Shown here piece by piece: positions 1-64,000 of a stretch of DNA of 64,000 nt. Made by a program: the position numbers and the translations under genes. This stretch comes from Candidatus Aceula meridiana (lineage in GTDB: Bacteria; Omnitrophota; Gorgyraeia; Zapsychrales; Aceulaceae), in NCBI GenBank assembly GCA_030765185.1, contig JAVCDE010000024.1:443538-507537 (forward strand), in the 5' to 3' direction. The notes under the pieces are model-generated. The model was given only the letters and a program-made list of their open reading frames with translations, did no database searches and had not been told where the DNA came from. The number at the start of each line of letters is the position of its first letter. Position 1 is the stretch's first letter.

Positions 1-595
1 AAATATCGATGTGTTTCATATGCATGATGCGCGTTGCCTCATCGATCGGAGTCTCAAGGGTTGTAATGTCTTTTACCGGGCGGGCAAGGTCTCTCGCTAA
101 AATCTGATTTGGCGTACTAACATAAAATTTCTTAAATTTATCCGCCAAGGCTTGGGCGGAAAGGTCTTCTTTTAAAAGTTTCTCTATATTATTTTGATCG
201 TTAAGAAATCGGATAATAGCAGACATAGCCTGCAGAACAAGATAAGGCTCAGCCGAATCTGAGATAAAAAGGAAAATGATTTTAACAGGCTTTTTGTCAA
301 CGCTATCAAAATCAATCCCCTGACGGCTGATTCCCATTGCAATCTTGAATTGTCCCCAGCCGTCTATGCGCGCATGAGGAAAGGCCAACCCACTGCCAAT
401 CGCCGTTGTCTGAGTTTTTTCTCGACTAACTACCTCAGCGCAGGCCTTTTCTTTGCTAACCGGATGCGTAGCCATTCCTTCTTTTTGATAAATTTTCTCA
501 ACAAGCTCGGCTATCACGCCCTCTTTTGTTCTTGCTTTGACATCAAGAACAATATGGCTGTGTTCAATGTATTGACTAATATCAACAATGGTCAT
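1..595 (-). CDS. PTS EIIA(Ntr)-type domain protein with C-terminal CBS-like region; partial, C-terminus lies beyond the window start
   Basis: Hand translation of the minus strand from ATG at 595 is open to position 1 (MTIVDISQYIEHSHIVLDVKARTKEG...GSGLAFPHARIDGWGQFKIAMGISRQGIDF...). GLAFPHAR is the PTS EIIA type-2/PtsN His-site motif. The tail ILARDLARPVKDITTLETPIDEATRIMHMKHIDI looks CBS-like. Missing from the ORF track because it is truncated. Confidence 0.55.
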   Translation of the reverse strand, partial: MTIVDISQYIEHSHIVLDVKARTKEGVIAELVEKIYQKEGMATHPVSKEKACAEVVSREKTQTTAIGSGLAFPHARIDGWGQFKIAMGISRQGIDFDSVDKKPVKIIFLFISDSAEPYLVLQAMSAIIRFLNDQNNIEKLLKEDLSAQALADKFKKFYVSTPNQILARDLARPVKDITTLETPIDEATRIMHMKHIDI

Positions 596-704
596 AATAA
601 AACTCTATAAAAGGTTTTTTAAAATAAGCCTTATTCTAATTGCATTTTATTATATGGATATTTATAACCCGGGACAAGAGAATAGCAGAATAGTTTTGAA
701 ACTT

Positions 705-872
705 TTATTTCTTCTTAGCGCCTAAACGACTTGTGCGGCTTAAAGCTTTTTTCATGCGCTCGGCAGCCTGAGCTTTGGTCGTGCCTTCTGTTAAATTTCC
801 ATCGCAGAGAGCGGCAAAGCCTTTTCGATTCTTCATCTTAAAAACTTTAACTGTCTTTTTACCAATTTTCAT
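705..872 (-). CDS. small basic protein (55 aa), possibly HicB/UPF0150-like; hypothetical
   Basis: Minus-strand ORF MKIGKKTVKVFKMKNRKGFAALCDGNLTEGTTKAQAAERMKKALSRTSRLGAKKK, preceded by an AAAGGGGGAT RBS. Below the 60 aa track cutoff. Confidence 0.3.
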   Translation of the reverse strand: MKIGKKTVKVFKMKNRKGFAALCDGNLTEGTTKAQAAERMKKALSRTSRLGAKKK

Positions 873-885
873 GTATCCCCCTTTG

Positions 886-1545
886 TTATTTCTGACGAAT
901 ATATGTTTCCAAAACCGGGCCGGTAAAAATTGTCATAGCGGTATTATCTTCTGAGATAGTATATGTGTATGTAATTGTTAACGGTGGCTTGACGCCGCCA
1001 GGACAAGAAGACTGCAGCATAACAAGCGTTATAGCATCATCCTCTGAGGAAAGGCTGCCCGAAGTATAGCATGTTCCGCTAGAGTCGTAGTCCTTTGCCC
1101 GTAGATTAAGCGTTGCCGGTGTTTGGCCCGCTAAAGCTCCATCAACATAGGTAGCTGTGCGAAGCCAGGTTCCTAAAAAAGGCTGTCCATTTTTCTCACC
1201 TTCCTCAGAATCATAGCCTAGTGTTCTAGCGCCCCCGGGTCCTTTGCTAAAATCATCCTGGCTGGATCCAAGACCGTGCAGGCTTCCCTTTTCATCACCG
1301 GATGAACGGCCTACTTCTGATTTTTCTGCAAAAGCTTTTTTGCCGTCGATTTTTACTTTCTCGGAAGACTCTCCGCCACCGCCATCGTCCTTAACGGCAG
1401 TCTGGCTCGGCCTTAGTAATCCTCCATAAGGGTCATTAGCATTGCTTGCCTTACCCTTAAAAACATCTAAAGGATTGCCGGCAAAACACACTTGGGCTGC
1501 AAAAACAACCGTAATTAACAATGAGGGAATAAAAATTCTTTTCAT
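886..1545 (-). CDS. secreted Gly/Ser-rich protein of unknown function
   Basis: N-terminal signal peptide MKRIFIPSLLITVVFAAQVCFA. Low-complexity GGGGESSEK region. Confidence 0.5.
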   Translation of the reverse strand: MKRIFIPSLLITVVFAAQVCFAGNPLDVFKGKASNANDPYGGLLRPSQTAVKDDGGGGESSEKVKIDGKKAFAEKSEVGRSSGDEKGSLHGLGSSQDDFSKGPGGARTLGYDSEEGEKNGQPFLGTWLRTATYVDGALAGQTPATLNLRAKDYDSSGTCYTSGSLSSEDDAITLVMLQSSCPGGVKPPLTITYTYTISEDNTAMTIFTGPVLETYIRQK

Positions 1546-1602
1546 ATAAGTATTTTACTTGTGGCTAAGGCACTTGACAAGAAAAAGGCATTTAATATTT
1601 TC

Positions 1603-2742
1603 TTACAGGCTCCATGCTTTTTTGAGCTGATGTTGATTATCAATAAGAGCATTCATGTACGTTAGCTCCAAATCAATCATTTCCGTATCTTTTCGACGCA
1701 GCCACTCCGAAAGCCAAGCAAAGCGAAGAGCGATAATAAATTCTAATAAATATTTCCAGCTTGTCACCGAGATTGTGCCTGGGGCTTTCATCTCTTCTAA
1801 GAAAGAAATGACTAAATCTCCTAAAAGACTTGAAGGATGCTCAACGCCGACGCATCCTATGAGATTAGCTATGTCATAGGTCTCCGGCTTAATGCCGCAG
1901 AACTCCCAGTCAATGACACATCTTATATTATCTTCGCCCCAAACAATATTCATGGGATGATAATCTCCATGACAAAATTGAGTTGGTAGGCTGTCGTAGA
2001 CTTTCATAAAATCTTTCTCAAGAAAACTAATCACACCATCGACTTGGGCTTCAATAGGTGGATAATGCCTCTTAATCGATTGCTGCAACTTATAAATGTA
2101 GCCTTTGAGTGAAAAATCTTTCTTTCGGTCCTCGGGAAAAATATCTTTAGATTTCGCGTAAAGCGAAATCAAGAAATCCGCTAAAAGCGGCCCACGCCAT
2201 TTTTCATAAATATATTTTGTGCGGTCAAGGGCGACGCCTGGAATAAAATGCGCAACCTGCCAAAAACTCTTTTTGTGTTCTAAAATATGCTGGCCTTGCC
2301 TATTTTTTAAATAAGGCCGGACAAGAGAAAGATGTTCTTTGACAAGAAACTCTAGAGTGCGGGCAATTCTTCTTTTTGTTTCAAGGCTTTTATGCTCAAC
2401 TTGCTCAAGTAAAAAGAAATTCTTATTTTCATCTTCAGCAACAACACGAAAAACACTTCGCTCGGGGCTTCCCTCGATAAGAATATCATAATGCAAAGCC
2501 TTTAGCGTAATCCCAAAAAGTCCTGCCACCTCATGAAGAACTTCGAGGCTAACAGTCGGATAGCGCTCTTTAACAACGATATGGGTTTCTTTTTTTGACT
2601 TTAAAATACGTGCTGCATACACGATGCCTTTAGGACATTTATTACCCTTAACCTCAACGGTCTTTTCATCCTTCCAATCAAGGCTTAAATTGCAACCATT
2701 AGGGCACTCTTTGCAGATAAGATTTTTTTTAGGGTCTGTCAT
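1603..2742 (-). CDS. phosphotransferase (APH/choline-kinase-like fold) with N-terminal CxxC-type zinc ribbon
   Basis: Brenner-type catalytic motif HGDYHPMNIVW...IDWEFCG. N-terminal CKECPNGC...CPKG. Confidence 0.6.
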   Translation of the reverse strand: MTDPKKNLICKECPNGCNLSLDWKDEKTVEVKGNKCPKGIVYAARILKSKKETHIVVKERYPTVSLEVLHEVAGLFGITLKALHYDILIEGSPERSVFRVVAEDENKNFFLLEQVEHKSLETKRRIARTLEFLVKEHLSLVRPYLKNRQGQHILEHKKSFWQVAHFIPGVALDRTKYIYEKWRGPLLADFLISLYAKSKDIFPEDRKKDFSLKGYIYKLQQSIKRHYPPIEAQVDGVISFLEKDFMKVYDSLPTQFCHGDYHPMNIVWGEDNIRCVIDWEFCGIKPETYDIANLIGCVGVEHPSSLLGDLVISFLEEMKAPGTISVTSWKYLLEFIIALRFAWLSEWLRRKDTEMIDLELTYMNALIDNQHQLKKAWSL

Positions 2743-2897
2743 GTTTTTAGTCTTTTAGAGGGGTAAGTTTGACCATATTAGCAATTTCTTTGAGGGGTGT
2801 CTACATTTTCATCAGATTTCAAGCAAAAAATCTTTACAACAAAATCTCTGACTGATAAGATAGCCACATCAATAAACTTTTAAAAGGAAAAATCCCT

Positions 2898-3446
2898 ATG
2901 AAAAAAACAATAGTCTTCATTCTCATCTTAACTTTTATCTTTGGATTCTCATCTTTAGCTCTTGCCGGATGGAAAGAAAGCCCGCATAAAAAAGAAATGC
3001 TCCTAAAAGAATCGAATTTAGCCATTCAAAATTTTAAATATGCCGATCCTGAAATCGAAAGATTTTTTGAAAGAGCTTACGGCTGGGCGATTTTCCCAAC
3101 TGTCGGCAAAGCTGCTTTTGGCATTGGCGGCGCTTACGGCGAAGGCCTTGTTTACGAAAAAAAAGAAACTATCGGCCACGCATCATTAACACAACTTAGT
3201 TTTGGGTTTCAAGCTGGCGGGCAAGGCTACAGCGAAATTATCTTTTTTAAAGATAGTGACACCCTTAGCCAATTTAAACAAGGTAATTTCAAGCTTGGGG
3301 CAACTGCCTCAGCTGCCATTGTAACGCTTGGCGCATCCATGGATGCAGATTTTAACGAGGGCCTCGCGATTTTTACTCTTGTTAAAGGCGGACTAATGGT
3401 CGAGGCGTCTGCAGCCGGGCAAAAATTTAAATACTGGAATTATTAA
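2898..3446 (+). CDS. SYLF (Ysc84/DUF500) lipid-binding domain lipoprotein-like protein
   Basis: Signal peptide. FGIGGAYGEG, FKLGATASAA and GLMVEASAAG match SYLF-domain conserved blocks. Confidence 0.7.
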   Translation: MKKTIVFILILTFIFGFSSLALAGWKESPHKKEMLLKESNLAIQNFKYADPEIERFFERAYGWAIFPTVGKAAFGIGGAYGEGLVYEKKETIGHASLTQLSFGFQAGGQGYSEIIFFKDSDTLSQFKQGNFKLGATASAAIVTLGASMDADFNEGLAIFTLVKGGLMVEASAAGQKFKYWNY

Positions 3447-3454
3447 TTCTTAAA

Positions 3455-4648
3455 ATGGAAACACTTAAAACTTTTTATGATTTAATGTTTCAAACAAGAG
3501 ACGCGCGACGCCTTCTTGTTTTAGATTGCCTTGAAAACAAAACGCTCGAACACAAGGACATCTTACCTCTAAAACAAGCTCTTGCTACACTCGAAGCAAC
3601 TCCAAAGAAAGAAAATCAATATATTCTAAAGCTGGAAGGTGAGAAAACAATCGCCCTTGACTTATCTTATGAAATTGATGAATTAAAAAAGGATCTTCTT
3701 TTTTTAGAAAAAGGCGAAGATGCGCTCTTAAAATTTCTAGAAAACATTCATGCCGATTTTGAGACACAAATTAAAAGCGTCGTGTCTGCGCTTAGCGCAA
3801 AGAAATTTCATACGCTCATTACCGATCGTGATGGCACTGTAAACAATTATTGCGGTCGCTATGCTTCTTCGATTCAATCCGTTTATAATGCAGTCTTTTT
3901 AACGCGCTTTGCTAAAAAACTAGACAATGCCGTTATTTTAACCTCCGCCCCTCTTAGAAGTATCGGACTTGTTGATATCAGCGTTGTCCCACAAGGTGCT
4001 TTTATCCATGCTGCCTCAAAAGGGCGAGAATACATCAATAAAAAAAACAAGCGCTGCCACTTTCCGATAAAGGAAGAAAAACAAAAAAAACTCGATGAAT
4101 TTAACGCCGAGCTTTCTTCTCTTGTTAAAAATCCGCAATATGCAAAGTTTGCTTTAATAGGATCAGGCCTGCAGTTTAAATTTGGCCAAACGACCATCGC
4201 CCGACAAGACATTACAAAATCTATTCCCAAAGACGAATCCTTAAGATTTTTAAAGCTTGTTGAAAATTTGGTTAGCCGTATAGGTAACCAAAAACAATTT
4301 TTCCGTATCGAAGACACGGGTAAAGATGTTGAAATTATTCTAACTGTTGAGAACGTTCAGTCAGGTCTAGATCCGAAAGATTTTGATAAAGGAGATGGCG
4401 TCGCTTTTCTCGAGAAACATGCTTCCCTCCATATGGCAAAAGGTGGGAATTTAATCTGCGGAGATACTCCGTCAGATATCCCGATGATCCCGGCTGCCCT
4501 CCACTATTCAAATGACACAACCGCTATCTTTGTTTCAAATGGAAACGAGGAATTCGAGCAAAAAGTCAAAAGGCTTTATCCAAACACGATTGTTGTCAGC
4601 ACACCCGACATTCTTGTCACGGCTTTAAACGCTCTTGCCCGCGATTAA
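3455..4648 (+). CDS. HAD-superfamily IIB phosphatase (trehalose-6-P / mannosyl-3-phosphoglycerate phosphatase-like) with about 110-aa N-terminal extension
   Basis: HAD motif I ITDRDGT, motif II ILTSA, motif IV ICGDTPSDIPM. Confidence 0.6.
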   Translation: METLKTFYDLMFQTRDARRLLVLDCLENKTLEHKDILPLKQALATLEATPKKENQYILKLEGEKTIALDLSYEIDELKKDLLFLEKGEDALLKFLENIHADFETQIKSVVSALSAKKFHTLITDRDGTVNNYCGRYASSIQSVYNAVFLTRFAKKLDNAVILTSAPLRSIGLVDISVVPQGAFIHAASKGREYINKKNKRCHFPIKEEKQKKLDEFNAELSSLVKNPQYAKFALIGSGLQFKFGQTTIARQDITKSIPKDESLRFLKLVENLVSRIGNQKQFFRIEDTGKDVEIILTVENVQSGLDPKDFDKGDGVAFLEKHASLHMAKGGNLICGDTPSDIPMIPAALHYSNDTTAIFVSNGNEEFEQKVKRLYPNTIVVSTPDILVTALNALARD

Positions 4649-5290
4649 AGCTAATTTCTTTTTTTTAGGCCAGCTCTTAATTTGCGCCTCGCGTTTCATG
4701 GCTTCAACCCGTCCGTCTAATTTCTCTGAATATAGTAACTTTTCAAAACCAAAAACTTTTGTAAAACGCGCGCCCTTACCATTTTTGTGAGCGGCCATGC
4801 GCTTTTCAATATCATTAGTAATCCCGGTATAAAGCGTCTTTTTTTGAGATTCCAAAATATAAACATACCACGCGCCAACCGTAGGTGTATTGATCCGACG
4901 GATTTTAAACTTTCGGTCGGCCCACAGGCCAATAATTTCTTTAACAGGAAAATTCCACTTCTTAATTTCTTCAATAGCTTTTAAAGTCTGTTTCTTTTGT
5001 TCATCTCGGCCTGTGGGATTGCGCACACAATTAAAATGGCCGACAACAGCAACAGCTTGGGATTTATGCCTAAAAACAGATATTTCCACGCGCCTTTTGA
5101 TGGATAAAACACCTGCCTTTTCTTTGCCCTCGGCCAACATTTTATTGGGACCCGCCTCAGTTATCATGTCGATAAAGGCACAGCCATATTTATTCTTTAA
5201 ATACTTAACAACAGGTTCCTGTGTGCGCCCATCCATGCAGTTGATCGCTGTTACAAATTTCTTGCTCATTCTTAAAATACTCCCTTTCAA
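4625..5290 (-). CDS. fusion protein: unknown N-terminal domain plus C-terminal GIY-YIG (UPF0213/YhbQ-like) nuclease domain
   Basis: C-terminal WYVYILESQKKTLYTGITNDIEKRMAAH...IKSW is a GIY-YIG signature. N-terminal 120 aa carry CMDGR and HFNC motifs. Confidence 0.55.
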   Translation of the reverse strand: MKGSILRMSKKFVTAINCMDGRTQEPVVKYLKNKYGCAFIDMITEAGPNKMLAEGKEKAGVLSIKRRVEISVFRHKSQAVAVVGHFNCVRNPTGRDEQKKQTLKAIEEIKKWNFPVKEIIGLWADRKFKIRRINTPTVGAWYVYILESQKKTLYTGITNDIEKRMAAHKNGKGARFTKVFGFEKLLYSEKLDGRVEAMKREAQIKSWPKKKKLALIAGKSV

Positions 5291-5341
5291 GAATTAAACA
5301 TTGTCCTATCTGCCTAAAGAAAAATGTGACGAAAAAAACTC

Positions 5342-6148
5342 TTAGCGCTTCTTTTCTGCATCCAGCCTTAAAAATAACAGCCCTTTCCCAAGGTAAGGGC
5401 CAAACATAGAGTCAAAATGCACATTCCTTTTCACGCTAAGATTATCTTGATATTTCTCTTCCATCGCAGAAAAAATCTTTTCAAGCTTTTCTCTCTCCTG
5501 AGGGGATAATTTTCCTGTCGAAGGGCCCTGCATTTTATCTAAATAAAAACGGCTCCTAGCAACCTGAATTTGAGCAATAAACTCATCTTCCTTTGCTTGG
5601 TTAGCCGCTATGGCAAGATACCGGCTAAACGTGTTATTAGAATTCGTAGCCCCTATTCGGCTAACAAGCTTGCGATAATAATCTAATGTTTGGGGCATAA
5701 CTTTTAAGGCTTGTTGAAAATTTAAAATAGCCTTCTCGTATTCTTTGCGATCAAAGAAAATCATTCCCCTGTCAAAAAGATAAGAATAGATATAAGGGTT
5801 TGCTTGAATAGCTTTATCGTAAAATTTAATTGCCTTTGAAAGATTGTTAAGTTGAACATAGCAGTACCCTGTGTTCCCATACGCATAATCTTGTCCGGGG
5901 AGCATATGCAAAAATTCTTTGTAATAATTAATAGCCCGTACAAAATCAAAACTGCGCATCTCTTGCCCCTCGGAGAGCCTTTCAACCAGTTCCCCTTCAA
6001 AATGCTGCTGGTTCCCCAGCCTAGCTAACTCAACCTGAAAAGGCTGCCTTTGCGCCAACTGAAAGAAAATAAAACCCACAACAAAATACAACCACAAGTA
6101 TCGTGTAAAGGCTACCCGAAAGTATTTTATCCAAGAAAATTTTTTCAT
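5342..6148 (-). CDS. membrane-anchored tetratricopeptide (TPR) repeat protein
   Basis: N-terminal TM helix. Repeated AxxYY(K/Q) TPR consensus (AINYYKEF, AIKFYDKAIQANP). Confidence 0.6.
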   Translation of the reverse strand: MKKFSWIKYFRVAFTRYLWLYFVVGFIFFQLAQRQPFQVELARLGNQQHFEGELVERLSEGQEMRSFDFVRAINYYKEFLHMLPGQDYAYGNTGYCYVQLNNLSKAIKFYDKAIQANPYIYSYLFDRGMIFFDRKEYEKAILNFQQALKVMPQTLDYYRKLVSRIGATNSNNTFSRYLAIAANQAKEDEFIAQIQVARSRFYLDKMQGPSTGKLSPQEREKLEKIFSAMEEKYQDNLSVKRNVHFDSMFGPYLGKGLLFLRLDAEKKR

Positions 6149-8388
6149 AACTTTTGCCTGCTACGATTAAAATATTTTAAATCCTTTATAAATAAAAAAA
6201 TCACCCACAAAAACATTCCGTTAAAAATACAAAGGATCAGCACATATATTTCTGCACCGCCTAAAGGAGAATAAACAAGTCGCATAACATTCTTGCCCGC
6301 AGGCAAAACAATTCCCTTAAAAGCAATATTAGCCCTATATATCTTCGTAGGGTTACCATTAAAAAACAATTTCCAATCCTTATGATAGCTGTCGTTATAG
6401 ACTAAAAACTTTTTTGTATCAAAATTTGTTTCTAAGACAATTGAATTTGTGTCAAAGTGGGTTACCGAAAGTTCTTGCGACGGGCCCTTAACGATCTTAG
6501 CCTTTTGAGAGACCTTTGATGATCCTTGAAGAAAATTAAGATCATCATCAAAGTCCTCTTGGGCAACAAGCGCCAAGTTTAAATCCTCCTGAAAAACTTT
6601 TTTCACAAGATCAAGGTCTTCTTCTTTCTTGCCAGAGAGCGCTCGCCCTTTATCATAAATATAAAATTTATACTTTACATATTCTTCAACTGTTTCCTTT
6701 GGCAAATTTTCAAAAAGATAAGCCGTCCACCAACAGGGAAAATGAGAATTTCCTACATAGCTGATGAAGTCGCGCATCTGGAGAAGATGCCGAATGTGAC
6801 TCCTGCTGTTAACAATTCCCTCATAGTCAGGGCGGACATAGCGAAATAAAAAACCATCTGAAGGCGGGAAAATATAATCGATCGCATAGCTCTTATCGTT
6901 AAAAGGATCACCGCGATAATGCCACATCCCTTGAAGAGGCTGAATCGAAACACACACAAAAAGAATCAAAAGCGATAACCATCGATAAATCTTGTTTTTA
7001 AAGAAGAACTCAGAACAAAAATATATAAAACTTAAGAAAATTGTAATATAAAAAGAGGCGATTGTGTTCTTTTGCCAAAAAAGAAATGCTAAAACAGCTA
7101 AATGCGCCGCAAACAGAACCCAAAAAATTCCCCTCTGGCTTAAAACAAATTGCTCTTTGATAATCGTGCGCCACTGCAACGTCGTAAAGAGGACAAAAAT
7201 ACCTACAAAGGCCGGCCAAAAAGACGAAAACGAATGAATAACTTTAAACATAGGAAGAACTTTGTAAAAAACCGCGTACATCTTTCCTGGAGGGCCTAAA
7301 AGAAGAAAATATAAAAGAATGAGCATCAAAAGCAAGGTAAAAGACTTCCGGGTAATACGGTTGAAAGCGCCTAACAAAAAAATAATAACAACAAAAAATG
7401 GAATAAGAATATAATCGCTCCACCAACCACGAAAATACAAATTATTGGAGAAATGCTGACTTAAGAAACTTTTGGAATCAAACGAATCCGAAAGAAGCTC
7501 GTCTGGGTTCATCTCTCCTCCTTTTTTTGAAAGGGCATCTTCACCCTGTGGATGGCGGTCGTGAAAAACAACCTCCTTGTTCTTGGACATGGCAAAAGCC
7601 CGCCAAACAGGCACCAGAGTTACACCTAAGAGTGAAAAACAAACAAAAATTAAAATAAAATTTTTCTTAGAAAAGGTAACCATAGAGGCGACAGAATTTA
7701 CAGCAAACTTAAAGTCGCACACAAAGGTTGTAAAAATAACAAAAAAGAAGACCATTAACCAATACGGAGGGAAATAGGACGAGGCAATGACCATTAAACA
7801 AAAAATAAGCCCAACAAAAAATTTTGGTTTTTGCGTCTCACAAAGACGAAGCCAGCAATAAAAGAACCAAACCATTGGAACATAAATAATTGATATCGTT
7901 GCAAAATTCTCAAAAACACATTGCATCGCAAAAAACATCATCAAAAAAGATAAATATGCACCAAGGTTATCTTTTAAAAAAGCCTTCGCAAAAGAATAAA
8001 AACCCATCATCCCAAAAAAGAAAAAGATAACATTGGTATAGAGATAAGAAAAATAATACGAAATGCCTATTTTATGAAGGATAAAAACAAGCCACCAGAT
8101 AGGATTAAAGATGCCAAAAAAGTTATTCCCGACAAGGTCTGGAACTCCCCACACCACAAAAGGGTTCCACAAGGGGAAGTCCCCCCTAATGATGTTTTTA
8201 ATAAAATAGGTAACCAGCCCATAAATAATATGGCCGTCTCCGACAACAGAACTCTCCCCTGTCAAAAAACCACCAAAAATAAAAACCCAAATCCCAAAAG
8301 GAATAAAAAACTTAAAAATTCTTCCTATCGCCTTTAAGGCAGCAGATTGATTGTAATCCTCAAAGATTCTTTTTAACATAGATGTCAT
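6145..8388 (-). CDS. YfhO-like polytopic membrane glycosyltransferase (GT-C fold) with C-terminal soluble domain
   Basis: 747 aa, more than 12 predicted TM segments, C-terminal globular region. Overlaps the downstream GT2 gene as in GtrB/YfhO-type pairs. Confidence 0.55.
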   Translation of the reverse strand: MTSMLKRIFEDYNQSAALKAIGRIFKFFIPFGIWVFIFGGFLTGESSVVGDGHIIYGLVTYFIKNIIRGDFPLWNPFVVWGVPDLVGNNFFGIFNPIWWLVFILHKIGISYYFSYLYTNVIFFFFGMMGFYSFAKAFLKDNLGAYLSFLMMFFAMQCVFENFATISIIYVPMVWFFYCWLRLCETQKPKFFVGLIFCLMVIASSYFPPYWLMVFFFVIFTTFVCDFKFAVNSVASMVTFSKKNFILIFVCFSLLGVTLVPVWRAFAMSKNKEVVFHDRHPQGEDALSKKGGEMNPDELLSDSFDSKSFLSQHFSNNLYFRGWWSDYILIPFFVVIIFLLGAFNRITRKSFTLLLMLILLYFLLLGPPGKMYAVFYKVLPMFKVIHSFSSFWPAFVGIFVLFTTLQWRTIIKEQFVLSQRGIFWVLFAAHLAVLAFLFWQKNTIASFYITIFLSFIYFCSEFFFKNKIYRWLSLLILFVCVSIQPLQGMWHYRGDPFNDKSYAIDYIFPPSDGFLFRYVRPDYEGIVNSRSHIRHLLQMRDFISYVGNSHFPCWWTAYLFENLPKETVEEYVKYKFYIYDKGRALSGKKEEDLDLVKKVFQEDLNLALVAQEDFDDDLNFLQGSSKVSQKAKIVKGPSQELSVTHFDTNSIVLETNFDTKKFLVYNDSYHKDWKLFFNGNPTKIYRANIAFKGIVLPAGKNVMRLVYSPLGGAEIYVLILCIFNGMFLWVIFLFIKDLKYFNRSRQKL

Positions 8389-9064
8389 TTAGTAAAATAA
8401 AAACTGTTTTCAGTGTCCTCAAAAAACTGCGCGGACGCAAAGCCTTAGTCTTTCCCTCTCGACGGCCGATATCAATGAAAGGAATTTCCTTATAAGTGCA
8501 TCTGGATTTTAAAAACCGGATGTTATAGCTAGCAATCGCTGCAAGCCCATTTGACCGCACATGAAGGCTTTGCATATGTTTGGTTTTACAAATAAAAGGT
8601 CCCGTGTAACCTTTAAGGCGAAGGCCAAACACAACATTCATACAAACCGTAAAAATCTTTGAAATAAATTTACGCAACCGGCCTTGCTTATTATGATTTG
8701 CCTTGTAAGAAATAATCAAATCTACAGAGCCTATCTCTTTAACGGCATCGCGCCAAGACTCCCAAGCAAGATCATTATCGCCCGGGAAAAAAGTGGTATA
8801 CGTTTTTTCTGCTATAGCGGCGCCCTTGCGAAGGCAGCCCCCAAGCCCGCTGTTGATTTCATTGGCCACAACTTTTATTCTTAAATTCTCATGCGCCTTC
8901 TCTTGTGCAATGGCTTGAGTGTTGTCTTCGCTAGCATCATTGATGACAATAATCTCATAATCCTCAACAAGCCCATCGATTGCGTTCACAACGCTTTCGA
9001 TAGCTGCCCGGATATTGCCCTCTTCGTTAAAAGCCGGAATAATAATCGTGAGGTCTTTTGTCAT
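8360..9064 (-). CDS. family 2 glycosyltransferase (DPM1/GtrB-like, soluble form)
   Basis: N-terminal IIIPAFNEEGNI...IVINDASEDNT GT2 signature. Confidence 0.75.
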   Translation of the reverse strand: MTKDLTIIIPAFNEEGNIRAAIESVVNAIDGLVEDYEIIVINDASEDNTQAIAQEKAHENLRIKVVANEINSGLGGCLRKGAAIAEKTYTTFFPGDNDLAWESWRDAVKEIGSVDLIISYKANHNKQGRLRKFISKIFTVCMNVVFGLRLKGYTGPFICKTKHMQSLHVRSNGLAAIASYNIRFLKSRCTYKEIPFIDIGRREGKTKALRPRSFLRTLKTVFILLNDIYVKKNL

Positions 9065-9068
9065 TTTA

Positions 9069-10373
9069 CTATATAAAATTAATATGTTCAGGGGGATTTT
9101 TAATGTCCCACAAGAATTTATTGATGTAGTCCTGACGGCATCCTACTGTGCAGTCACAATGAACATCAATGTTTTCAGCAATGTCCTTGTGAACTTTCCA
9201 ATATTTTGCACTCTGGACAATACCATAATAAGACTTTTTATGAATGTCGCCCATGCAAAAACGTTCTTTTCCGAAAAAAGGGCCGCACGGATAAACTTTT
9301 CCATTGCCGCTGACCTGGCCTAAAAATGGCGTGCCATAGCAAATGTCATACTTGCGAAAACCATTTTTATAAAGCTGTGTTTCCTCGTTAATGTTAATTT
9401 TGCTCCACTTTACCCGCACGAGATAAGAATCATTGCTGTATTTTTCTGCTTTTTTAAGAATGCCTTGAGCCTTTTTGTATGCCGCATGATCAACGCCAAT
9501 CTCGCCATACTCAGTGTCTGAACATTGTTTAATCTGAAAATAGTCGACCCCGAGCTTTACTCCAAGCTTTGCTAATTTAAGAACCTGATCAAAATTCTCA
9601 GGCAACAAAATCATCTGGATTCCCAGCGTGCATTTATAATTATTTTCTTTCTTAATTTTAGCAAAATTTCTTATTTTATCGATAAGCACATCAAAGCTTT
9701 TCTCACTCACTTGATGAATCCTCGCAAAACCTTTTTTGTCTCCAGCGCTTAAATTAAAACGAATAAACGTCGCATTTTTCAAAAGATCATGAGCCCGGTC
9801 CATTCTCAAAAGAAGACCATTCGTAGCAATGCCAACATCAATATTTCTTTTTTTAGCGCGCACCACAGCATCATACATCGCTGGGTTTAGGGTAGGCTCG
9901 CCGTCTCCGATAAAAGCAATGCTCCGCACTTTCAGTCGTCCGCAATCATCAATAAACCGCATCAAAGCATCTCTTTTGATAAGCGCCCCTTTAACCATTC
10001 CTTGCGCAACGCCCATGCAATAAACGCACCCCATGTTACAAAATTTTGTAAGCCCCATATCAATATGGATAGGAGCAATCCGCTTGTTCCTTTGCCAGTC
10101 AAGAACACGATCCAAATGATGCAAAAGCTTATGTCCATCTAACCGAAAACGCTCACTTTTGTTTTTAAAAGTATGTCCAGTATATTGATTAGGCTTCTTT
10201 TTACCTAAAGAAATTTTTTGAGACTTATCGGGACTCTTTCCCAGAAGAGACCGGTCGACCACTTCTTTTCCTGTTCGAAGCGCATGCCCTCCATGTAAAG
10301 TCGTCTTCAAGCTTTTTACAACTTGAATCTTTTGCGATGTTACCGTCTTTTTCTTGCTTGTTCTTTTTTTCAT
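9069..10373 (-). CDS. radical SAM enzyme with C-terminal Cys-rich (SPASM/twitch-like) region and Lys-rich N-terminal tail; paralog of 11752..12819
   Basis: CNMGCVYC CxxxCxxC motif. C-terminal C...CMGD...CDCTVGC. C-terminus WDIKNPPEHINFI parallels the paralog ending WDLKNSSAHVNFI. Confidence 0.7.
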   Translation of the reverse strand: MKKRTSKKKTVTSQKIQVVKSLKTTLHGGHALRTGKEVVDRSLLGKSPDKSQKISLGKKKPNQYTGHTFKNKSERFRLDGHKLLHHLDRVLDWQRNKRIAPIHIDMGLTKFCNMGCVYCMGVAQGMVKGALIKRDALMRFIDDCGRLKVRSIAFIGDGEPTLNPAMYDAVVRAKKRNIDVGIATNGLLLRMDRAHDLLKNATFIRFNLSAGDKKGFARIHQVSEKSFDVLIDKIRNFAKIKKENNYKCTLGIQMILLPENFDQVLKLAKLGVKLGVDYFQIKQCSDTEYGEIGVDHAAYKKAQGILKKAEKYSNDSYLVRVKWSKININEETQLYKNGFRKYDICYGTPFLGQVSGNGKVYPCGPFFGKERFCMGDIHKKSYYGIVQSAKYWKVHKDIAENIDVHCDCTVGCRQDYINKFLWDIKNPPEHINFI

Positions 10374-10377
10374 AGCG

Positions 10378-10866
10378 CTACACTCTTAAATAGCCGGGTT
10401 CTCGGCTTTTCATCCATTGCTTTACCATCTTAGAAAAATTGGGCTTGCCCTTATAGGGATCATAAACCTTTAGCCCCACGATCTTCATCAAAGCCTTATC
10501 ATCTTTTCCACAGCAATGAGATATCCCCAAGAATCGAAAATAATTATCAACACCTGTTGCAATAAATTTAACATTTAAATTCTGATTAACAACATCATTG
10601 CGTATCTGCTCTAAAGCACGAAAGGCTAAAAAATTTACAATCGAATAAACAACCGGAATCAGTCCTGACGCGGCCATCCCGGAGGCAATCCCCACAGTCG
10701 CCTGCTCCATCATCCCAAAATTAAAAATACGCTCTGGAAATTCTTTTTTAAAATCATCAACAACGCCAAAGCCCATATCGCAAACCAAAAGGACAATACG
10801 GCTATCTTTTCTTGCCCAAGCCAACAGTTCACGTCCTATTGCTTTTCTATAATCTTTATCCTTCAC
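10378..10866 (-). CDS. transketolase C-terminal-section subunit, pyrimidine-binding domain only (162 aa)
   Basis: FNFGMMEQATVGIASGMAASG is a TK Pyr-domain motif. Shorter than a canonical C-subunit. Confidence 0.6.
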   Translation of the reverse strand: MKDKDYRKAIGRELLAWARKDSRIVLLVCDMGFGVVDDFKKEFPERIFNFGMMEQATVGIASGMAASGLIPVVYSIVNFLAFRALEQIRNDVVNQNLNVKFIATGVDNYFRFLGISHCCGKDDKALMKIVGLKVYDPYKGKPNFSKMVKQWMKSREPGYLRV

Positions 10867-11716
10867 AACAATTTCCCATTTCTAATTCTTTTTGAGTAGG
10901 AACACGAAAATGAAATTTAGGAACATTTTCCATACACTTAAGCCCATGCCCTTTTATTGTTTTTGAAATAAGTACGCGAGGTGTTTTTGCCTTACCCATA
11001 TTTTTACGCCATTGTTTAAAAATAGAAGTCATTTCACTTAAGCTATGCCCGCTGCATGTCTTAACCTCAAGCCCAAACCCTTTTATTTTCTGCTGTAAAT
11101 CATTCTTTCTTCCTTTAAGAGTCAAAACATTTTCTAAGAAATCCATAGCCTGCAGACGGTTATGATCAACAATAATTGTTAAATTTGTCAGGCCGAATTT
11201 AGCTGCCGCCTGAATCGCCTCCCAGTTGCTCCCTTCCTGCATCTCTCCATCTCCGACAATGCAGTAAACATGATATTTCTTTTTCTGCAGCTTAGCCCCA
11301 AAAGCGATTCCCACCGCTTGAGGAAGCCCATGTCCCAAAGAGCCGCAACTCATCTCAAGCCCACGCGAAAGATCGCGCTCAACGCAGCCAGTCAAAGAAC
11401 TTTTTTTATAAAAAGATTTCCATTCTTTTTGAGAAATATACCCAAAATCAGAAAGAATCGCATAAAGCCCATAACACCCATGGGCTTTTGAAAAAACCAG
11501 TCGGTCGCGCCCTTCCCATGTCGGATCAGAGCTCAAGCTCATGACCTGATAATAAAGCGCAACAAGAATATCCACGCAAGATAAAGATGGCGCAATATGC
11601 CCTGCTTTATTCTGAATACAAACTCGCAAAAGATCCCGGCGAACAAAATCAGCCTTTTTCTTCGCTGCTTGAACAGATAACTTCTTTAATCTTTCATTTT
11701 TTATCTTTATTCCCAT
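10856..11716 (-). CDS. transketolase N-terminal-section subunit (TPP-binding)
   Basis: GHGLPQAVGIAFG and IVGDGEMQEGSNWEA are TPP-binding motifs. Start moved to internal MGIKIKNERL, which removes the overlap with the upstream gene. Confidence 0.75.
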   Translation of the reverse strand: MGIKIKNERLKKLSVQAAKKKADFVRRDLLRVCIQNKAGHIAPSLSCVDILVALYYQVMSLSSDPTWEGRDRLVFSKAHGCYGLYAILSDFGYISQKEWKSFYKKSSLTGCVERDLSRGLEMSCGSLGHGLPQAVGIAFGAKLQKKKYHVYCIVGDGEMQEGSNWEAIQAAAKFGLTNLTIIVDHNRLQAMDFLENVLTLKGRKNDLQQKIKGFGLEVKTCSGHSLSEMTSIFKQWRKNMGKAKTPRVLISKTIKGHGLKCMENVPKFHFRVPTQKELEMGNCCEG

Positions 11717-11751
11717 CACGTGCCTTAAGTATTTAAAAAAATATTTAAAAC

Positions 11752-12819
11752 TTAAATAAAATTTACATGTGCAGACGAATTTTTTAAATCCCACAAATAT
11801 CGGTTAACCTCATCCATGCGGCAATTCACACGGCAGCAAGAAACATCCATTTCTGATTGCACCCACTCAAGAGACTTTTTCCTTTTATCACTTTTCCAAA
11901 TCTTTTCAAATGCCTCTTCATAAATGTTCCCATAATGAAACTTTTCATCACCCAAATAAACACTACACCCCCAGACGTTACCGCCTGCATCAAGATAAGA
12001 CCAAAACGGCAAAGCCAAACAATGCTTATAATCACGCGCTGCCTCATCCCATTTTTTCATTGCCTTCAGACGAAAAATAACAGAAAAAGACTCTGAATTA
12101 AATTGTTGTAACTCATCGCTCAATTTTTCATATTCTTGATACTTGATGTCTTTGTACTCTTTCGTAATGCTTTGAGGATGCTGAGAATACGGCTTAACAA
12201 CAAAATAATCCATTCCAATTTCTCTTGCTAATTTAGCTAGAGAAATCGCTTCTTGCGCATTCTCCGGTAAAAGAACCATCTGCATGCCAAGGGTACAATC
12301 ATATTTTTTGTTTTTACGAATCTCAGCAGCATTACACGCATTCTCAATAACTTTATCAAAATCTTCCTGAGGACATCGATGAATCTTTGCATATGTTTGC
12401 GCCGTTGCCCCATCGATGCCTATTTTAATCCATTTCAAAGAAAAAAGTAGATTTTCTACTTTTTCTTTCTTTAGCAAGACCCCATTTGTTGTTATCGCCG
12501 CATCAATACCACAGTTCTTTGTATGCTTAATAATTTCAACAATATCCTTATGAAGAAGAGGTTCCCCTTCACCAGCGTACATAATACTCTTAAGACCCAA
12601 CTGACCCAACTCTGCTAAACGCTCCATCAAAATATCTTTATCAAGAAAACGCGGTTGATACTTCATGAAGTCAAGCCCGCAATAAATACAACGATGATTG
12701 CACGCGCCCGTAGGGCTTATTTCCATATAAATAGGAGAAATATTCTCACCTTTAAGCCAATCATTGACTCTAGGAATGTGGTACATAAGCTTATGAGAAT
12801 CTATTTTGTACTTATCCAT
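11752..12819 (-). CDS. radical SAM enzyme with C-terminal Cys-rich (SPASM/twitch-like) region
   Basis: TGACNHRCIYC and GEGEPLL. C-terminal CSVYLGD...CCRVNC. Confidence 0.7.
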   Translation of the reverse strand: MDKYKIDSHKLMYHIPRVNDWLKGENISPIYMEISPTGACNHRCIYCGLDFMKYQPRFLDKDILMERLAELGQLGLKSIMYAGEGEPLLHKDIVEIIKHTKNCGIDAAITTNGVLLKKEKVENLLFSLKWIKIGIDGATAQTYAKIHRCPQEDFDKVIENACNAAEIRKNKKYDCTLGMQMVLLPENAQEAISLAKLAREIGMDYFVVKPYSQHPQSITKEYKDIKYQEYEKLSDELQQFNSESFSVIFRLKAMKKWDEAARDYKHCLALPFWSYLDAGGNVWGCSVYLGDEKFHYGNIYEEAFEKIWKSDKRKKSLEWVQSEMDVSCCRVNCRMDEVNRYLWDLKNSSAHVNFI

Positions 12820-12877
12820 TTTTTCCTTATTTTATTAATAAGACTACCACAAGACTCAGCATAACAATTTTCCAAAT

Positions 12878-13810
12878 TTACCTACGCCCCTCCAAATTTC
12901 GAACCTTCGTAGCCACCTCTAAAGGAGAAATTTCTTCCATGCAAAACTTCTTATTCTTACAAATTGGCAAATAGCACGGTCGATAACAGCATCTCAGTCT
13001 TGACGGCAAAATAGAAATATTTGGTATCCCCCTCATGCGCTTGTGATTTGTAGGACCAAACAAAGTAAGCACTTTCTTCCCAAGCGCCTGGGCAATAAGC
13101 TGGCCTAAAGAATCAGAAGTAACAATCATATTGCAACTATCAATCCAGTTAATATACTGACGAATATTTTTATGTCCCTTTTGCCAACTAACCGTAAAAT
13201 CAGACCTTAAAGACTTCTCGAGGCTTTTCCATTTCTTCAAAGGCCAGCCCTTAGTCGGCCACTTTGTTCCAACTGAATAATTAAATCCGATATCATAAAT
13301 GGGCTTCCTTTTTCCCTTTCGGGTCAAAATCATTCCTTGTCCATTCCACTTTTTTCCAACAGCTTGATAAAGAAGCTCAGCGGTGTTGCAATTAATAAAT
13401 CGATGATTTTCTTGGCCGGCAAGAAGATAGCGGGTGGCCTGTCGACAAGTTGCGATATCATGTATCTTTTCGTTAAAATAAAATCCAAATTTCTTTTTTG
13501 CCTTAACTTGCTTTAAAAATGCACAAATACCAATATCTTTTTCTAAATTAATAAAAATGTCGTAATGACTGCACGTAATCTTACGAAACGTCTGGCTTCC
13601 AAAGATAAGAAGCTTATGAATGAAGGGATTGTCTTTGAAAAGCCCCTTAGCCGCAGAAGATGTGACCCACGTGACATGGTCATTTTTATAAAGATGTAGC
13701 AGGGTCGTACAAAAAAGGACATCTCCTAAGCTTACTGTTGTGGAGATACCACGGTCTAAGAATTCAGAAAATCCCGTTTTGATAATAAGTATTTTTCTTT
13801 TCTTCTTCAT
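12878..13810 (-). CDS. GT9 family glycosyltransferase (LPS heptosyltransferase-like)
   Basis: KILIIKTG...SLGDVL N-terminal motif and C-terminal LFGPTNHKR. Start set at MKKKRKILII to abut the upstream stop. Confidence 0.6.
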   Translation of the reverse strand: MKKKRKILIIKTGFSEFLDRGISTTVSLGDVLFCTTLLHLYKNDHVTWVTSSAAKGLFKDNPFIHKLLIFGSQTFRKITCSHYDIFINLEKDIGICAFLKQVKAKKKFGFYFNEKIHDIATCRQATRYLLAGQENHRFINCNTAELLYQAVGKKWNGQGMILTRKGKRKPIYDIGFNYSVGTKWPTKGWPLKKWKSLEKSLRSDFTVSWQKGHKNIRQYINWIDSCNMIVTSDSLGQLIAQALGKKVLTLFGPTNHKRMRGIPNISILPSRLRCCYRPCYLPICKNKKFCMEEISPLEVATKVRNLEGRR

Positions 13811-13811
13811 G

Positions 13812-14711
13812 TTATTCAAACAAAATATCGGTTGAACAAAAGCCATCCTGCTGAAGATGGTTAGTTTTTACTTTTATGTCACATGGGCTGCAAGTCCCAT
13901 AACGAGAACAATCCCTATGCACGTACTCGATTTTTAAACTTGGGTCTAAAAGATTACCAATGGCCACTTCTTTTCTATTGGAATAAAGGTCTGCATGACA
14001 TCGGTAAACAGTCCCATCAGGTGCAATAGGCAAGACCATATTGCGACATTTAACTTTTTTTCCTGTCGCCTTGCCTATGCAAGCATCAGAATATTTATAG
14101 TGGCCATAAATTTTACCATCCCATTCGCCTAGAAATGTCTTTGTGCGAAACTCAACACCTTTTTCTTTGGCGTATTCTCTTATTTCTTCGACGAGATTGG
14201 GATAAGCCGGATGTTCAATGTGAAAAAGCCCAATACTTAAAATTTTCTGAAATTCTGCAATACGGTCAATTAGCTGTCGGTAATCATTCTGTCCATGATG
14301 ATAACTTACGCGAATTGTAGGATACGGCGCATCACGTTTATTCCAATCAAGCGTTTTTAGTGATTGGAAATGTTTTGGCGTAAGGTTTGGTGGTAAGGCT
14401 GTAAGGATATCGACCTTGTGTTGAATGTTCTCCAGAAGATCCCAAATACCTTTATATAAAAAAGGCTCTCCTCCTTGAAATGTCAGAGGAACGCCGTTAG
14501 GAAGTTTTAGCCGATTGAGCGCCGCAATCCATTGCGAAGAACCCACTTCTTCACCCTGCTTTATATTAATATATTTATTATTATAATTTGTTATACAGTA
14601 TTCGCAAGAAAGAAAACACCGATTTGTTAGGTAGACTCCAATGTAGTCTGTGTCTACAGGAAGGTCGACTTGAGGCAAAATTACGCTTGAAAGGTTCTTT
14701 TCTTCAGCCAT
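13812..14711 (-). CDS. radical SAM / SPASM-domain protein
   Basis: CFLSCEYC, FQGGEPFL. C-terminal CRNMVLPIAPDGTVYRC...CSRYGTCSPCD. Confidence 0.7.
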   Translation of the reverse strand: MAEEKNLSSVILPQVDLPVDTDYIGVYLTNRCFLSCEYCITNYNNKYINIKQGEEVGSSQWIAALNRLKLPNGVPLTFQGGEPFLYKGIWDLLENIQHKVDILTALPPNLTPKHFQSLKTLDWNKRDAPYPTIRVSYHHGQNDYRQLIDRIAEFQKILSIGLFHIEHPAYPNLVEEIREYAKEKGVEFRTKTFLGEWDGKIYGHYKYSDACIGKATGKKVKCRNMVLPIAPDGTVYRCHADLYSNRKEVAIGNLLDPSLKIEYVHRDCSRYGTCSPCDIKVKTNHLQQDGFCSTDILFE

Positions 14712-14901
14712 TGTTTTGATTTTGAGTATCCCTCATTATACAAAAAACCCAAATCTTTTCAACAAATATCACCTTCCGTAACAAATCCAAGCATCCTTGG
14801 CGCAAGGACTGAATTTATGAAAAATATTATTATTTCGATAAAAATCTCTTATGATATATAATAATGCTTAATTAAATTCCTCTTTAAAAAATAAAGAAAT
14901 A

Positions 14902-16698
14902 ATGAATCCGTCACAAAAACAAAAAATATTCTATTTCGCGATTATTCTTATCGTTAATTTGATTATTTTCCTTCCTTCGTTCTCTCAAATCGCGCGGCAC
15001 GACCATCTTCACTATATTGCTAACCGGACAGGGGAAGAAAGCTGGTTTTCTTTGGCCGTGCAAAACTCCTTAACATATAATAGAAAACACTACGCCTTCG
15101 CCGAACGCGACCCCCTCTTGTTTCGTCCGCTTTTTTACTTTGTCTTGGGAACAGAGCTATCTTTGTTTGAATACGATTTCCGTCTCTGGCAAATCACTGG
15201 ATTTCTCATGCACATGCTTGTCGCGTGGTCCTTGCTAAGCCTCCTGTTTCGAATTCGCTCAGGCCCGTTGGCTGGAATGTGGACCTTACTTTTTACAGTC
15301 ATGTACGGAAATGTCGAGATGGTTATCTGGCACAATATCAGCAGTTACATGATTTACGTTAGCTGCATCCTCACATGCTTTTATATTTTTTATGATGTCG
15401 ATGAGACCCGTACAATAACTACGCACAAATCCTGGCTTTTATTTCTACTATTTTTTATCAGCTGTTTTATTTATGAAGTCGGATTTTTAATGTCCTTTCT
15501 CTTTTTCGCGGCTTCCTATTTTATTACAACCACTCCACAACAAAAAAAATCCTTTGCCACTAAGTATTGGCGCTTCATGATTTTTTTTCCGGGGCTCTTC
15601 TATCTTTTGCTAAACCTTGTCGTGTTCTTCTCGAAAACTCAAGGCCTGGCAGAAACAAAACACATTGCCCATGCCTCCTTTTTCCAAATATTTAAAGCAA
15701 TCGGCATGAGCATTTACTGGTGGCTTTCAACAGGGCTTTTCCCTTGGCTCTTAAAGCCTGCCTTAGGCGAGAGAGTTATTTTTTATTACAATGGAGCTTT
15801 TTTAAACCCAAGATCTATTTTTCTCATTAATCATCCCACAGCAGCCTTAGGATTAATATCTCTTTTCGGCGCGGCCACATGCTTCTTTATTCTACTTAAA
15901 AAAGGATTAACAAAAAAATTTATTAAACAGAGGCTTCCGTTTCTCATATTAGTTCTAAGCGCTTGGGCTGTTCACCTTGTTGTCATTGTTGTTGGCCGTA
16001 GAATTTGGGCTGATCAACCGGCCCTTGCCAACAACAGTTACTACAACTATTTCTTCTGGTTTTATCTGATTGTCGCCTCTTATAGCCTTATTAATTTTAA
16101 AAAAAATGCTTGCTTCCATAAATTCTTAAATTCAAAAAATTTTTTGCTGGCCTTCTGCTTCTTGCTCATGTTTGTGAATGCGTCAAAAATCCTCACGCTA
16201 AACCGCCGTTATCAAAATGTTTTTCAAAAACGCTTATTAGTTTTAAATAAAGCCAGAAACCTTATCAAAACCCATCGCACCGAGGAAGGCTTTACCTTTA
16301 TCATTGATAAAAACTCTATAACCCCCATGCCGTTCTTGGAAAAAGAACCGCCCGTCCCAGGCGAACAACCCTATGCTTATACGCAAATGATTTATCCAAT
16401 GTTTTTTCAAAAAGAAAATCCTCGCTATATTATTTCTTTGACGCCGGAACAAATTCAGCAAGCTAACTTATCTTCCCTAGAAGCACGGGTTGAGAACTTT
16501 ATCGAGCCTCCAGTCTTGCGATGGGGTCAATCAGACTTAGATTCTTTTCTCCTGCTTGTTAACGCTTATATCGAAACCGGCGAAAAGGACAAGGCGCTTA
16601 GTCTTGTAAATAAAATTCTCAAATTCCACACCAACGATCACCAATTGGTAGAATTTGCTCTAACAATAAAAGAAAAAATAATTAAGCCAAGAAACTAA
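14902..16698 (+). CDS. polytopic membrane protein, possible GT-C/ArnT-like glycosyltransferase, with C-terminal TPR-like tail
   Basis: 598 aa, more than 10 TM helices. Hydrophilic C-terminus. Confidence 0.4.
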   Translation: MNPSQKQKIFYFAIILIVNLIIFLPSFSQIARHDHLHYIANRTGEESWFSLAVQNSLTYNRKHYAFAERDPLLFRPLFYFVLGTELSLFEYDFRLWQITGFLMHMLVAWSLLSLLFRIRSGPLAGMWTLLFTVMYGNVEMVIWHNISSYMIYVSCILTCFYIFYDVDETRTITTHKSWLLFLLFFISCFIYEVGFLMSFLFFAASYFITTTPQQKKSFATKYWRFMIFFPGLFYLLLNLVVFFSKTQGLAETKHIAHASFFQIFKAIGMSIYWWLSTGLFPWLLKPALGERVIFYYNGAFLNPRSIFLINHPTAALGLISLFGAATCFFILLKKGLTKKFIKQRLPFLILVLSAWAVHLVVIVVGRRIWADQPALANNSYYNYFFWFYLIVASYSLINFKKNACFHKFLNSKNFLLAFCFLLMFVNASKILTLNRRYQNVFQKRLLVLNKARNLIKTHRTEEGFTFIIDKNSITPMPFLEKEPPVPGEQPYAYTQMIYPMFFQKENPRYIISLTPEQIQQANLSSLEARVENFIEPPVLRWGQSDLDSFLLLVNAYIETGEKDKALSLVNKILKFHTNDHQLVEFALTIKEKIIKPRN

Positions 16699-16734
16699 GA
16701 TTGTATTCTTTTAAGAAACGCTAAAATAAAACTC

Positions 16735-17549
16735 ATGAAATTTGCCGCTATTGTTAAAGACCAAATTCAAACAGACCGTTTTGTCATCCCCTATCGTATC
16801 TATGACAAAAATGGTCCTGATATTATCTGTCTTAATGGTGTGTTCAGCAGTCCATGGCTATGTGGCAGAGCTTTATCCGGCGATTTTCAGCTCACTACAG
16901 AATTGTCCTTTTTGATTTTCCGGGCCAAGGAAAAGGACGCGTCTTGTCCGGATCTTCTTCAGTATCGTTAGATGAAGAGGTTGAGATTCTTCATGAGGTT
17001 GCCAAGATTACCAAAGTCAAAGACACCTTCCTTTGCTCAGCTTCATGGGGCGGAGTCGTGGCTTTGGCGTTTGCGACAAAGTATCCTCATCTCATCAAGC
17101 GCCTTGTTTTAAGAAGCCTAGGCACAAAGCCCAATAAACGCATGGTTGAGACAATTAAATCCGGGACAAAAATCGATTCGGACAACCGTGAACAAATCGC
17201 CAAGACTTTAATTAATAGTTTTGGGGAAAATCTTCCTAGCCCAGTCAAGAGACGAATTGCCAGTCAGTTTATGGCAATGACCCCTGAACGCCTATCTGCT
17301 TTTTACGAACACGGTCTTTTGGTTATCGCTGCAAGAAATTTGCGGGACGTGGTAAATTTTAAAGAAATCCATACAGAAACGGTTTTACTAGCTGGAGAAA
17401 ACGACACTATCATCGACTTAGACGATGTCAAATATCTTGCCACTCAGCTACCTAATTGCAGCATTAAAATTATTAAAAATATCGGTCATTTTATGCATTT
17501 AGAAAGTGATGATGTTTTAGAAATTTATAACGAGGTTTTGTCACAATAA
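16735..17549 (+). pseudogene. alpha/beta-hydrolase fold protein interrupted by a -1 frameshift near 16850
   Basis: ORF 16735..16971 ends ...PDIICLNGVFSS in frame 1. ORF 16854..17549 continues MWQSFIRRFSAHYRIVLFDFPGQGKG...SASWGG...GHFMHLE in another frame. Together they form one alpha/beta hydrolase. Confidence 0.55.
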
Positions 17550-17583
17550 CAATATCTTTCTAAAAACTTATTTTTATTAAAGA

Positions 17584-17622
17584 AAAGAGCCCGTTTCTCG
17601 AGAAAGGAGAAACGGGCTCTTT
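17584..17622. terminator. bidirectional intrinsic terminator between convergent genes
   Basis: Perfect hairpin AAAGAGCCCGTTTCTC-loop-GAGAAACGGGCTCTTT flanked by A/T runs. Confidence 0.6.
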
Positions 17623-17642
17623 AAAATTTCTAAAAACTTAGA

Positions 17643-18833
17643 CTACTTCTTCAAATTCAATACACGAACCTTGACAACACCCTTAATCCCATAAAGGGCT
17701 TTGATAATCTTTTCCGTTGGCTCGCTTGAGACATCAATCACATTGCAGGCGTAATCGCCTTTGCTTTTATTAAGCATTTCTGCGATATTAATATTAGCCT
17801 TAGCCAAAATCGAAGAAAACTGTCCGATTATATTGGGAACATTTTTATTCATAATCACAAGACGAAAATCAGAGCTTTGGTCTAGCTTGCAATTTGGATA
17901 ATTAACAGAATTCTTAATTTTTCCAGTCTCAATAAAATCCCTTAATTGCTTAGCAATCATAGACGCACAATTGCCTTCGGCTTCTGCCGTCGAGGCTCCA
18001 AGATGCGGAATTGCAATAACATTATGCATGTTTAAAAGTTCATCATCCGGAAAATCTGTAACATAACGCGCAACGATGCCTTGCTCAATAGCTACTTTTA
18101 AGTCATCATTGTTAACAATTCCACCGCGTGAAAAATTCAGAATTTTTGCTCCTTTTTTCATGCGTGCAAACTTTTCCGCATCAATCATTCCGCGAGTTGC
18201 ATCGGTTAGTGGTGCATGCAAAGAAATATAATCACTATTAGCAATTAAGGCATCAATGCCTTCAGCACGCTGCACTTCTCTGGATAAACCCCAAGCCGAT
18301 TCAACAGAAATAAACGGATCATATCCAATAACTTCCATTCCTAAGTCCAATGCACTGTTAGCAACCATCACGCCAATTTTTCCAAGGCCGACAACGCCCA
18401 ATGTTTTTCCGGCAATTTCGCCTCCGGCAAAATTCTTTTTGTTTTCTTCAACTAAAGCCGGTACATCAGCGCCTTTCCCTTTTAAAGTCTGCGCGAACGC
18501 GATACCGGCGGCAATATCTCGAGACGCTAAGAGTAAACTCGCGATCGCTAATTCTTTAACAGCATTCGCATTGGCCCCAGGCGTATTAAAAACAACAACA
18601 CCTTTTTCAGAGCATTTTTCAATTGGAATGTTATTGACTCCGGCACCGGCACGACCAACGGCCAATAAAGATGCAGGAAGTTCCATATCGTGCATTTTAA
18701 AGCTACGCAAAATAATCACATCCGGCTGCGTAATTTCAGTTCCAATTTCATATTGGTCTAGCGGAAATGCCGCTAGGCCGTCTTTTGCAATTTTGTTAAG
18801 TGTTTTAATTTTATACATAATGATGGTCTCCAA
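17643..18833 (-). CDS. serA: D-3-phosphoglycerate dehydrogenase with C-terminal ACT domain
   Basis: 2-hydroxyacid dehydrogenase NAD-binding fold (GLGKIG). 396 aa with a C-terminal regulatory domain. Confidence 0.8.
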   Translation of the reverse strand: METIIMYKIKTLNKIAKDGLAAFPLDQYEIGTEITQPDVIILRSFKMHDMELPASLLAVGRAGAGVNNIPIEKCSEKGVVVFNTPGANANAVKELAIASLLLASRDIAAGIAFAQTLKGKGADVPALVEENKKNFAGGEIAGKTLGVVGLGKIGVMVANSALDLGMEVIGYDPFISVESAWGLSREVQRAEGIDALIANSDYISLHAPLTDATRGMIDAEKFARMKKGAKILNFSRGGIVNNDDLKVAIEQGIVARYVTDFPDDELLNMHNVIAIPHLGASTAEAEGNCASMIAKQLRDFIETGKIKNSVNYPNCKLDQSSDFRLVIMNKNVPNIIGQFSSILAKANINIAEMLNKSKGDYACNVIDVSSEPTEKIIKALYGIKGVVKVRVLNLKK

Positions 18834-18870
18834 TTAAAAGATTTTAAATGTTTTATCCGTTTTCTTTTTT

Positions 18871-18938
18871 AAATGAGCCCCGCCCTGGCGGGGCGAATTT
18901 ACCCCAGGAGCGCTTCTTGAGCGACGCGGGGCCTCCTT
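18871..18938 (-). repeat. copy A of a conserved structured intergenic element (serC-serA spacer)
   Basis: AAATGAG-GCCCCGCCCTGGCGGGGC (perfect hairpin)-GAATTTACCCC...GGGG. Related copies at 20037, 27719 and 31120. Confidence 0.5.
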
Positions 18939-20021
18939 TTAAATGTTTTCTTTCTCAAACTCCTGCATAAAAGCCACCAAGGCCTGAACACCCTCAAGAG
19001 GCATCGCATTATAAATGCTCGCGCGCATTCCTCCAACGGTGCGATGGCCCTTAAGAGTCTTTAACCCTTTTTCGGCAGCTTCTGCAATAAACTTTTTATC
19101 AAGCTCTTCATTGCCCGTTACAAAAGGAACATTCATCAGAGACCGGCTTAGTCTTTCAATCGGACTTTTGAAAAGCTTTGAATTGTCTAAATAATCATAA
19201 AGAATTTTAGCCTTATCTTGATTTACTTTTTGCATAACCGCTAACCCACCTTTTTCTTTAATCCATTGAAAGACCAATCCTGCAATATAAATAGAGTAAC
19301 AAGGCGGCGTATTAGCCATAGATCCATTTTTAGCTTGAACTTGATAATCCAAGAGTATCGGAATATTTTTAACGGCATTGCCGATGAGATCCTCTCTGAT
19401 AATCACAATCGTTAAGCCTGCTGGTCCAATATTTTTTTGTGCCCCTGCAAAAATCATACCAAACTTTGTAACATCAATCGGCTCAGACAAAATATTCGAA
19501 GACATATCAGCGATTAATGGCACATTGCCGGTATCCGGAATCTGTGGATAAACAGTCCCATAGATCGTATTATTGGTGACAATATAAAAATAATCTGCAT
19601 CCTTTGTAAATGTTGCCGGGTCTAACTCAGGAATGCGAGTAAATTTATCACCCTCCGAAGATGCAACAACATTAACCTCGCCGTGCTTTTTAGCCTCAGC
19701 AATGGCCTTTTTAGTCCACTGCCCGGTATGCACGTAATCTGCTTTTTTATTCTTAGTCATCAAGTTCATTGGCACAGCGGCAAACTGCATCGAGGCCCCA
19801 CCCTGTAAAAATAACACCTTATAATTCTCAGGGATTTTCATAATTGCCCTTAACGTTGCCTCAGCCTCATCAATGATGCCCTGGAACTCTTTGCCTCGAT
19901 GAGACATTTCCATAACAGACATGCCGCACCCTTTATAGTCTGTCATTTCACCGGCAGCTTTTTTTAAGACTTCTTCGGGTAATGTTGCCGGTCCTGCACT
20001 AAAATTGTATACTCGTGTCAT
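18939..20021 (-). CDS. serC: phosphoserine aminotransferase
   Basis: N-terminal NFSAGPA motif. 360 aa class V aminotransferase. Confidence 0.85.
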   Translation of the reverse strand: MTRVYNFSAGPATLPEEVLKKAAGEMTDYKGCGMSVMEMSHRGKEFQGIIDEAEATLRAIMKIPENYKVLFLQGGASMQFAAVPMNLMTKNKKADYVHTGQWTKKAIAEAKKHGEVNVVASSEGDKFTRIPELDPATFTKDADYFYIVTNNTIYGTVYPQIPDTGNVPLIADMSSNILSEPIDVTKFGMIFAGAQKNIGPAGLTIVIIREDLIGNAVKNIPILLDYQVQAKNGSMANTPPCYSIYIAGLVFQWIKEKGGLAVMQKVNQDKAKILYDYLDNSKLFKSPIERLSRSLMNVPFVTGNEELDKKFIAEAAEKGLKTLKGHRTVGGMRASIYNAMPLEGVQALVAFMQEFEKENI

Positions 20022-20036
20022 AATTTTATCCCCCTT

Positions 20037-20107
20037 AATGAGCCCGCCTTAGCGGAGCGATTTTATCCCAGGAACGCTTTTAAGCGACGCGGGACTTCCT
20101 TAGTTTG
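20037..20107 (-). repeat. copy B of the conserved structured intergenic element (5' of serC)
   Basis: TAATGAGCCCGCCTTAGCGGAGCGATTTTATCCCAGG...CGCGGGACTTCCTTAGTTTG. Hairpins with compensatory changes relative to copy A. Confidence 0.5.
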
Positions 20108-20721
20108 TTAGTAATAAACCTCGCGGCAATAAACCGCAAAGCACTTGTAAAATCCATATCTAGGTAAATAATCTCCTTAGGAACTACTATTTTTTCCGGG
20201 GAAAAGTTTAAGATGCCGCTGACCCCTGCCTTAATGAGCTCATCAGCCACTTCTTGAGCGTTGTTAGCGGGCACCGTGATAATGCCAAGCTCAATAGACT
20301 TCTGTGCAATAATATTTTCCATCTCGCTGATAGCAAAAACATCAATATGTGTTTTAATGCGCTCCAACTTGTTTATGCTATTATCAAATCCCGCAACGAT
20401 TTCAAATCCGTCTTGTTTAAATCTCTCATAATCCAAGAGAGCTGTTCCAAGTCTGCCCAACCCTACGATGCAGGCCTTACGTTTTTTATCAAGCTTGAGT
20501 GTCTGACCTAATTCCTTTTTCAAAGAGACAACTGAATAGCCTTTTCGCGTGTAGCCGGTTACTCCCAGAAGGCTAATATCTTTGCGAATGGTATCATTAG
20601 TGGTACCGATAGCTTGTGCTAAATCTTTTGATGAAACAAAATCCACTTGTCTTTCCTCAAGGCTTTCGAGGCATCCGAAAATCCGGCAAACACGATCAAT
20701 TGTATTGTTCGGTAAATCCAT
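20080..20721 (-). CDS. rex: redox-sensing transcriptional repressor Rex
   Basis: Winged-helix N-terminus plus Rossmann motif VGLGRLG. 213 aa. Confidence 0.8.
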   Translation of the reverse strand: MDLPNNTIDRVCRIFGCLESLEERQVDFVSSKDLAQAIGTTNDTIRKDISLLGVTGYTRKGYSVVSLKKELGQTLKLDKKRKACIVGLGRLGTALLDYERFKQDGFEIVAGFDNSINKLERIKTHIDVFAISEMENIIAQKSIELGIITVPANNAQEVADELIKAGVSGILNFSPEKIVVPKEIIYLDMDFTSALRFIAARFITNKLRKSRVA

Positions 20722-20738
20722 TTAATCCTCCGAAATAT

Positions 20739-20758
20739 TTAGTGAATTATTTCACTAA
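20739..20758. promoter_or_regulatory. Rex operator-like palindrome upstream of rex
   Basis: TTAGTGAATTATTTCACTAA matches the Rex box TTGTGAA-N4-TTCACAA. Lies 18 nt upstream of the rex start. Confidence 0.55.
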
Positions 20759-20896
20759 TATAGCATTGAATGCTCATTTGTCAAGAGGATATTTTAGATA
20801 TTTTTTATTAATTTTGTTAACTACTGGATGGCATACACTTAAGATATTTTTATTTCTCTTGTATCTGTGAAATAAATCACGGATATATACAATAAT

Positions 20897-21193
20897 CTAC
20901 TTATGGATAAACTGCATAATATGAATTGTAACAATGCAAGACCCCAGAGCCATACGAAAACAACGGGCTAATTGATTCTTGATAGCGCTCTCTTGATGGC
21001 TAACTATATCGAAAATAGCTTCCAAACAGAGAAAAGACCCTGCCGCCAAGGAAACAATATCAATTACAACGGGGTCTAAATAACTGCAAGAATCAAACAC
21101 AGAACTCGCCGCTCGCTGAATGCTGTACGCTAAGTAAGAAAAGCCAGCTGAAAAGGCAAAGGCAACGCACAAAGTTTTCTTAAGTTGGGTCAT
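20897..21193 (-). CDS. small integral membrane protein, hypothetical
   Basis: 98 aa, three hydrophobic segments. Confidence 0.35.
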   Translation of the reverse strand: MTQLKKTLCVAFAFSAGFSYLAYSIQRAASSVFDSCSYLDPVVIDIVSLAAGSFLCLEAIFDIVSHQESAIKNQLARCFRMALGSCIVTIHIMQFIHK

Positions 21194-21395
21194 TTTTCTA
21201 AAATTTGAAATAGTTTTAAATTTATTTTCTTATGCTACGCTGTGTGGTCTTAGAAATTCCTATGCCGATGCGAAGAGTTCTACCAAAGCTTTTGGTAACC
21301 CGCCGCTTGAAGACGAATCCCTTTATTTAAATTCCATCAAAATCTTTTTTGATAATTTTATTTTAGCACAACAATCAAAGGAATCCTAAATCTTA

Positions 21396-22166
21396 TTATA
21401 CCTTAGCAGGACGCTTTTTTAACTTTGAAGGATTTTTTATCATTAAAAAAATCATCCATCCACCGAAAACCAAACAAAATCCCATAGATAAAAACCCGCA
21501 AGCACGAAAGAAAAAAGCAACTGCACTGTCAAAAGACAATATTCCCATTTGCGTTAACATATAATTCCAATCGTGGCTAACATCCGGTGTTGCGCCCCCA
21601 ATCGTTACCAGAGGCAACACCATAGCTTGAGCGTCACCGGCGTATGTTGCCACGTTGAAAAAATTAGTAGAAAGCCAGCCAGAACAAAGCACTGTAGCAA
21701 AATAATCACTCTGTCTTAAGAAATTAAGAGCAAGAAAAAAAGGCGCCAAAAGTTGCAGCATTGTACCTCCGGAAACTGCTAGAAACCTTCCATCAAAAGA
21801 AAAAACTATGTGCCCTAGCTCATGAATCCCTAAATTAAGATTCCCGAAAATACTCTGATAATCCGGGTTGCCTAAATACCGGATCAAAAGATAAGCAAAC
21901 CATATCAGCAAAGGAAGGCGAAAAAACCCGTTTCTTTCCTCACACCATTCGGTAATATTTTCTTTCATGTCTGATACAAAACTATGTCGTTTGTTCACGA
22001 TAGGCTTAAAGCTGCTACCATCGGCCTTGCCCTCTTCTATCAAAAGAATGAGCAGTCCCTCTTTTTGTATTTTCTTAATGGCCTCATCCATACTTTGGGC
22101 CTCGACGGCTCCGGAGACATCTTCTAATTTACTATTTTTTGCTTTATAGGGAAAAATAGGTGACAT
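21396..22166 (-). CDS. membrane protein with HExxH zinc-metallopeptidase motif
   Basis: HELGH inside a hydrophobic region. Soluble N-terminal domain. Confidence 0.45.
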   Translation of the reverse strand: MSPIFPYKAKNSKLEDVSGAVEAQSMDEAIKKIQKEGLLILLIEEGKADGSSFKPIVNKRHSFVSDMKENITEWCEERNGFFRLPLLIWFAYLLIRYLGNPDYQSIFGNLNLGIHELGHIVFSFDGRFLAVSGGTMLQLLAPFFLALNFLRQSDYFATVLCSGWLSTNFFNVATYAGDAQAMVLPLVTIGGATPDVSHDWNYMLTQMGILSFDSAVAFFFRACGFLSMGFCLVFGGWMIFLMIKNPSKLKKRPAKV

Positions 22167-22203
22167 TAAAAAATCCCTTTAAAAGGACCGATTTGATTTT
22201 TAG

Positions 22204-23661
22204 TTATTTTTTATGAACATCTTCTTTGGAAACAAGCTTATCGGTCATGCGTAGCCACTCGATAAAAAGTTTTTTATACTGCAGGTCATGAAAAATTTCG
22301 TTAAACCTGTTAGTGTCCACCACATTAACCGCAGCGATGTAATCGTTTAGCGTGATGCGCCCGAATGAATAATTTTCCGTCTCATCCTGCAAAATCGACC
22401 TCGCCAAATCTATTTTCTCTTTGGCGATATTCAACAATTTCTCTTCGCTTTCCATCTGGACTGATAAATTCTTAATATCCGTATATAGCTGAAAATGTGT
22501 TCCTGTGTTAGACAACCTTGTTTTATCTAAATTAATTTTTGAGACCTCGTGCTCGGCGCGGTCTACTTGATCTCCTATCGGCCAATCCAACGAGATGCCG
22601 GCATAAACCATACTATCTTCATTCTTAAGGCTTAAGTTTTTTCCTTGCACATTATACCCAAAAAGCAAATTAATAGACGGTAGAAGATCGTCCGCCTCTT
22701 TATCAACTTCAAGGAAGCTTTTCTTCTCCAAAAGATTCAAAACTTCATACGTGCGGCTGACCTCTTTAAACTCTTGAAAATCTTTTTCAAAAGAAACAGC
22801 CTGTTCAGAATAAAGTCCCGGCGCTTCAGGAACAAGCTCTTTCTGGCCGCTATGACGAATGGCCTTCTCAACAAAGTTAAGTGTCTTTGCATATACCTCT
22901 TTAAGCTCAATGAGTTTTTCTTTCTTAGCCAACACCTGCAAATGCACTTTGTTGACGTCAACGGGAAGGGCAATATTATTTTTCTGTCGCTCAAGGATGT
23001 TATCAAATAATTTCATGTTTTGCTGATAGGAAGATTCGCCTATTTTTAAGCTCTCATACGCCTCATACCAATCGTAGTATCCGATAATAATCGTTGCCAA
23101 ATAATCTTCATAGGCCTCGATAATTTGGTATTTAGCTACGTCGACCTCAACTCCGATAATCTTATCTTTTAAGCGGGTCGCCTTGCCAAAGGCATTTTCG
23201 GCAATAGGCTGGGCAATACCGATGCCGACTTCGCTGGAATTGCTAGCCGATGAATACGAAGCATTGGTTATATATTGGGCCTCAAGACTTGTGCCGGTAA
23301 ACGGAAATAATTTCGTTAAAGATAACGTCCCCTCACCTTCTTTTCTCTCCTGACCAAAAATAAAATCATATTGCCCTTTGGCCGCAAGCACTAAATCGCC
23401 GGCAGGAAGGTTAATGGCTTTCTGATATTGCAAGGATAGCTCATCAATTAAAATACGCTCAAACTCGGTGTCATTGTGAGCTGCCAATGTAATAAATTCT
23501 TCAAGCGGCAGCGTTCTGGTTTCCTGATCCTCTTGTTTTTCAAGGGGCTGAGGCATCTCTCGTTTTTCTTCGGCCATCATGACGCCTGCCCAACACAATG
23601 CCATGCCGAGTGCAACTAGGGTAATAAAAATCATTTTTTGTTTCATATCTTTTGTTTTCAT
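22204..23661 (-). CDS. outer-membrane efflux protein (TolC-like OMF)
   Basis: Signal peptide, coiled-coil repeats. Immediately downstream of the RND pump. Confidence 0.7.
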   Translation of the reverse strand: MKTKDMKQKMIFITLVALGMALCWAGVMMAEEKREMPQPLEKQEDQETRTLPLEEFITLAAHNDTEFERILIDELSLQYQKAINLPAGDLVLAAKGQYDFIFGQERKEGEGTLSLTKLFPFTGTSLEAQYITNASYSSASNSSEVGIGIAQPIAENAFGKATRLKDKIIGVEVDVAKYQIIEAYEDYLATIIIGYYDWYEAYESLKIGESSYQQNMKLFDNILERQKNNIALPVDVNKVHLQVLAKKEKLIELKEVYAKTLNFVEKAIRHSGQKELVPEAPGLYSEQAVSFEKDFQEFKEVSRTYEVLNLLEKKSFLEVDKEADDLLPSINLLFGYNVQGKNLSLKNEDSMVYAGISLDWPIGDQVDRAEHEVSKINLDKTRLSNTGTHFQLYTDIKNLSVQMESEEKLLNIAKEKIDLARSILQDETENYSFGRITLNDYIAAVNVVDTNRFNEIFHDLQYKKLFIEWLRMTDKLVSKEDVHKK

Positions 23662-23663
23662 TT

Positions 23664-26600
23664 TTAAATACTCAATTTAAACTTGTGTTCAAAATCTTTC
23701 AAAAAAGAATAAATACATGGAATAAGGATAAGCGTAATAAGCGTGCCAAACATCAGCCCCCAAGCCAAAGCCAACATCATCTCGGCCAACATTGCATCAT
23801 ATCCGGCAAACCCATAAGCCGTTGGTAAAATCCCGGCTACCGTCGTCAATGTCGTTAATACAACAGCGCGAAGTCGGGTCTTAGCAATATTGGCAATTTG
23901 CCCGCTGGCCTCTTCTTTTCCTCTATCCTTTTTATATTCTCGATCAAGCTTAACCAACATAATAATCGAATCATTGACAACAACCCCCGCGAGGCCCAAT
24001 GCTCCAATGGCTGCAAAAAACCCAAAGAGCACTTTGCCATGCAACCAAAATGCTAAAATAATACCAATCATACCAAAAGGAATAGAAAGCATAATGATCA
24101 AAGGCCTAATCAAAGAATTAAATAATACCGCTAAAACAACATAAATCAGCAAAAGAACCAAAATAATCGCGCTAGCCAGATCGGCTTTGGACTCTCTGGT
24201 GCTTTCAACTTCTCCGGTAAAAGATAATGTTGTCATCGGATATTTCTTCAGAATCCCAGGAAAAACCTCTTTTTCAAAATATTGGGCGATCTCTAAAGGC
24301 GTTTGTGCATGCTTCTTTTTTAAATCCGCATCAATGGTGGTCGTCCTTTTTAAATCTTCGCGCGTAATTGAGTTTAAGACCGTAGTCTTCTCAACATGAA
24401 CAACATCCCTTAAAGGGACCAAATAATTCCCTTTATTTTCGACCGGAAGGCTAAGCACTTCTTCAATGTCCCCCTTGGCCGAATCCACAATAGAAAAGCG
24501 TGTCTGAATATCCTCGTAGGGGCCAGTAAATTCATAAAGGATATTCCCTTCTAAAGCGGCGCGAAATGTCGAGGCAATATCACCTGAGTTAATCGAAAGC
24601 CGTTTGGCCTTGTCCCTGTCAATATCAATGCGGTATTCATCAATGCGCATATCTCCGTCAATCTCCACATTCTCCAAAGACGGGTACGCCTGTAACTTCT
24701 TTTTTAAATCTTGAGAAATAGCCTCACGTTCTGCATCATTATTTTGCTGAACCAAAAGTTCTATAGCGCTGCCTGACGATTGACCCCAGCGGCTTTTGCT
24801 AAAATTAAGTTTTTCAAAACCTTCAAGCCCCTCAACTTCCTTTTTAAGCTTCTCAACAATTTGATCAGCTGACTTCTTACGCTTTTCTTTAGACACGATC
24901 TCAAGAGAAATTCTAAAATTATTTTCTTCTACGGCTCCGCCTCGTCTGCTTCGCGCGATATCAGTGCTAACCCCCACCAATTCTTTATTAAAGTCTCTAA
25001 GAATAATATCTTCAATTCTACGTGTTTCCTGCGCAGTTTCAAAACGTTTCGCCCCCTCATGAATTTTACCGGAAACCATAATATCCCTAGTTTCTTCATG
25101 CGGAAACATAACAAATTTAAATTGATATTTGATAAGCAAGCCCGAAATAATAAACAAAACAACAAAGGCAAGAAAAACAAACCCTTTAAACAAAAGAACT
25201 TTTTCGATAAAGCGCCCATACTTATCTTCAATTTTTTCAAACCAATGGCCTTGCCGACTCATCTGGCCAGGTTCTTTTCTTTTTCCGCTTAACTTGCTTA
25301 AAAAAGGAAATTTTAAATTCATGTGACCCGGCAAAATAAAAATCGATTCGACAAAGCTAGCCGCCAGCACAAGAAAAATAATCGTCGGAATAGGTTGGAT
25401 AAATTTCCCAAAATGCCCGGTGAAAAAATATAACGGGATAAACGCCACGCACGTCGTAATAATGCTGGCTAAGACGGGCAAGATCACATACGCCGTTCCC
25501 TTAACAACAGCCTCGCTTTGCGCCATGCCCTCGTTTGACAAGCGCGTAATATTCTCGGCAACCACAATGGCATCGTCGACGATAATCCCCATCACAATAA
25601 TAATGGCCGCAAGCGTCATGCCGTTAATGGTCTGCCCCATCAACGGTGCTGCAATAGCCGTAAAGCAAAGCGTAAAAGGAATGCCCATTGCCACCCAAAG
25701 CCCGGCTTTGCGGCTTAAAAAAAGAAACAATATAAGGACGACAAGGATAAAACCAAGACTGCCGTTAAGCGCAATGAGCGATAACCGGTTGCGGATATCA
25801 ATCGACTCATCGTCTAGCAAAACAACCTTAAGAGAAGTTTCCTGAAGATTATTCTTTTCAAAATCTTTAACAGCTTTCTTAACGGCATCAATAGCCTCAA
25901 TAATTCCATATGAACTATTTTTAACAACATTCAAAATAACCGCCTGACGGCCGTTAACCTTGCGGATTTCTTTGGTTTTTTCAAAACCCTCTGTGATGCT
26001 GGCAACTTCACCTAGTCGGACAACCTGTCCCTCAAAACCGCCCTGAATAATCAAACTCCTAAGTTTCTCAGGGCTATCCAGCTCGGAAACCAAAGAGACT
26101 TGAGGTTCTTGCGCATTTTCAATATTTCCGGCCGGCTTGCGCACATGATTACTTTTAATCTCATTCATGGCTGTATTAAAAGGAATTTGATATTTGAGAA
26201 GTTTTTCAGGGTAAACTTTAATTTGAAGTTCTTGGTCTAAGTATCCTCGGCGGTTTACGCTATTGACTTGCGGAAGGTTTAGAAGCTGACTTTCAAGAGC
26301 AAAAGCATATTTTTGCAGTTCACGCCTTTGCTCGGGATTAAGGAGATGAATATCTTCGTCATAAAGGGCAATATCAATAATAGCTTTTTTACTGGTCTTA
26401 AAAACCCTGACATCCGGGTCGTCTATCACCTCAGTAGGCAAATTAACATCCAAAACCGTATTACGAATTTCTGTAACAGCCTGATCGATGTCCGGATAAT
26501 TTTGTTCAATTTCAATATTAATATTTGACTGGCCCACACTCGTCGTGCTTGTCACGCGGTAGACACCATCAAGCCCCCGGACAACCTCTTCAATAGGCTT

Positions 26601-26798
26601 AGTCACAAAATATTCAACATCTTCCGCCGGAGCCCCTGGATAAGAAACAGAAATCCTAACCCGGTCAAAAGTAATATCCGGGAGCTCTTCTTTGCTGGTA
26701 TTGTTCCAGGCAAAAATACCGCCTATAAAAACACTGATAAAAATAAGATTGGCAAGAAGGTGCCGTTTGGTGAAATACGAAATGAACTTTTCAAGCAT
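23664..26798 (-). CDS. RND-family efflux transporter permease (AcrB/CzcA-like)
   Basis: 1044 aa, 12 TM plus two large periplasmic loops. Confidence 0.85.
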   Translation of the reverse strand: MLEKFISYFTKRHLLANLIFISVFIGGIFAWNNTSKEELPDITFDRVRISVSYPGAPAEDVEYFVTKPIEEVVRGLDGVYRVTSTTSVGQSNINIEIEQNYPDIDQAVTEIRNTVLDVNLPTEVIDDPDVRVFKTSKKAIIDIALYDEDIHLLNPEQRRELQKYAFALESQLLNLPQVNSVNRRGYLDQELQIKVYPEKLLKYQIPFNTAMNEIKSNHVRKPAGNIENAQEPQVSLVSELDSPEKLRSLIIQGGFEGQVVRLGEVASITEGFEKTKEIRKVNGRQAVILNVVKNSSYGIIEAIDAVKKAVKDFEKNNLQETSLKVVLLDDESIDIRNRLSLIALNGSLGFILVVLILFLFLSRKAGLWVAMGIPFTLCFTAIAAPLMGQTINGMTLAAIIIVMGIIVDDAIVVAENITRLSNEGMAQSEAVVKGTAYVILPVLASIITTCVAFIPLYFFTGHFGKFIQPIPTIIFLVLAASFVESIFILPGHMNLKFPFLSKLSGKRKEPGQMSRQGHWFEKIEDKYGRFIEKVLLFKGFVFLAFVVLFIISGLLIKYQFKFVMFPHEETRDIMVSGKIHEGAKRFETAQETRRIEDIILRDFNKELVGVSTDIARSRRGGAVEENNFRISLEIVSKEKRKKSADQIVEKLKKEVEGLEGFEKLNFSKSRWGQSSGSAIELLVQQNNDAEREAISQDLKKKLQAYPSLENVEIDGDMRIDEYRIDIDRDKAKRLSINSGDIASTFRAALEGNILYEFTGPYEDIQTRFSIVDSAKGDIEEVLSLPVENKGNYLVPLRDVVHVEKTTVLNSITREDLKRTTTIDADLKKKHAQTPLEIAQYFEKEVFPGILKKYPMTTLSFTGEVESTRESKADLASAIILVLLLIYVVLAVLFNSLIRPLIIMLSIPFGMIGIILAFWLHGKVLFGFFAAIGALGLAGVVVNDSIIMLVKLDREYKKDRGKEEASGQIANIAKTRLRAVVLTTLTTVAGILPTAYGFAGYDAMLAEMMLALAWGLMFGTLITLILIPCIYSFLKDFEHKFKLSI

Positions 26799-27007
26799 AT
26801 TTTCTATCCTTATCTAAAGGTATAAACAATATTCCCATTATCCCCTTAGACAGTTTTTATTCAACAAAAGTTCCCTAATATATAATATAAATAAACCTAG
26901 AAATTTAAAAAACATTCTCTTTTTTTAGTAAGTTACAGAGATTATTTTAGCATGGGGTTAAAGAAGATTTCAAAAATTCTAAAAAAATAATCTTATAAAA
27001 TTCCTTT

Positions 27008-27355
27008 TCAATTGTTAGATTTTGGATTAAAAGCTAGAAAAACCGCAACACCCAAAAGCGCGATATCGCGTATTTCCTGAAACTGCAAGGCAATAAGAAT
27101 AGCAGCAAGTTGTAACGCAGCGGCAATAGCCGCCGGGCGTAACCAAAGCCCGCTGATAAGCAAAAGCGCCGTTAATGTTTCAACAGCGCCTAAGCCCCAA
27201 ACAGAATATTGCGCCGGCCAGGGCATGGCTTGAACGACTGGCATCGCCTCCATGCTACGCGCCCAATAGTCGCCGGTAAATTTTCCAATGCCGAAAATCA
27301 AAAAAACAATTCCTAAGGAAGCACGTAATATAATAAAGGCAATTTTGTTTTTCAT
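27008..27355 (-). CDS. DoxX family membrane protein
   Basis: 115 aa, four TM, DoxX-like composition. Confidence 0.7.
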   Translation of the reverse strand: MKNKIAFIILRASLGIVFLIFGIGKFTGDYWARSMEAMPVVQAMPWPAQYSVWGLGAVETLTALLLISGLWLRPAAIAAALQLAAILIALQFQEIRDIALLGVAVFLAFNPKSNN

Positions 27356-27708
27356 TTAGCTTCAATGGTCTTTTCAAGCTTACCGTTAATATTGCAATAA
27401 CCTTCCACCCCGATAATATCTCCTGCTTTAATGTCCGGCAATCGGTAGCTGACTGTTTGCGTGTCCGGTGTCTCTTGGAAAGAAATTTGCTGCCCAATTA
27501 CTTCTTTGTCGTTTATCGAAACATCGATTTTATTAATGTAGTGTTGGTCTGGATTTCGAACCGGATGCACAATGACCGCAGTCACGATCTTGGTGGCAGC
27601 ATCATAGCTTAAATCAATTCGAACAGGCGGATGCGCAAACACCGATTGACTGCTTAATAAAACGACCATAAAACTTACGACAACAATAATAATATTTTTT
27701 TTCATCAC
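27352..27708 (-). CDS. small secreted protein, hypothetical
   Basis: Signal peptide MMKKNIIIVVVSFMVVLLSSQSVFA. Overlaps the DoxX start (operon). Confidence 0.5.
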   Translation of the reverse strand: MMKKNIIIVVVSFMVVLLSSQSVFAHPPVRIDLSYDAATKIVTAVIVHPVRNPDQHYINKIDVSINDKEVIGQQISFQETPDTQTVSYRLPDIKAGDIIGVEGYCNINGKLEKTIEAK

Positions 27709-27718
27709 ACCCCTCCTT

Positions 27719-27780
27719 AAAATGAGCCCCGCCCTAGCAGGGCGAATTTACCCTGGCTGACTTAGGCCAGGGCTTACTTT
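27719..27780 (-). repeat. copy C of the conserved structured intergenic element
   Basis: AAAATGAG-CCCCGCCCTAGCAGGGCG-AATTTACCCTGGC-TGACTTA-GCCAGGG. Begins 11 nt from the start codon at 27708. Confidence 0.5.
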
Positions 27781-27896
27781 AAATTATTCTAACATGCACT
27801 TAAGATGAATTCTAAAAAATTGTTAAATCAAAAAAAATAGGGCCGTCTGGATATGGACGGCCCTTATTCATCAATTTTAAAAACTTTTAAAGGCCT

Positions 27897-29372
27897 TTAA
27901 GTATTCTTAATAAATGTTCGCTTTAAAGTGTCGCCTAAGCGTCCTTTTTTGAGCTCTCCCCATAAAGCTGCGAGAATAAGAATTGGCGCTGTTAAAACAA
28001 ACAATATCAACTCTGAAGGCCTAAAAAATTTCACCTCAAAAATGTTCTTCCTTAATATTTTCACAAACCGGCCAGGTGTATAAAAAGAATATCGCATTCT
28101 TCGACCAATTTTTTTTAAGGCAGCGTGACTATACATATCCGAATAAAGCTCTCCTCTGTCTGTCACATGATAGCCCGGAGTTTTTTCGGCAATTTCTTTT
28201 AGCGCTGAAAACTTTTCTATTCTTAATTTATTAAACGTCATTCCGTCAACGCCGATTTCTTTAGCAAACTCCGGAATGCGCAACATCTCTTCTTCAGTTT
28301 CACCGATATTTCCATAAATAAAATATCCATGACAGTAAATCGGATATTTTGTAAGAACCTTAAAAGCCTCTCTGATATCATTAGAATTAAACCCCTTGTT
28401 AAACTGCTCAAGCACCCAGTCATGAGGTGATTCTATTCCTATCAAAAGCGCCTTAAATCCTGCCTTGACCATTTTATCCAAAAGCTGCGGATGCTTGGCA
28501 ATATCAATTCTTGTCTGGGCAATAAAACGCTTATTCAGCTTACGAGCAATAATTTCATCACAAATCTGCTCTGATCTTTTCTTATTGGCAAAAACTTCAT
28601 CATCCCCAAACAAAATAACGCCAGCGGTAGTATTTTCAATTTCATCGACCACAGATTTAATACTGCGTTCAGAATATTTTCGCTTTTGCCCTAGAGGATT
28701 CAAATTAAACGTGCAAAACTTACAATTAAACGGGCATCCTCTCGCTGTCAAAACAGAATCAAAAGAAAGATTCGCAACGCCAACTCCGTTTAGCGATAAA
28801 AGATATTTGTAACGTCTTAGACTTCGATCTGGAGGAACAAGATCTTCCGCGTCGATAAACGGTCTAAAGCCGGTATGAATAAGCTCACCGTTCTCCCTAT
28901 AAGAAATCCCCAAAATATCTTTAAGAGGTACATCACTTAAGATTTCTTTGATCGTAACCTCTCCCTCTCCTCGCACAACGATATCAACTGTTTCGCACCG
29001 ATCAAGCAACTCAACCGCACATTCTGTTGCCTTATACCCACCGACAATTAAAGGAATTTCTTTAGGAATTTTATTTAATAAATCACAAATTTCATCAAAT
29101 TGGCGGTCCCAGGTTAAACTTACTCCGATAAAATCAATTTCTTCTTGCCGAATAAAATCAACTAAATTATTCGTATCAGACAATTCTTTTTCCTGTCTCA
29201 AGTCAAGGACCGTTATTTTCTCCATATAATCCTTGGAGCTTGTGGCGATATACTCAAGACCAACCGGAGGAAAAATCCTCATCGCGCTGGTAGAGCTGCT
29301 TTCAGTGTAAGGATTTAAGAACAAACCATGACTATATTTCTTTTTTTTCTGCGTCTTTTTTACTTCTATCAT
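27897..29372 (-). CDS. B12-binding domain radical SAM protein (class B) with C-terminal TM segment
   Basis: N-terminal cobalamin-binding-like region. RGCPFNCKFCTF CxxxCxxC motif. C-terminal hydrophobic helix. Confidence 0.7.
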   Translation of the reverse strand: MIEVKKTQKKKKYSHGLFLNPYTESSSTSAMRIFPPVGLEYIATSSKDYMEKITVLDLRQEKELSDTNNLVDFIRQEEIDFIGVSLTWDRQFDEICDLLNKIPKEIPLIVGGYKATECAVELLDRCETVDIVVRGEGEVTIKEILSDVPLKDILGISYRENGELIHTGFRPFIDAEDLVPPDRSLRRYKYLLSLNGVGVANLSFDSVLTARGCPFNCKFCTFNLNPLGQKRKYSERSIKSVVDEIENTTAGVILFGDDEVFANKKRSEQICDEIIARKLNKRFIAQTRIDIAKHPQLLDKMVKAGFKALLIGIESPHDWVLEQFNKGFNSNDIREAFKVLTKYPIYCHGYFIYGNIGETEEEMLRIPEFAKEIGVDGMTFNKLRIEKFSALKEIAEKTPGYHVTDRGELYSDMYSHAALKKIGRRMRYSFYTPGRFVKILRKNIFEVKFFRPSELILFVLTAPILILAALWGELKKGRLGDTLKRTFIKNT

Positions 29373-29390
29373 ATCTTAGATCAACCCCTG

Positions 29391-29840
29391 TTAAAATATT
29401 AACTTATCAGAATCTTCCTTAAGCTTTAAAGTAGCATCCCGCTGTACTTGCTGTAACGTTGCTAATTCCTGGCGAATTTTGATCTTTTTCTGATGATCTT
29501 GCTCGCACAAAACATTTACTTCCGCAATTTCAATTTTTAAAGCATCAAGGACCTTCTGCAAGTCATCTACAGCAGAGACCTCTACGCAAATCGAATCCTT
29601 GATAAACCACATTTTTCTTTTAGCAATGTCGGAATCCTTCTTTTGAATTTCATAAAATTTCTTTTGCCAAGATTGATCAGGACTTGTCGCAAGCTTAAAA
29701 GAGACAACCCAATAATCTTTATTATCCGAGCTGATTCTGATCGAATCTTTATCAATGCCGACAATTTTTATTTCTTGATTCTCGCCACTCATCTGCCTTT
29801 TTCTCCCTTTCTTAAAAACTTTGATTGGCTTAACAACCAA
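29391..29840 (-). CDS. hypothetical protein with coiled-coil C-terminus
   Basis: 149 aa. Sits between the helicase stop and the B12-radical SAM start with gaps under 20 nt. Confidence 0.4.
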   Translation of the reverse strand: MVVKPIKVFKKGRKRQMSGENQEIKIVGIDKDSIRISSDNKDYWVVSFKLATSPDQSWQKKFYEIQKKDSDIAKRKMWFIKDSICVEVSAVDDLQKVLDALKIEIAEVNVLCEQDHQKKIKIRQELATLQQVQRDATLKLKEDSDKLIF

Positions 29841-29854
29841 AATTCTAACTAACC

Positions 29855-31108
29855 TTAACGCCTCCTACGGTTAGAACTATATGTTCTGCGTTGTCCCCTG
29901 CCAGAGCTGCGGGAGCTAAACACCGTTTGAGGCTTATCAAATTTCTCTAGAGAGCTGCCCTCATCAACTGAAAGCGGAATAGTTGCTTTTAACAAGCGTT
30001 CAATATCTTTAACACCTTGTCGTTGGTCAGGCGTAGCAAGCGAAATCGCATGTCCGGCCATTCCGGCGCGTCCGGTGCGACCAATTCTGTGAACATAGTT
30101 CTCTGTATCCTCAGGCAAATCATAATTAACAACTAGCTCAATTCCTACAACATCGATGCCTCGAGAGGCAATGTCAGTTGCAGCTAAAATTCTATATCGG
30201 CCTTTGCGGAATCCTTCTAAGGCTTCCCTGCGCTGGGACAGAGAACGGTCTGAATGGATCTCCGCAGCCCGATGCCCTAAGGCACGAACTGCACGGGCGG
30301 CTTTTTTGGTTCCAATTTTCGTACGGCAAAATAGCAATACTGACCCTCTGTACTGCTTTAGTATTTTTCCTAAAACCTCAATCTTTTTTTCTCTGCGGAC
30401 AATAAATAACTCATGCGATACATCTTCCGCTGAAGTCCCCGGAGGGGCAATTTCCACCTGAACCGGAAACTTCATATAAGAGGTAGCAATACGAACGATT
30501 GTTGATGGCATGGTGGCTGAAAAAAGCATGGTCTGCCGCTTGCCTGTTACAACTTTTAATATTTTCTCAATCTGCGGAGCAAAGCCCATATCCAGCATAC
30601 GGTCAGCTTCATCTAAGACCAAAATGCCAACCTTATCCAGATGAATCTTCCGTTGTTGCATCAAATCGATGAGACGCCCCGGAGTCGCGATAAAAATCCT
30701 TGGATGTTGTTGCAAAGCTCTTATCTGAGTATGGATCGGAGCCCCACCTATCAAAACTACTGTTTTCATATTAAATGGGCGGGCAATTTTAGCAACACTT
30801 TCTTCAACCTGAAAAGCCAATTCTCGGGTTGGAACTAAAATCAACGCCGATAAATTATTTTTAGCAAGATTCTGAACCGTAGGAATAGCAAAAGCCATGG
30901 TCTTGCCTGTCCCGGTCTGCGCGATGCCGATAAAGTCTTTGTCCTCTAAAGCAATCGGTATTGCCTTGTGCTGTATAGGCGTCGCGTTCTTAAATCCTAA
31001 TTGACCAATCTTTTCAATAATCTTTGGGGCAATTCCCAGTCCATAAAAACTAAGCGGTTGTGCATTACCTTCTAGGGTGTCTTTTGTTTCAATTTTTTTG
31101 TTCTTCAT
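29855..31108 (-). CDS. DEAD-box ATP-dependent RNA helicase
   Basis: Q-motif region. AQTGTGKT, DEAD, SAT, HRIGRTGRAG. Arg-rich C-terminal tail. Confidence 0.9.
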   Translation of the reverse strand: MKNKKIETKDTLEGNAQPLSFYGLGIAPKIIEKIGQLGFKNATPIQHKAIPIALEDKDFIGIAQTGTGKTMAFAIPTVQNLAKNNLSALILVPTRELAFQVEESVAKIARPFNMKTVVLIGGAPIHTQIRALQQHPRIFIATPGRLIDLMQQRKIHLDKVGILVLDEADRMLDMGFAPQIEKILKVVTGKRQTMLFSATMPSTIVRIATSYMKFPVQVEIAPPGTSAEDVSHELFIVRREKKIEVLGKILKQYRGSVLLFCRTKIGTKKAARAVRALGHRAAEIHSDRSLSQRREALEGFRKGRYRILAATDIASRGIDVVGIELVVNYDLPEDTENYVHRIGRTGRAGMAGHAISLATPDQRQGVKDIERLLKATIPLSVDEGSSLEKFDKPQTVFSSRSSGRGQRRTYSSNRRRR

Positions 31109-31119
31109 TAACTACTCCT

Positions 31120-31186
31120 AAATGAGTCCGCCACTAAATCAATAACGGATGAATTTATCCCGCACTCGCAGGATTTCCTTAGTTTG
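31120..31186 (-). repeat. copy D of the conserved structured intergenic element (5' of the helicase)
   Basis: AAATGAGTCCGCC...GAATTTATCCCGCACTCGCAGGATTTCCTTAGTTTG. Shares its ends with copy B. Confidence 0.5.
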
Positions 31187-31357
31187 ACTGAGACTTTTGT
31201 GCTCTTTTTTCTTGTGACGCATAATCGCTGTGAACATTACAAAAAGCATCTTCATTGTAAATGCTCAAAGTATGTTTGCAATGAGGATGCTTACATTTTC
31301 TTCCTTTTGGCGAAATTTTTATTTTTTTGATAACAATCCCTTTCGTTTCGAGGGTCC

Positions 31358-31396
31358 AAAAAAACCGCGAAGGTTAGTTGTCTCCCTCGCGGTTTT
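31358..31396 (-). terminator. intrinsic terminator on the minus strand (hairpin plus U7)
   Basis: Minus strand reads AACCGCGAGGG-AGACAACTAA-CCTTCGCGG-TTTTTTT. About 40 nt downstream of a TGgTATAAT extended -10 at 31425..31440. Confidence 0.5.
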
Positions 31397-31440
31397 AAGA
31401 TCCTCTAATCTTTCGATTATTATACCATGTTATCAAATAT

Positions 31441-31535
31441 AATGTATTTTTTCTTAAATGAACACATCTCTTGCGCGACTAAAAGGGAGCGCTAAGATAT
31501 ATGCACGAATTTACCCCGTGTTCGAAACGCATAGG
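31441..31535 (-). repeat. degenerate fifth copy of the structured intergenic element
   Basis: Minus strand reads GGGGTAAATTCG...GCGC-TCCCTTTTAGTC-GCGC...TTCATTTAAG, paralleling copy A. Confidence 0.35.
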
Positions 31536-31538
31536 GGT

Positions 31539-31569
31539 AAAAAAAGGCCCATCGTCATGGGCCTTTTTT
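31539..31569. terminator. bidirectional intrinsic terminator downstream of the ferredoxin gene
   Basis: AAAAAAA-GGCCCATCGTCATGGGCC-TTTTTT. Confidence 0.65.
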
Positions 31570-31586
31570 GTATCAAATTTTAATAA

Positions 31587-31772
31587 CTATTCAACCGTAA
31601 TCGCTGCGGCTGGGCAAGCATCTGCTGCGGACTTGCATTTATCTTCTAGTCCTGCAGGAACCTCTGCGGCGTGAACAACTGCCTTATCATTTTCCATCTT
31701 AAAAACCTCAGGGCAAGTATCAACGCAATCCTGACTTCCAACGCATAAATTTTGATCAACTTTTGCTTTCAT
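31587..31772 (-). CDS. small ferredoxin (single-cluster, Pyrococcus/Thermotoga type)
   Basis: MKAKVDQNLCVGSQDCVDTCPEVF...CKSAADACP (CxxxxCxxxCP...CP). Start set at the internal ATG with a GGAGGGAG RBS. Confidence 0.75.
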   Translation of the reverse strand: MKAKVDQNLCVGSQDCVDTCPEVFKMENDKAVVHAAEVPAGLEDKCKSAADACPAAAITVE

Positions 31773-31906
31773 TTTTGCTCCCTCCTTTTTTATATTATAA
31801 ATAAAATATTCATTTCTTATTAAGTGGTGGTATTGTACCTCCAGCATAAAATAACCGCAAGTTAAATTACCTTGCCGAACATGCCTATATCGAACTATAA
31901 ATAATA

Positions 31907-31953
31907 TTGTACACGTTGGGTTTGTTTGTTATAATCGGGATTCAAACAAACAA
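31907..31953 (+). promoter_or_regulatory. sigma70-like promoter with overlapping inverted-repeat operator upstream of the MFS transporter
   Basis: -35 TTGTAC (31907-12), 17-nt spacer, -10 TATAAT (31930-35). Inverted repeat TTGTTTGTT (31922-30) / AACAAACAA (31945-53) brackets the -10. Confidence 0.45.
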
Positions 31954-32007
31954 TTCTTTATTAGAATTATTACTAATTTTATTATTAATTAAGGAGACAG
32001 TGCTTAC

Positions 32008-33750
32008 ATGAATCAGTCAACCCATCATGAAACAGCTCCCGAAGATCGTATTCCGGTTTCTCAAAAACTTGCCTACAGCATGGGATCAATGGCCAATGAC
32101 AGTCAAGCTGCTTGGATTGGCCAAATGGTAGCTATTTTGATCCTTGGCTTAGGCATCAGCCCTGCCTTAGTTGGTCTAATAGGATTTATCCCTCGTATTT
32201 TTGATGGTGTTTTGGATCCCATCATTGGTTTTAGCTCAGATAACGCACGTACAAAATACGGCAGACGCAAACCATTTATTTTCTGGGGGGCTATCATAGC
32301 GGGTATCTGTTATGCGCTTATGTTCCAACTTTATCCTGAAAACAGCAATACCTTCAACGGCTGGTACTTTTTAATATTGCAAGTCATATTTTTTGCGGCT
32401 TTTACTTGCTTTTCCATTCCCTGGCTTGCCTTGGGTTATGAGTTAACCCCTGACTATCATGAACGAACAGCCTTGCAGGGTTGGAGTAGGGTTATGGCGC
32501 AAATACCTTGGCTTATCTCTCCTTGGTGCTGGGCTATTCTCTACAACAAAAATTGGTTTTCTAATCCTCAAACAGGTGAAGCCGATCCTGTTTTGGGAGC
32601 TCGCCTTGTCGCAATTATTATCGGTGGTCTGATCATTGCCGGCGGCGTCCTTCCAGCCATTTTTAATAAAGAACATTTTGCCAATCTTCCTAAGCCAAAG
32701 AAAATAACTGGCGACTTTATTAAGAACCTAACGTCGCAAAGCAAAGAATTTCTTTCCAGGCTTTACATTATTTGCTCTGCACTTGCCTTTCTCTTTTCTT
32801 TTTATATTAGCTCGGAAGCTTTTCCTTGGTTTACCTTACCCGTAAGGTTTGCGGCTATTGCCTTAGGCGGTGCGGTGTTTTCAGGTGTCTTCATGCTACT
32901 CTATGCGGATCCTGTACTTAAAAAATTATTTGATAATATTGCCCTTACGTTTAAAATTAAACTTTTTGTTAAAATTTGTGCAGGCACATTTTTAGTCTTT
33001 AATGGATTCATGCTCTCTTCCACTTTTATTCTTTGGGTTATTTTCTTTCATCTCTTTAAAAATGCTCCTGACACAGGACTGGCTTATTCTGCAGGAGGAA
33101 AACTGCTTGGTGTCTACGGAACTTTTAGTGCGATCTGTATGGCTCTTATTATCCCAAGGATTGTATGGCTTACCAAAAAGCTAGGAAAAAGGAGTGCCTT
33201 TTTTATCACCATCCCCCTTTCTATTGTTGGTTTTGCAATGAAATGGCCTGCATACTTACAAGTCCATCCGGCAAATAGTGAACTCTGGTCCATGTTAAGT
33301 GCACCAGGTTTTATCAACTTCGTGAAAGTTTGCTGGTTTGTTGCCATGGAGCATTGGCTTCTCTTGGCATGTGCACCGTTTATTGCTTTTGGCCTTGGAT
33401 CAATCTTTACTATTTTCTTATCGATGCTCGCAGACACCTGTGATGTTGATGAACTTGAGACAGGAGAACGCCGCGAAGGGATGTTTACCGCAGTCTACTG
33501 GTGGATGGTCAAAATGGGGTTAGCCGTTTCGGGTCTTCTCGGTGGAGCCATGCTCACTTGGACAGGATTTGATCAAGCAAAAGGCACTGGTCAGTCTTTA
33601 GACACGTTGCTATGGATGAGAATTCTTGATGTTAGTATTCCCATAATAGCTTCTTTAATCGCGATTGGCTTTATTACAACTATTAAATTTTCGGAAAAAG
33701 ATGCCTACGAAGTCCGTAGACAGCTAGAAGAACGACGAGGAAAAGCATAA
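32008..33750 (+). CDS. MFS transporter, glycoside-pentoside-hexuronide (GPH):cation symporter family
   Basis: 580 aa, 12-14 TM. MelB-like N-terminal motifs (GYSMGSMANDSQ, DPIIGFSSDN). Confidence 0.75.
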   Translation: MNQSTHHETAPEDRIPVSQKLAYSMGSMANDSQAAWIGQMVAILILGLGISPALVGLIGFIPRIFDGVLDPIIGFSSDNARTKYGRRKPFIFWGAIIAGICYALMFQLYPENSNTFNGWYFLILQVIFFAAFTCFSIPWLALGYELTPDYHERTALQGWSRVMAQIPWLISPWCWAILYNKNWFSNPQTGEADPVLGARLVAIIIGGLIIAGGVLPAIFNKEHFANLPKPKKITGDFIKNLTSQSKEFLSRLYIICSALAFLFSFYISSEAFPWFTLPVRFAAIALGGAVFSGVFMLLYADPVLKKLFDNIALTFKIKLFVKICAGTFLVFNGFMLSSTFILWVIFFHLFKNAPDTGLAYSAGGKLLGVYGTFSAICMALIIPRIVWLTKKLGKRSAFFITIPLSIVGFAMKWPAYLQVHPANSELWSMLSAPGFINFVKVCWFVAMEHWLLLACAPFIAFGLGSIFTIFLSMLADTCDVDELETGERREGMFTAVYWWMVKMGLAVSGLLGGAMLTWTGFDQAKGTGQSLDTLLWMRILDVSIPIIASLIAIGFITTIKFSEKDAYEVRRQLEERRGKA

Positions 33751-33763
33751 GGCAAGGTGGCGC

Positions 33764-34705
33764 ATGACAAAAAATGTCTCTGATAAAAGTCTAAAATTAA
33801 AACCTCTGATTATTTTTCCCCACCAGGGGTACGAAAACAATAAACAATGTGAATGGTATTTTTGGTGGACCGTTCAGAGGTGTAAAGAAATTGACCCCAA
33901 GCCGATTGTTGTCTTATCCAGAGACACGGTCATCCGAGGCGATGCTGTCTCTTTCATTGAGGATGAAAGATACAAAACTCTTGAGGTAATCCAAACCTGG
34001 TCTGTGGATACGTGCCAGACATGGCTTGCCGGGTGGGGCCATGTGCTTGACAACTACCCGAAAGCCGAAAGGCTTGTGCAAATCCCCGGGGATATTGACT
34101 ATATTCACGAGGACATTGAATTCTACAACAATCTCGGAAACTTTATTGAAACACCTTCCTCAGATATTACCATAGGCGATTTTATAACAGGCGATAAATA
34201 TAGCGCAAAGAGCTTGGTTGACACTTATGGGACCTATTCCCTCCTGGCAAACTGGTTTCCTAAGATCTCGCAAGGCATCAGGTCCCTGCCTTTAAATCGG
34301 CCGCGGTCTGAATTTCTTAATATTAAGACATCTGTTTTAAGTAATCTTTTGATTAATAACAAGAATTTTGCTTATGAACAAACTCTAAACTTTCTTATCA
34401 AAAGCTGGAACTATGAGAAGTTAAATTGGAAATATGATATTTCCATTTTTCCTTTAGGAACCTTATCTGACAATAAATCTTTTAGGGACTACAGAGGATG
34501 CATCGATCAAATTGAAAGAATCGAAAGGATGCTTTCTTTGTTGTGGCGGGAAATTCATGAGCCAAGAAAGCAAGATGGCGTAAGTGATCAAGAATTTGAA
34601 GAGCAATATGCCTTATTCAGCAATGAATATGACAACCTCCGCACCAAATCAAAGGGCATTATGGAAACCGCCCGAACAACCATAAGAGCGCTTTTAGGAG
34701 TATAA
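33764..34705 (+). CDS. hypothetical cytoplasmic protein (313 aa) encoded with the GPH transporter
   Basis: Start 14 nt after the transporter stop. No recognisable motif. Confidence 0.45.
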   Translation: MTKNVSDKSLKLKPLIIFPHQGYENNKQCEWYFWWTVQRCKEIDPKPIVVLSRDTVIRGDAVSFIEDERYKTLEVIQTWSVDTCQTWLAGWGHVLDNYPKAERLVQIPGDIDYIHEDIEFYNNLGNFIETPSSDITIGDFITGDKYSAKSLVDTYGTYSLLANWFPKISQGIRSLPLNRPRSEFLNIKTSVLSNLLINNKNFAYEQTLNFLIKSWNYEKLNWKYDISIFPLGTLSDNKSFRDYRGCIDQIERIERMLSLLWREIHEPRKQDGVSDQEFEEQYALFSNEYDNLRTKSKGIMETARTTIRALLGV

Positions 34706-34740
34706 AAAGCGAAGTCTCTCCTTTTAAAAATTTTAGCATC

Positions 34741-34777
34741 AAAAAAAGCCCAGTTCTTTTTAAGAACTGGGCTTTTG
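34741..34777. terminator. bidirectional intrinsic terminator between convergent genes
   Basis: AAAAAAA-GCCCAGTTCTT-TTTA-AAGAACTGGGC-TTTT. Confidence 0.65.
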
Positions 34778-34806
34778 AGTTTGGCCTATTACAATTTAAG
34801 ACGGCA

Positions 34807-37281
34807 TCAGGCCTTAAGAGATTTCACTTTCCAGATTTCGTTGTTATATTCACGAATTGTTCGATCACTTGAAAAAGCATAGGAATGGGAAACATTAATA
34901 ATTGATTTCTTAAACCATTCCTCTCTATCCAAATACAAATTCGAAACAGCATCTTGCGCCGCACAGTAAGAATCAAAATCAGCGCAGATAAAAAAGGGAT
35001 CTGCGTTATAGACGGAATCTAAAACGGGATTAAATAATCCCGGATGATAAGCAGAAAAATAATTCTTTGAAATTAATTCAAGAACCTCTTTTAGTTTTGT
35101 AGACCGATTAATGAAGTCCTCAGGACGATATCCCTGCCGGCGAAGCTGGTCAATTTCTTGCGCATTTTTTCCAAAAATAAAGATGTTCTCTTCACCGACA
35201 AGCTCCGCGATTTCGATATTAGCCCCGTCTAAAGTGCCGATCGTTAAGGCCCCGTTGAGCATAAATTTCATATTGCCTGTTCCGGAGGCCTCGGTCCCGG
35301 CTGTCGAAATTTGCTCGGACAGATCACTGGCGGGGAATATTCTTTCAGCCAGAGAAACACGATAATTTTCCAAAAACACAACTTTCATTTTGTCCTGCAC
35401 CGCTTTATCCCTGTTAACAATATCGGCGATACAATTAATTAATTTTATTGAAAGCTTAGCCATAGAATAACTCGGCGCGGCCTTTCCCCCAACCATAAAC
35501 GTTCGGGGCTGAATAAAACTCTTAGGGTCATTTTTGGCTTTTAAATACTGAGAAATCATAAAAAACGCAAACATCAATTGCCTTTTATATTCGTGAATAC
35601 GTTTAATCTGAATATCAAAAATGCTCTCCGGGTCGATAATAATATTTGTTTTGCTTTTAATATATTCCGCAAGCTCATTTTTGTTCTGCTGCTTTATCTT
35701 CTGCCAGCGTGCGCGGAAGGGATTGTCTTGCGCAAGCGGAAGCAATTTTTTGAGCTGGTCTAAATCCGTGACCCACGTTTTGCCGATGGCCTGCGTTATC
35801 AAGCCGGATAAAGCCGGATTTGCTTTAAGCAGCCACCTTCTTGGAGTAATCCCGTTAGTTTTATTATTAAATTTTTCGGGATAGAGGTCGTTAAAATCTT
35901 TGAGCATTTTGGTTTTCAAAAGTTCTGTGTGCAGCTTGGAAACGCCATTGACTGAAAAACTTCCCACAATAGATAAAAATGCCATTCGGATTTTCTTAGG
36001 ATACCCCTCCTCGACAATGGATACACGCCTCAACAAATCTGTATTGCCCGGATAACGACCCGCGATATCGCTCAAGAACCTTGCATTTATTTCATAAATA
36101 ATTTGAAGATGGCGAGGCAAAATCCGTTCGAACAAGTCAACAGGCCAACATTCCAATGCCTCCGGCATCAAGGTATGATTTGTGTAGGCAAATGTCTTAG
36201 CCGTAACATTCCAGGCCTCATCCCAATCAAAACTATAGTCATCTAACAAAATCCTCATAAGCTCAACAATCGCTATTGAAGGATGCGTGTCATTAAGCTG
36301 TATCGTTGCCTTTTGCGGCAATTCTCTTAAATCGGAATTCTCAGATTTAAAACGGCGGATAATATCTGCGATAGAAGCCGCGGAAAAAAAATATTCCTGC
36401 TGAAGGCGCAACTCCTTGCCCTTGCTGATATCATCGCTGGGATAAAGAACTTTTGAAATATTCTCCGATAAAATCTTTTGTTGGACAGCGCGTTCATAAT
36501 CTCCGTGACGAAAATAATCAAAATCAAATTCTTCTGTGCTGCGCCCGGCCCACAAGCGCAGAGTGTTGACGATATCATTTTTATATCCCGGAATAGGAAA
36601 ATCATATGGAACAGCCAAGACATCATGCGTATCAACCCATCTAAAGTTTAACTGGCCGTTTTTATCAGTATAAGATTCACTGCGGCCATAAAATTGAATC
36701 TTCACTGCATATTCGGGCCTTGCAAACTCCCAAGGACTGCCGTTTTGAAGCCATTCGTCAGGAAGCTCAACTTGATATCCATCTTTTATCTTTTGATTAA
36801 AAATGCCATATTCAAAACGAATTCCGTATCCATGGGCTGGCAACCCCAGCGTTGCAATCGAATCTAAAAAACACGCAGCTAACCGGCCTAGCCCCCCGTT
36901 GCCCAGGCCTGCGTCAAGTTCTTGTTCGCGAAGTTCTTCAGCGTCAAAACCTAATTCTTGCAGGGCAGCCCCTAATTCTTTTTCTAGCCCGAGGTTATAC
37001 ATATAGTTGCCTAATAACCGTCCGATGAGAAATTCCATAGAGAGATAATATACCCGTTTAACATTTTGCTTATGATAGCTCTGCTGGGTTTGGATCCATC
37101 TTTCCACGACTCTATCCCGCACGGCTAAAGCCGTCGCCCAATAATTATCGTTCATCGTGGCAGAATACTTATCTTTTGAAATGGCGTATTCTCTGTTTTC
37201 ATGGAAAGCTACTTTAAGCGCATCTTTATCCATGCTTTTATATTTAACTTTCCAAACCTGATTTTTCGCCTTTTTTGGCAT
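34807..37281 (-). CDS. glgP: alpha-glucan (glycogen/maltodextrin) phosphorylase
   Basis: EASGTGNMKFMLNGALTIGTLDGANIE pyridoxal-phosphate site. 824 aa. Confidence 0.9.
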   Translation of the reverse strand: MPKKAKNQVWKVKYKSMDKDALKVAFHENREYAISKDKYSATMNDNYWATALAVRDRVVERWIQTQQSYHKQNVKRVYYLSMEFLIGRLLGNYMYNLGLEKELGAALQELGFDAEELREQELDAGLGNGGLGRLAACFLDSIATLGLPAHGYGIRFEYGIFNQKIKDGYQVELPDEWLQNGSPWEFARPEYAVKIQFYGRSESYTDKNGQLNFRWVDTHDVLAVPYDFPIPGYKNDIVNTLRLWAGRSTEEFDFDYFRHGDYERAVQQKILSENISKVLYPSDDISKGKELRLQQEYFFSAASIADIIRRFKSENSDLRELPQKATIQLNDTHPSIAIVELMRILLDDYSFDWDEAWNVTAKTFAYTNHTLMPEALECWPVDLFERILPRHLQIIYEINARFLSDIAGRYPGNTDLLRRVSIVEEGYPKKIRMAFLSIVGSFSVNGVSKLHTELLKTKMLKDFNDLYPEKFNNKTNGITPRRWLLKANPALSGLITQAIGKTWVTDLDQLKKLLPLAQDNPFRARWQKIKQQNKNELAEYIKSKTNIIIDPESIFDIQIKRIHEYKRQLMFAFFMISQYLKAKNDPKSFIQPRTFMVGGKAAPSYSMAKLSIKLINCIADIVNRDKAVQDKMKVVFLENYRVSLAERIFPASDLSEQISTAGTEASGTGNMKFMLNGALTIGTLDGANIEIAELVGEENIFIFGKNAQEIDQLRRQGYRPEDFINRSTKLKEVLELISKNYFSAYHPGLFNPVLDSVYNADPFFICADFDSYCAAQDAVSNLYLDREEWFKKSIINVSHSYAFSSDRTIREYNNEIWKVKSLKA

Positions 37282-37368
37282 ATCAACTCTCTTTCGCTAA
37301 AAACTATTTCTAAAAAATGCGCCTCAGAGGATTTACAATCTTTCTTTTCAGATCAATAAAGCAATTAC

Positions 37369-37794
37369 CTACTTTGTGCTCCATTGACCGTCTTCAAGCT
37401 GAATTTTCTCGCCGGGTTCTGCGTTATCCCTTTGAGTTTGAGCAAAAACTTTCTCAATCGTAGCGATGGCACTCTCAAGATTATTCTGCCTGGCAATCGT
37501 TTGATAAATGATTTTTCTGTCCTTATTTTCTAAATCAACGAGCCTTTTGACATCTGCTTCATCCGAAAAAGCATCCACATATCCTCGATTATTTTCTCCA
37601 GCTTTACCCTGCTGCTTTATTCTCTGTAGCTCATCATAACGACTTCTACGGTCTTCTAAAGCAGACATAACTTCAGGCGTCATTTCCTTGATCGTATATT
37701 TCTCAGCAGCCCAGACAATAGGAGCCAAAGATGTCATGGATACCATTGATATTATAAAAAAGAACATTAAAAAAATAGAAACTTTGCGAAACAT
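37369..37794 (-). CDS. YdbL-like (DUF1318) periplasmic protein
   Basis: Signal peptide. Third gene of a ydbH-ynbE-ydbL-like arrangement. Confidence 0.5.
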   Translation of the reverse strand: MFRKVSIFLMFFFIISMVSMTSLAPIVWAAEKYTIKEMTPEVMSALEDRRSRYDELQRIKQQGKAGENNRGYVDAFSDEADVKRLVDLENKDRKIIYQTIARQNNLESAIATIEKVFAQTQRDNAEPGEKIQLEDGQWSTK

Positions 37795-37804
37795 GTTTTC
37801 CTCC

Positions 37805-38014
37805 TTATTTTTCTATGGGTAAGCTTTTCTTTGATGTCTTGCCGCTAACATAATCTTCGATGCCTGTTGCGGTGTTCTGCAAGCCGTTAATGTCCACCAC
37901 AATATGGGCATTAATAGTAATCGGACGATTAGGGTCGCCCACTGCCTTAACCGTACACCCTACGGCTAAAAAAGCAAAGACCAAAAACATAAAAGGAATA
38001 TTATTACGAATCAT
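37805..38014 (-). CDS. YnbE-like small lipoprotein
   Basis: 69 aa, lipobox LAVGC, directly follows the YdbH-like gene. Confidence 0.5.
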   Translation of the reverse strand: MIRNNIPFMFLVFAFLAVGCTVKAVGDPNRPITINAHIVVDINGLQNTATGIEDYVSGKTSKKSLPIEK

Positions 38015-38018
38015 TGGC

Positions 38019-39047
38019 TTAAGATCCTTTCTTAAAAAAAGAAAATTGGTTAAGGTTCTTCAAAAGGCTTTGTATTCCGCCTTCAATTATAACATCAACG
38101 GTAACATTTATATCAAGATTAAGATACTCGCTTTGAATTCGAATATCAGCAGAAATAGTTTTAGAATCTTGGTCGGCCAAGTTCATTTGTGCATTATTCA
38201 CGCGAATACGGCCGTTATTTTTAATAACCGCTTTGATGTTTTCTCTCTGAGTGCTCTTTGGGATATAGGGCAATAACGGCTCAAGCATTTTGGCCTGAAT
38301 TTCTCCATCCTCTCCAAGACGCATATCCAGGTCAATATTTTCAATTCCCCCGGCCGGGCCAATGACCTCGATGACTCCGTATATCCGACCCCGCACCTGC
38401 GAAAAAAATGACAAATTGATATCTTCCATTTCTGCGGTATCCAACCCCTCAAATGCTATGTCCGCCTCATAATGTGGGGTCGGTACAAAATAAACATGCG
38501 CGTTTCCGGTGATTTTTCCTTTATAAGAATCTCCGCTGATCCCTGAGATAACAGCGTCTTTATCTGTTACAACCACCTTTGCATTAATGCCTTTCACCTG
38601 AAAACCATTGCTCTCAACTTTCTTAGCAGAGGCCGGGCCGGACCACTTTTGCATGCTCTCTGAAACAAGCTCAATATTCAATCCTTCTAGGCGAAAAGCT
38701 GAAGACCTAACCGCACCCTCCTTTATCTGCAAAATCGTTCCCTTTCCCGAAGAAAAAATATTCATAACTTCAGATATCTTAATCTCTCCGAAGCTCATCA
38801 TATAGGTGTCTTTGCCTTGTTTAAGCGTCAGAGATACATCTTCAAGCGTAAACTGCCGCGGCAAGTTGCAAGCCTGGTTTTTAATGACCAAGTCATTCAT
38901 AGTGACATCAGCCAAAAATTTGTTTGAGCTGAACATTAGAATGCTTCCCATGATTTTCGGAGAAGAGCACGCAGTCAAAAAAATTGCAAAGCCCACAATA
39001 ACGGTAAGGACAATGAGAATAAAAAGGATTTTTAAAAATATTTTCAT
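38019..39047 (-). CDS. YdbH/AsmA-like membrane-anchored periplasmic protein, short form (342 aa)
   Basis: N-terminal TM anchor, beta-rich repetitive body. Synteny with ynbE/ydbL-like genes. Confidence 0.45.
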   Translation of the reverse strand: MKIFLKILFILIVLTVIVGFAIFLTACSSPKIMGSILMFSSNKFLADVTMNDLVIKNQACNLPRQFTLEDVSLTLKQGKDTYMMSFGEIKISEVMNIFSSGKGTILQIKEGAVRSSAFRLEGLNIELVSESMQKWSGPASAKKVESNGFQVKGINAKVVVTDKDAVISGISGDSYKGKITGNAHVYFVPTPHYEADIAFEGLDTAEMEDINLSFFSQVRGRIYGVIEVIGPAGGIENIDLDMRLGEDGEIQAKMLEPLLPYIPKSTQRENIKAVIKNNGRIRVNNAQMNLADQDSKTISADIRIQSEYLNLDINVTVDVIIEGGIQSLLKNLNQFSFFKKGS

Positions 39048-39205
39048 AGAATTATATTTTAGATGAAAACTTTGTATAAATCAACTGAGCTAAGGCATCG
39101 TATGCAAAGAATGAGGCAAAGACAAGAAGAGAAAAATAGCAAGAGTCGCGCCACTCCACCGCTTATTGAACAAGGAAGGCGAAGCACGCAGCCAATCGTA
39201 AAAAT

Positions 39206-40666
39206 CTAATCTAATTCTTCCGGAGATTCGATGCAACTTGATAATTCTTTTTGAATATCCTCCGAAACCTCTGGAAAATAAACGCCGACGCGGTACAACT
39301 CGCCCTCTGCCTTTTCTTTACGCATAACCTTACACGTCAGCTCAAAGGAAGCCTCGCCTCGAGGTCGATAAATCCGACATAAAAGTTCTTTATCAAGAAT
39401 ATCCTCAGTGGAAAGAAGCAACATTCCTCTTTTTGAGATATTGGCTATCTCAAGAGCTTTAACATTTTCTTTTTTCGACGGATCAATCATTTCAATCTTA
39501 GTGCCTGAGGTAGGATTAAGCCTTATCATCCTTCTTCTTTCCGAGACCGATTTGTTTTTTCCTTCACGTTTCGCTTGGCGTAGGGCACTGTCGGCAACCC
39601 AAATCAATTCCTTAAGATCGCTTGCATTGTTCGGAAAAACAGCTATTCCCGCGCTAAACTTTAATTTAAGCTCGCTTTCGTTCTTTGCATGCGGTGAAGT
39701 TATCTTTTTTTGGTTAAAATCATGACGGATTCTATCTAAAACCACAAAGGCAGGCTGTGAATCTGATTCCGGAAGAATGATGATAAACTCATCTCCTCCG
39801 TATCGGCCCACGATATCTATATTTCTGATATTCTTTTTAATAATACTGGCAAAAGTAACCAAGGCATCATTACCTGCCAAATGGCTATGCTCGTCATTGA
39901 TCTGCTTAAATTGATCGATATCAATCATGATGATACTGACTTTTTTGTGATGGCGCTTGGACCGGGCGATCTCCTTTTCTAAAAGCTCCATGGTCGATTT
40001 GAAATTTACACAACCCGTGAGTCCGTCGTGACTAGCCAGATCCTTTATTTTTTCTTCTGCCTCCTTGCGCCTGGTAATATCCTCGATCGAGAGCAAAATA
40101 AGCTGCCTCTTGTCGATTTTACGATTGATCTTTCGGGCGTCGAGGATCATTGTTCTCTTTCCGATCCCTGGAAAATGATGCTCCACCTCAAAATTATCAA
40201 AGCTTATCTTGTCAGGAAGGATATCTTCCAGCAGCTCGCGTAGCTTAGGAATATCCCATTGTCGATTACCGAGTTCATAGATATGTTGCCCCTCGGTATT
40301 TTTGCATTCCGCTTTAAAAGTTTTATAAAATGACCGGCTGGCAGAAATGACCCTTAGCCCCGCGTCCAAGACAATTAAAGGGTTACGCACGGTACTGATA
40401 ATTCCGTTAGCGTATTCAAGAGCATCTTCGACCTTTTGCTCTGATTGCTTACGCTTTTCTATCTCGGCATGAAGTTGCCTTTGGATAATTTTTTCTGTGG
40501 ATGTGCGGCTATCGACATGACTCTCGAGCGTCTTCTGAAGTGCGTTTAGTTTCTTTTCTTTTTTTGCCAACCTTGGCCTTAACTTTACAAAATATTCTAT
40601 CTTCTGCTGAAAAGAAACAATAATGTGCTTAAATGCCTGCTGCCAAGTTTTCTTTTTTCTTTCCAT
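39206..40666 (-). CDS. PAS-GGDEF diguanylate cyclase with C-terminal PilZ domain
   Basis: GGDEF (RYGGDEF). PilZ RxxxR (RRRMIR) and N-x-S-x-x-G (NISKRG) motifs at the C-terminus. Confidence 0.75.
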   Translation of the reverse strand: MERKKKTWQQAFKHIIVSFQQKIEYFVKLRPRLAKKEKKLNALQKTLESHVDSRTSTEKIIQRQLHAEIEKRKQSEQKVEDALEYANGIISTVRNPLIVLDAGLRVISASRSFYKTFKAECKNTEGQHIYELGNRQWDIPKLRELLEDILPDKISFDNFEVEHHFPGIGKRTMILDARKINRKIDKRQLILLSIEDITRRKEAEEKIKDLASHDGLTGCVNFKSTMELLEKEIARSKRHHKKVSIIMIDIDQFKQINDEHSHLAGNDALVTFASIIKKNIRNIDIVGRYGGDEFIIILPESDSQPAFVVLDRIRHDFNQKKITSPHAKNESELKLKFSAGIAVFPNNASDLKELIWVADSALRQAKREGKNKSVSERRRMIRLNPTSGTKIEMIDPSKKENVKALEIANISKRGMLLLSTEDILDKELLCRIYRPRGEASFELTCKVMRKEKAEGELYRVGVYFPEVSEDIQKELSSCIESPEELD

Positions 40667-40733
40667 GTCTTTTTATCCTTCCTTCATTCGCTTAATTTCA
40701 CAAACACAAAACTTTTCTTTCTATTCTTCAATA

Positions 40734-41783
40734 CTAATCACTTTTATTCATTTCAATGCGTATCCGCGGTAAACATTCCGGGAAGCGTTGTTGCAAGAAC
40801 TCCAGAAGCTTTTCCCGAACTTCACAACGCAGACCCCAGGCAGTAGGAGAATCCGCTGCGCTCATCAGAGCTCTCAGCTCAACTGTTTTTTCAGTTGCAT
40901 TGGTAACCTGCAACACATTGACCTTTTTATCCCACTTTGGGCTGTTTTCCAGAATACGCGTTAATTCATTACGGACTTTTTCCACGGACACAGTATAATC
41001 AGTATAGACAAAAACACTTCCTAATAAATCTGCGGAAGCCCGTGTCCAATTCTCAAACGGTTTCTCAAGAAAATACGATATGGGGACAACTAACCGTCTT
41101 AGATCCCAGATGCGAACGACCACAAAAGTGAGAGTAATTTCCTCGATCCAACCCCATTCATTTTCAATAATAACCACATCGTCCAGCCGAATTGGCTGAG
41201 CAATGGCTATTTGAATTCCAGCGATAAAGTTTCCCAATGTCTTCTGAGCCGCAAAACCTAAGATGATACCAAGCACTCCTGCCGAAGCAAGCAAGCTAAT
41301 GCCAATTTGTCTCACATGAGGAAAAGACATGAGCATAAACGCTATCGTTAAAACAAAAATGCCTACATCGATTATGTTTTCAATTAATCTAATCTGCGTA
41401 AATACCTGTCGAGCCGCAAGGTTGTCTTTTGCTTTCATGTCATAGTTTTCCAAGATTGCTTCGAAAACCATATGAATGACTCTTATCGCAAGCCATCCGA
41501 TAGATGCGATTATCCACAAGGTCACTATATGTGAAATAAAAGCTTGTAAGCCCTCGCTAAACCGCAAAATAGGAAACGCAATTAAAACGCAGACTGCCGG
41601 GATTAACGATCTTAAAGCACCTTTCATTTGTTCAGGGCGTATCTTGACACGCTTTAAAATAACGATACGGCTCCACCTCTTAAATATGAACATAGCAATA
41701 AAGTATATAATTGCGCCTGCAAAAAGAGCTATCGCAATAGTAATTGTAGAAAACAATAAATCGCTAGTTTGCATCTTTATCAT
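40734..41783 (-). CDS. mechanosensitive ion channel, MscS family
   Basis: TM helices followed by the conserved MscS beta-domain block (DDVVIIENEWGWIEEITLTFVVVRIWDLRRLVVPIS). Confidence 0.8.
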   Translation of the reverse strand: MIKMQTSDLLFSTITIAIALFAGAIIYFIAMFIFKRWSRIVILKRVKIRPEQMKGALRSLIPAVCVLIAFPILRFSEGLQAFISHIVTLWIIASIGWLAIRVIHMVFEAILENYDMKAKDNLAARQVFTQIRLIENIIDVGIFVLTIAFMLMSFPHVRQIGISLLASAGVLGIILGFAAQKTLGNFIAGIQIAIAQPIRLDDVVIIENEWGWIEEITLTFVVVRIWDLRRLVVPISYFLEKPFENWTRASADLLGSVFVYTDYTVSVEKVRNELTRILENSPKWDKKVNVLQVTNATEKTVELRALMSAADSPTAWGLRCEVREKLLEFLQQRFPECLPRIRIEMNKSD

Positions 41784-42600
41784 CCTTTGTAATTCTTTTA
41801 TCTAAAAAACATCTATCGCAGCACTGACTATTTATCTAAGGATGGCGGTAGTTAGCCGACCATAAAACCATACAACATCATTCGCTGCAATATCATCCGG
41901 TCTTTGTTGCTGAAAAATATCCAATCCCGAAGCCCAGCAGTATCATTAACGGAATCAAAATGATCTGGGACATAGAAAACTTCCAAAATAAGAAATGAAA
42001 CGCTACGACATGGGTATTCTGAAGCAATACAACGAGTAATAGAATCCCGACGGAAAGAAAAGCTATTTGTTTTGGCTGCATGGACATCTCTCTCCTTAAT
42101 AATTTAATTTTAATATTTAGTCGACGCTATTTTGCCGTTAAAATGTTATCCCAAACAAATTCATTATTGACCTTATGCCGATAGACATGAAAAGGACAGC
42201 TAAAACAGTTACAATAATTCCAATTATTATGCCCTTTGTTTTCATTCTTAAATAACTCCTTCTTTTCTTGCAAATTCGCAAGCGTTATTTAGGCCACGTC
42301 ATTTCCGCACTATTTTCCCCGCTTTGAATCTTAAAATGCGATCCCTGTTCCGGTGGGGGTGGAGCTTTCGTTGCGCACCCTGTATCCATAGATACAAAAA
42401 GAAATAGTGCGAAGATGAAACAAACATTTTTCGTATTTATCGATATTTTCAATATGTCCTCCTTAATTTCTTTCTCCTTAGTTTTTTAAAGATTCCCCTG
42501 CGCCTGCTTCTAAAAAGGCGCCGGGGATACCATCTATTTCTTTGAGAAAGGTTCCTTCACCATTTGTCTTGGTTCCATCAATGATCACTGTTGCTGTAAT

Positions 42601-42957
42601 CTATCTTCCAGCCTGGCCTATCTTGACGTCTATTTCTCTCTTAGCTTTTTCGCAATAATAAACATCGTCCTTAACGTCAATATTATTATACTGTCCCAGT
42701 TTTTCTAGTTTGAAAATAGCGTCGGAAAGATGCGAATTTGCACTACGGTATGATTCTTGAGCTTTAAAGGCAACTGTTGCACATTCGCCTTTCTTTATCC
42801 ACCGGTTAGCTTTTTTATAACTGATGTTCGCTTCTCTTAGCCTAGAATCCCCGGTTAGCTCTTTCTTGTAGGGCGATCCGCATGTAGAGCAAGCACTGAG
42901 CGATGTAATGGCAAGCCCCGCAATCAAGAAAATAAATCCACGACTATATTTCTTCAT
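42601..42957 (-). CDS. lipoprotein, hypothetical
   Basis: Signal peptide plus lipobox LSACS. Confidence 0.45.
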   Translation of the reverse strand: MKKYSRGFIFLIAGLAITSLSACSTCGSPYKKELTGDSRLREANISYKKANRWIKKGECATVAFKAQESYRSANSHLSDAIFKLEKLGQYNNIDVKDDVYYCEKAKREIDVKIGQAGR

Positions 42958-43038
42958 TTTATAAGTCCTCCTAAAAAAAGGCTCTCTTTTAAACTATTGC
43001 TTCTTGCCAATTAAAAAATAAAGTTTCTGTAAAAAGAG

Positions 43039-43617
43039 CTACTTCTTTTCTTCGCTTTTTGCAAAAGGTTCTTTAACGACAACTTTGACTCCGTCAATCG
43101 TTCCCGTTGCCGCATTTTTAACTTTGTCCCCGGCCTCGGCGCTTATCTTATACGCTGCTTTAACGGCTCCTGTGGCTGCTGCAGAGACTGCTTTTTCTGC
43201 ATCAATGCCTGTCTCTTTTGTCGAATGGATAACTCCTTTGAGCAGGCCCTTTGTTGCATCTAGCAAATTTCCCCCGGCGTTGCCGGTCGTCTTAATGATC
43301 TTACCGGCTAAAGTTCCGATCGCAGTAAACGCTTCTTCTCCGATTGTCTTGGAGCCCTTTAATATTCCTATGACAAGACCCTTCACGCCATCTTCTAGGC
43401 TCTTTCCGGCTTCAACGATTCCGCTGATACTCGAACTGATGATCTCCTGCGCAGATTCAATTAATGCCGCACCGGTTTTCCCTGTCTCTTTTGCTAAGTT
43501 GCTCACCATTGTACTTACTGTGTCAACAATGGCGTTGACAATATCCCCTGCGCCTGTTATCGCGCTAACAATACTGTCCTTTACTGATTTAATAACTCCT
43601 TTTTTCTCTTCACCCAT
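43039..43617 (-). CDS. low-complexity Gly/Ala/Lys-rich repeat protein (LEA/phasin-like stress protein)
   Basis: Repetitive G-x-K-x-x-G periodicity over the whole 192 aa. Confidence 0.45.
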   Translation of the reverse strand: MGEEKKGVIKSVKDSIVSAITGAGDIVNAIVDTVSTMVSNLAKETGKTGAALIESAQEIISSSISGIVEAGKSLEDGVKGLVIGILKGSKTIGEEAFTAIGTLAGKIIKTTGNAGGNLLDATKGLLKGVIHSTKETGIDAEKAVSAAATGAVKAAYKISAEAGDKVKNAATGTIDGVKVVVKEPFAKSEEKK

Positions 43618-43710
43618 TTCACACCTCCTGTTTTTGTTTCTATTTGTTAATTATAATTACAAACCACTGTCCGCCCCGTTATAGACGAGGCGGACAAGTA
43701 GCCCATGAAA

Positions 43711-44496
43711 CTATTTCACTGGCAAAGAATCTGCTATGGTCATATTGTTGATCACGCTTGTCACCCCAATGACATCGTTGGCAACTTTTCCAGCCATGTC
43801 TTTTCCGGCAGGACTATTAGCCTTGCCGCTTAACGTGACAATACCATTATTTGTCGCAACGCCGGTCTTAAAGAAGCTGGTTGAATGATGAGTTAAAAGC
43901 GCCATTTTAATCTGGGCAGTAATAGATGCGTCATCAATTTTCTCCCCCATGGTCTGCTTCGTTTCGCTTGGGGCCTTAACTTTTGGGGTCTTGGCTATTG
44001 TCATTTCGTTCTTTACCTCCTTAACACCATTAATGTCTTTGGCGTATTCACCGGCTAGATCCTTTTGTGCCTGATTTCCAGCTTCACCTTTAAGCGTTAC
44101 GATGCCATCCTTAACGAATACCTGGGTATCACTGCCGCTCACATTCCGGTTATAGAGAAGTGAATATTTCACCTGCATGCTGATCCATCCGTCAGATTTT
44201 TCAGGTGGGCCCTGTAGTTCCAGTTTATTGTAGACGTTTTTGACCCCGGGCATGTTCGCTACCGTTTCTTGGGCCAATGACTTATGGGATTCTTCTGCGA
44301 CGGTGCCCGTCAAGGTGACATAGCCATCCCTGGACTTAAGTTTAATATTATCTTCCGTTAGATACTTTTTAAATACATAAGAACTCTTGGCAGATGATTC
44401 AATGCGATCATCCATTTCTGATGCAAGCGCAGATACGCTCACGAGCAATACCGCGGCCGTAGCCGTGATTAACACTTTCGAATAATTTATTTTCAT
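43711..44496 (-). CDS. OsmY-like periplasmic protein with three BON domains
   Basis: Three repeats of the GxVTLxGxV...GV..V.N.M pattern. Start moved to MKINYSKVLITATAAVLLVSVSALA (signal peptide) with an AAGGAAGGTG RBS. Confidence 0.75.
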   Translation of the reverse strand: MKINYSKVLITATAAVLLVSVSALASEMDDRIESSAKSSYVFKKYLTEDNIKLKSRDGYVTLTGTVAEESHKSLAQETVANMPGVKNVYNKLELQGPPEKSDGWISMQVKYSLLYNRNVSGSDTQVFVKDGIVTLKGEAGNQAQKDLAGEYAKDINGVKEVKNEMTIAKTPKVKAPSETKQTMGEKIDDASITAQIKMALLTHHSTSFFKTGVATNNGIVTLSGKANSPAGKDMAGKVANDVIGVTSVINNMTIADSLPVK

Positions 44497-44579
44497 AAAA
44501 CACCTTCCTTTGTAATACTGCTTATTTTTTGATTTATCATTCTTAACAACCTGATCTAATCCGACCTCTTTAAAAACTT

Positions 44580-44747
44580 TTATGCTGCTGATCTTTGTCT
44601 TCCGAATATTAAAGAGATAACCGCTAACATCAAGAAAATAACAAACAAAATCTTGGCAATGCCAATAGCTGAACCTGCGATACCTGTAAATCCCAACAAC
44701 GCTGCAACAATCGCAATGACAAAAAATGTTGCTGCCCAATGTAACAT
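44580..44747 (-). CDS. DUF1328 (UPF0391/YtjA-like) small membrane protein
   Basis: Hand translated: [66 protein letters not shown]. Below the track size cutoff. Confidence 0.7.
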
Positions 44748-44765
44748 AATGACCTCCTTCCTTAG

Positions 44766-45008
44766 TTAATTAACGGTATCTCTGATAGAATCTGCCACAT
44801 CACGACCTGTATTTCTAATATCATCTCCTAATGATGTCTTTCTAAAAAGTGGCCGTTCTCCGGCGATGGCCCAAATAAGGTAAGCCACCAACAAAATCGT
44901 CAAAATACCCATAGGCTTATATCCCCAAGCCTTGCTGTGCGGCCATGCAGGCAAAGCGACAAAGACCAAAGCAATAATTACAAACAGTAATAACGTTTCA
45001 GTAGACAT
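44766..45008 (-). CDS. DUF3309-like small membrane protein
   Basis: ALPAWPHSKAWGYKPMG motif typical of DUF3309. Confidence 0.55.
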   Translation of the reverse strand: MSTETLLLFVIIALVFVALPAWPHSKAWGYKPMGILTILLVAYLIWAIAGERPLFRKTSLGDDIRNTGRDVADSIRDTVN

Positions 45009-45103
45009 TGAGTTCCTCCTAATTTTTTAAGAACGCAGAACTAGGGCAGCTATCACACACAAGCGTATCGCAAGCCCTAGCCTACATCTTTCTTCACGCG
45101 GTA

Positions 45104-45565
45104 TCACTTGCCTGATAAAGCAACGCGGGCATTTTGCGTTACAGGTAAAACCTGTGCAAAATGCGCCAGCATGTCCTGCGAAGATTCCAACTTAACAATT
45201 TGCATATTACTCTCATGCAGATTCACATCATACCCGGTTTCATTTCTGATAATTCTTTTAATGCTTGCCATGGTGCTATGCTTGGGGTCAAATTTAACCT
45301 GTTTTAAATCCTGAATATCCAAAGAACTTCTGGATGTCCCGGGGAGATAAATCGTCCCATTATTGAAATCAACGGCATAGGCAATGATCCCTGGAACAAA
45401 GAAAAACAACAAACCTATCCCATCTAAAATAGCAACCCCTGCATCAATTTTTCCGCTTTTTTGACCCTTGCGCTCAGGATACAAAAGAGTACCGCATCCG
45501 GTCAGTTGAAAAATCAAAATGGCACAGAGTGAAAATTTAAACACACCTATCAATTTCTTAATCAT
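45104..45565 (-). CDS. lipoprotein, hypothetical
   Basis: Lipobox LTGCG. Confidence 0.45.
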   Translation of the reverse strand: MIKKLIGVFKFSLCAILIFQLTGCGTLLYPERKGQKSGKIDAGVAILDGIGLLFFFVPGIIAYAVDFNNGTIYLPGTSRSSLDIQDLKQVKFDPKHSTMASIKRIIRNETGYDVNLHESNMQIVKLESSQDMLAHFAQVLPVTQNARVALSGK

Positions 45566-45610
45566 ATTCCCCTCCTTTTATTTTAATAAAGAATCTTTTT
45601 TGAAAGACCC

Positions 45611-45769
45611 TTAATCATTATGACCAACGGTTCTTTGAATACTTCCTCCAGCATTCTCTATATCTTTCCCCGCGCCCTTCATCATGTTGCAGCCCATAAC
45701 TGAAATCATTAAAATTAGCACGATAAAGACGGGTATCAATTTTACTTTCTGTAAACATTTGTTTCTCAT
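45611..45769 (-). CDS. entericidin EcnA/EcnB family lipoprotein
   Basis: MRNKCLQKVKLIPVFIVLILMISVMGCNMMKGAGKDIENAGGSIQRTV matches the entericidin pattern (GCN..G.G.DI...G..I....). Internal start with a GGAGGTG RBS. Confidence 0.6.
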   Translation of the reverse strand: MRNKCLQKVKLIPVFIVLILMISVMGCNMMKGAGKDIENAGGSIQRTVGHND

Positions 45770-46051
45770 AACACACCTCCTGACTTTTTTAAAATAAAAA
45801 ATGTTCTCGTCTGACAACTCATCGTATGCATCCCCGAGCTCACAGAATCTTCTTCTTCCTCAACGAAAGCAAAACCTCCCTGGATACTCAAAACGCCGGG
45901 CTTAACCTTTTCACAATAAACAACGCACCGATTAGAATCTTCCTTTGACTTTTTAGGACTCTCGAAAATATTTTGAGGAATAAGACTTCGATAAAACTCC
46001 TCTGCTGCATAATCCGGCATGAGTTCTCTTTCCATAACTTCCCCCTTTTTT

Positions 46052-46417
46052 TTAAAACGCCAGGTTAATTAAATCAACTAATGCCTGGTCATTAAACGGC
46101 TTTTGTAAAAATCCCACGGCCCCTGCATCTAAGACTTGGTCTCTAAGGTGGCCATTCTTGTCAGCCGTAATGATAATGACCGGGCGCGTGCAACCGGATT
46201 TAATAAGCTGTTTTATCGTTTCCCATCCATCTAGTCCAGGCATATGAATATCAAGAACTAAACACCCCTCGGCACTATTGGGCACGTCGCTAAAAAATTT
46301 CTCTGCCGAAGAAAATGTCTCCACCTTAAATCCAAACGTAATTAAAAGAAATTTAAGAGCACGGCAAATCGACGCATCATCATCTACAACATAAATTTTC
46401 TTTCTGCCTATAGCCAC
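46052..46417 (-). CDS. single-domain response regulator (CheY-like receiver)
   Basis: YVVDDD...D (phospho-acceptor)...K receiver signature. 121 aa. Confidence 0.8.
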   Translation of the reverse strand: MAIGRKKIYVVDDDASICRALKFLLITFGFKVETFSSAEKFFSDVPNSAEGCLVLDIHMPGLDGWETIKQLIKSGCTRPVIIITADKNGHLRDQVLDAGAVGFLQKPFNDQALVDLINLAF

Positions 46418-46515
46418 TATGCTGCTCTCCTTTTGTTTTCAGTGTAGTCCTAATTAAAAATGAATCAATTGTACTTGGGTATAACTATAACGTAATCGTT
46501 AGACCATCACTTTGT

Positions 46516-47175
46516 TCACTCTTGTGATGCCTCTTGTGATGCCGAATCATTCTCTTTCTTTTCGATGGTAACGATGGACTCAGCGATCTCCCTGCTTAAT
46601 GACGCGCAAACCGTACTTAGCGTTTTAGCTAAGCCAGAATAATTCTGCGGTATGATCGGCTGGCGGAATTCTGATCTTTTGATAATCATGATTTTTGTAT
46701 TTTGCACATCAATAACCTGCCATTGCGCGATAAGAAACAGTTCCTTCTGAAGATCGCTATCCAATTGAATAACTTCCACAACCACCTGGTATTTAGCCTC
46801 AATGGCTGAATTCCAAGGATACAAAATAAATTTTGCTCGCGGAAACATAGCTGTAAGATTCTCTCTAATCAGACGCGTCACGCCAAGGCTAAGGGATTCT
46901 CCCCAGCGGTCGAATTCAGAAAATTTGAGCATCTGGTCTTTACCCCTGGTTACAATTTTGGCTCTGTCCTGATATTCCGGGATTTTAACCGGCCCGATAC
47001 CAATAACAAAATCAGAAGTAGCACCTATCTTCTTATTTACTTGATTTTCATATCCAGCCTGAAGCACATAAAACCGCGGCGTTGGGCTATTTGATACTGA
47101 TATGCAACCACCTAAAACCAAGGCAAAACCTACCCCGATAATCATTATGAATGAACGAATCCAAATCTTATTCAT
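46516..47175 (-). CDS. PqiC/YmbA-like (DUF330) ABC-transport auxiliary lipoprotein
   Basis: Lipobox LGGCIS. Last gene of the MCE-type ABC operon. Confidence 0.55.
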   Translation of the reverse strand: MNKIWIRSFIMIIGVGFALVLGGCISVSNSPTPRFYVLQAGYENQVNKKIGATSDFVIGIGPVKIPEYQDRAKIVTRGKDQMLKFSEFDRWGESLSLGVTRLIRENLTAMFPRAKFILYPWNSAIEAKYQVVVEVIQLDSDLQKELFLIAQWQVIDVQNTKIMIIKRSEFRQPIIPQNYSGLAKTLSTVCASLSREIAESIVTIEKKENDSASQEASQE

Positions 47176-47884
47176 CTTGTTCTCCTGTCTTTCCTTTTAA
47201 GATCGCTTCCGGATGCTGCTCAAGATACTCGGTAAGAAACCGAAAAGAACGCATTGATTGTTTTGTCTCTTTAAGAGTTTCAGGTAGTTCGTAAAAACTT
47301 TCCCGTAAATCACTCGAATTTACTAATCTATTGATTTCCTTAGCGATAGCCTCCAAATTTTTGGCAATTTCTTTAATTGGCAATTCATTCATAAGTTCAA
47401 ATATGTCTCCGGAGGTTGGAAGCGTGGGCAATTCCGAATAAGCTTTCGAAATACCCCGTAATTGCACCGGTTCTTCCGGAGAAAAATCAAATGAAATCAT
47501 AAGCTGACCGGTTAAGAAATTCTGCACCTCAATCTTCCCTCGAAGGCCGAACTCAATCATTTTCTCAACTCCGCCTGGTTCGCTAAAGCTTGGAGTTCCC
47601 TCAATGCGGCCTTCTTCAATCTCTATAACAACTGGAAGTATGATGGTCCCGGCCTTTGAATCGTAAATCAGGCTGATATCTTTGACGATACCGATACTAA
47701 CCCCACGAAACATAACAGGGGCTCCTATGGAAAGACCTTTCACAGAACCATCGAAGTACAAAACAAATTTATTTGTCTTTTTAAAAATTGTCCCCGAACC
47801 AAGAACCAATATTCCTATGATCAGTAGTACCAGCGCCCCTACTGCAAATAAACCAATCATTTTTTTGTTAGCTTTTCTGCTCAT
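47168..47884 (-). CDS. MCE/MlaD-family substrate-binding protein
   Basis: N-terminal TM plus MCE domain (LYFDGSVKGLSIGAPVMFRGVSIG). Confidence 0.75.
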   Translation of the reverse strand: MSRKANKKMIGLFAVGALVLLIIGILVLGSGTIFKKTNKFVLYFDGSVKGLSIGAPVMFRGVSIGIVKDISLIYDSKAGTIILPVVIEIEEGRIEGTPSFSEPGGVEKMIEFGLRGKIEVQNFLTGQLMISFDFSPEEPVQLRGISKAYSELPTLPTSGDIFELMNELPIKEIAKNLEAIAKEINRLVNSSDLRESFYELPETLKETKQSMRSFRFLTEYLEQHPEAILKGKTGEQDE

Positions 47885-47887
47885 TAT

Positions 47888-48655
47888 TTAAACTCCTTGC
47901 ATTCTGGCTCTAGTTAAAAACTGAGTGACCCTGGGATCCTTAGAATTAGCCAGCAAATCCTTGGGGTCACCGGTCGCAATCATAGTTCTACTTTCCGCAT
48001 CAAGAAACACGGAATTATTCCCAATGGCAAAAATACTGGCAAGCTCATGCGTAACAACAATTACCGTAGCGCCTAAACCATCTCTTAAGTCAAGAATCAA
48101 GTCATCAAGCTTCCGTGCATTTATTGGGTCAAGTCCAGCAGACGGTTCATCAAAAAGAATAATATCCGGATCAAGTGCAATGGCCCGCGCAAGGCTGGCT
48201 CTTTTACGCATCCCCCCGCTTATTCCCGAGGGGAAAGAATCCACATGTCCTTCCAACCCTACTAACGAAAGTTTAAAATCTACTATTTCCTTTATTTGGC
48301 CGAAAGATAACTTTGTATAAAGCTGTAAAGGAAGCGCAACATTCTCCCCTAAAGTTAAAGAACTCCATAGCGCTCCGCTTTGATAAAGAACTCCAAAACG
48401 CCGCATAATATCATGTTGCCCTTTTTCATCCTCATCCCAAAAACTTTTTCCGGAGTATAAAACCTTACCCTTCGTCGGAGATTTAAGGCCGATCAAGCTC
48501 TTAAGCAAAGTGCTCTTTCCGCATCCGCTGACCCCCATGACAATAAATATATCGCCTTTATTCACACTGAAACTAATATTACTCATCACCGGATTATCGT
48601 TATACCCTAGATCAAGATCCTGCACTTCAACGATTGGCATCTCTGTTAAATTCAT
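47888..48655 (-). CDS. ABC transporter ATP-binding protein (MlaF-like)
   Basis: Walker A GVSGCGKST, signature LSGGMRKR, Walker B ILFDEP. Confidence 0.85.
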   Translation of the reverse strand: MNLTEMPIVEVQDLDLGYNDNPVMSNISFSVNKGDIFIVMGVSGCGKSTLLKSLIGLKSPTKGKVLYSGKSFWDEDEKGQHDIMRRFGVLYQSGALWSSLTLGENVALPLQLYTKLSFGQIKEIVDFKLSLVGLEGHVDSFPSGISGGMRKRASLARAIALDPDIILFDEPSAGLDPINARKLDDLILDLRDGLGATVIVVTHELASIFAIGNNSVFLDAESRTMIATGDPKDLLANSKDPRVTQFLTRARMQGV

Positions 48656-48658
48656 AAT

Positions 48659-49786
48659 TTACACTCCCAAAACCTGACAAATAAAGGTGATGATGGCAGT
48701 TGCAAAAACAATACCCGTTATTCCAGTAACCACTGCCGAGGTAGTTGCCTTTCCCACGCCGGCTGCGTTCCTTTCACACTCAAGACCGCGCAGACATCCG
48801 GCAAATGCAACAATCACGCCAAAAACAATACTGTGAATAAGGCCAATCCACACATAACTAAGCTTTACAGCCGTTTGAGTATGATTCAAATATTCTACCG
48901 GATTTAGCTTAAGCATCCCCGTGCTAATAATAAAACCACCGAATACGCCCATAAGATCCGCATAGATGGTTAAGATTGGCATCATAATGACTAATGCCAA
49001 AACACGCGGTACAACCAAAAACTCAACAGGAGAAACACCTAAAGTTTTCAGCGCATCAACTTCCTCGTTCGCCTGCATCATCCCCAGTTCCGCCGCGAAA
49101 GACGCCCCGATGCGTCCAGACACAATAATACCGGTCATCACCGCTGCCAATACGCGCACCATGGAGATTCCGACGATATCGGCAATAAAAACTTGAGCCC
49201 CAAGCATTTTAAGTTGTATCGACCCAACAAAGGCAAGGATCATGCCGACTAATAAACTTATCAAAGAAACAAGCAACAAGGTATCGACTCCGCATTTCTG
49301 CACAATGAGAAGAAAATCATCCCAGCGAAAATATACTTTTCCTGCAATCAGACGGATAAAAGAAGCGACGATATCCCCTAAGAAATCAAGCCCTGACGCT
49401 AAGCTTTCCCTGATTTGCAAAACTTTTTCTCCGCATTTCTCAAAAAATGATGCATGAGAAATTTTAGACAAAACTCTTTCTTCATGTACTTTTAAAGCAA
49501 GCGAGAGAAGTTTTTGAGCCCCCTGCGGTAAGTTTTCGCGAACGACAGAAATCTTCCTCTGCTCACACTCCTTGGTCAACTTAAGTAAAAAAGCGATAAG
49601 CCCACTATCCCACTTTAGATCTTCGGAAACATTTATATTGACTTCTGTGACATCAGAATGGCTGGTGAGTTGCGAGGTAACCTCATTTACCGACAGGAGG
49701 CCCGCGGAAATCTGCCAATCTCCGCTTAATTTAATAAAAAGGGTTTTGGGTATTGAATAATCAAGGACAATCTTTTCCGATAGCAT
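48659..49786 (-). CDS. MlaE-like ABC permease with N-terminal STAS (MlaB-like) domain fusion
   Basis: About 110-aa N-terminal STAS-like region followed by the MlaE permease core. Confidence 0.7.
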   Translation of the reverse strand: MLSEKIVLDYSIPKTLFIKLSGDWQISAGLLSVNEVTSQLTSHSDVTEVNINVSEDLKWDSGLIAFLLKLTKECEQRKISVVRENLPQGAQKLLSLALKVHEERVLSKISHASFFEKCGEKVLQIRESLASGLDFLGDIVASFIRLIAGKVYFRWDDFLLIVQKCGVDTLLLVSLISLLVGMILAFVGSIQLKMLGAQVFIADIVGISMVRVLAAVMTGIIVSGRIGASFAAELGMMQANEEVDALKTLGVSPVEFLVVPRVLALVIMMPILTIYADLMGVFGGFIISTGMLKLNPVEYLNHTQTAVKLSYVWIGLIHSIVFGVIVAFAGCLRGLECERNAAGVGKATTSAVVTGITGIVFATAIITFICQVLGV

Positions 49787-49897
49787 GGTACCTTTATAGC
49801 AGCTACTAGAATAAAAGCAATTGTACCTGGGTATAATACCGGCTTTTTAAGAAAACTTTGGAAAAGATATTTTGGAAAAGAATGGACTAAGGAATGT

Positions 49898-50522
49898 TTA
49901 TTCTTTGGAAGAGACAAGCCCGACTTTTTTGGCAAAACCGATGAGTTCGGTAATAGTCTTGGCTTGCATTTTCTGCATGACACGAGAACGGTGAACTTTG
50001 ATTGTTTGTAGGGCTGTCCCTAATTTTCGGGCAACCTGCTTACTCAACATCCCCGTGGCCACTAAACGGAAAACTTCAAGTTCTCTAGGCGAAAGAGTTT
50101 TGATGCGACGCCATATTTTATCAATTTCGGCTTGTTCTTTGTTTATAATTTTATCTCTTGCAATCGCACGATCGATAGCCTCCAGCAGATCTTTATCAGT
50201 GAAAGGTTTGGGTAGGAAATCTACGGCCCCCCCTCATCGCTTTCACGCTTTTGGGAATACTCCCGTGTCCTGAAATGAAAATAATAGGAATGGTGAGGCC
50301 TCGCACCTTCAATGCTTCCTGAAGAGCAAGTCCATCCATATGCGGAAGACGTAAGTCCAAGATCAAGCAAGAGGTAACTTTTGGATGTTTAAAAGCCAAA
50401 AAATCTGCTGCGCTTGAAAACGCCTCGACAATAAACCCGTGTGCTTTCAACAATAACTTCAAGGCCCGGCGCACAGAAAGATCATCATCAACAACATAAA
50501 TAATAAGATTACGATTGGTCAT
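49898..50522 (-). pseudogene. NarL/FixJ-family response regulator (receiver plus LuxR HTH) disrupted by a frameshift in a C7 (G7 on the coding strand) homopolymer
   Basis: Receiver domain 50196..50522 ends at ...KAMRGG then stops. Removing one G from GGGGGGG at 50228..50234 restores AVDFLPKPFTDKDLLEAIDRAIA...LSPRELEVFRLVATGMLSKQVARKLGTALQTIKVHRSRVMQKM, a LuxR HTH, ending at 49898. Confidence 0.6.
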
Positions 50523-51916
50523 AACGCATCCTTTATCCCTGTGCTTTTCGCAGATATCACAGGAATAGTGAAATAAAAAGTCGCGCCACGATCAGGATTA
50601 TTCTTAGCTTCTAAACGTCCACCATGAGCTTCAACAATAGAACGGCTGATAGACAACCCCATACCCAAGCCATCAAGCTTGCTGGTAAAAAAGTGTTTAA
50701 AGAGCTTTTTCATGTTCTCTACCGGAATGCCACATCCGGAATCCTCGAGTTCCACCATAATCGTATTAGAATTCTTACGCGATGTGCGAATCATGAGTTG
50801 ACGAGATTCATCGCGAGATTCCATCGCGTCCAAACTGTTACTTATCAGATTCAGAAGAACCTGTTGCAATTGGATTCGATCACCGCGTATAAGAGGAAGC
50901 TTCTTAGCTAACTCAACTTTAACGACCTTATTCCTTACAGTAACATCTGTCGTAATAAGAACAACCGTTTCATTAACAATCGCGTTCATATCAAGAGGCT
51001 TAAATTCAGGATCGCTTTTCTTCAATAAAGACCTAAGCCGCCGGATGACCTCCGACGCCCGCTGGTCATCATTAACGATGTATTGTAAGATTTCTTGGAG
51101 CTGAGGTTCCCTTCCTGCAAACATGCGTTGTGCAGCTTGAGTGTACGAAAGAATGGCCGTTAAGGGCTGGCTGATTTCATGAGCGAGGGATGAAACAAAT
51201 TCGGCAAGTTTTCCCACTCTCGTGACATGCAAAAGGTCTTCACGTTGTTCTTTGATTTCTAAATCCTTCTGTCGCATGGATGTAACATCCGTCTGAATCC
51301 CCGCATAATGGGTAACGATGCCGTTTGCATCACGAACAGGAGCAATGCGCAGGTAATTCCAGAAATTCTCTCCGTTTTTCCGAAAATTAAGCATCTCTCC
51401 ATGAAAAGATTTGTCCTGATGTAAAGTGTTTTTTATTTCTTCAGCGATTCTCGGGTCAGCAGCAGCTCCGTAAAGCAAAAAGTAGTTTTGCCCGACGATG
51501 TCTTTCTTGGGCATACCTATCATCATATGGAATGCTTGATTGGAGTAAATAATCGGAAAATCAGTCTTTTGAGCATCGATAATAAAAATGCCATCCGATA
51601 CCGAGTCCATGACCTTGGTGCGAATGTAGACCTGCTCTTCTGATAGTTTTTCTTTGTCGATCCATGCTTTTATTTGTCCATTCTTAATTTTTAGCTCATC
51701 CGCCTGGTGGCTGACCATCGTGGTTAGATCATTATGCGTTTTATCTTTATCAGAAACCCGCCTAGAACAATGCTGACGATCCTCATTGCCAGATTTTTTC
51801 TCCAAAATCGGCTTTTTTGCTTTCTTTTGCCCACTAGCACTCGATTTTTTCTTACTCTTTTTCAAACTCTGTAGCTTTCGCTTGGAATCAGTAATTTTCT
51901 TAGAGGATGTTTTCAT
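50519..51916 (-). CDS. PAS-domain sensor histidine kinase
   Basis: HisKA H-box LAHEISQPLTAI and HATPase_c G-boxes (DSGCGIP, GLGMGLSI). Overlaps the response regulator start. Confidence 0.8.
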   Translation of the reverse strand: MKTSSKKITDSKRKLQSLKKSKKKSSASGQKKAKKPILEKKSGNEDRQHCSRRVSDKDKTHNDLTTMVSHQADELKIKNGQIKAWIDKEKLSEEQVYIRTKVMDSVSDGIFIIDAQKTDFPIIYSNQAFHMMIGMPKKDIVGQNYFLLYGAAADPRIAEEIKNTLHQDKSFHGEMLNFRKNGENFWNYLRIAPVRDANGIVTHYAGIQTDVTSMRQKDLEIKEQREDLLHVTRVGKLAEFVSSLAHEISQPLTAILSYTQAAQRMFAGREPQLQEILQYIVNDDQRASEVIRRLRSLLKKSDPEFKPLDMNAIVNETVVLITTDVTVRNKVVKVELAKKLPLIRGDRIQLQQVLLNLISNSLDAMESRDESRQLMIRTSRKNSNTIMVELEDSGCGIPVENMKKLFKHFFTSKLDGLGMGLSISRSIVEAHGGRLEAKNNPDRGATFYFTIPVISAKSTGIKDAL

Positions 51917-52544
51917 TTTTGATTCTTCTAATTCACTAGAATTGATATTTTAAATTATAACTCTGCGAATAAAATTATACAACTTATTATAAAAAACATG
52001 AATTATCTGAAAATTGAACCGAAATGCTTTCAAGCCTGATCAAATGGGGTTATGGAGTCCCACGACTAAAGTCGTGGTCCCTTCTAATGACCCGGCTTCA
52101 CTCCAAAGCTTCCCCCTGAACCATGTGCAAGCTTAGGTGTAGGGTTCGCTTGGGAGCTTCGCAGGGTTATCCATCCAGAAAAAGGCGAACATCCTCCGAA
52201 GCAGAAAATGCCTTATATTTTATTCACATACACCCACGGGCAATCCCGTGATTTTCTGCGAAGGATGGATAAGAACTGACTTTTTCAATGCCCAGATCAA
52301 CAAGCCCGCCCTTAATTAAAAGGCGGGCGCCATTTATACCAAACATGAAATGCCGTGGTATCAACAAAGATTTAAACCTTAAGTATTTGTGCCTGAGCAA
52401 CCAACGTCTTAAACGTTCGCCTAGATTTTACTTAACTCTCTTCTAGTCTTTCTCTATGATGTCTACATTGAACGGACAGATTGTTTTTGGCAAACTATCA
52501 TCACCTTGCGAAAATCAAAAACGTGCTTCAAGCCTTTTAATTTT
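51917..52544. other. ORF-free, highly structured intergenic block (candidate ncRNA or long leader)
   Basis: No ORF of 60 aa or more on either strand over about 630 nt. Nested stems TTATCCATCC(52166-75)/GGATGGATAA(52262-71), GCAGAAAAT/ATTTTCTGC, CACGGG/CCCGTG, GCCCGC..GCGGGC. Confidence 0.3.
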
Positions 52545-54908
52545 TTAACTCTTGTTAGATATTCTATCAAGAAGAAACTCTATGTGTTTCATATCAAAAA
52601 TTAATATTTCAAGAAAAACAAAAACAAAAACAATACTCATCACAAGACAAAACATGAAAATAAAAATATTCAAGCTTGATCTCAAGCCGTCATAAAAAAA
52701 GAAACGCACAAGACTTTTGCCCTTCCCGACATGAACTGCTTTAAAAGCCAAGTAGGCCTCATAAATATTCACCTTTTTCCCATTGACAGTCGCATGCCAT
52801 CCCGGATGAAACGCATCCGCATAAACAAGCCAAGCTCCTGCCTCATCGACGACGTTCGTTTCTATTGTTATCTCATTTGAGCTAAATTTTATTACCTTAA
52901 TGTTCTGCCTAATCTCCGAATTCGATTTGCTATTTGCCGTAGAACGCGTTCTTTCATCCACTCCTCTCAGTATGACAGTATTTTCTAAGTCATGATGTTC
53001 TTGAATTTGTTTTCTCGCGTCCTCGATCGTATCGCAAAAGGCTGCCCTGGAAACAAGCCGTAATTTTGGATGATGCCATCCTAGTATTTTACGAAAAGAA
53101 GGATTCGAGGGGTTTGAGATCTTCAGCAACCTATCGACCCTTTCAGACAAAAAATATGCTTTGCTTTGATCAACAACCATGCAACGGTCAATTTGAATAA
53201 AATTACTATCCTGTTGATACGGCCCTCCAAACCCTTCTTTGCGCCTCATCAGTTTCTGAGCTTTTTTTTGTCTTTCAAGAAACGGCTCCAGGACCCGCGC
53301 TTCCTGAAACTGGGGCTGATTAACCTCAACACTTTCTAACAATATTTGGTTGGTCCTTAAAAATTTTGGAGCATTGTGATACGCTGTCCACTGAAAAGAA
53401 AAAAGATCCAAGCAAAAAGGAATAGTCAAAGATAGGACAATAAGACCATAAATAAAACTATCTTTCTTTTCTCTGCCGATTCCTTTTTTCTTAGAAATAA
53501 AATTTGTTATTACTGCCATTATAAAAAGAAAGGAAAAGGAAAGAAAATACCTCCCTACGGTGGGAATGAACTCTCTTAAACCTTCCGGCATTAAATTCAT
53601 TGCTTTAAGCTTTTCAACCACAGGCGGATCCAGCAAGCTAATCAGTACATATCTTGATATCGAAAGAACGTCAAATACAAATACAAAAACCGCCAAAATA
53701 ATGAAAAAATATCCCAGCTTTTCTCTTGCCCTCACTTTCCAAAAATAATCCAGCCCGAAACCCGCACAAATCAAAATTAAAATTTTTATAATTCCGTAAA
53801 CAAAACCAATGTGTCGATAGAGATGCATTGCGGGAAAGAAATACACGCCTGCCGAAAAAAATCCCCCGAAAGAAAACCAAAAAACAGAAATAAGAACGCT
53901 AAGAAATGCCAAAAATAAAATATTTCTCACTTTCAGCAAAGACCAGACAAAAAAGACCAGCGGCAACAATCCTATATAAACGGTGCTGTTAAATTTTCCC
54001 GTTGAAGATAAGAACAAAGAGCCCTGAAAAAAGAAGTGCTGAATAATGTCTTTAAGCTGTGCCGGGCCGCCATAATTTAGAAATGTAAAAAGAGAAGTCG
54101 TGCCGGTGGCAAAGTCTCGCTGGGTCAAGTAGAGCGAGGTTTCATGCGATATCATCTTTCCACAAAGAATGCAAGCAACTGAGATAACGACAAAAGATAA
54201 AAATAAAAAAATATTAGAAAAAGATTTTAAAAAAAGACAGCGCCAAAAACGTTTATACTTCAGGCATAATACAACGAAAAAAACAAAAAGAAGAAAAAGC
54301 CATAATCCTACAAAATACAAAACCGTCCCCCCAACCCAGGCGCTGAGCATAACTATGCCGCTGATCCATAAGAATTCCGGACGTTCTTTCTTGAAAAACA
54401 AGACGATAAAATAAAATGCCCAGGGAAGCAGGTAATAAATATAAAAATTGAATTCTATCTGGGAAAACCAAACCGTGCTCATGGTTGCGCCCAGGCAGGT
54501 TAGAAACGCGGTGCTCCTTCGCGAATAAATCAAGCGCGAAAGCAAATACATGCCTGATAAAAATACCATCTGATTAGCTAAAATCGAAAGCTTAAAAATA
54601 AACAGAGCACTTTTTATTTTTAAGAAAAAGCCAATAAGGGCCGCGAGATACCCCATGGGCGTCACATTATGAATCTGCAGTAATGTCCCGGGAAACCCAT
54701 AGCTGTGAAAGGGCAACCACAAGGCTAGGTCTTTATTAAAGAATAATTCGCTATAAAAATAATGAAACACACCAAAAATGGTCTGCGTGTCATGCAGGGG
54801 GAAAAAATGCTTTTGGAAATACGGATAATTAAAGACCAACAAGAAGGATACAAGGATTAAAAAGTCACACTTTTTAAAATAGCGATATAATAATTTAAAA
54901 TTCCTCAA
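52545..54908 (-). CDS. YfhO-like polytopic membrane glycosyltransferase (GT-C fold), second copy
   Basis: 787 aa, more than 12 TM plus C-terminal soluble domain. Directly downstream of a GtrB-like GT2. Confidence 0.55.
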   Translation of the reverse strand: MRNFKLLYRYFKKCDFLILVSFLLVFNYPYFQKHFFPLHDTQTIFGVFHYFYSELFFNKDLALWLPFHSYGFPGTLLQIHNVTPMGYLAALIGFFLKIKSALFIFKLSILANQMVFLSGMYLLSRLIYSRRSTAFLTCLGATMSTVWFSQIEFNFYIYYLLPWAFYFIVLFFKKERPEFLWISGIVMLSAWVGGTVLYFVGLWLFLLFVFFVVLCLKYKRFWRCLFLKSFSNIFLFLSFVVISVACILCGKMISHETSLYLTQRDFATGTTSLFTFLNYGGPAQLKDIIQHFFFQGSLFLSSTGKFNSTVYIGLLPLVFFVWSLLKVRNILFLAFLSVLISVFWFSFGGFFSAGVYFFPAMHLYRHIGFVYGIIKILILICAGFGLDYFWKVRAREKLGYFFIILAVFVFVFDVLSISRYVLISLLDPPVVEKLKAMNLMPEGLREFIPTVGRYFLSFSFLFIMAVITNFISKKKGIGREKKDSFIYGLIVLSLTIPFCLDLFSFQWTAYHNAPKFLRTNQILLESVEVNQPQFQEARVLEPFLERQKKAQKLMRRKEGFGGPYQQDSNFIQIDRCMVVDQSKAYFLSERVDRLLKISNPSNPSFRKILGWHHPKLRLVSRAAFCDTIEDARKQIQEHHDLENTVILRGVDERTRSTANSKSNSEIRQNIKVIKFSSNEITIETNVVDEAGAWLVYADAFHPGWHATVNGKKVNIYEAYLAFKAVHVGKGKSLVRFFFYDGLRSSLNIFIFMFCLVMSIVFVFVFLEILIFDMKHIEFLLDRISNKS

Positions 54909-54928
54909 AAAAATTCTCCCTTAAAAAT

Positions 54929-55885
54929 CTACTTATCAAAATTTATCCTCTCTCTTTCGATCACGAGGGGTCGTTTTCTTACCTGAAAATGAATAGCGCA
55001 GATATATTCGCCCAAAATACCCAAAAAAACAAGCTGAATCCCTGAAAGGAAAAACAGTGCGACAATCAGCGTCGGAATTCCAGACGGAGCGTTTCCACCA
55101 TTAAAAAACAAAACCGTAATCAAAGAAAAGATTGCATACACAATAGATGCAAAAGAAATAAACAGCCCGGCGATGATGGCCACTCTCATAGGCAAAAAAG
55201 AAAAAGAAATGAGGTCGTTGAGGCCTTCGTCAAAAAGATGATAAAAAGTGTTTTTAGACATCCCCTTCTTCCTCTTTCTCCACTCCAGATCAACACCGAT
55301 AGATTTAAACCCACAGCTGGCAATCATTCCCCTGATGCTCGGATAATAATCATCAAATTGCTTTAAGGCCTGCAGAACTTTCTTGTCAATAAGCTGAAAG
55401 GCGTTGGCATGAAACGGAATGCTGATATATGAAAATTTACGAACGATATGGTAGTAGAAATTTCTTATCATTCTCATTATAATGTTTTCCCTGCGTACTT
55501 TTCTTACGCCAAAAACGACCTCATAACCCTCTTCCCATTTCTTTACAAATTCAATAATGGCCTCCGGGGGATCCTGCAAATCCGCGGCCAGCAAAACAAC
55601 AACGGCATCCCCCGAAGCGTTCATCAGCCCGTTAAAGGTCGATCGAAGGATTCCAAAATTCCTTGAATTAATAATTACTTTAATATTTTTGTCTTTTTGA
55701 GAAATTTCTCTGAGAGCGTTTACCGTATTATCCGTCGATCCATTATCGCAAAAAATATGCTCATATTCATATTGCGCGAGTTCCTCTTTGAATATTAACT
55801 GTACTTTTTCATAGCAATCAAAGATATTTGATTCTTCGTTAAAAACCGGAGTAATCACGCTTATAAATTTTTTTTCGCTTTCCAT
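54929..55885 (-). CDS. polyprenyl-phosphate glycosyltransferase (GtrB/ArnC-like GT2 with two C-terminal TM helices)
   Basis: ISVITPVFNEESNI and DNGSTDNT motifs. Two C-terminal TM segments. Confidence 0.8.
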   Translation of the reverse strand: MESEKKFISVITPVFNEESNIFDCYEKVQLIFKEELAQYEYEHIFCDNGSTDNTVNALREISQKDKNIKVIINSRNFGILRSTFNGLMNASGDAVVVLLAADLQDPPEAIIEFVKKWEEGYEVVFGVRKVRRENIIMRMIRNFYYHIVRKFSYISIPFHANAFQLIDKKVLQALKQFDDYYPSIRGMIASCGFKSIGVDLEWRKRKKGMSKNTFYHLFDEGLNDLISFSFLPMRVAIIAGLFISFASIVYAIFSLITVLFFNGGNAPSGIPTLIVALFFLSGIQLVFLGILGEYICAIHFQVRKRPLVIERERINFDK

Positions 55886-55905
55886 TATAGTCCCACGCTT
55901 TCTAT

Positions 55906-56820
55906 TTATTTACACATCGTTAATGCCGTCTGAACAATATTTTCATCCGAGATACCTTGTCGACGGCAAAGGTACTCCTGGCTTCCGGAAACATCAATTT
56001 CATTTTGCCTTAAATAAAGGCAAACAAATTTCAAAGGCTTTCCCGCCATTGCCAAGACTTCTGATACCACAGCAGCCAAGCCGCCTGCACCATGCTCTTC
56101 TATTGTCATAACTCTTCCCGTTGCCAAGGCCCACTTGAGTAACGACTCCTTGTCTAGAGGTGAGAGTGTGTGCATGCTCAAAACCGTGGCGCTGATGTTT
56201 TTACGTTTTAGCTCTTGCGCGGCCTTCACGGTTTTTTCCAATACGCCCCCTGTGCTAATCAACGTTATATCCGAGCCTTCGCTCAATATAAGGGCTTTGC
56301 CAATTTGAAATTCTGGCTCGTTTTCATATACTTTTAATTCCTGTGTTTTACCCAGCCTTAAATAACATGGCCCCCTCTGCCTGAGAATGTCCCGTAGCGC
56401 TAATCTGGTCTCCACGGGGTCTCCCGGAGCGATCACCGTCAAGCCGGGCAAAACGCGCATGACTGCCAAATCTTCCAGGCCGTAATGAGAATAGCCCTGG
56501 CTTCCATATGACAATCCGCCCCCGACCGAAACTATGGTAACCGGCAAGGAATGATAGCAGATATCATTTCGTATCTGCTCGAAACATCTTAAAGTCGGAA
56601 AATTGGCAATTGAATAAATAAAAACACGGTATCCTTCGTAGGCAAGGCCGGCCGCCACTCCTGCCATATTTTGTTCGGCGATTCCCGCATTTAAAAATCT
56701 TTCCGGAAACTCTTCCACAAACGGCTCAATCACGGAAAAGCCTAAGTCTCCGACGATAAGAAATATATCGGGATGAATCCGCGCCTGGGCAACAAGCTCC
56801 TGAATAAACGCCTTACGCAT
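55906..56820 (-). CDS. transketolase C-terminal-section subunit
   Basis: FLNAGIAEQNMAGVAAGLAYEGYRVF Pyr-domain plus TK C-terminal domain. 304 aa. Confidence 0.8.
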   Translation of the reverse strand: MRKAFIQELVAQARIHPDIFLIVGDLGFSVIEPFVEEFPERFLNAGIAEQNMAGVAAGLAYEGYRVFIYSIANFPTLRCFEQIRNDICYHSLPVTIVSVGGGLSYGSQGYSHYGLEDLAVMRVLPGLTVIAPGDPVETRLALRDILRQRGPCYLRLGKTQELKVYENEPEFQIGKALILSEGSDITLISTGGVLEKTVKAAQELKRKNISATVLSMHTLSPLDKESLLKWALATGRVMTIEEHGAGGLAAVVSEVLAMAGKPLKFVCLYLRQNEIDVSGSQEYLCRRQGISDENIVQTALTMCK

Positions 56821-57652
56821 GGCTTCCTTTTTTTAACTTTGCAATCGCCAGATCAAGCTGTTGGGCATTCGGCGATCTATAATGCCATTCAAGTTTGTTT
56901 TCCATAAAATCAACCCCTTTGCCTTTCACTGTATTTGCAATAAGGCAAGATGGACTACCCTTATGCCAAGGTGCCGACGAAAGGCTTTTATAAATTTGAT
57001 CATGATCATGGCCGTCAATGTCCCGAACAGACCAACGGAATGATTTTAATTTTTCCCCTAAAGGCTCTAATCCCAAAATATCTGACACCTGCCCCAGGGC
57101 CTGCATTTTATTATAATCAATCACCGCAATTAAATTATCTAAGCGATGGTGCGCCGCGAATAAAAAAGCCTCCCAATTTGACCCTTCCTCCATTTCTCCG
57201 TCGCTTAGTATGACAAAAACGCGCCAATTTTTACCTTTTCGTTTTGCCGCGAGGGCCATGCCGCAAGCAAATGGCAACCCATGACCGAGAGACCCTGTAG
57301 AAAATTCTACTCCTGGTACTTTCCTATCTGAATGAGTTAGAAAATAAGACCCGTCTTGACCGAAGCCTTCCAGCTCTTCTTCCGGAAAAAATCCTCGATA
57401 TGACAGCGCGGCATACAAAGAGGCGCAGGCATGTCCTTTGCTAAAAATAAGACGGTCTCTCGCATCCCAAAGCGGGTTTTTGGGATCAATATTTAAAACC
57501 CTCGAATACAATACGGCAAGCAAATCGGCAACCGAAAGGGCTCCACCGATGTGCGAAGATTTAGCGGCATGCACCATCTGCAAAGATTTTATTCTAATTT
57601 TTAACGCAAAGAGGTGAGAATCCAGATAATTTTCGAAGTCTCTATTTATCAT
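56813..57652 (-). CDS. transketolase N-terminal-section subunit (TPP-binding)
   Basis: GSLGHGLPFACGMALA and ILSDGEMEEGSNWEA. Confidence 0.8.
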   Translation of the reverse strand: MINRDFENYLDSHLFALKIRIKSLQMVHAAKSSHIGGALSVADLLAVLYSRVLNIDPKNPLWDARDRLIFSKGHACASLYAALSYRGFFPEEELEGFGQDGSYFLTHSDRKVPGVEFSTGSLGHGLPFACGMALAAKRKGKNWRVFVILSDGEMEEGSNWEAFLFAAHHRLDNLIAVIDYNKMQALGQVSDILGLEPLGEKLKSFRWSVRDIDGHDHDQIYKSLSSAPWHKGSPSCLIANTVKGKGVDFMENKLEWHYRSPNAQQLDLAIAKLKKGSHA

Positions 57653-58428
57653 TTTGAGTTATCCGGATTGTCAAACTCTGGATTCTTAGAAAGTTTTAAA
57701 TTAAGGTAAGTTTTTTTTCCGTTCTTTTCAAAAAAAGCAAATCCTTTTTTTCCAAAGCTACGCGCGCGTAGCAAGTTTATGATCTGAGATCCGGAATAAA
57801 GGCGGGACAAATCAACGGTATCCAAGAAATCAGCCTCCTTTTTCTTATGATAAACGGCCTTAGACTCGTCTTGGGCAACCGGTTTAATTTTTCCTGCCTT
57901 GATTAACGGCCATTTTTTTTTAAATAATTCTATGATTTCCTTGCGCAGACGATGATAAATATCATAGGCAGTATCTTCGTCTAATAAAGAAACTTCTTTT
58001 TGCGCCCAAACGGGACCGGCATCCGCCTTCTCGTTAATCTGATGAATTGTGACTCCCGTGGGTGTTCCGTCAAGAATGCTGTGGACATGCGGGTACCAGC
58101 CGCGATTGGTGGGAAGGAGCGCTAAATGAAAATTTAGAGTATTTTTTGCCAAACAGAAAAAATCAGGCTTAAGCAGATAAGACCAAAAAACCGTAATGAT
58201 AAAATCCGGAGGGTCCTGCCTCATCTCTTTAAAATGTTCCGGATCTTTTAAAATATCAACGCTGTAAATTCGGTCTTCCGGCACCTTTGCGTTGGCCTTG
58301 ATCTGGTCTGCGTATTTTTGCTCATTGGCATTGTGCAAATAAAGCTTCTCGATTGTATCGCCGCATTCTACCAAATGTTTTGCGACCTGCGCTCCCGGCC
58401 AGTCATTAGCCAATAAATAAATTTTCAT
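57649..58428 (-). CDS. sugar N-formyltransferase (Fmt/ArnA-N-terminal family)
   Basis: Formyl_trans_N fold with HxSLLPxxRG-type motif (FHLALLPTNRGWYPH). Confidence 0.7.
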   Translation of the reverse strand: MKIYLLANDWPGAQVAKHLVECGDTIEKLYLHNANEQKYADQIKANAKVPEDRIYSVDILKDPEHFKEMRQDPPDFIITVFWSYLLKPDFFCLAKNTLNFHLALLPTNRGWYPHVHSILDGTPTGVTIHQINEKADAGPVWAQKEVSLLDEDTAYDIYHRLRKEIIELFKKKWPLIKAGKIKPVAQDESKAVYHKKKEADFLDTVDLSRLYSGSQIINLLRARSFGKKGFAFFEKNGKKTYLNLKLSKNPEFDNPDNSK

Positions 58429-59528
58429 GAAACCCCCAATATTTTGCGTATAATCCCGGCGGCGTAGGAGATGTCATCCTCGCTAAGCTTAGAAGCGCAA
58501 GGAAGATTGATACCGCATGCCGCCAAATGGTCGGCAACAGGTGTTTTTACGGGCTTAAACATCGGAAGCTTACTAATACAGCGGAAAAAAGGCCGACTGC
58601 GAATTCCTTCATCATCCATCCGCTTTATGACCTCATCACGCGTAATTCCGAAATCTTTATCAAGAATTATGGTGGGAACATAATAATTATTATAGATGCC
58701 TGGCTTTTCAACGTTCATGGACATCCCTACGACGTCCCCCAATCGATCTTTATACCAAAAGAAGATCTGGCGCCGGTGATTGATGATCTCCTGGGCGCGT
58801 TCGACCTGTGCCAGCCCAAGCGCAGCCTGAATATTCGACATCTTGTACTTTAATCCGATACCTGTCACGTTCAGCATCCCCGAATTATCGCGGCAATGGT
58901 CCCAATAGTAATATGCGCGTTCGTAAAATTTCTTATCATTTGTCACAAGGACTCCGCCCTCTCCCGTTGTAAACGGCTTGGCCCCCTGAAAACTAAACGC
59001 CGCCGCAAATCCAAGTGACCCAGCTGGTTTTTCATGATAAAGCGATCCAATTCCCGGAGCAGCATCTTCGATGACTGTTACGCCGTGTTTTTCTGCAATT
59101 GCGTTGATCTCATCCATATCTGCCGGATGTCCAAACATATGCACAGGGATAACGGCTTTTGTTTTTGAAGTTATCGCAGCCTGAAAACACTGAGGGTCCA
59201 TGCACCAAGTATCTCGATGGACATCGACAAATACGGGTGTCGCCCCCAGATAGCATACGCATGAGGCCGTTGCGATCCAGGTCGTCTCCGGTATAATAAC
59301 TTCATCGCCGGGTTTTATGCCAAGAGCGGCCATGGCAATATGAAGCGCACCGGTACAGCTTGAGGTTGCGATCGCATATTTTGTATTCGTAAAGCTTGCC
59401 ATCGCAGCTTCAAACCTGTCCAGGTAATTATGCCAATTTTGATACCACCCGTTTCGACAGGCATCTGTAACATAAGCGACTTCTTTTTCCGTAATCCACG
59501 GACCGCCTGAAGGTATTTCTCTTTTCAT
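58425..59528 (-). CDS. DegT/DnrJ/EryC1/StrS-family PLP-dependent sugar aminotransferase
   Basis: SSCTGALHIAMAALGIKPGDEVI and FSFQGAKPFTTGEGG (PLP lysine). Confidence 0.85.
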   Translation of the reverse strand: MKREIPSGGPWITEKEVAYVTDACRNGWYQNWHNYLDRFEAAMASFTNTKYAIATSSCTGALHIAMAALGIKPGDEVIIPETTWIATASCVCYLGATPVFVDVHRDTWCMDPQCFQAAITSKTKAVIPVHMFGHPADMDEINAIAEKHGVTVIEDAAPGIGSLYHEKPAGSLGFAAAFSFQGAKPFTTGEGGVLVTNDKKFYERAYYYWDHCRDNSGMLNVTGIGLKYKMSNIQAALGLAQVERAQEIINHRRQIFFWYKDRLGDVVGMSMNVEKPGIYNNYYVPTIILDKDFGITRDEVIKRMDDEGIRSRPFFRCISKLPMFKPVKTPVADHLAACGINLPCASKLSEDDISYAAGIIRKILGVS

Positions 59529-59560
59529 TGATGAAGACTCTTCATGTTTTATCGTTAAAC

Positions 59561-60811
59561 TTAATCTCGATCTCTATTCCCAAGGTACTCAAGAACGGAC
59601 GTAACACGACCTCCGGAATTAACGTAAGAGGCAAGGTATTTCTTGATCTCGCCAAGATACCCGTAATTAAAAACAATAATCTCGTCAACCGGGTCTTTAA
59701 ATAAATTCTTGGGATCTGATACCAAAACCCCCGTTGCCGGCATTTCCAATCCATGCAATGCTGAATTCATATCATAAACACATTCTATTTCTTTTTTTGT
59801 CAGACCGGCAATCGCCATTGTATGGACCCCCCGGCCTGCCGCTCCGTAGCCAGCAACCCGTTTGCCCTCTGTCCGCAACTTACGGACATGCCTCAATAGC
59901 CGATTGTGGCTTTCCTTAACCATCGCGGAAAAGTCACGATACAAATCCCTTTGCCGTAGCCGCAAAAGAAAACCATTGTCTTGTGGCAGCGCAATCGGCA
60001 GCCGGTTTTTCTCAAGCACGGCAGCGACTATCAAAGAATTTCCGCGGCACATATCCTCAGGAATAAAATTAAAAGATACGGGCTTATAACCCGCATGACG
60101 CAAAACCGACAAAATTGATTCCCTGGTAAGATAGACCGAATGTTCATGTGCAAACAGGCACGCTTCGTTGCGTTGAACGATTTTTTCAAAATCATGCACT
60201 TCAATAATAATAACACCAAAAACCGGATCCAGAATTTTCGAAATATCTTTTAAAAACGCAACCGGATTCGGCACATGATCAAAAGTATACTGGCAGACCA
60301 CAACCTTTGCCTTGCTCATATTCTCCGGAATGAACTTAACCGCATCATCAGAAAAACAAGACGCAACAGTATCGATTTCGTTTTTGATCGCTTGTCGGCA
60401 GAGGCCCTGCGAAGGTTCAAATCCCAGAACCCGGGCACCCAGCTCTCTAAAATATCTTAGTTGAAGACCATCGCCCGAACCGATCTCGATAACCGTATCG
60501 CCTTTTCTTATACCAAACAGGGTGCAAGTCTCATCCGCAAATTTTTTCATAAATCTTTGAACAAACGCAGACTGTGATACAGTGTAGTCATAATTATGAT
60601 AATAATCTGAAAGATCAACATCATGGAGCGTTTGAACGACCCCGCACCGCGGACACCAGTAAATATTAAGATCGGCCAAAAATGGATCTTCTCTATTGCT
60701 CGGATCCACATGGCCGTCTGACATCGGCATATCCGGCAGTCTCAAGAATAAATATAAATTCTCAGCCCCACAGATACGACAAACATTGCGATAAGTAACG
60801 TCAAGCTTCAT
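59561..60811 (-). CDS. NDP-hexose C-methyltransferase (TylCIII/EryBIII-like) with N-terminal zinc ribbon
   Basis: CRICG...CPRCG zinc ribbon. SAM motif IEIGSGDG. C-terminal C-methyltransferase-type domain. Confidence 0.65.
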   Translation of the reverse strand: MKLDVTYRNVCRICGAENLYLFLRLPDMPMSDGHVDPSNREDPFLADLNIYWCPRCGVVQTLHDVDLSDYYHNYDYTVSQSAFVQRFMKKFADETCTLFGIRKGDTVIEIGSGDGLQLRYFRELGARVLGFEPSQGLCRQAIKNEIDTVASCFSDDAVKFIPENMSKAKVVVCQYTFDHVPNPVAFLKDISKILDPVFGVIIIEVHDFEKIVQRNEACLFAHEHSVYLTRESILSVLRHAGYKPVSFNFIPEDMCRGNSLIVAAVLEKNRLPIALPQDNGFLLRLRQRDLYRDFSAMVKESHNRLLRHVRKLRTEGKRVAGYGAAGRGVHTMAIAGLTKKEIECVYDMNSALHGLEMPATGVLVSDPKNLFKDPVDEIIVFNYGYLGEIKKYLASYVNSGGRVTSVLEYLGNRDRD

Positions 60812-60834
60812 GATTTATTTGTACTGGCGAAAGC

Positions 60835-61929
60835 CTATTTTTTTCCCGCAGATAACATCCGCAAATATTCTTCTAATTGCCCCAGGCACAACTGGTAAGG
60901 ATCTGTTTGCTCATACGCCTTATACCACTCAACAGTTCTTTTGATTGCTTCTTTAACGCCCCAGACGGGAGCCCAATCTAAAAATGATCTAGCCTTTGTA
61001 ATATCAAGGCTAAGCATCATAGCCTCATAGGGCCTGTTTCTTTCCCGAACCTCTTTCCATGAACCTTTCCCCCATTCTGCGATAACCATATCGGCAATTT
61101 CGCCAACCTTTTTTATGCAACGGCTGTCGGGACCAAAATTCCAAGCTCCGCAAAACTTTTCAGCATCATCTTGCATACGCGATGCCAGCAACAAATACCC
61201 AAAAAGGGAATCCAACACATGCTGCCAGGGGCGTGTTGCCATCGGAGTTCTAATTTCAATGGCTTTCCCACTCTCCAGCGCCTTTATACAATCAGGAATA
61301 ATCCTGTCCTTTTGCCAATCACCACCTCCGATAACATTACCCGCTCTTACGGATGATAAACTTTTTCCGTGTTTTTTAAAATCGCGGGGGTTAAAGAAAG
61401 ATGCTCGATAGGACTCAGTAATCAGCTCGGAGCAGGCCTTGCTTGAACTATAGGGATCATATCCGCCTAAAGGGTCGCTCTCGAGATAACTACGCGCTGA
61501 TTCATTTTTTTTATAACATTTGTCGCTGGTAACATTAATAATTGTCCCAACCGACTTTGTCAACCTGCAGCATTCGAGCACGTTGATCGTGCCTCCGACA
61601 TTGATATCGTAGGTTTCTTTCGGGCTTACATATGACTCGCGTACGATGGGTTGGGCCGCAAGATGAAAAACAATCTGGGGATTATATTTTTCAAAAACGC
61701 CTTTTAGGCGGTGATAATCTCTGACATCGCCGATGATATGAACAACTTTGTCTTTAAGCCCTGTTACCACAAAATTATCTCGGGCGGTATAAGGCTCAAG
61801 CGCGTATCCTACGATATCGCAGCCTAATACTTTTAGCCAGAGAGAAAGCCAAGAACCCTTGAATCCGGTATGGCCTGTGATTAAAACAACTTTTCCTTTG
61901 TAAAATTCTTCCAAATTAAACGGCATCAT
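60835..61929 (-). CDS. rfbG: CDP-glucose 4,6-dehydratase
   Basis: ITGHTGFKGSWLSLWL is the RfbG hallmark. Start chosen at MMPFNLEEFYKGK with a GGAAAG RBS; the longer ORF reaches 61977. Confidence 0.8.
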   Translation of the reverse strand: MMPFNLEEFYKGKVVLITGHTGFKGSWLSLWLKVLGCDIVGYALEPYTARDNFVVTGLKDKVVHIIGDVRDYHRLKGVFEKYNPQIVFHLAAQPIVRESYVSPKETYDINVGGTINVLECCRLTKSVGTIINVTSDKCYKKNESARSYLESDPLGGYDPYSSSKACSELITESYRASFFNPRDFKKHGKSLSSVRAGNVIGGGDWQKDRIIPDCIKALESGKAIEIRTPMATRPWQHVLDSLFGYLLLASRMQDDAEKFCGAWNFGPDSRCIKKVGEIADMVIAEWGKGSWKEVRERNRPYEAMMLSLDITKARSFLDWAPVWGVKEAIKRTVEWYKAYEQTDPYQLCLGQLEEYLRMLSAGKK

Positions 61930-62704
61930 CTTTCCATACTTTCCAAAAACTTTTATTCTCATCCCATAGCTTATCAAGTTGTATTTTATCTCTTAAGGTA
62001 TCCATGCACTGCCAAAACCCATCATGCTTATAAGCATATAGCTCGCCGTCTTCTGCCATCTTCTTTAAAGGCCCGAGCTCAAAAACTACGTCATCATTTT
62101 GAGGAATGTAGTCAAAAACCTTTGGTTCGCAGATCATAAAACCCGCGTTGATCCATCCGCTTTCTTTTTTCGGTTTTTCCAAAAACTGAAGCACCCTTTG
62201 ATCGCTGGATAAATCCAATTTACCAAACCGGCTATCAAGCTGAACGGCGGTAGTCGTTACGGCCTTCTTGTGACTCTTGTGAAAATTTAATACTTTTGAA
62301 ATATCGATATCGGACACGCCGTCTCCATACGTCAGCATAAATGCCTCGCCCTGGGTATACTCTTTTATTCGTCTTATTCTGCCGCCGGTCATGGCCTCCA
62401 GGCCCGTGTCGATGAGCGTAACTTTCCAGGGCTCGCTTGTATTATTATGGACTTTTATTTGATTATTCGAAAGATCAATCGTAATGTTGCTTTGATACAA
62501 GAAATAATTTGCGAAATATTCTTTAATGATAGAGCCTTTGTATCCCAGGCAGATAATAAAGTCATTGTATCCATAAAAAGAATACATCTTCATGATATGC
62601 CACAAAATCGGCTTTCCCCCAATAGTTACCATAGGCTTAGGAATTTTTTCCGTCTCCTCGCAAATTCTTGTTCCCATCCCGCCGGCTAAAATAACAACTT
62701 TCAT
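61916..62704 (-). CDS. rfbF: glucose-1-phosphate cytidylyltransferase
   Basis: MKVVILAGGMGTRICEETEKIPKPMVTIGGKPILWHIMKMY. Start at internal MKVV with an AAGGAGG RBS. Confidence 0.85.
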   Translation of the reverse strand: MKVVILAGGMGTRICEETEKIPKPMVTIGGKPILWHIMKMYSFYGYNDFIICLGYKGSIIKEYFANYFLYQSNITIDLSNNQIKVHNNTSEPWKVTLIDTGLEAMTGGRIRRIKEYTQGEAFMLTYGDGVSDIDISKVLNFHKSHKKAVTTTAVQLDSRFGKLDLSSDQRVLQFLEKPKKESGWINAGFMICEPKVFDYIPQNDDVVFELGPLKKMAEDGELYAYKHDGFWQCMDTLRDKIQLDKLWDENKSFWKVWKDDAV

Positions 62705-63233
62705 TCTATTTTCCTCCTTAACAAATGTCATTCATTTTACCCTACATTTAAGAATTCGGCAAGACTCAAAATTAAGGCGTGGCAAAAGAATACCAAATTT
62801 GTGCCAACTATTGTATATTAAACAAAAACCCCGCAACTTTTTAGTCACGGGGAGTCTGTAATTCACAGCTTATTACTTCGTAGAAAATAAATTACTTCTT
62901 AACTTTCTTGGCTTTCTTGGCTTTCTTTTTGTTTGCGATTTTATCTCCCATTTTCACATCCCCCCTTCGGTTACCCTAAATAATTAACAATAAAATATTA
63001 TAACATCTTTCTCTCATTCTCAGAGACTTTTTCAATGTGCCAGATAAATGAAAACATGACTTACGGAGCAAAGCGCTCGTAAGTCATTTGTCTGAATTTA
63101 TCCGGCGTATGCTGGATAAATCTACGTTGACCTTTCGAATCCTTGGCGAAGGGTTTGCGCTAACCATCAATCAACAATATTTTTGTTAGCACAGCGTTAG
63201 CACGAAAAATCGCAACATCTCTTCTTGCTTTTT

Positions 63234-63590
63234 TTATTCCGCTTCTGGTGAAACAACTCTGATTAAAAACGCAGCGGGTTGATCTTCAACTGTAACTTCT
63301 AGCTCAACATAGACGCGGTCACCCGGGAAAAGCTGATCCATGCCAATGACCTGGCCGTTTTTAATAATTTTTGTCTGATCGGTCACATAGCAATTCACTT
63401 CTTTAAAGGTGCCTTCTTTTTCGTTAAGCGCTCGCTTTACAACAACCATAGAAACATCCGAATCCGTATCAAAAACCGTCCCATAAAAGCCTTCCTGGCT
63501 ATCAATTATGGAGCCTTGCTGGGCAAAAACCAACCCTGAGAAGAAAATACTGGCCCCTAGAACAATAATCCAAGAAAAATTCTTCATCAC
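63234..63590 (-). CDS. small secreted protein, hypothetical
   Basis: Signal peptide. Leader CACACCCCTCCTTAA matches the one at 27708. Confidence 0.45.
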   Translation of the reverse strand: MMKNFSWIIVLGASIFFSGLVFAQQGSIIDSQEGFYGTVFDTDSDVSMVVVKRALNEKEGTFKEVNCYVTDQTKIIKNGQVIGMDQLFPGDRVYVELEVTVEDQPAAFLIRVVSPEAE

Positions 63591-63643
63591 ACCCCTCCTT
63601 AAATAATTTCTTATTTCTTCTAACGATTAGAAACCGAAAAGCC

Positions 63644-64000
63644 TTACGTTCTTAATATCTTCCCACTCTCCGTCTTCTTAATTTCTTTCACTATCCGAAT
63701 TTCCTTCGGAGCCTTATGTGCCGCAACATTATCATAACAAAATCTTCGTAATTCTCTGGCTAAATCTTTATCTGATTCCTTTTTTAGAACTACATCCGCT
63801 TGTGGCAATTGCCCATAGATATCATGCGCAACGCCATATACAAAAGATTCCTTCACATCAGGATGCGAGTTCAGAACCCCTTCTACTTCGACAGGGAATA
63901 TCTTCATTCCAGCATAATTTATTACATTTTTCTCTCTTCCTTTAATAAAGAGAGAATCTTCATTATCTAGAAACCCTAAATCCCCTGTATTAAACCATCC
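63644..64000 (-). CDS. AMP-dependent synthetase/ligase (acyl-CoA synthetase), C-terminal part; N-terminus beyond the window end
   Basis: ORF 63644..63907 carries ...VEGVLNSHPDVKE...HKAPKEIRIV.EI.KT.SGKILR. Hand translation upstream gives GWFNTGDLGFLDNEDSLFIKGREKNVINYAGMKIF, an AMP-binding motif. Open to position 64000. Confidence 0.7.
   Translation of the reverse strand, partial: GWFNTGDLGFLDNEDSLFIKGREKNVINYAGMKIFPVEVEGVLNSHPDVKESFVYGVAHDIYGQLPQADVVLKKESDKDLARELRRFCYDNVAAHKAPKEIRIVKEIKKTESGKILRT

Follow-up and report, generated by a model that had tools for sequence, protein, structure and literature searches.

A recurrent radical SAM and ThDP enzyme cassette in a glycan operon of Candidatus Aceula meridiana, a candidate for skeleton editing of a heptose-type sugar

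The window, the whole 64-kb stretch of DNA that was analysed, belongs to a MAG of the Omnitrophota, 'Candidatus Aceula meridiana'. It contained an operon of nine co-directional genes on the minus strand (positions 5342–14711), which encoded three radical SAM proteins (rSAM-A, rSAM-B, and rSAM-C), a two-subunit transketolase (TK)-like ThDP enzyme, a GT9-fold glycosyltransferase, a small GT2, a YfhO-like protein, and a TPR protein. Ten minus-strand ORFs had been named by the sequence-only reading; all were present at their coordinates, and the domain assignments (Radical_SAM, TK domains, GT9, GT2, YfhO, and TPR) were confirmed by Pfam. The features were as follows.

14735..14762, minus strand: sigma-70-like promoter match, TTGAAA-16-TATAAT, from a consensus scan only (11/12, the best match of the region)
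13812..14711, minus strand: rSAM-C, 299 residues, first gene of the operon (Pfam Radical_SAM, 31.8 bits)
12878..13810 (ORF to 13846), minus strand: GT9-fold glycosyltransferase, 310 residues (Pfam Glyco_transf_9)
11752..12819, minus strand: rSAM-B, 355 residues, twitch-like radical SAM protein ending in HVNFI (Pfam Radical_SAM)
10856..11716 (ORF to 11794), minus strand: alpha subunit of the ThDP enzyme (Pfam Transketolase_N)
10378..10866, minus strand: beta subunit of the ThDP enzyme, 162 residues (Pfam Transket_pyr only)
9069..10373, minus strand: rSAM-A, 434 residues, paralogue of rSAM-B ending in HINFI (Pfam Radical_SAM, 64.4 bits; SPASM, 22.6 bits)
8360..9064, minus strand: small GT2 (GT-A), 234 residues (Pfam Glycos_transf_2, 79 bits)
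6145..8388, minus strand: YfhO-like polytopic membrane protein, 747 residues (Pfam YfhO, 28.8 bits against a cutoff of 28.5)
5342..6148, minus strand: TPR protein, 268 residues, with a hydrophobic N-terminus (Pfam TPR_1, TPR_2, and related models)
4625..5290, minus strand: Pro_CA_2+GIY-YIG gene (Pfam)

The promoter match was located 24 nt upstream of the rSAM-C start. Among the overlapping junctions reported earlier, those of TK alpha/TK beta (11 nt), GT2/YfhO (29 nt), and YfhO/TPR (4 nt) were true overlaps, whereas some others arose because the longest ORF had been taken. The GT9 gene most likely starts at position 13810, one base past the rSAM-C stop codon, which gives 310 residues as in the NCBI call. 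Likewise, TK alpha most likely starts at the ATG at position 11716, behind AAGG, leaving a gap of 35 nt to the rSAM-B gene. The tenth ORF, a GIY-YIG fusion previously counted in the operon, had a homologue in none of 85 related loci and probably lies outside the system.

The ThDP enzyme was of the two-subunit, TPP-dependent transketolase type, as proposed (Transketolase_N and Transket_pyr), with the correction that the beta subunit has 162 residues and that no Transketolase_C domain was found in it by the Pfam scan. The alpha subunit best matched the split TK of Carboxydothermus in the PDB (PDB code 6yak, 4e-46). The fold and the ThDP/Mg motif (GDG...N) were shared with 6yak and with E. coli TktA, as were His26, His66, and His261 of the alpha subunit and Arg358, Glu411, and His473 of the beta subunit; Asp155, Asn185, and Phe437 were also retained. 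In contrast to TktA and 6yak, the cassette enzyme had no C-terminal domain, ended before Arg520, and was encoded inside a glycan operon, and three residues were replaced. Residue His100 (E. coli numbering) was changed to cysteine, which places the alpha subunit in a 'short' subtype (cysteine in 30 of 30 short-type homologues). In the alignment of the beta subunit with 6yaj/6yak, 'THaG..GeDGaSHQ' became 'TGvd..rfLGiSHC', with His461 replaced by glycine and Asp469 by leucine. The 162-residue form of the beta subunit was present in 29 loci, and every cassette TK retained the cofactor residues and had altered substrate residues (H461G; Asp469 to leucine or glutamine). Because the substrate residues and the C-terminal domain are lost while the cofactor residues are kept, the cassette TK is, judged by its sequence, not a pentose-phosphate transketolase.

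The conserved anchor of the cassette was rSAM-B. Only four C-terminal cysteines were conserved in this protein (C267, C285, C329, and C333), which fits one auxiliary cluster of the twitch-like kind and not the seven-cysteine, two-cluster SPASM motif. Two Pfam SPASM matches barely exceeded the cutoff of 21.5 bits (24.8 and 22.6), and rSAM-C scored below it (18.1). The earlier label 'SPASM-type' was therefore correct only in part. The proteins ending in HINFI and HVNFI were paralogues as suggested, with 33% identity over the full length and a common N-terminal motif, (I/L)D(S/G)HKL..H..R...W. Conserved cysteines of rSAM-A were residues 112/116/119, 284, 345, 363, 408, and 412, and its Lys-rich N-terminal extension of ~75 residues was shared only with the closest orthologues.

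Three such radical SAM proteins in a glycan operon had been called atypical, which was overstated, since twitch and SPASM radical SAM enzymes acting on sugars are already known. A partial TIM barrel and a C-terminal auxiliary-cluster domain were common to rSAM-B and to BlsE, DesII, BtrN, SpeY, and AprD4, which act on sugars or sugar nucleotides. The sugar-nucleoside and sugar-nucleotide enzymes BlsE and DesII were among its best or near-best matches in both sequence and structure. However, the identity to this class was only 14–21%, and none of the NCBIfam equivalogs was reached. Two features, a conserved N-terminal (I/L)D(S/G)HKL motif and a chain ending in HxNFI, were specific to the family of rSAM-B, and the pathways of the class have no counterpart to the constant ThDP partner of the cassette.

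It is highly improbable that the radical SAM proteins work on proteins or peptides (cross-linking a RiPP, or maturing a glycan-acceptor protein or a partner enzyme after translation) and not on a sugar. A known maturase family with a nearby precursor peptide, the case that the sequence-only reading had raised against itself, was not found: a precursor gene could not be fitted into the operon, no credible peptide ORF lay in the 190-bp divergent intergenic region, and the radical SAM proteins scored far under the cutoffs of all RiPP-maturase models (96 vs 380, 52 vs 340, etc.). An RRE domain, a protease, and a transporter were not conserved in the cassette, and all conserved neighbours and fusion partners were sugar-pathway or ThDP enzymes. 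Domains fused to rSAM-B-like proteins were SIS (four cluster members), CTP_transf_like (three separate clusters), and a methyltransferase; a fusion with an ALS-type ThDP enzyme was seen once only, as a singleton on a 4.4-kb contig.

Among GTDB species genomes, rSAM-B orthologues with 59–70% identity gave 492 confirmed matches (~490 species-level genomes). The hosts were Omnitrophota, Planctomycetota (including anammox bacteria), Nitrospirota, Thermodesulfobacteriota, Elusimicrobia, and archaea. The operon is thus not singular but one version of a modular cassette that is widespread among uncultured anaerobes. No NCBIfam equivalog matched the gene set and no paper describing it was found in the literature searched, in agreement with the earlier statement that no described pathway contains it. 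Neighbourhoods were counted at 85 loci anchored on rSAM-B and at 22 or 37 anchored on rSAM-C, and all frequencies are conditional on these anchors because the loci were chosen by homology to them. TK alpha followed rSAM-B on the same strand in 55–56 of the 85 rSAM-B-anchored loci. The gene association is far above chance because it recurs across phyla. The ThDP slot after rSAM-B was occupied by a short TK, a long TK, or PDH-E1 alpha/beta, the last in 14 TK-less loci, and an ALS-type ThDP enzyme was also found in sister cassettes. The change from TK to PDH-E1 is a non-orthologous swap in which only the ThDP C2-carbanion chemistry is kept. This shared slot, together with the loss of substrate residues and of the C-terminal domain, supported the view of the ThDP enzyme as dedicated.

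The slot directly upstream of rSAM-B contained a GmhA-like gene in 39 and an HldE-like gene in 52 of the 85 loci. These genes, and the heptosyltransferase fold of the GT9-like protein, supported the suggested heptose link. As in the ADP-heptose pathway (GmhA, HldE, and HldD), GmhA-like, HldE-like, and SDR genes flanked rSAM-B in most loci. However, all cassette counterparts scored below the equivalog cutoffs (HldE-like, 148 vs 521; GmhA-like, 88 vs 209 in NCBIfam) and the domains of the HldE-like protein were in reverse order, so the cassette sugar may not be a canonical heptose. Heptose-activation genes were absent from the 64-kb window; the upstream slot carried either the GmhA-like/HldE-like module or rSAM-C and GT9, never both (0/19).

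The GmhA-like and HldE-like genes bear on a housekeeping role of the TK pair, in which it would supply sedoheptulose-7-phosphate for heptose synthesis and leave the glycan sugar untouched. This TK product is the substrate of GmhA, and the pair still has Arg358 and every cofactor residue. The role is nevertheless very improbable, given the changes of His461 and Asp469 in every cassette TK, the invariant cysteine at position 100 in the short type, and a chain that stops before Arg520 with no C-terminal domain. In addition, PDH-E1 alpha/beta, which is unable to make sedoheptulose-7-phosphate, takes the same slot. A second non-canonical split TK in the window lay in a CDP-glucose-based glycan operon (CDP-glucose 4,6-dehydratase, sugar tailoring enzymes, GT2, and a YfhO-like protein), where no heptose is needed.

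The CX3CX2C motif of rSAM-C was formed by C32, C36, and C39, and five further C-terminal cysteines (222, 238, 268, 274, and 277) were conserved among 16 homologues. In 35 of the 37 independently anchored loci, a member of this small, unnamed family (254 hits) adjoined the GT9-like gene. An SLGDV motif was invariant in the GT9-like protein, and a CX4CX4CX5C motif was conserved in its C-terminal part. The WaaC/WaaF fold and the SxGD motif, which we take to be catalytic by analogy with Asp13 of WaaC, were shared with the heptosyltransferases WaaC, WaaF, and TibC, whereas the C-terminal four-cysteine motif and the obligate radical SAM partner were additions. In the 22 rSAM-C-anchored loci, a ThDP enzyme was located within 6 kb in 18, and the gene after GT9 was an SDR in 16 and rSAM-B in 4. 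An SDR thus often stood in the position of rSAM-B, and functional equivalence in a carbonyl-forming slot is the simplest reading of this alternation. With the cassette and substrate class unchanged, rSAM-B might instead work at the same stage as the ThDP enzyme or later, to epimerise, rearrange, or ring-contract the sugar or to form a C–C bond (e.g. as a 5'-deoxyadenosyl adder), and the ThDP enzyme would use a carbonyl from another source. This is unlikely in view of the alternation upstream of the ThDP enzyme (16 vs 4 of 22), and alkene-forming or adenosine-processing genes were not conserved in the cassette.

The GT2 weakly matched ArnC, AglJ, and PpgS models and the structures of GtrB-like sll0501 and DPMS, and no TM segment was found in a hydropathy scan; the protein is a candidate polyprenyl-phosphate sugar synthase. 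It was paired with rSAM-A in 26 of 33 rSAM-A loci. The Pfam match of the YfhO-like protein was confined to its C-terminal 80 residues, and no NCBIfam family matched. By hydropathy, it contained ~13 hydrophobic segments, a soluble region (residues ~486–703), and a final TM segment, and it is a candidate GT-C transferase. Its orthologues were located downstream of the cassette in loci L006, L081, L151, L103, and L116, and were adjoined by TPR orthologues in L006, L081, L103, and L116. Three-component extracytoplasmic glycosylation (CsbB/YfhO, GtrB/GtrC, and ArnC/ArnT) consists of a polyprenyl-phosphate GT2, a flippase, and a GT-C. A small GT2 followed by a YfhO-like polytopic protein occurred twice in the window. 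However, the GT2 here had no TM helices, a flippase was not identified, and the YfhO similarity covered only the C-terminal domain and one short motif in the N-terminal part. The second YfhO-like protein of the window was a distant paralogue.

The transferase genes also bear on the nature of the product. A soluble metabolite, cofactor, or lipid head group (cyclitol-like or nucleoside-type), in place of a surface-glycan sugar, would suit the transfer of the cassette as a unit between bacteria and archaea, the unusual conservation of rSAM-B, the co-occurring HpnJ-like B12 radical SAM genes, and the loci with no obvious GT-C. Such a product is improbable, as the cassette here was translationally coupled to the GT2, YfhO-like, and TPR genes. 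A GT2 was present in 44 of the 85 loci and a GT9 in 19, although YfhO homologues occurred in only 4, and PMT- and MptA-type GT-C calls were made in one further neighbourhood.

Radical and TPP-based editing of a sugar skeleton, as first suggested, was supported by the comparative evidence (ThDP residues, heptose genes, the fusions, the parallel CDP-glucose-based operon of the window, and no peptide route). We slightly favour the proposal that the cassette makes a heptose-type sugar with an edited skeleton and brings it to a surface acceptor by the following route, in which gene content and conservation are observed and each chemical step is inferred. The substrate would be a nucleotide-activated, ADP-heptose-like sugar, drawn here from the pool of the cell and, in many other genomes, supplied by a dedicated GmhA-like/HldE-like module. 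The twitch-type rSAM-B, of the BlsE/DesII structural class, would abstract a sugar hydrogen and form a carbonyl by dehydrogenation or dehydration, a role that an NAD-dependent SDR would fill in sister cassettes without rSAM-B. The two-subunit ThDP enzyme would then add a two-carbon unit from a 2-oxo acid (pyruvate or hydroxypyruvate) or a ketose to the carbonyl, so that a C-branched sugar or one with an extended chain (C9) would result. This order of the two steps is one candidate order. The GT2 would attach a sugar to polyprenyl phosphate, with a further radical edit by its constant partner rSAM-A, and the YfhO-like GT-C, assisted by the TPR protein, would pass the sugar to a periplasmic or surface acceptor. 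The obligate pair of rSAM-C and the GT9-fold transferase may use the heptose or install it on an acceptor. Transketolases normally attack aldehydes, not ketones, and this preference counts against ThDP addition to a ketone.

Two-carbon branching of a nucleotide sugar is carried out by the ThDP-dependent YerE in the CDP-yersiniose pathway, and by PDH-E1-like pairs in the avilamycin, aldgamycin, and paulomycin sugar pathways. As here, the ThDP enzyme lies beside a keto-sugar-making enzyme in a sugar-tailoring operon, and the sister cassettes with PDH-E1 alpha/beta resemble the PDH-E1-like pairs. In contrast, the enzyme here is a two-subunit TK derivative (H461G, D469L, and H100C) without the C-terminal domain, its partner is a radical SAM protein and not an NAD-dependent dehydratase, the substrate is likely a heptose and not a 6-deoxyhexose, and the hosts are uncultured anaerobes and not actinomycetes or Yersinia. 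The lincosamide octose pathway (transaldolase LmbR, GmhA-like LmbN, kinase, phosphatase, and nucleotidyltransferase) follows the same logic, with a C–C-forming enzyme of central metabolism beside a heptose-like activation module that leads to a higher-carbon sugar nucleotide. There, however, the C–C-forming enzyme is a transaldolase (C3 unit) with neither a ThDP enzyme nor a radical SAM protein, and the product is an antibiotic and not a surface glycan.

ORF calling gave ten ORFs in succession on the minus strand (4625–14711), and Pfam upheld all of the domain calls of the sequence-only reading. The arrangement was a real, non-random feature, and the genes are listed in the order of transcription.

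Genes of the operon and the gene directly downstream (window coordinates)
13812–14711, minus strand, radical SAM protein rSAM-C, 299 aa, Pfam Radical_SAM
12878–13846 (longest ORF), minus strand, GT9-like protein, 322 aa, Pfam Glyco_transf_9
11752–12819, minus strand, radical SAM protein rSAM-B, 355 aa, Pfam Radical_SAM
10856–11794 (longest ORF), minus strand, transketolase alpha subunit (TK alpha), 312 aa, Pfam Transketolase_N
10378–10866, minus strand, transketolase beta subunit (TK beta), 162 aa, Pfam Transket_pyr
9069–10373, minus strand, radical SAM protein rSAM-A, 434 aa, Pfam Radical_SAM
8360–9064, minus strand, GT2, 234 aa, Pfam Glycos_transf_2
6145–8388, minus strand, YfhO-like protein, 747 aa, Pfam YfhO, C-terminal part only and just over the cutoff
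5342–6148, minus strand, TPR protein, 268 aa, Pfam TPR
4625–5290, minus strand, Pro_CA_2 and GIY-YIG protein, 221 aa, Pfam, outside the system

The overlapping junctions stood apart from two, which vanished because the GT9-like gene most likely starts at 13810 and TK alpha most likely at 11716. The best promoter-like site of the region was located a short distance upstream of rSAM-C. No credible small ORF was found in the intergenic gaps of 51, 4, 4, 35–58, and 190 bp, and tRNA and Rfam scans of the window found no RNA genes. The gene at 4625–5290, directly downstream of the operon, encoded an unusual fusion of a putative carbonic-anhydrase-like Pro_CA_2 domain and a GIY-YIG nuclease domain. 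It had been counted as an operon member, and was rejected because it was not kept with the rest of the cassette in related loci. A 598-aa polytopic membrane protein with at least seven hydrophobic segments (14902–16698, plus strand), divergent from the operon promoter region, was also rejected as part of the system, as it had no Pfam match and no homologue among the 150 related loci. A trehalose-6-phosphate phosphatase gene of the T6PP_N/T6PP_C type (3455–4648, plus strand; 273 bits) converged on the end of the operon region.

The operon was one member of a widespread modular cassette. The window itself was placed in the Omnitrophota MAG 'Candidatus Aceula meridiana' through deposited proteins that matched at 100%. 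Homologues of rSAM-B numbered in the thousands, and the best 120 were nearly all about 355 aa long and 64–70% identical. In a scan with one genome per GTDB species, 492 relatives were confirmed. The best 80 of these 492 came from bacteria of the Omnitrophota, Planctomycetota (Brocadiaceae, Scalindua, Pirellulales, and Sedimentisphaerales), Nitrospirota, Thermodesulfobacteriota, Elusimicrobia, Auribacterota, and Hydrogenedentota, and archaea represented by Methanoperedens and MAGs labelled Nanoarchaeia and Undinarchaeota. At E ≤ 1e-30, rSAM-B matched 529 of 1.84 billion cluster representatives, mostly at full length.

The ORFs of 85 loci anchored on rSAM-B were called and classified against the proteins of the window and by all-against-all clustering. 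The slot directly downstream of rSAM-B was occupied by TK alpha in 55–56 of the 85 loci. Its partner was a beta subunit of the short 162-aa form seen in the window (29 loci) or of a long form of about 310 aa (19 loci). In the loci that lacked a TK, this ThDP slot contained PDH-E1 alpha (14/85) and E1 beta. Further downstream were either GT2 and rSAM-A, or a 229-aa methyltransferase and another rSAM-B-like protein, and the two sets almost never occurred together. Upstream, an SDR, an HldE-like kinase/nucleotidyltransferase, and a GmhA-like SIS isomerase were present, with counts of 52, 39, and 41 of the 85 loci, or rSAM-C and GT9 in 15–19; the HldE-like protein and GT9 co-occurred in none of the 85. 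A near-complete set of the window genes, including the YfhO-like gene, was found in loci L006, L081, and L151, with the TPR gene also present in L006 and L081.

With rSAM-C as a second, independent anchor, the outcome was alike: GT9 adjoined it in 35 of 37 metagenome loci. Sufficient downstream sequence was available in 22 rSAM-C loci, where the gene after GT9 was an SDR in 16 and rSAM-B in four, and a ThDP enzyme (E1 or TK) lay within 6 kb in 18. Domain fusions agreed with this: the rSAM-B-like domain was fused to SIS (four members from separate assemblies), to a methyltransferase, and to a cytidylyltransferase-like domain (three separate 50% clusters). It was fused once to an ALS-type ThDP enzyme (P0399, 951 aa); caution is due with this fusion, a singleton on a 4.4-kb contig and perhaps an artefact of assembly or gene calling. 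ALS-type ThDP enzymes of the YerE-like fold were also present in sister cassettes (e.g., L088:16528–18312). The cassette HldE-like protein (e.g., L017:7552–9084 and L003:7882–9411) had an N-terminal nucleotidyltransferase and a C-terminal PfkB kinase domain, opposite to the domain order of E. coli HldE, and scored far under the HldE cutoff. An extra stand-alone nucleotidyltransferase of about 160 aa was encoded in many of the 85 loci.

Membership of rSAM-A, rSAM-B, and rSAM-C in the radical SAM superfamily was borne out by PF04055 matches over the cutoff and by CX3CX2C cysteine triads that were invariant in all three proteins. The predicted structure of rSAM-B also displayed the radical SAM fold, a partial TIM barrel. 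The two proteins taken for clear paralogues, rSAM-A and rSAM-B, were indeed 33% identical and shared an N-terminal motif and an H(I/V)NFI C-terminus. The SPASM seven-cysteine motif, CX9-15GX4C...CX2CX5CX3C...C, ligates two auxiliary [4Fe-4S] clusters. Conserved C-terminal cysteines numbered four in rSAM-B (residues 267, 285, 329, and 333), five in rSAM-A, and five in rSAM-C, and the Pfam SPASM matches were marginal or under the cutoff. The C-terminal Cys clusters ascribed to SPASM-type enzymes were thus present but too small for the full two-cluster motif, and fit a domain of the twitch or partial SPASM type, in which a single auxiliary cluster is bound. The N-terminal 75 or so codons of rSAM-A formed a Lys/Ser-rich, low-complexity extension common only to its closest orthologues (in loci L023 and L126); most family members were about 367 aa long.

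The rSAM-B model was compared with solved radical SAM structures (figures as tabulated: SkfB, 25.1, 283; BlsE, 25.1, 288 of 327; DesII, 24.9, 318; SuiB, 23.6, 284; viperin, 21.5, 241; PqqE, 21.5, 251; MoaA, 20.6, 255; anSME, 20.2, 266). By sequence, its nearest solved relatives were BlsE, MoaA, and DesII. Since these three enzymes act on nucleosides or nucleotides, a nucleotide-sugar substrate for rSAM-B would be compatible with, though not proved by, this relationship. A role of the radical SAM proteins as peptide maturases was rejected and is highly improbable: each RiPP or peptide-maturase model of NCBIfam scored far under its cutoff, and no precursor ORF fitted the gaps. For rSAM-C, the anSME model TIGR03942 gave 17 bits where the cutoff is 349; it was absent from the top matches of rSAM-A and rSAM-B, and no sulfatase partner was found by Pfam in the operon neighbourhood.

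All cassette TKs were aligned to E. coli TktA, the numbering of which is used here, and a second alignment to the split TK 6yak was made with HMMER. The roles of the TK residues are known from the E. coli and yeast TK structures in the literature. Those for cofactor binding and catalysis, His26, His66, Asp155, Asn185, His261, Arg358, Glu411, Phe437, and His473, were kept in every cassette TK. His461 was replaced by Gly, and Asp469 by Leu or Gln, in every one of them. The Arg520 position was missing in the TKs with a short beta subunit and occupied by Thr or Lys in those with a long one. One change was confined to the short type: His100, by which the C1 hydroxyl group of a donor ketose is bound, was replaced by Cys in 30 of 30 of these TKs. 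The window enzyme contained Cys100, Gly461, and Leu469, with the Ser385 region deleted, and the same substitutions were observed in the 6yak alignment. That alignment suggested an Arg at position 520, which was rejected by anchoring on the conserved GP; the short TK beta ends two residues before this position, in agreement with MAFFT.

The two-subunit transketolase described previously was present as a split pair, but its chain stopped short of Arg520 and TK beta lacked the Transketolase_C domain by both Pfam and alignment. With respect to EC 2.2.1.1, the ThDP/Mg and catalytic His/Glu set was retained, and the substrate residues and three-domain architecture were not. The NCBIfam transketolase models gave 197 against a cutoff of 488. 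Judged from these residues, the cassette transketolase is not a pentose-phosphate enzyme. The sole property shared by PDH-E1 and TK in one slot is the formation and transfer of a ThDP-bound two-carbon carbanion. A TK supplying sedoheptulose 7-phosphate as a precursor would agree with the retained catalytic residues, but the replacement of TK by PDH-E1 argues against this role, which is very unlikely.

A second glycan operon in the window (52545–62731, minus strand) contained another split transketolase.

Genes of the second glycan operon (window coordinates)
61916–62731, minus strand, nucleotidyltransferase
60835–61977, minus strand, CDP-glucose 4,6-dehydratase (459 bits, cutoff 278)
59561–60811, minus strand, sugar C-methyltransferase
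58425–59528, minus strand, DegT aminotransferase
57649–58428, minus strand, N-formyltransferase
56813–57652 and 55906–56820, minus strand, second split transketolase with Gly461, Gln469, and Lys520
54929–55885, minus strand, GT2
52545–54908, minus strand, second YfhO-like protein

The product suggested by this gene set is a 6-deoxy amino sugar with a C-methyl and an N-formyl group and possibly a C2 branch. The second-operon copy starts from a classical 4-keto-6-deoxy sugar, the textbook acceptor of ThDP-dependent C2 branching (YerE). Since sugar tailoring, a non-canonical split TK, GT2, and a YfhO-like protein were found in both operons, the combination is used twice in this genome. The operon TK as the housekeeping transketolase was rejected because of its altered substrate residues, the exchange with PDH-E1, and the non-canonical nature of the second split TK. 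Neither a GmhA-like nor an HldE-like heptose-activation gene was found in the 64-kb window; in this genome, a heptose would need another source.

The GT9-like protein had been called heptosyltransferase-like, and its model (pLDDT 89) agreed with this: it had the same GT-B fold as WaaC and WaaF, and both the catalytic Asp of the N-terminal part and the SxGD motif were kept. Strong structural matches were limited to GT9-type structures (figures as tabulated: 3tov, 22.8; WaaC, 22.2; WaaF, 20.7; TibC, 17.7), and the values then fell to about 10. Only the fold search was informative, because the PDB sequence search gave no match; no NCBIfam equivalog was reached (24 bits against 170). Members of the family have in common a C-terminal CX4CX4CX5C motif (Cys286, Cys291, Cys296, and Cys302 in the 322-aa ORF), which may be a metal or Fe-S site and recalls the iron-finger of TibC heptosyltransferases. 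GT2 matched PF00535 with 79 bits. It matched ArnC, AglJ, PpgS, the GtrB-like sll0501, and DPMS weakly (E values of 1e-7 to 5e-5), and no better than it matched other GT2 enzymes. The YfhO-like protein aligned with PF09586 only at profile positions 745–827 of 835 (28.8 bits, cutoff 28.5), and its predicted architecture comprised about 13 hydrophobic segments plus one large soluble part. A function of the operon outside glycan synthesis is very unlikely.

The class that best suits the operon is the editing of nucleotide-sugar skeletons for a surface glycan. Such editing by radical SAM or TPP enzymes had been proposed from the sequence, and is supported in outline by the gene content, the conservation and modularity of the cassette, the altered TK, and the folds, with the chemistry itself inferred. 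A carbonyl would be made on a nucleotide-activated heptose-type sugar by rSAM-B, or by the SDR in sister cassettes, and the ThDP enzyme would add a C2 unit to give a branched or C9 sugar. GT2 and rSAM-A would process a lipid-linked form, which the YfhO-like candidate GT-C, together with the TPR protein, would transfer outside the membrane; rSAM-C and GT9 would act on the heptose or on its acceptor. This scheme as a whole is somewhat probable, and the assignments of single steps are less certain. The main alternative within it, in which the radical step catalyzed by rSAM-B is of another kind, for example epimerisation, rearrangement, or C–C formation, is unlikely. In a wider view, a dedicated radical SAM enzyme would be obligately paired with a repurposed ThDP carboligase of the TK, E1, or ALS type, with a nucleotide sugar as their substrate. 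The pair may constitute a previously unrecognised, oxygen-independent route to branched or chain-extended (C9) heptose-derived sugars in hundreds of lineages of uncultured anaerobic bacteria and in some archaea, forming a class of surface sugars not yet seen chemically; this wider proposal is tentative and somewhat more doubtful than probable.

By analogy, the operon would work like ThDP-dependent sugar branching by YerE and by the PDH-E1-like pairs of actinomycete antibiotic sugars. However, branching enzymes of the YerE and AviB1/B2 types are ALS- or PDH-E1-type, whereas the window enzyme is of the transketolase type and so is not a member; E1- and ALS-type enzymes occupied the equivalent place in sister loci only. 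The radical chemistry would be comparable to that of the sugar-acting DesII, BlsE, BtrN, and AprD4, and delivery would resemble the three-component GT2/GT-C glycosylation systems. The operon lies outside all of these families. All three radical SAM proteins, both TK subunits, GT9, and the YfhO-like protein fell short of every NCBIfam equivalog cutoff. In line with the earlier statement that no described pathway has this gene set, full-text literature searches on radical SAM, transketolase, heptose, Omnitrophota, anammox glycans, O-antigen, and heptosyltransferase found no description of it. An anammox S-layer glycoproteomics preprint mentioned heptose glycans, but not transketolase or radical SAM genes. 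The recurrent radical SAM/ThDP pairing is undescribed and the three radical SAM families are unnamed.

If the proposed chemistry is right, the three radical SAM families of the cassette would be new, as would a functional class of carboligases that derive from transketolase and work on activated sugars, and radical/ThDP logic would join the known ways of making unusual sugars. Because the cassette is present in about 490 species-level genomes, it probably specifies a surface component, common but not yet seen by chemical means, in the organisms dominating anoxic groundwater and sediment. Anammox and Methanoperedens enrichment cultures carry the cassette, which makes the question open to experiment, and in vitro tests are also direct. 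With its H100C, H461G, and D469L changes, the truncated TK offers a case from nature of the active-site re-engineering of transketolase sought by biocatalysis groups.

In a 631-aa representative of the rSAM-B family (P0423), the radical SAM core was preceded by an inserted intein that carried an HNH endonuclease domain. An HpnJ-like B12 radical SAM accompanied the cassette in 43 of the 85 rSAM-B loci, and a B12-binding radical SAM 32% identical to it was encoded in the window (27897–29372, minus strand), 13 kb from the operon and a short way ahead of a DEAD-box helicase gene of that strand (29855–31108).

Follow-up and report, generated by a model that had tools for sequence, protein, structure and literature searches.

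Two split transketolase pairs of one non-canonical clade in putative envelope-glycan operons of Candidatus Aceula meridiana

The 64,000-nucleotide window analyzed here (the whole stretch of Candidatus Aceula meridiana DNA to which all coordinates refer) contains two groups of genes in which a split transketolase (TK, encoded as TK-N and TK-C subunits) is found together with a GT2 glycosyltransferase and a YfhO-like membrane protein, raising the questions of whether one group is a copy of the other and what a transketolase does in such company. The ORFs named in the first-pass annotation are all present on the minus strand with correct coordinates and domain assignments, and the ORF coordinates confirm the same order and strand in both groups (TK-N, TK-C, GT2, YfhO-like). 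Both modules are larger than the run described there, extending over 14711-5342 (module 1) and 62731-52545 (module 2), and module 2 also includes a CDP-hexose pathway missing from that list. Below, the TK pairs of modules 1 and 2 are referred to as type 1 and type 2, respectively.

Gene content of the two modules

The best minus-strand promoter-like site of module 1 (14762-14735) belongs to its first gene, encoding a 299-aa radical SAM protein (13812..14711; Pfam Radical_SAM and Fer4_12), which is followed by a 322-aa GT9 (heptosyltransferase-family) glycosyltransferase (12878..13846; Pfam Glyco_transf_9, 39 bits, cut-off 22) with weak matches to the NCBIfam heptosyltransferases. The radical SAM/SPASM enzyme rSAM0 (11752..12819, 355 aa; Pfam Radical_SAM and SPASM) contains a CNHRCIYC motif and has BlsE, MoaA and DesII as its closest solved relatives. 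The TK-N subunit comprises the PP domain (10856..11716, 286 aa; Pfam Transketolase_N, DXP_synthase_N and TPP_enzyme_C); its ATG start at 11716 is backed by a 286-aa NCBI protein (P0121), its best solved relative is 6YAK and its homologues at 60-72% identity number in the thousands. The TK-C subunit (10378..10866, 162 aa) matches Pfam Transket_pyr only, its alignment covering residues 36-190 of 6YAJ. A second radical SAM/SPASM enzyme, rSAM1 (9069..10373, 434 aa; Pfam Radical_SAM and SPASM), is a paralogue of rSAM0 (32%) with a Lys-rich N-terminal extension of ~75 aa. The soluble GT2_1 (8360..9064, 234 aa; Pfam Glycos_transf_2), in which no hydrophobic segment was found, has only generic GT2 matches in the PDB (GtrB at E 7e-7 over residues 2-158). 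YfhO1 (6145..8388, 747 aa), a YfhO-like GT-C membrane protein, has 13 hydrophobic segments, an invariant Asp51 after TM1 and a Pfam YfhO match (28.8 bits, cut-off 28.5) confined to its C-terminal part, and is accompanied by a 268-aa TPR protein (5342..6148; Pfam TPR_1, TPR_2 and others).

Module 2 starts with RfbF, a glucose-1-phosphate cytidylyltransferase (61916..62731; NCBIfam TIGR02623, 386.8 bits, cut-off 300), with a promoter-like site at 62762-62734; the terminator-like hairpin at 62852-62829 belongs to the gene upstream. The CDP-glucose 4,6-dehydratase RfbG follows (60835..61977; TIGR02622, 459 bits, cut-off 278), then an NDP-hexose C-methyltransferase with a TylC3-like domain set (59561..60811; Pfam Methyltransf_13, Methyltransf_23 and Methyltransf_14), a DegT/LegC-like sugar aminotransferase (58425..59528; Pfam DegT_DnrJ_EryC1, 359 bits; NCBIfam LegC/PseC-like matches under their cut-offs) and a sugar N-formyltransferase (57649..58428; Pfam Formyl_trans_N and N_formyltrans_C), for which the NCBIfam matches to ArnA and dTDP-4-amino-4,6-dideoxyglucose formyltransferase are likewise under the cut-offs. 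The TK-N subunit (PP domain; 56813..57652, 279 aa; Pfam Transketolase_N) aligns with 6YAK at E 1.6e-75 and matches an NCBI protein of the same organism (P0001), and the TK-C subunit (55906..56820, 304 aa) has both Transket_pyr and Transketolase_C domains. GT2_2 (54929..55885) is a GtrB/ArnC-type polyprenyl-phosphate glycosyltransferase, homologous over its full length (GtrB 5EKP, E 8e-54, residues 8-309; ArnC 9HWJ, E 1e-31), with C-terminal membrane helices (hydrophobic stretch at residues 224-286) and NCBIfam PgfS and ArnC-like matches under cut-offs. The last gene, with a TTG start, encodes YfhO2 (52545..54908, 787 aa), a YfhO-like membrane glycosyltransferase assigned to the GT-C fold. No flippase gene of the GtrA or ArnE/F type was recognized in either module.

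Residue signatures and ancestry of the transketolases

Signatures were surveyed in 149 non-redundant TK-N/TK-C pairs. Canonical split TKs, including the solved 6YAJ/6YAK, carry H26-P27, H100, GQG and H261-G262 in the TK-N chain and R358, S385, E411, H461, D469, H473 and R520 in the TK-C chain. In type 2, Pro27 is replaced by Ile, Val or Ser, GQG by GHG, Gly262 by Tyr or Phe and His461 by Gly, with position 469 variable and position 520 either Arg or Lys; type 1 additionally has H100>C and S385>G, and its chain ends before R520. Both pairs in the window show GQG>GHG and Gly262>Tyr/Phe and have lost His461 and Asp469, while the ThDP-binding and catalytic residues are retained. In module 1, TK-N keeps H26, H66, D155, N185 and H261 and has His100>Cys, GQG>GHG and Gly262>Phe, and TK-C keeps Arg358, Glu411 and His473 and has Ser385>Gly, His461>Gly and Phe-Leu at 468-469, ending before Arg520. 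In module 2, TK-N keeps H26, H66, H100, D155, N185 and H261 and has Pro27>Ile, GQG>GHG and Gly262>Tyr; TK-C, aligned to 6YAJ and human TK, keeps Arg358, Ser385, Glu411 and His473 and has His461 (human 416)>Gly, Asp469 (424)>Gln and Arg520 (474)>Lys. The equivalent positions in human TK (H416, D424, Q428, R318) were taken straight from the alignment.

In a simple neighbor-joining tree on 420 columns, the non-canonical sequences grouped together in 91/100 replicates, with human TK as outgroup, and type 1 was monophyletic in 100/100. At the level of sequence, both TK pairs are thus shown to be members of a single non-canonical split-transketolase clade, in which residues by which canonical TKs hold sugar phosphates have been replaced. 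Because Arg358 is kept, the ligand could still bear a phosphate; binding of a CDP diphosphate could equally account for its retention.

The gene set had been described as duplicated, with pairwise alignment as the proposed check. BLASTP gave 37% identity over 258 aa for TK-N (E 6e-58), 40% over 158 aa for TK-C (E 7e-33), 35% over only 74 aa for the GT2s (E 6e-7) and 28% over the C-terminal 148 aa for the YfhO-like proteins, whose full-length homology is detectable at the profile level only (YfhO1 against the YfhO2 family profile: hhalign probability 100%, E 1.4e-45, 676 columns, 14% identity). These values do not fit a recent copy. The resemblance is nevertheless beyond chance, judged from the shared clade of the TK pairs and from the repetition of each module in close relatives elsewhere (module 2 at locus L001, module 1 at L089/L090, where the rSAM1 counterparts are 87% identical and which, like L001, also have the YfhO-TPR pair).

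If a single cassette had recently undergone segmental duplication and then decayed in module 1, leaving a truncated TK-C and a GT2 stripped of its membrane anchor, the shared order and strand of the four genes within 64 kb would be explained, but this scenario is highly improbable. Identities reach 28-40% at best, type 1 is a fully supported clade, and both modules have closer relatives in other organisms than within the window. Moreover, the short TK-C first taken for a truncation represents a conserved family that has a residue signature of its own: a subunit of ~162-168 aa accompanies every type-1 TK-N examined, a Pyr-only partner of ~160-170 aa occurs in all type-1 loci, and many separate 50%-identity clusters of Pyr-only length exist. 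By this conservation, the module 1 TK-C is a conserved short form and a pseudogene is excluded; together with the low identities, it refutes recent duplication.

Genomic context of related transketolases

Relatives were collected as 80 loci per family, being the best matches of pattern-seeded scans and not a random sample. Among the 54 type-2 loci spanning 12 kb or more (15/54 from Bradyrhizobium), RfbF and RfbG both lie beside the TK in 41, and a further 8 have just one of them; without Bradyrhizobium, the counts are 26/39 and 8. RfbH, at or above its NCBIfam cut-off, is directly upstream of TK-N in five loci, and the module 2 C-methyltransferase recurs in eight. An annotated cultured example is plasmid pHY1 of Methylovirgula sp. 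HY1, where a TK with the type-2 signature occurs in the order rfbF, rfbG, oxidoreductase, rfbH, TK-N, TK-C, then divergent GT2 and GtrA genes, adjoining rfbBCDA. HldE or GmhA is present in 32/35 type-1 loci and radical SAM genes in 24/35. rSAM0 is the conserved upstream partner of type-1 TK (in one locus, L092, the radical SAM gene preceding TK-N is 62.5% identical to it), and rSAM1 homologues (41-44%) are downstream in 20/35 loci. Homologues of the 299-aa radical SAM protein (37-40%; L105, L110 and L117) and of GT9 (39-43%; L105, L113 and L117) adjoin type-1 TKs in three loci each. Type 2 has RfbF/RfbG(/RfbH) as its constant partners; those of type 1 are heptose-activation genes, DegT aminotransferases and radical SAM enzymes. 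The TK/GT2/YfhO pairing proposed as the recurring core does not hold that position: a GtrB-like GT2 accompanies 26/54 type-2 TKs (11/39 outside Bradyrhizobium), and 13/35 type-1 loci have a GT2_1-like gene no more than 3 kb downstream of the TK.

Both pairs match the solved split TK 6YAJ/6YAK as well as transketolase models, and type-1 relatives adjoin GmhA, an enzyme that acts on a TK product. They might accordingly be ordinary pentose-phosphate enzymes placed by chance in glycan operons for housekeeping or precursor supply, type 1 providing sedoheptulose-7-phosphate to the GmhA/HldE heptose pathway. We consider this very unlikely. Both types have other residues in place of His461 and Asp469, and type 1 also in place of His100 and Ser385; position 520 is Lys in the module 2 TK-C and either Arg or Lys in type 2 as a whole, and type 1 lacks it. 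Canonical split TKs from the same sample had RfbF/RfbG nearby in 0/6 cases, and module 2 starts from glucose-1-phosphate, which requires no TK. No nucleotidyltransferase, dehydratase, GmhA or HldE gene was found near module 1 in this window. Finally, locus L111 has a canonical pair together with a type-1 pair, and L089 a type-2 pair together with a type-1 pair. The earlier proposal that these TKs act outside the pentose-phosphate pathway, in glycan biosynthesis, is supported by the loss of His461/Asp469 with the ThDP machinery kept, and by the nucleotide-sugar operon neighbors.

Proposed function and known systems

The best reading of the sequences is that enzymes of both types catalyze ThDP-dependent carbon-carbon branching of nucleotide keto-sugars. 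The most likely role of the TK-like enzyme is the addition of carbon to a nucleotide-activated sugar that would then be attached to the cell envelope via a lipid carrier; on balance, we favor two anciently diverged envelope-glycan operons in which the activated sugar is tailored in this way and the product exported on the lipid carrier. We infer donor, acceptor and reaction direction from the neighbors and residue changes.

In module 2, RfbF and RfbG would form CDP-4-keto-6-deoxy-D-glucose, and the TK pair would move a two-carbon ketol (hydroxyacetyl) from a donor to the sugar keto carbon, giving a C-branched sugar. The C-methyltransferase, the aminotransferase (perhaps using the carbonyl of the new side chain) and the N-formyltransferase would complete the sugar, GT2_2 would transfer it to polyprenyl phosphate and, after flipping, YfhO2 would pass it to an envelope acceptor by an Arn- or Gtr-style route. 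The module 2 aminotransferase too requires a carbonyl; the step order and branching position are guesses. In module 1, the minimal PP plus Pyr-only enzyme may act between the two SPASM radical SAM enzymes on another nucleotide sugar, of a kind that is probably heptose-derived in most relatives; its donor is probably non-hydroxylated, e.g. pyruvate, given His100>Cys. Transfers would be made by GT2_1, YfhO1 with its TPR partner and the GT9 enzyme.

A less probable alternative, which still carries some weight, is that these are true glycan-pathway enzymes that do not branch NDP-keto-sugars: they might make a small acyloin or 2-oxo-acid-derived substituent for later attachment (such as an N-acyl or ketal group), use a polyprenyl-phosphate-linked sugar, or run in the cleavage direction. 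The TK genes usually close the biosynthetic series ahead of GT2, the Arn-like logic of module 2 (aminotransferase, formyltransferase, ArnC-like GT2, GT-C) is complete without a TK, and some loci have kinase and sulfotransferase genes instead. Against this, the only near-universal partners (RfbF, RfbG, often RfbH) make a CDP-4-keto sugar, a partnership that mirrors the YerE pathway (PMC12247030), and in about half of the type-2 loci a GtrB-like GT2 is absent from the neighborhood, so a lipid-linked TK substrate cannot be general.

Branching by this widespread class of transketolase-like enzymes would have parallels. Engineered TK variants at positions of this signature have altered specificity: H102L/H474S favors pyruvate as donor, and S385D/H462I/R521H accepts non-phosphorylated aldoses (PMC11997939). 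YerE and alpha-KADH2 are ThDP enzymes that branch keto-sugars, and a split TK has been proposed for miharamycin (PMC12247030); with these precedents, the earlier suggestion that a sugar is C2-extended (or branched) and subsequently linked to a lipid appears reasonable. The glucose-1-phosphate cytidylyltransferase and CDP-glucose 4,6-dehydratase found beside type 2, often with RfbH, form the pathway by which YerE is fed in yersiniose synthesis, and the reaction proposed for the type-2 enzyme would match that of YerE, with a two-carbon ketol where YerE uses pyruvate.

Arrangement and ancestry of the two operons

Both gene runs are compact minus-strand operons in which neighboring genes overlap or almost abut, and the coordinates, strands, gene order and domain calls of the first-pass annotation proved correct. 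Module 1 (14711 to 5342, minus strand) encodes a radical SAM protein, a GT9-family glycosyltransferase, the radical SAM/SPASM protein rSAM0 (11752-12819), the transketolase (TK)-like subunits TKN1 and TKC1 (162 aa; Transket_pyr only), a further radical SAM/SPASM protein, rSAM1 (9069-10373), a soluble GT2 (GT2_1), a YfhO-like protein (YfhO1) and a TPR protein; the top promoter-like site of the minus strand lies just upstream of the operon, at 14762-14735. Module 2 (62731 to 52545, minus strand) encodes RfbF (glucose-1-phosphate cytidylyltransferase) and RfbG (CDP-glucose 4,6-dehydratase), each exceeding its NCBIfam equivalog cut-off, then a TylC3-like C-methyltransferase, a DegT-type aminotransferase, a sugar N-formyltransferase, TKN2, TKC2 (Pyr and C domains), a GtrB/ArnC-like GT2 (GT2_2) and a second YfhO-like protein (YfhO2), and is bracketed by hairpin-plus-T-run sites at 62852-62829 and 52328-52304. 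The 38 kb separating the modules hold unrelated housekeeping genes, among them those for an Mla transporter, glycogen phosphorylase, RND efflux, SerA/SerC-like proteins, Rex and a two-component system. A search throughout the window found no third transketolase and no GtrA/ArnEF-type flippase, nor any HldE, GmhA or other nucleotide-sugar genes that would serve module 1.

The first-pass annotation took the recurring gene order for a duplication, which is not borne out by the low pairwise identities (BLASTP), the family structure or the closer relatives found elsewhere. The TK-N proteins (PP-domain subunits) are 37% identical over 258 aa (E = 6e-58), the TK-C proteins (Pyr-containing partners) 40% over 158 aa (E = 7e-33), the GT2 proteins 35% over 74 aa (E = 6e-7) and the YfhO-like proteins 28% over the C-terminal 148 aa (E = 1.6e-12). 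Family profiles of YfhO1 and YfhO2 do reveal full-length homology (hhalign probability 100%, E = 1.4e-45, 676 columns); the two GT2 proteins are not equivalent, GT2_2 matching GtrB/ArnC end to end and GT2_1 matching generic GT2 enzymes in its N-terminal half only. Each module is much nearer to relatives in other organisms than to its counterpart in the window: locus L001 reproduces module 2 gene for gene at 45-78% identity, followed by SDR, radical SAM, YfhO1-like and TPR genes, and loci L089 and L090 reproduce module 1 (63-87% identity) together with the genes on its flanks, namely Pro_CA_2/GIY-YIG, T6PP and Ysc84. Pairwise identity and family structure (signatures and tree) together rule out a recent duplication; as relatives of both modules recur in other organisms, the pattern is real and recurrent, and comprises two old, distinct cassettes. 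Two TK pairs also share a glycan locus in L089 (a type-2-like pair, resembling TKN2/TKC2, at 370-2123 and a type-1 pair, of the TKN1/TKC1 kind, at 10001-11312) and in L111 (a canonical pair and a type-1 pair, at 2365-4124 and 9992-11318), so that closely spaced TK pairs are not peculiar to the Aceula genome.

Several neighboring genes were also noted. Opposite module 1, a divergent ORF at 14902-16698 (plus strand) encodes a 598-aa polytopic membrane protein with seven hydrophobic segments, a faint C-terminal TPR signal and no Pfam family; it was rejected as a third YfhO-like protein (no hhalign signal against the YfhO family, faint TPR matches only in Pfam) and could be another envelope-glycan enzyme. 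Right after the YfhO1-TPR pair lies a fusion of a putative carbonic-anhydrase-like domain (Pro_CA_2) and a GIY-YIG nuclease (4625-5290, minus strand), which occupies the same position in L089 (16453-17097) and L090 (6637-7281); L001 has a GIY-YIG-only gene (84 aa, 18571-18825), with an LPG_synthase_TM gene between it and the YfhO1-like/TPR pair. Distant from both modules, a 491-aa B12-binding radical SAM enzyme (27897-29372, minus strand) is 28% identical to a B12-radical SAM protein inside the L089 TK locus, and genes of this kind are recurrent in type-1 loci.

Active-site signatures of the transketolase-like pairs

The closest solved relative of all four TK subunits is the split transketolase of Carboxydothermus hydrogenoformans (6YAJ/6YAK). 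Signatures were compared over 149 non-redundant TK-N/TK-C pairs from 80 genome loci (TKN2 query), 80 metagenome loci (TKN1 query) and context look-ups; these loci were drawn from pattern-seeded scans retaining the best matches, and Bradyrhizobium is over-represented among them. The canonical group consists of the 6YAK/6YAJ reference and pairs from Clostridia, Treponema and Saccharibacteria. Residues carry what we take to be their E. coli TK numbers, and the columns read are those of well-known TK residues; the human TK equivalents R318, H416, D424 and Q428 were read directly from the alignment.

The ThDP/Mg2+ motif (GDG...N; Asp155, Asn185) and the cofactor-activating Glu411 are kept in TKN1, TKN2, TKC1, TKC2 and all 149 of the 149 pairs, the motif in TKN2 reading SDGE instead of GDGE. 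Type 2 has all five of His26, His66, His100, His261 and His473; type 1 retains the others and replaces His100 by Cys in 66/66 non-redundant pairs. The surroundings of these residues depart from the canonical state. Pro27, after His26, is Ile, Val or Ser in type 2 and Ile in type 1; the residue following His261 is Tyr or Phe rather than Gly262 in both types (Phe in type 1), and the canonical GQG motif reads GHG in both. Of the canonical sugar-phosphate residues (Arg358, Ser385, His461, Arg520) and the acceptor-hydroxyl-binding Asp469, only Arg358 is retained across both types. Ser385 (Ser or Ala in the canonical group) is retained in type 2 and is Gly in type 1, and His461 is Gly in both; Asp469 is variable in type 2 (Gln in TKC2), type 1 having Phe-Leu at 468-469; Arg520 is Arg or Lys in type 2 (Lys in TKC2), and the type-1 chain ends before this position. 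Of the type-1 pairs, 58 show this pattern exactly and the others differ from it only slightly. Judged from the alignment, both window pairs keep the cofactor-binding and catalytic core, His100 of type 1 aside, whereas the canonical sugar-phosphate pocket is rebuilt. The signature (His461, Asp469, GQG to GHG, Gly262 to Tyr/Phe) separates these enzymes from identically annotated housekeeping transketolases.

The PP, Pyr and C-terminal domains are all present over the two genes of module 2; module 1 is without the C-terminal domain, as is its family as a whole. Every type-1 TK-N is paired with a short Pyr-only protein of about 160-170 aa, and proteins of this short form fall into many separate clusters at 50% identity in a library of 1.8 billion proteins. 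TKC1 had been described as truncated; because the short form is conserved across the type-1 family, truncation or a pseudogene is ruled out.

Engineering of a Geobacillus TK bears on several of the same positions, which we take, from the numbering, to be E. coli 100, 473, 385, 461 and 520. In that enzyme, H102L/H474S is needed for pyruvate to serve as donor, and S385D/H462I/R521H admits non-phosphorylated aldoses (PMC11997939).

In a neighbor-joining tree of the concatenated PP and Pyr domains (human TK outgroup, 100 replicates), the non-canonical TKs form one clade in 91/100 replicates, within which type 1, monophyletic in 100/100, branches from among type-2-like sequences; the canonical split TKs form a basal grade. 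Both TK pairs of the window belong, as paralogues, to a non-canonical TK clade associated with nucleotide sugars. A fourth signature appears in L051 and L055, loci of Leptospira-like MAGs (about 9944-11778): His26 followed by Leu, GQG kept, His261 followed by Ile, His461 replaced by Ala and Asp469 by Asn. These pairs fall within the non-canonical clade with no RfbF or RfbG nearby, and could represent one more specialized split TK. An exact-sequence look-up with TKC2 returned no match.

Gene neighborhoods and lipid-carrier glycosylation genes

Neighbors were called by BLASTP against window or locus proteins with simple thresholds. RfbF and RfbG occur together in 41 of the 54 type-2 loci of at least 12 kb, with one of the two in a further 8, and a GtrB-like GT2 occurs in 26; the corresponding counts for the 39 non-Bradyrhizobium loci are 26, 8 and 11, and all three are zero for the six pairs with canonical signatures. 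These contrasting gene contexts bear on whether the window enzymes are simply housekeeping transketolases or suppliers of sedoheptulose-7-phosphate, which is unlikely: the phosphate- and hydroxyl-binding residues are lost and, furthermore, some loci hold a canonical and a non-canonical pair together. RfbH (E1 3-dehydrase), scoring above its NCBIfam cut-off, is encoded immediately upstream of TK-N in L041, L062, L065, L067 and L074, carried by an Omnitrophota MAG, Paenibacillus popilliae, a Clostridium MAG, Thermolongibacillus altinsuensis and a Gastranaerophilales MAG. Plasmid pHY1 of the cultured Methylovirgula sp. HY1 encodes rfbF, rfbG, an oxidoreductase, rfbH, a transketolase and a transketolase C-terminal protein, followed by a divergent GT2 and GtrA, with rfbBCDA adjoining; its TK pair bears the type-2 signature. 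A two-gene TK inside a sugar-tailoring cluster is found in module 2, in its relatives and in pHY1. In the verrucomicrobial-type loci (L003/L004/L005 3359-7450; L006 5006-9995), Sulfotransfer_3 and APH/fructosamine-kinase-like proteins precede the type-2 TK pair, between dehydratase and SDR, a context that hints at a sulfated or phosphorylated branched sugar.

Type-1 loci differ in their company. Heptose-activation genes (HldE- or GmhA-like) occur in 32 of 35 and radical SAM genes in 24 of 35, and the gene directly upstream of TK-N encodes a DegT aminotransferase (19/40), a radical SAM protein (8/40) or an HldE-like protein (7/40). Downstream come an rSAM1-like gene (20/35 loci) and a soluble GT2 (13/35). 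Module 1 represents a 'radical SAM plus GT9' variant without heptose-activation genes, also seen in L105, L113 and L117. Both of its SPASM proteins score above the Pfam Radical_SAM and SPASM cut-offs and carry the CxxxCxxC motif (CNHRCIYC in rSAM0, CNMGCVYC in rSAM1). rSAM0 and rSAM1 are paralogues (32% identity). With the radical SAM protein encoded upstream of TK-N in L092, rSAM0 shares 62.5% identity; among its nearest solved relatives are BlsE and DesII, two radical SAM enzymes whose substrates are sugar nucleosides or nucleotides.

The N-terminal ~75 residues of rSAM1 (9069-10373, minus strand) are a Lys-rich, low-complexity extension absent from rSAM0; the long form (431-450 aa) is retained in L089/L090, and more distant homologues have about 367 aa. 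A remnant TK C-terminal domain was sought in this extension, which is conserved in L089/L090, and no resemblance to TK was evident. In L091, 14545-20522, beside a type-1 TK pair and a YfhO-like gene, encodes an RfbG-like dehydratase, an E1-like DegT protein, an NAD_binding_1 reductase and a 587-aa TPP_enzyme_N/M/C (YerE-like) protein, which by their domains look like a classical yersiniose-type set; as the locus holds both gene sets, one organism may use both classes of ThDP branching enzyme.

Lipid-carrier glycosylation genes close both operons. GT2_2 can be aligned over its whole length, including its membrane helices (hydrophobic stretch at residues 224-286), with GtrB (5EKP, E = 8e-54, residues 8-309) and ArnC (9HWJ, E = 1e-31), a full-length match that assigns it as a predicted GtrB/ArnC-type polyprenyl-phosphate glycosyltransferase. 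Its layout is that of the family, a GT-A domain leading into juxtamembrane helices and two C-terminal transmembrane helices. GT2_1 (234 aa) has no hydrophobic segment and does not share the GtrB/ArnC architecture. Against the Pfam PF09586 cut-off of 28.5 bits, YfhO1 scores 28.8 and YfhO2 35.0, a marginal result because only the C-terminal ~80 residues match. The AF2 model of YfhO2 (pLDDT 85.4, pTM 0.89) has GT-C proteins as all of its top 13 Foldseek matches, and a near-invariant Asp lies just after the first membrane helix in both YfhO families; the predicted features (a polytopic membrane domain whose first outward loop holds a conserved acidic residue, and a soluble domain that faces outward) are those of a GT-C fold. 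The NCBI annotation of YfhO2 (52545-54908, minus strand) gives a 536-aa protein (P0241, the C-terminal 68%), and the ORF from the TTG at 54908 encodes 787 aa; since 94-98% of this longer ORF is covered by homologues of 737-803 aa, the public annotation probably lacks the N-terminal third, including the conserved Asp40. No Pfam family for an ArnD deformylase or an ArnE/F or GtrA flippase was detected in the ORFs of the modules or their flanks, where distant forms are possible.

The earlier proposal of a recurring TK/GT2/YfhO synteny holds as a frequent arrangement, but not as an essential one. The GtrB-like GT2 and a large polytopic membrane protein occur together in 20/54 type-2 loci (the latter a DUF6056 protein, not YfhO, in Bradyrhizobium), and a large membrane protein lies at most 9 kb away in 14/35 type-1 loci.

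Proposed roles and comparison with known systems

On balance, we lean toward ThDP-dependent C–C bond formation on a nucleotide-activated keto-sugar as the function of these enzymes, with less confidence in any specific step; a glycan-related role other than keto-sugar branching is a less likely alternative. If keto-sugars are indeed branched, the acceptor in module 2 would be the CDP-4-keto-6-deoxyglucose made by RfbF/RfbG. The donor of TKN2/TKC2 is probably hydroxylated, because His26, His100, His261 and His473 are kept, and its ThDP-bound dihydroxyethyl unit would yield a hydroxyacetyl branch, as proposed for miharamycin. C-methylation, transamination (possibly at the branch carbonyl, as described for kibdelomycin; PMC12247030) and N-formylation would follow, with GT2_2 then loading the sugar onto polyprenyl phosphate for transfer by the GT-C enzyme outside the membrane. 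For module 1, the His100 to Cys substitution and a stronger similarity to DXP synthase suggest a pyruvate-type donor, and the SPASM radical SAM proteins on either side may generate the keto-sugar or process it. More tentatively, and with considerable doubt, type 1 could constitute an undescribed ensemble in which a minimal two-subunit ThDP enzyme (PP plus a ~165-aa Pyr-only protein, His100 to Cys) and the two SPASM radical SAM enzymes that flank it jointly make a novel sugar, branched or of higher carbon number, derived from heptose, and which together with type 2 would form phylum-spanning 'sugar-nucleotide transketolases'; for example, a radical SAM dehydrogenase would make the keto acceptor anaerobically and the ThDP enzyme would add an acetyl unit.

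C-branched sugars are rare, strongly antigenic and useful as chiral building blocks. To our knowledge, their formation has been demonstrated only for ThDP enzymes of the YerE and alpha-keto-acid-dehydrogenase types. New here are a broad clade of TK-like enzymes from envelope-glycan operons, marked by a diagnostic residue signature, and a minimal two-subunit TK subtype tied to radical SAM enzymes; TK-like enzymes whose substrate pocket has been remodeled occur commonly in O-antigen-like operons across many phyla. As cultured carriers exist (including Bradyrhizobium, Methylovirgula, Paenibacillus popilliae and Thermolongibacillus), the branching hypothesis is directly testable. Should the type-1 ensemble suggested above be real, the large 'sugar-nucleotide transketolase' family that it would form with type 2 would explain as-yet undescribed C-branched envelope sugars of uncultured bacteria and archaea. 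For Omnitrophota, the operons point to a surface glycan of unusual elaborateness. Searches of open-access text found no literature tying transketolase genes to CDP-glucose pathways, O-antigen clusters or YfhO, and nothing relevant on split transketolases with glycosyltransferases or on Bradyrhizobium glycans.

Keto-sugar branching by ThDP enzymes is established for YerE-like and alpha-KADH2 enzymes (PMC12247030). The YerE/YerF system (yersiniose A in Yersinia pseudotuberculosis; also ErwE and MMAR_2332) shares its upstream logic with many type-2 loci, namely RfbF, RfbG and often RfbH directly before the ThDP enzyme: these make CDP-4-keto-3,6-dideoxyglucose, the sugar that YerE extends by a two-carbon unit on the way to yersiniose (PMC12247030). 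Module 2 and the majority of type-2 loci likewise place the TK after enzymes for CDP-4-keto-(3,)6-(di)deoxyglucose, an SDR often adjoins the type-2 TK, recalling YerF, and the proposed chemistry, attachment of a ThDP-bound C2 unit to the keto carbon of a sugar, is the same. However, YerE is a single-chain TPP_enzyme_N/M/C protein of the decarboxylase (acetolactate-synthase-like) superfamily, whereas the window enzymes are two-subunit transketolase-family proteins whose Pfam domains, Transketolase_N and Transket_pyr with Transketolase_C optional, are spread over two chains; they may work like YerE though they are not family members.

A transketolase class of branching enzymes exists as a proposal only, comprising 13 sequences, all from Streptomycetes secondary-metabolite clusters and none characterized (PMC12247030). 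By description and placement, the miharamycin/amipurimycin split TKs of Streptomyces are similar to the window enzymes, each being a split TK in a sugar-tailoring cluster with a proposed keto-sugar acceptor and hydroxyacetyl branching (PMC12247030). In contrast, the window clades occupy envelope-glycan operons across many phyla (Omnitrophota, Verrucomicrobiota, Planctomycetota, Alphaproteobacteria, Bacillota, Bacteroidota, CPR and DPANN archaea). The C. hydrogenoformans split TK has the same two-gene organization, the same ThDP/Mg residues and, apart from the type-1 His100, the same catalytic residues, but it has His461, Asp469, Arg520, GQG and His261-Gly262, at all of which both window pairs deviate, and type 1 further lacks His100, Ser385 and the whole C-terminal domain.

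Finally, the aminotransferase, N-formyltransferase, ArnC/GtrB-type GT2 and GT-C transferase, all in the module 2 operon, resemble the three-component lipid-carrier systems Arn (L-Ara4N lipid A) and Gtr (O-antigen glucosylation) and CsbB/YfhO-type systems, and the Methylovirgula TK cassette abuts GT2 and GtrA genes. Module 2 differs from Arn and Gtr in that its sugar starts from CDP-glucose, not UDP-glucuronate or UDP-glucose, its GT-C protein is YfhO-like, not ArnT- or GtrC-like, and a TK-like enzyme and a C-methyltransferase are added.

Follow-up and report, generated by a model that had tools for sequence, protein, structure and literature searches.

The closest described counterparts of the repeat examined here are the REP, BIME and REPIN elements with RAYT (TnpA-REP), and the hairpin elements derived from IS200/IS605 (PATEs) (PMC6006769, PMC3337134, PMC3733652, PMC8266576). 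Such elements are short, non-coding and extragenic, are built of imperfect hairpins and, in the REP type, reach high copy number; REPs that lie within operons act on mRNA stability. MIRUs, as described in 1997 by Supply and colleagues, reportedly lie between the genes of an operon and in gene direction, touching or overlapping the upstream stop and the region of the next start. Omnitrophota are an uncultured and widespread phylum whose mobile DNA and RNA-level gene control are almost uncharted. We analysed 64,000 nt of a contig of Candidatus Aceula meridiana (Omnitrophota; JAVCDE010000024.1), hereafter the window, in which four look-alike elements had been noticed ahead of genes. The serC and helicase proteins of the window are 100% identical to proteins of this MAG. 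The four elements belong to a family of small structured repeats, not described before, at Omnitrophota gene boundaries. We consider it probable that the element is a short (57-120 nt), non-coding, non-autonomous and strand-specific mobile repeat, of a REP-, MITE- or MIRU-like kind and so far confined to Omnitrophota.

All four elements of the preliminary description were recovered where it had placed them, with AAATGAG, the core GAATTTAYCCC and two hairpins shared by copies A to D in alignments, and the same far end in B and D. Two diverged copies, E and F, were found by a motif scan and then by a covariance model, bringing the number in the window to six (Table 1), or about one per 10 kb. 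All six lie on the minus strand, as do almost all genes of the window. Read on that strand, a unit runs 5'-(AA)GGARG - hairpin P1 - GGGRUAAAUUC - hairpin P2 - YUCAUU(UA)-3', the three conserved motifs being single-stranded and joining or flanking the hairpins. P1 and P2 of one unit differ from each other and are arranged in tandem, P1 towards the 5' end, P2 towards the 3' end, and each module exists in a few discrete, widely shared versions. The 5' motif is Shine-Dalgarno-like, with AAGGAAG as the consensus 5' end; GTAG appears in one variant only (AGTAGAAATCCC, at L215:1264), and CGTC is restricted to the P1 loop region of copies A and B. The 3' tail is UCAUUUAA, and the two ends of the element are complementary over AAAGGAG/CUCAUUU alone (6/7). 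Copy A, for instance, is made up of GGAGG, P1 (CCCCGCG...CCUGGGG), GGGGUAAAUUC, a short P2 (GCCCCGCC-AGG-GCGGGGC) and CUCAUU. Units occur singly, with no tandem arrays. No conserved small ORF was found in the element on either strand (an ATG ORF on the plus strand of copy A is absent from B), and the upstream ORFs that run into it do so in differing frames, with no peptide conserved among them.

Table 1. Element copies and adjoining features in the window. Copies A to D were measured from GGARG to TCATT on the minus strand; scores are in bits.
Feature	Position	Strand	Score	Distance from element end to ATG	Setting
Direct repeat TTTTAAATGTTTT, 13 nt, distal copy	18842-18854	no strand			flanks copy A
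Copy A	18872-18936	-	60.1	53 nt (serA, 18818)	between serC stop (18939-18941), which it adjoins, and serA ATG
Direct repeat, 13 nt, proximal copy	18937-18949	no strand			adjoins 5' end of copy A; encodes last serC codons and present stop
Copy B	20037-20099	-	57.5	15 nt (serC, 20021)	between rex and serC
Rex ORF	20080-20721				enters copy B for 8 codons, stop in P1 loop
Copy C	27721-27777	-	47.9	15 nt (27705)	short P1 (CCCUGGC..GCCAGGG) and short P2; z = -3.8; precedes gene for 117-aa secreted protein, DoxX next
Extended -10 promoter (TGTTAGAAT)	27786-27794				about 7 nt before start of copy C
True terminator	27839-27864
Copy D	31121-31178	-	45.3	12 nt (31108)	upstream of DEAD-box helicase
Small conserved upstream ORF	31255->31139				reads into copy D
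Helicase-leader promoter (TGGTATAAT)	31419-31427				copy E lies about 30 nt upstream
Copy E	31457-31538	-	56		long P2, without GGAAG 5' end; immediately after ferredoxin terminator
True terminator	31540-31570
Promoter (TGTTATAAT)	62997-63005				copy F lies upstream of it and of a 19-aa Lys-rich ORF
Copy F	63047-63120	-	63.9		long P2 (ACAAAUGACUUACG..CGUAAGUCAUGUUU); in 500-nt spacer

A covariance model of 12 copies with the P1 and P2 structure (R1) recognised 24 copies at E <= 1e-3, half of them new relative to the model-building set, in at least 10 genomes or contigs and about 0.45 Mb of Omnitrophota DNA, a sample that includes the window and was in part gathered by searching for the element itself. 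The six window copies scored 45-64 bits (E 1e-8 to 1e-13). Outside the window, R1-positive contigs were L005, L127, L132, L135, L209, L211, L215, L219, L220, L221 and L222, with a weaker match in L224, and the other host genomes are named Omnitrophota MAGs. On 653 kb of Clostridia loci obtained with the same serC query, which served as a negative control, R1 gave nothing better than E = 0.3. Neighbourhoods of relatives were collected via serC (L001-L006, L127-L136), endoQ (L220-L224) and the helicase (L225-L227), and a specific element pattern was scanned against metagenome contigs (L207-L219), yielding 13 loci with full copies in five of them (four distinct contigs). A broad pattern run against viral contigs (L007-L126) produced only chance matches among the matches listed. 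A pattern equivalent to 21 bases occurred twice in the window and in none of 100 shuffles. Rfam 15 gave no match at the gathering threshold over the whole window, nor did Rfam in L211, L216 or L219; at E <= 10, the region 18000-32500 returned chance-level matches only, such as RyhB, whose 22 bits fall well short of its gathering score of 55. The lack of an Rfam match agrees with the preliminary description, in which the element was assigned to no riboswitch or REP family.

The fold of the element appears to be under selection. Both sides change in 12 of the 20 modelled pairs, 89.7% of cells are paired, and none of 500 column shuffles reached any of five covariation measures; when the partner was slid by 1 to 3 columns, pairing fell to 23-44%. 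P1 is closed by C-G in 5 copies and by U-A in 6. Across 18 copies in a model-guided alignment, G.U/U.G pairs numbered 33 and A.C/C.A mismatches 8, a count that is biased slightly towards the model and of which one conserved G.U column supplies about a third; the excess indicates that it is the sense-strand fold that has been maintained. This bears out the earlier proposals that compensatory changes reflect a selected structure and that the minus, mRNA-sense strand is the one that folds.

Orientation and position are far from random. Sense orientation relative to the flanking genes was found in 22 of 24 copies. The two clear antisense copies (L220:7282-7387 and L221:7617-7718) both occupy the endoQ-uvrD spacer, where no minus-strand gene explains them, and the weak match in L224 falls at the same place as the antisense L220 copy. 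On the plus strand, GC skew is negative throughout, and nearly all genes of the sampled loci run with it; since gene and replication directions coincide, gene-linked and replication-linked orientation are inseparable in this sample. Of 14 gene-proximal copies, 11 have their TCATT 12-20 nt ahead of the start codon. In the preliminary description the element stood 13-40 nt upstream of start codons, which is near the mark for B, C and D (12-15 nt) but not for A. On the other side, the left flank ends in ..AA in 10 of 12 copies, usually as xTAA and often as a stop codon; these are the copies with a GGARG or GUAAG 5' end, which E and F, the other two, lack. Neither E nor F adjoins a start codon. 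The sequence after YTCATT is mostly TA(A/G).

Partition-function folding left the start region open. In 11 of 14 copies its unpaired probability was no lower than the average over 60 element-shuffled controls. It was also close to that of the element-deleted construct, and no conserved alternative pairing between the element and the ribosome-binding site was found in the 14 copies folded. A location beside the ribosome-binding region, as first described, holds for most copies, which lie just upstream of it (11/14); the overlap or masking suggested with it does not, the Shine-Dalgarno site being host sequence and unsequestered. No sigma-70-like promoter was predicted inside any copy, and the core TAAATT has neither a -35 box nor a properly placed TG. 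The downstream genes form a functionally mixed set, as had been remarked from the window copies.

Comparison with relatives suggests that the element was added to existing gene junctions. The rex-serC-serA order was syntenic in all relatives compared, whereas the spacers vary. Between serC and serA the window has 120 nt, against 32-34 nt in L001, L003, L005 and L127, where copy A is missing. In alignment, the ancestral end of serC (..GAA AAC GGA TAA) is displaced to a position downstream of copy A, and the gene now ends ..AAC ATT TAA, at the border with the element. The rex-serC spacer measures 15-28 nt in 6 of 13 relatives, and the element is missing there in 10 of 13; in the window this spacer is 58 nt long and copy B overlaps Rex. 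Occupied junctions were found in the window, L005 (spacer 92 nt) and L135 (much larger), the latter two with a subtype different from that of the window, and empty ones in L001, L003, L127 and seven more distant Omnitrophota loci. The serC identity matrix groups the window with L001, and L003 with L127 and L005, L135 being distant; the occupied genomes are thus not mutual closest relatives, and occupancy departs from the serC tree. The junction would either have been hit at least three times or have lost the element repeatedly. Rex is 205 aa long in L001 and L003, 213 aa in the window and 211 aa in L005, and in the last two its stop lies inside P1 of the element. Three copies in all alter how the gene before them ends: two extend Rex, and one replaces the final codon and the stop of serC. 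L001, with its empty site, has the serC Shine-Dalgarno site as well, so the site that follows copy B is host sequence.

Other loci gave a similar picture. Copy E is missing in the closest relative, L225, where homology resumes exactly after ..TTCATTT, and a diverged orthologous P1 and core of copy D are present there. The block formed by copy C, the 117-aa gene and DoxX is missing at this position in L225 and, relative to it, sits just after the -10 box of the acrB-operon promoter. The leuS-endoQ spacer is 35 nt in L223, while L209, L220, L221 and L222 carry one or two elements there, together with accessory genes. In these four lineages (80-89% protein identity) the 3' end of the endoQ-proximal element touches the ATG, and both the upstream gene (hemerythrin or a HinfI-type nuclease) and the hairpin subtype vary; endoQ lacks an obvious Shine-Dalgarno site whether its junction is occupied or empty. 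A 138-aa gene between two copies in L209, considered as a possible IS200-type transposase, proved to be a hemerythrin gene. In L215, four copies fall within 5.5 kb, each before an accessory-type gene (lipase, RelA/SpoT-like, domain of unknown function), and at L215:3225-3262 a complete, newer copy is immediately preceded by the remains of an older one, a truncated 5' fragment. That the copies are insertions and not conserved gene-specific regulators is the interpretation best supported by these sequence comparisons.

Flanking duplications accompany some copies. In L211 an exact 16-nt direct repeat (TAAGATATCAATAAAA), which spans the final codons and the stop of the preceding gene, adjoins both ends of the element, and copy A has the 13-nt repeat given in Table 1. 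None of 132 cross-pair controls with 40-nt flanks came up to either repeat, and about 1% of controls did so once the flanks were 100 nt long. A duplication flanking the element itself was clear in these two of 18 copies tested and was found in none of the other 16. A longer duplication, of about 72 nt, surrounds the element together with the hemerythrin gene in L209 and L220 and comprises the final 17 leuS codons and the first ~20 nt of the element; the L209 copies score nothing in the element-flank test, the ~72-nt repeat bounding element plus gene. A promoter duplication around the block of C, the 117-aa gene and DoxX scored 47 against 35 +/- 5.5 for shuffles (maximum 56) and is suggestive only. 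We know of no transposase with a fixed stagger that would fit lengths of 13, 16 and ~72 nt. Modules also recur across distant genomes: the 32-nt 3' half of copy A (TAAATTCGCCCCGCCAGGGCGGGGCTCATTTA) is identical in L222, whose 5' half (P1) matches L211 at 39 of 42 nt, and within the window P1 is common to A and B and P2 to A and C. As modules are common to distant genomes, the family can be regarded as a mosaic of a few discrete hairpin versions.

In the sequences compared, new copies land at gene boundaries, right after xTAA, which is often the stop codon of the gene before, and shortly before the Shine-Dalgarno site with which the host gene that follows begins. In at least one case, and perhaps in two, genes downstream belong to the same inserted block. 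Lying in sense inside operons and leaders, the copies would be transcribed as part of the mRNA. Selection would then keep a compact, self-contained two-hairpin fold of the sense strand, which would account for hairpins that covary and tolerate G.U, and this fold would leave the downstream ribosome-binding site free and the upstream stop and downstream start functional. It may also modulate mRNA processing or stability, incidentally or adaptively. An AU-rich linker between two stable hairpins is a classic shape for an intercistronic processing or stabiliser site. Mobilisation would be provided in trans by a separate enzyme, and the strand specificity, the subterminal hairpins and an xTAA flank that resembles CAUUUAA favour a single-strand mechanism of the HUH, IS200-IS605 or RAYT-like type. 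Target duplications are not expected for HUH enzymes, and the long ones described above would sit poorly with such a mechanism.

An alternative that we regard as unlikely, though it accounts for several observations, is that the element is a functional cis-acting leader or intercistronic RNA module that sets translation, processing or stability, and that its spread reflects recruitment of a useful module. A selected sense-strand fold, the bias towards sense orientation and the 12-20 nt spacing from start codons would all be expected of such a module, as would the contact with the endoQ ATG, kept in four lineages despite a differing upstream gene, the orthologue of copy D in L225, and a rex-serC junction independently occupied in three lineages. 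An identical 32-nt module in distant genomes suggests constraint at the level of sequence, for example a protein-binding site. The fixed endoQ position and the D orthologue indeed suggest a functional leader that has been retained, more than they suggest a selfish insertion, and retention at endoQ, D and rex-serC is compatible either with selection or with a strong site preference and replacement of old copies. Against this module, and against the conserved 5'-UTR regulator proposed in the preliminary description, stand the sites of the closest relatives, which are empty, with tight 15-35 nt spacers and unchanged gene order. The genes served are heterogeneous, different subtypes occur at the same junction, E and F lie away from start codons, and two or three copies (two of them clear) run antisense, positioned at the 3' end of endoQ or shortly ahead of uvrD. 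The ribosome-binding site is neither sequestered nor engaged in a conserved alternative pairing, and the insertions rewrite three upstream gene ends and leave target duplications. A random, REP/MITE-like distribution in both orientations had been named as the outcome that would speak against regulation; the copies do behave as mobile repeats, but with the non-random orientation and placement described above.

Mobile repeats of a more unusual kind were also considered. It is rather doubtful that Omnitrophota have a new, orientation-specific form of mobility for which the element serves as recognition and leader module, and which targets junctions of stop codon and ribosome-binding site, carries genes and duplicates 13 to ~72 nt by a mechanism other than classical cut-and-paste transposition. 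The carried genes would be the hemerythrin gene and the 117-aa-DoxX pair, and insertion might proceed by RNA-mediated target-primed insertion, by replication template switching or by an integron-like cassette system without known attC/IntI. Were this so, the folded RNA would act as a portable leader through which a moved gene is expressed wherever it has landed.

Still less probable, in our judgement, is a cassette- or retro-type unit, in which the element is a 5' junction or leader able to carry downstream genes and a variable stretch of target is copied; this could occur through RNA-mediated target-primed insertion, template switching in replication or an integron-like circle that recombines at the element. 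The long and variable flanking duplications (13, 16 and ~72 nt) would suit it. In L209 and L220 the element forms the 5' edge of the block with hemerythrin and is adjoined by the target duplication, and the block of C, the 117-aa gene and DoxX has the same layout, its duplication being the suggestive one, which did not exceed the shuffle maximum. The four copies of L215 before accessory-type genes and the older fragment directly upstream of a newer copy point the same way. On the other hand, no transposase, reverse transcriptase or integrase was seen among the neighbouring genes scanned near any copy, a restriction-modification insertion in L221 is not bounded by elements at both sides, A and B were inserted alone into a conserved operon, and the core sites of integron attC (RYYYAAC / GTTRRRY) are absent. 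That the copies are no more than intrinsic terminators, or GC-rich hairpins that arose by chance where spacers are AT-rich, can be set aside almost entirely, as only the P2 of copy C with UCAUUUUAAG passed a lenient terminator scan that reported none of the P2 hairpins of A, B and D, the element tail has 3-4 U against runs of 7-9 T in the true terminators of the window, and conserved non-hairpin motifs, covariation and model specificity exclude chance.

A mobile repeat of this type would matter beyond the window. The element remodels gene ends and operon spacers and marks sites of accessory-gene insertion, and where it goes unrecognised, gene callers and comparative analyses of Omnitrophota MAGs would mis-set both ends and spacers. 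Its near-strict sense orientation, a site upstream of the Shine-Dalgarno sequence, discrete hairpin modules common to genera and long, variable target duplications are unusual for bacterial repeats, and these features offer a concrete handle for finding the mobilising enzyme. They also make it possible to ask whether a structured insertion is simply tolerated or put to use as an intercistronic expression module, and R1 is directly applicable to any Omnitrophota assembly.

Set beside known systems, the element has several partial matches. A riboswitch- or thermometer-like 5'-UTR regulator was rejected on the mixed genes and on orthologous sites that are empty in close relatives, and an expression platform on a start region that is as open or more so in 11 of 14 copies and on the lack of a U-tract. 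No test supported a number of further ideas, namely boxA-like antitermination (GCUCAUUUAA against GCUCUUUAA), CsrA GGA sites, a twister-like ribozyme, an RNase E site in the AU-rich linker and a casposon-type 14-15 nt duplication. Integron attC sites resemble the element as structured sites of 60-140 nt in gene sense, placed from a stop codon to the next ribosome-binding site and sometimes bounding accessory genes. However, attC is one long bulged hairpin, whereas the element has two hairpins side by side and also occurs inside a core operon; attC was rejected because its core sites are absent from all aligned copies, and no intI or integrase domain was found among the scanned neighbouring genes.

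To our knowledge, IS1634 and IS1549 represent the only type of bacterial transposition that leaves long and variable target duplications. Direct repeats of variable length are reported for them by Vilei et al. (1999) and by Plikaytis et al. (1998), both cited in PMC2266710. They are, however, autonomous insertion sequences of 1.5-2 kb with inverted repeats and a DDE transposase, and nothing ties them to the element. With bacterial MITEs and structured repeats (Correia/NEMIS, ERIC, BOX, RUP, RPE) it shares size, lack of coding capacity, strong folding, insertion polymorphism, a predicted co-transcription with neighbours and flanking duplication of young copies, and RPE likewise inserts into gene ends and extends ORFs. 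Bacterial MITEs differ in having true terminal inverted repeats, a fixed short duplication (e.g. TA) and usually both orientations, against 22:2 for the element. A classical MITE derived from a DDE element was rejected, since the ends are complementary over 6/7 only and duplications are found in 2 of 18 copies and are unequal in length. MIRUs are similar in being intercistronic, in gene sense and at stop/start borders; they are tandem units of 46-101 bp with small coupled ORFs and are not defined by hairpins, whereas the element is single, ORF-less and built of two covarying hairpins. A MIRU-type repeat was rejected on the single units, the differing frames and the lack of a conserved peptide.

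REP and IS200/IS605-derived elements remain the nearest relatives in form. Differences are plain: the element lacks a GTAG or CGTC tag at the hairpin foot, has two different tandem hairpins instead of an inverted pair, and lies in sense upstream of Shine-Dalgarno sites, whereas REPs are mostly at 3' ends or between convergent genes. Unlike HUH products, it has target duplications of 13-16 nt (two copies) and ~72 nt (one gene-carrying insertion), and no RAYT or TnpA gene was seen near the copies in the sampled loci. As in BIMEs, on the other hand, hairpin types are combined as a mosaic with conserved linkers. As in REP and IS200/IS605-derived elements, the element is strand-specific and has subterminal hairpins, at both ends, without terminal inverted repeats of the classical long kind, and a short conserved left flank resembles the right end, here xTAA and CAUUUAA.

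In Omnitrophota, the interval between leuS and endoQ, which carries one or two copies of the two-hairpin element (P1 and P2 on either side of a core) in L209, L220, L221 and L222, was a hot spot for accessory genes across these four loci and L223. It was empty (35 nt) in L223, encoded a hemerythrin in both L209 and L220, TMEM175 together with hemerythrin in L222, and a methyltransferase with a HinfI-type restriction system in L221. In the metagenome locus L215, four copies of the element lay within 5.5 kb together with genes of an accessory type (lipase, RelA/SpoT-like), and this stretch adjoined a transposase-like N-terminus at the contig edge (MGKRFKAEEIVMKLREIEL.., L215:1-60, minus strand), which we take to be that of a candidate IS3-like transposase. 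L219 carried one element copy (1954-2048, minus strand) whose short P2 was the same as that of copy A in the window, and the gene directly 3' of it, with the N-terminus VSKEILVQVAQGERRVAVL..GNIYKGKVESI, is presumably a candidate RNase E/G.

Copy C of the window was followed by genes for a 117-aa secreted protein and DoxX, flanked by a radical-SAM gene and the acrB operon. The same gene pair was found upstream of the helicase leader in the closest relative, L225, and past serA and an FAD oxidoreductase gene in L003 and L005. The acrB promoter region may have been duplicated on either side of the inserted pair in the window (segments compared: 26941-26986 and 27783-27819, and L225:4100-4290), the similarity being only marginally above that of shuffles.

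A perfect 5' half of the element, AAGGAAG-P1-GGGATAAATTC, occurred without P2 or TCATT in L213 (10988-11021, minus strand), and hairpins resembling P1 plus core (TCCCGCCGAAGCGGGATAAACTC) occurred at L208:2480-2700, on a contig of 52% GC; therefore, hairpin modules may also exist singly or in different arrangements. The 44-nt rex-serC spacer of L003 (9957-10000) contained a small GC palindrome, GGGCGCGCCC, where the element sits in other lineages, and this could be the remnant of a lost copy. The serC gene of Omnitrophota shared 63-70% identity with that of many gut Clostridia (Ruminococcaceae, Acutalibacteraceae; L137-L206), nearly as close as its 73-77% identity to serC of other Omnitrophota, and this closeness could reflect an old gene transfer.

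Transcription and translation features near copies D (helicase) and F of the window
Feature	Position	Strand	Context
Extended -10 promoter TGGTATAAT	31419-31427	minus	helicase leader
Terminator-like hairpin and U-tract	31358-31395	minus	~25-60 nt 3' of the helicase-leader promoter
Small upstream ORF MKMLFVMF..HKKK..	31255->31139	minus	in helicase leader
Extended -10 promoter TGTTATAAT	62997-63005	minus	downstream of copy F
19-aa lysine-rich ORF MGDKIANKKKAKKAKKVKK	start 62951	minus	behind strong Shine-Dalgarno site, ahead of terminator hairpin

On the minus strand 3' of copy F (62892-63005), a promoter was followed by a Shine-Dalgarno site, a short ORF and a terminator hairpin. Near copy D, the DEAD-box helicase gene had a long leader (31139-31427, minus strand) that was kept in the relative L225. 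The layout of this leader looks like that of an attenuator-type or cold-shock-type leader, or of a small RNA.
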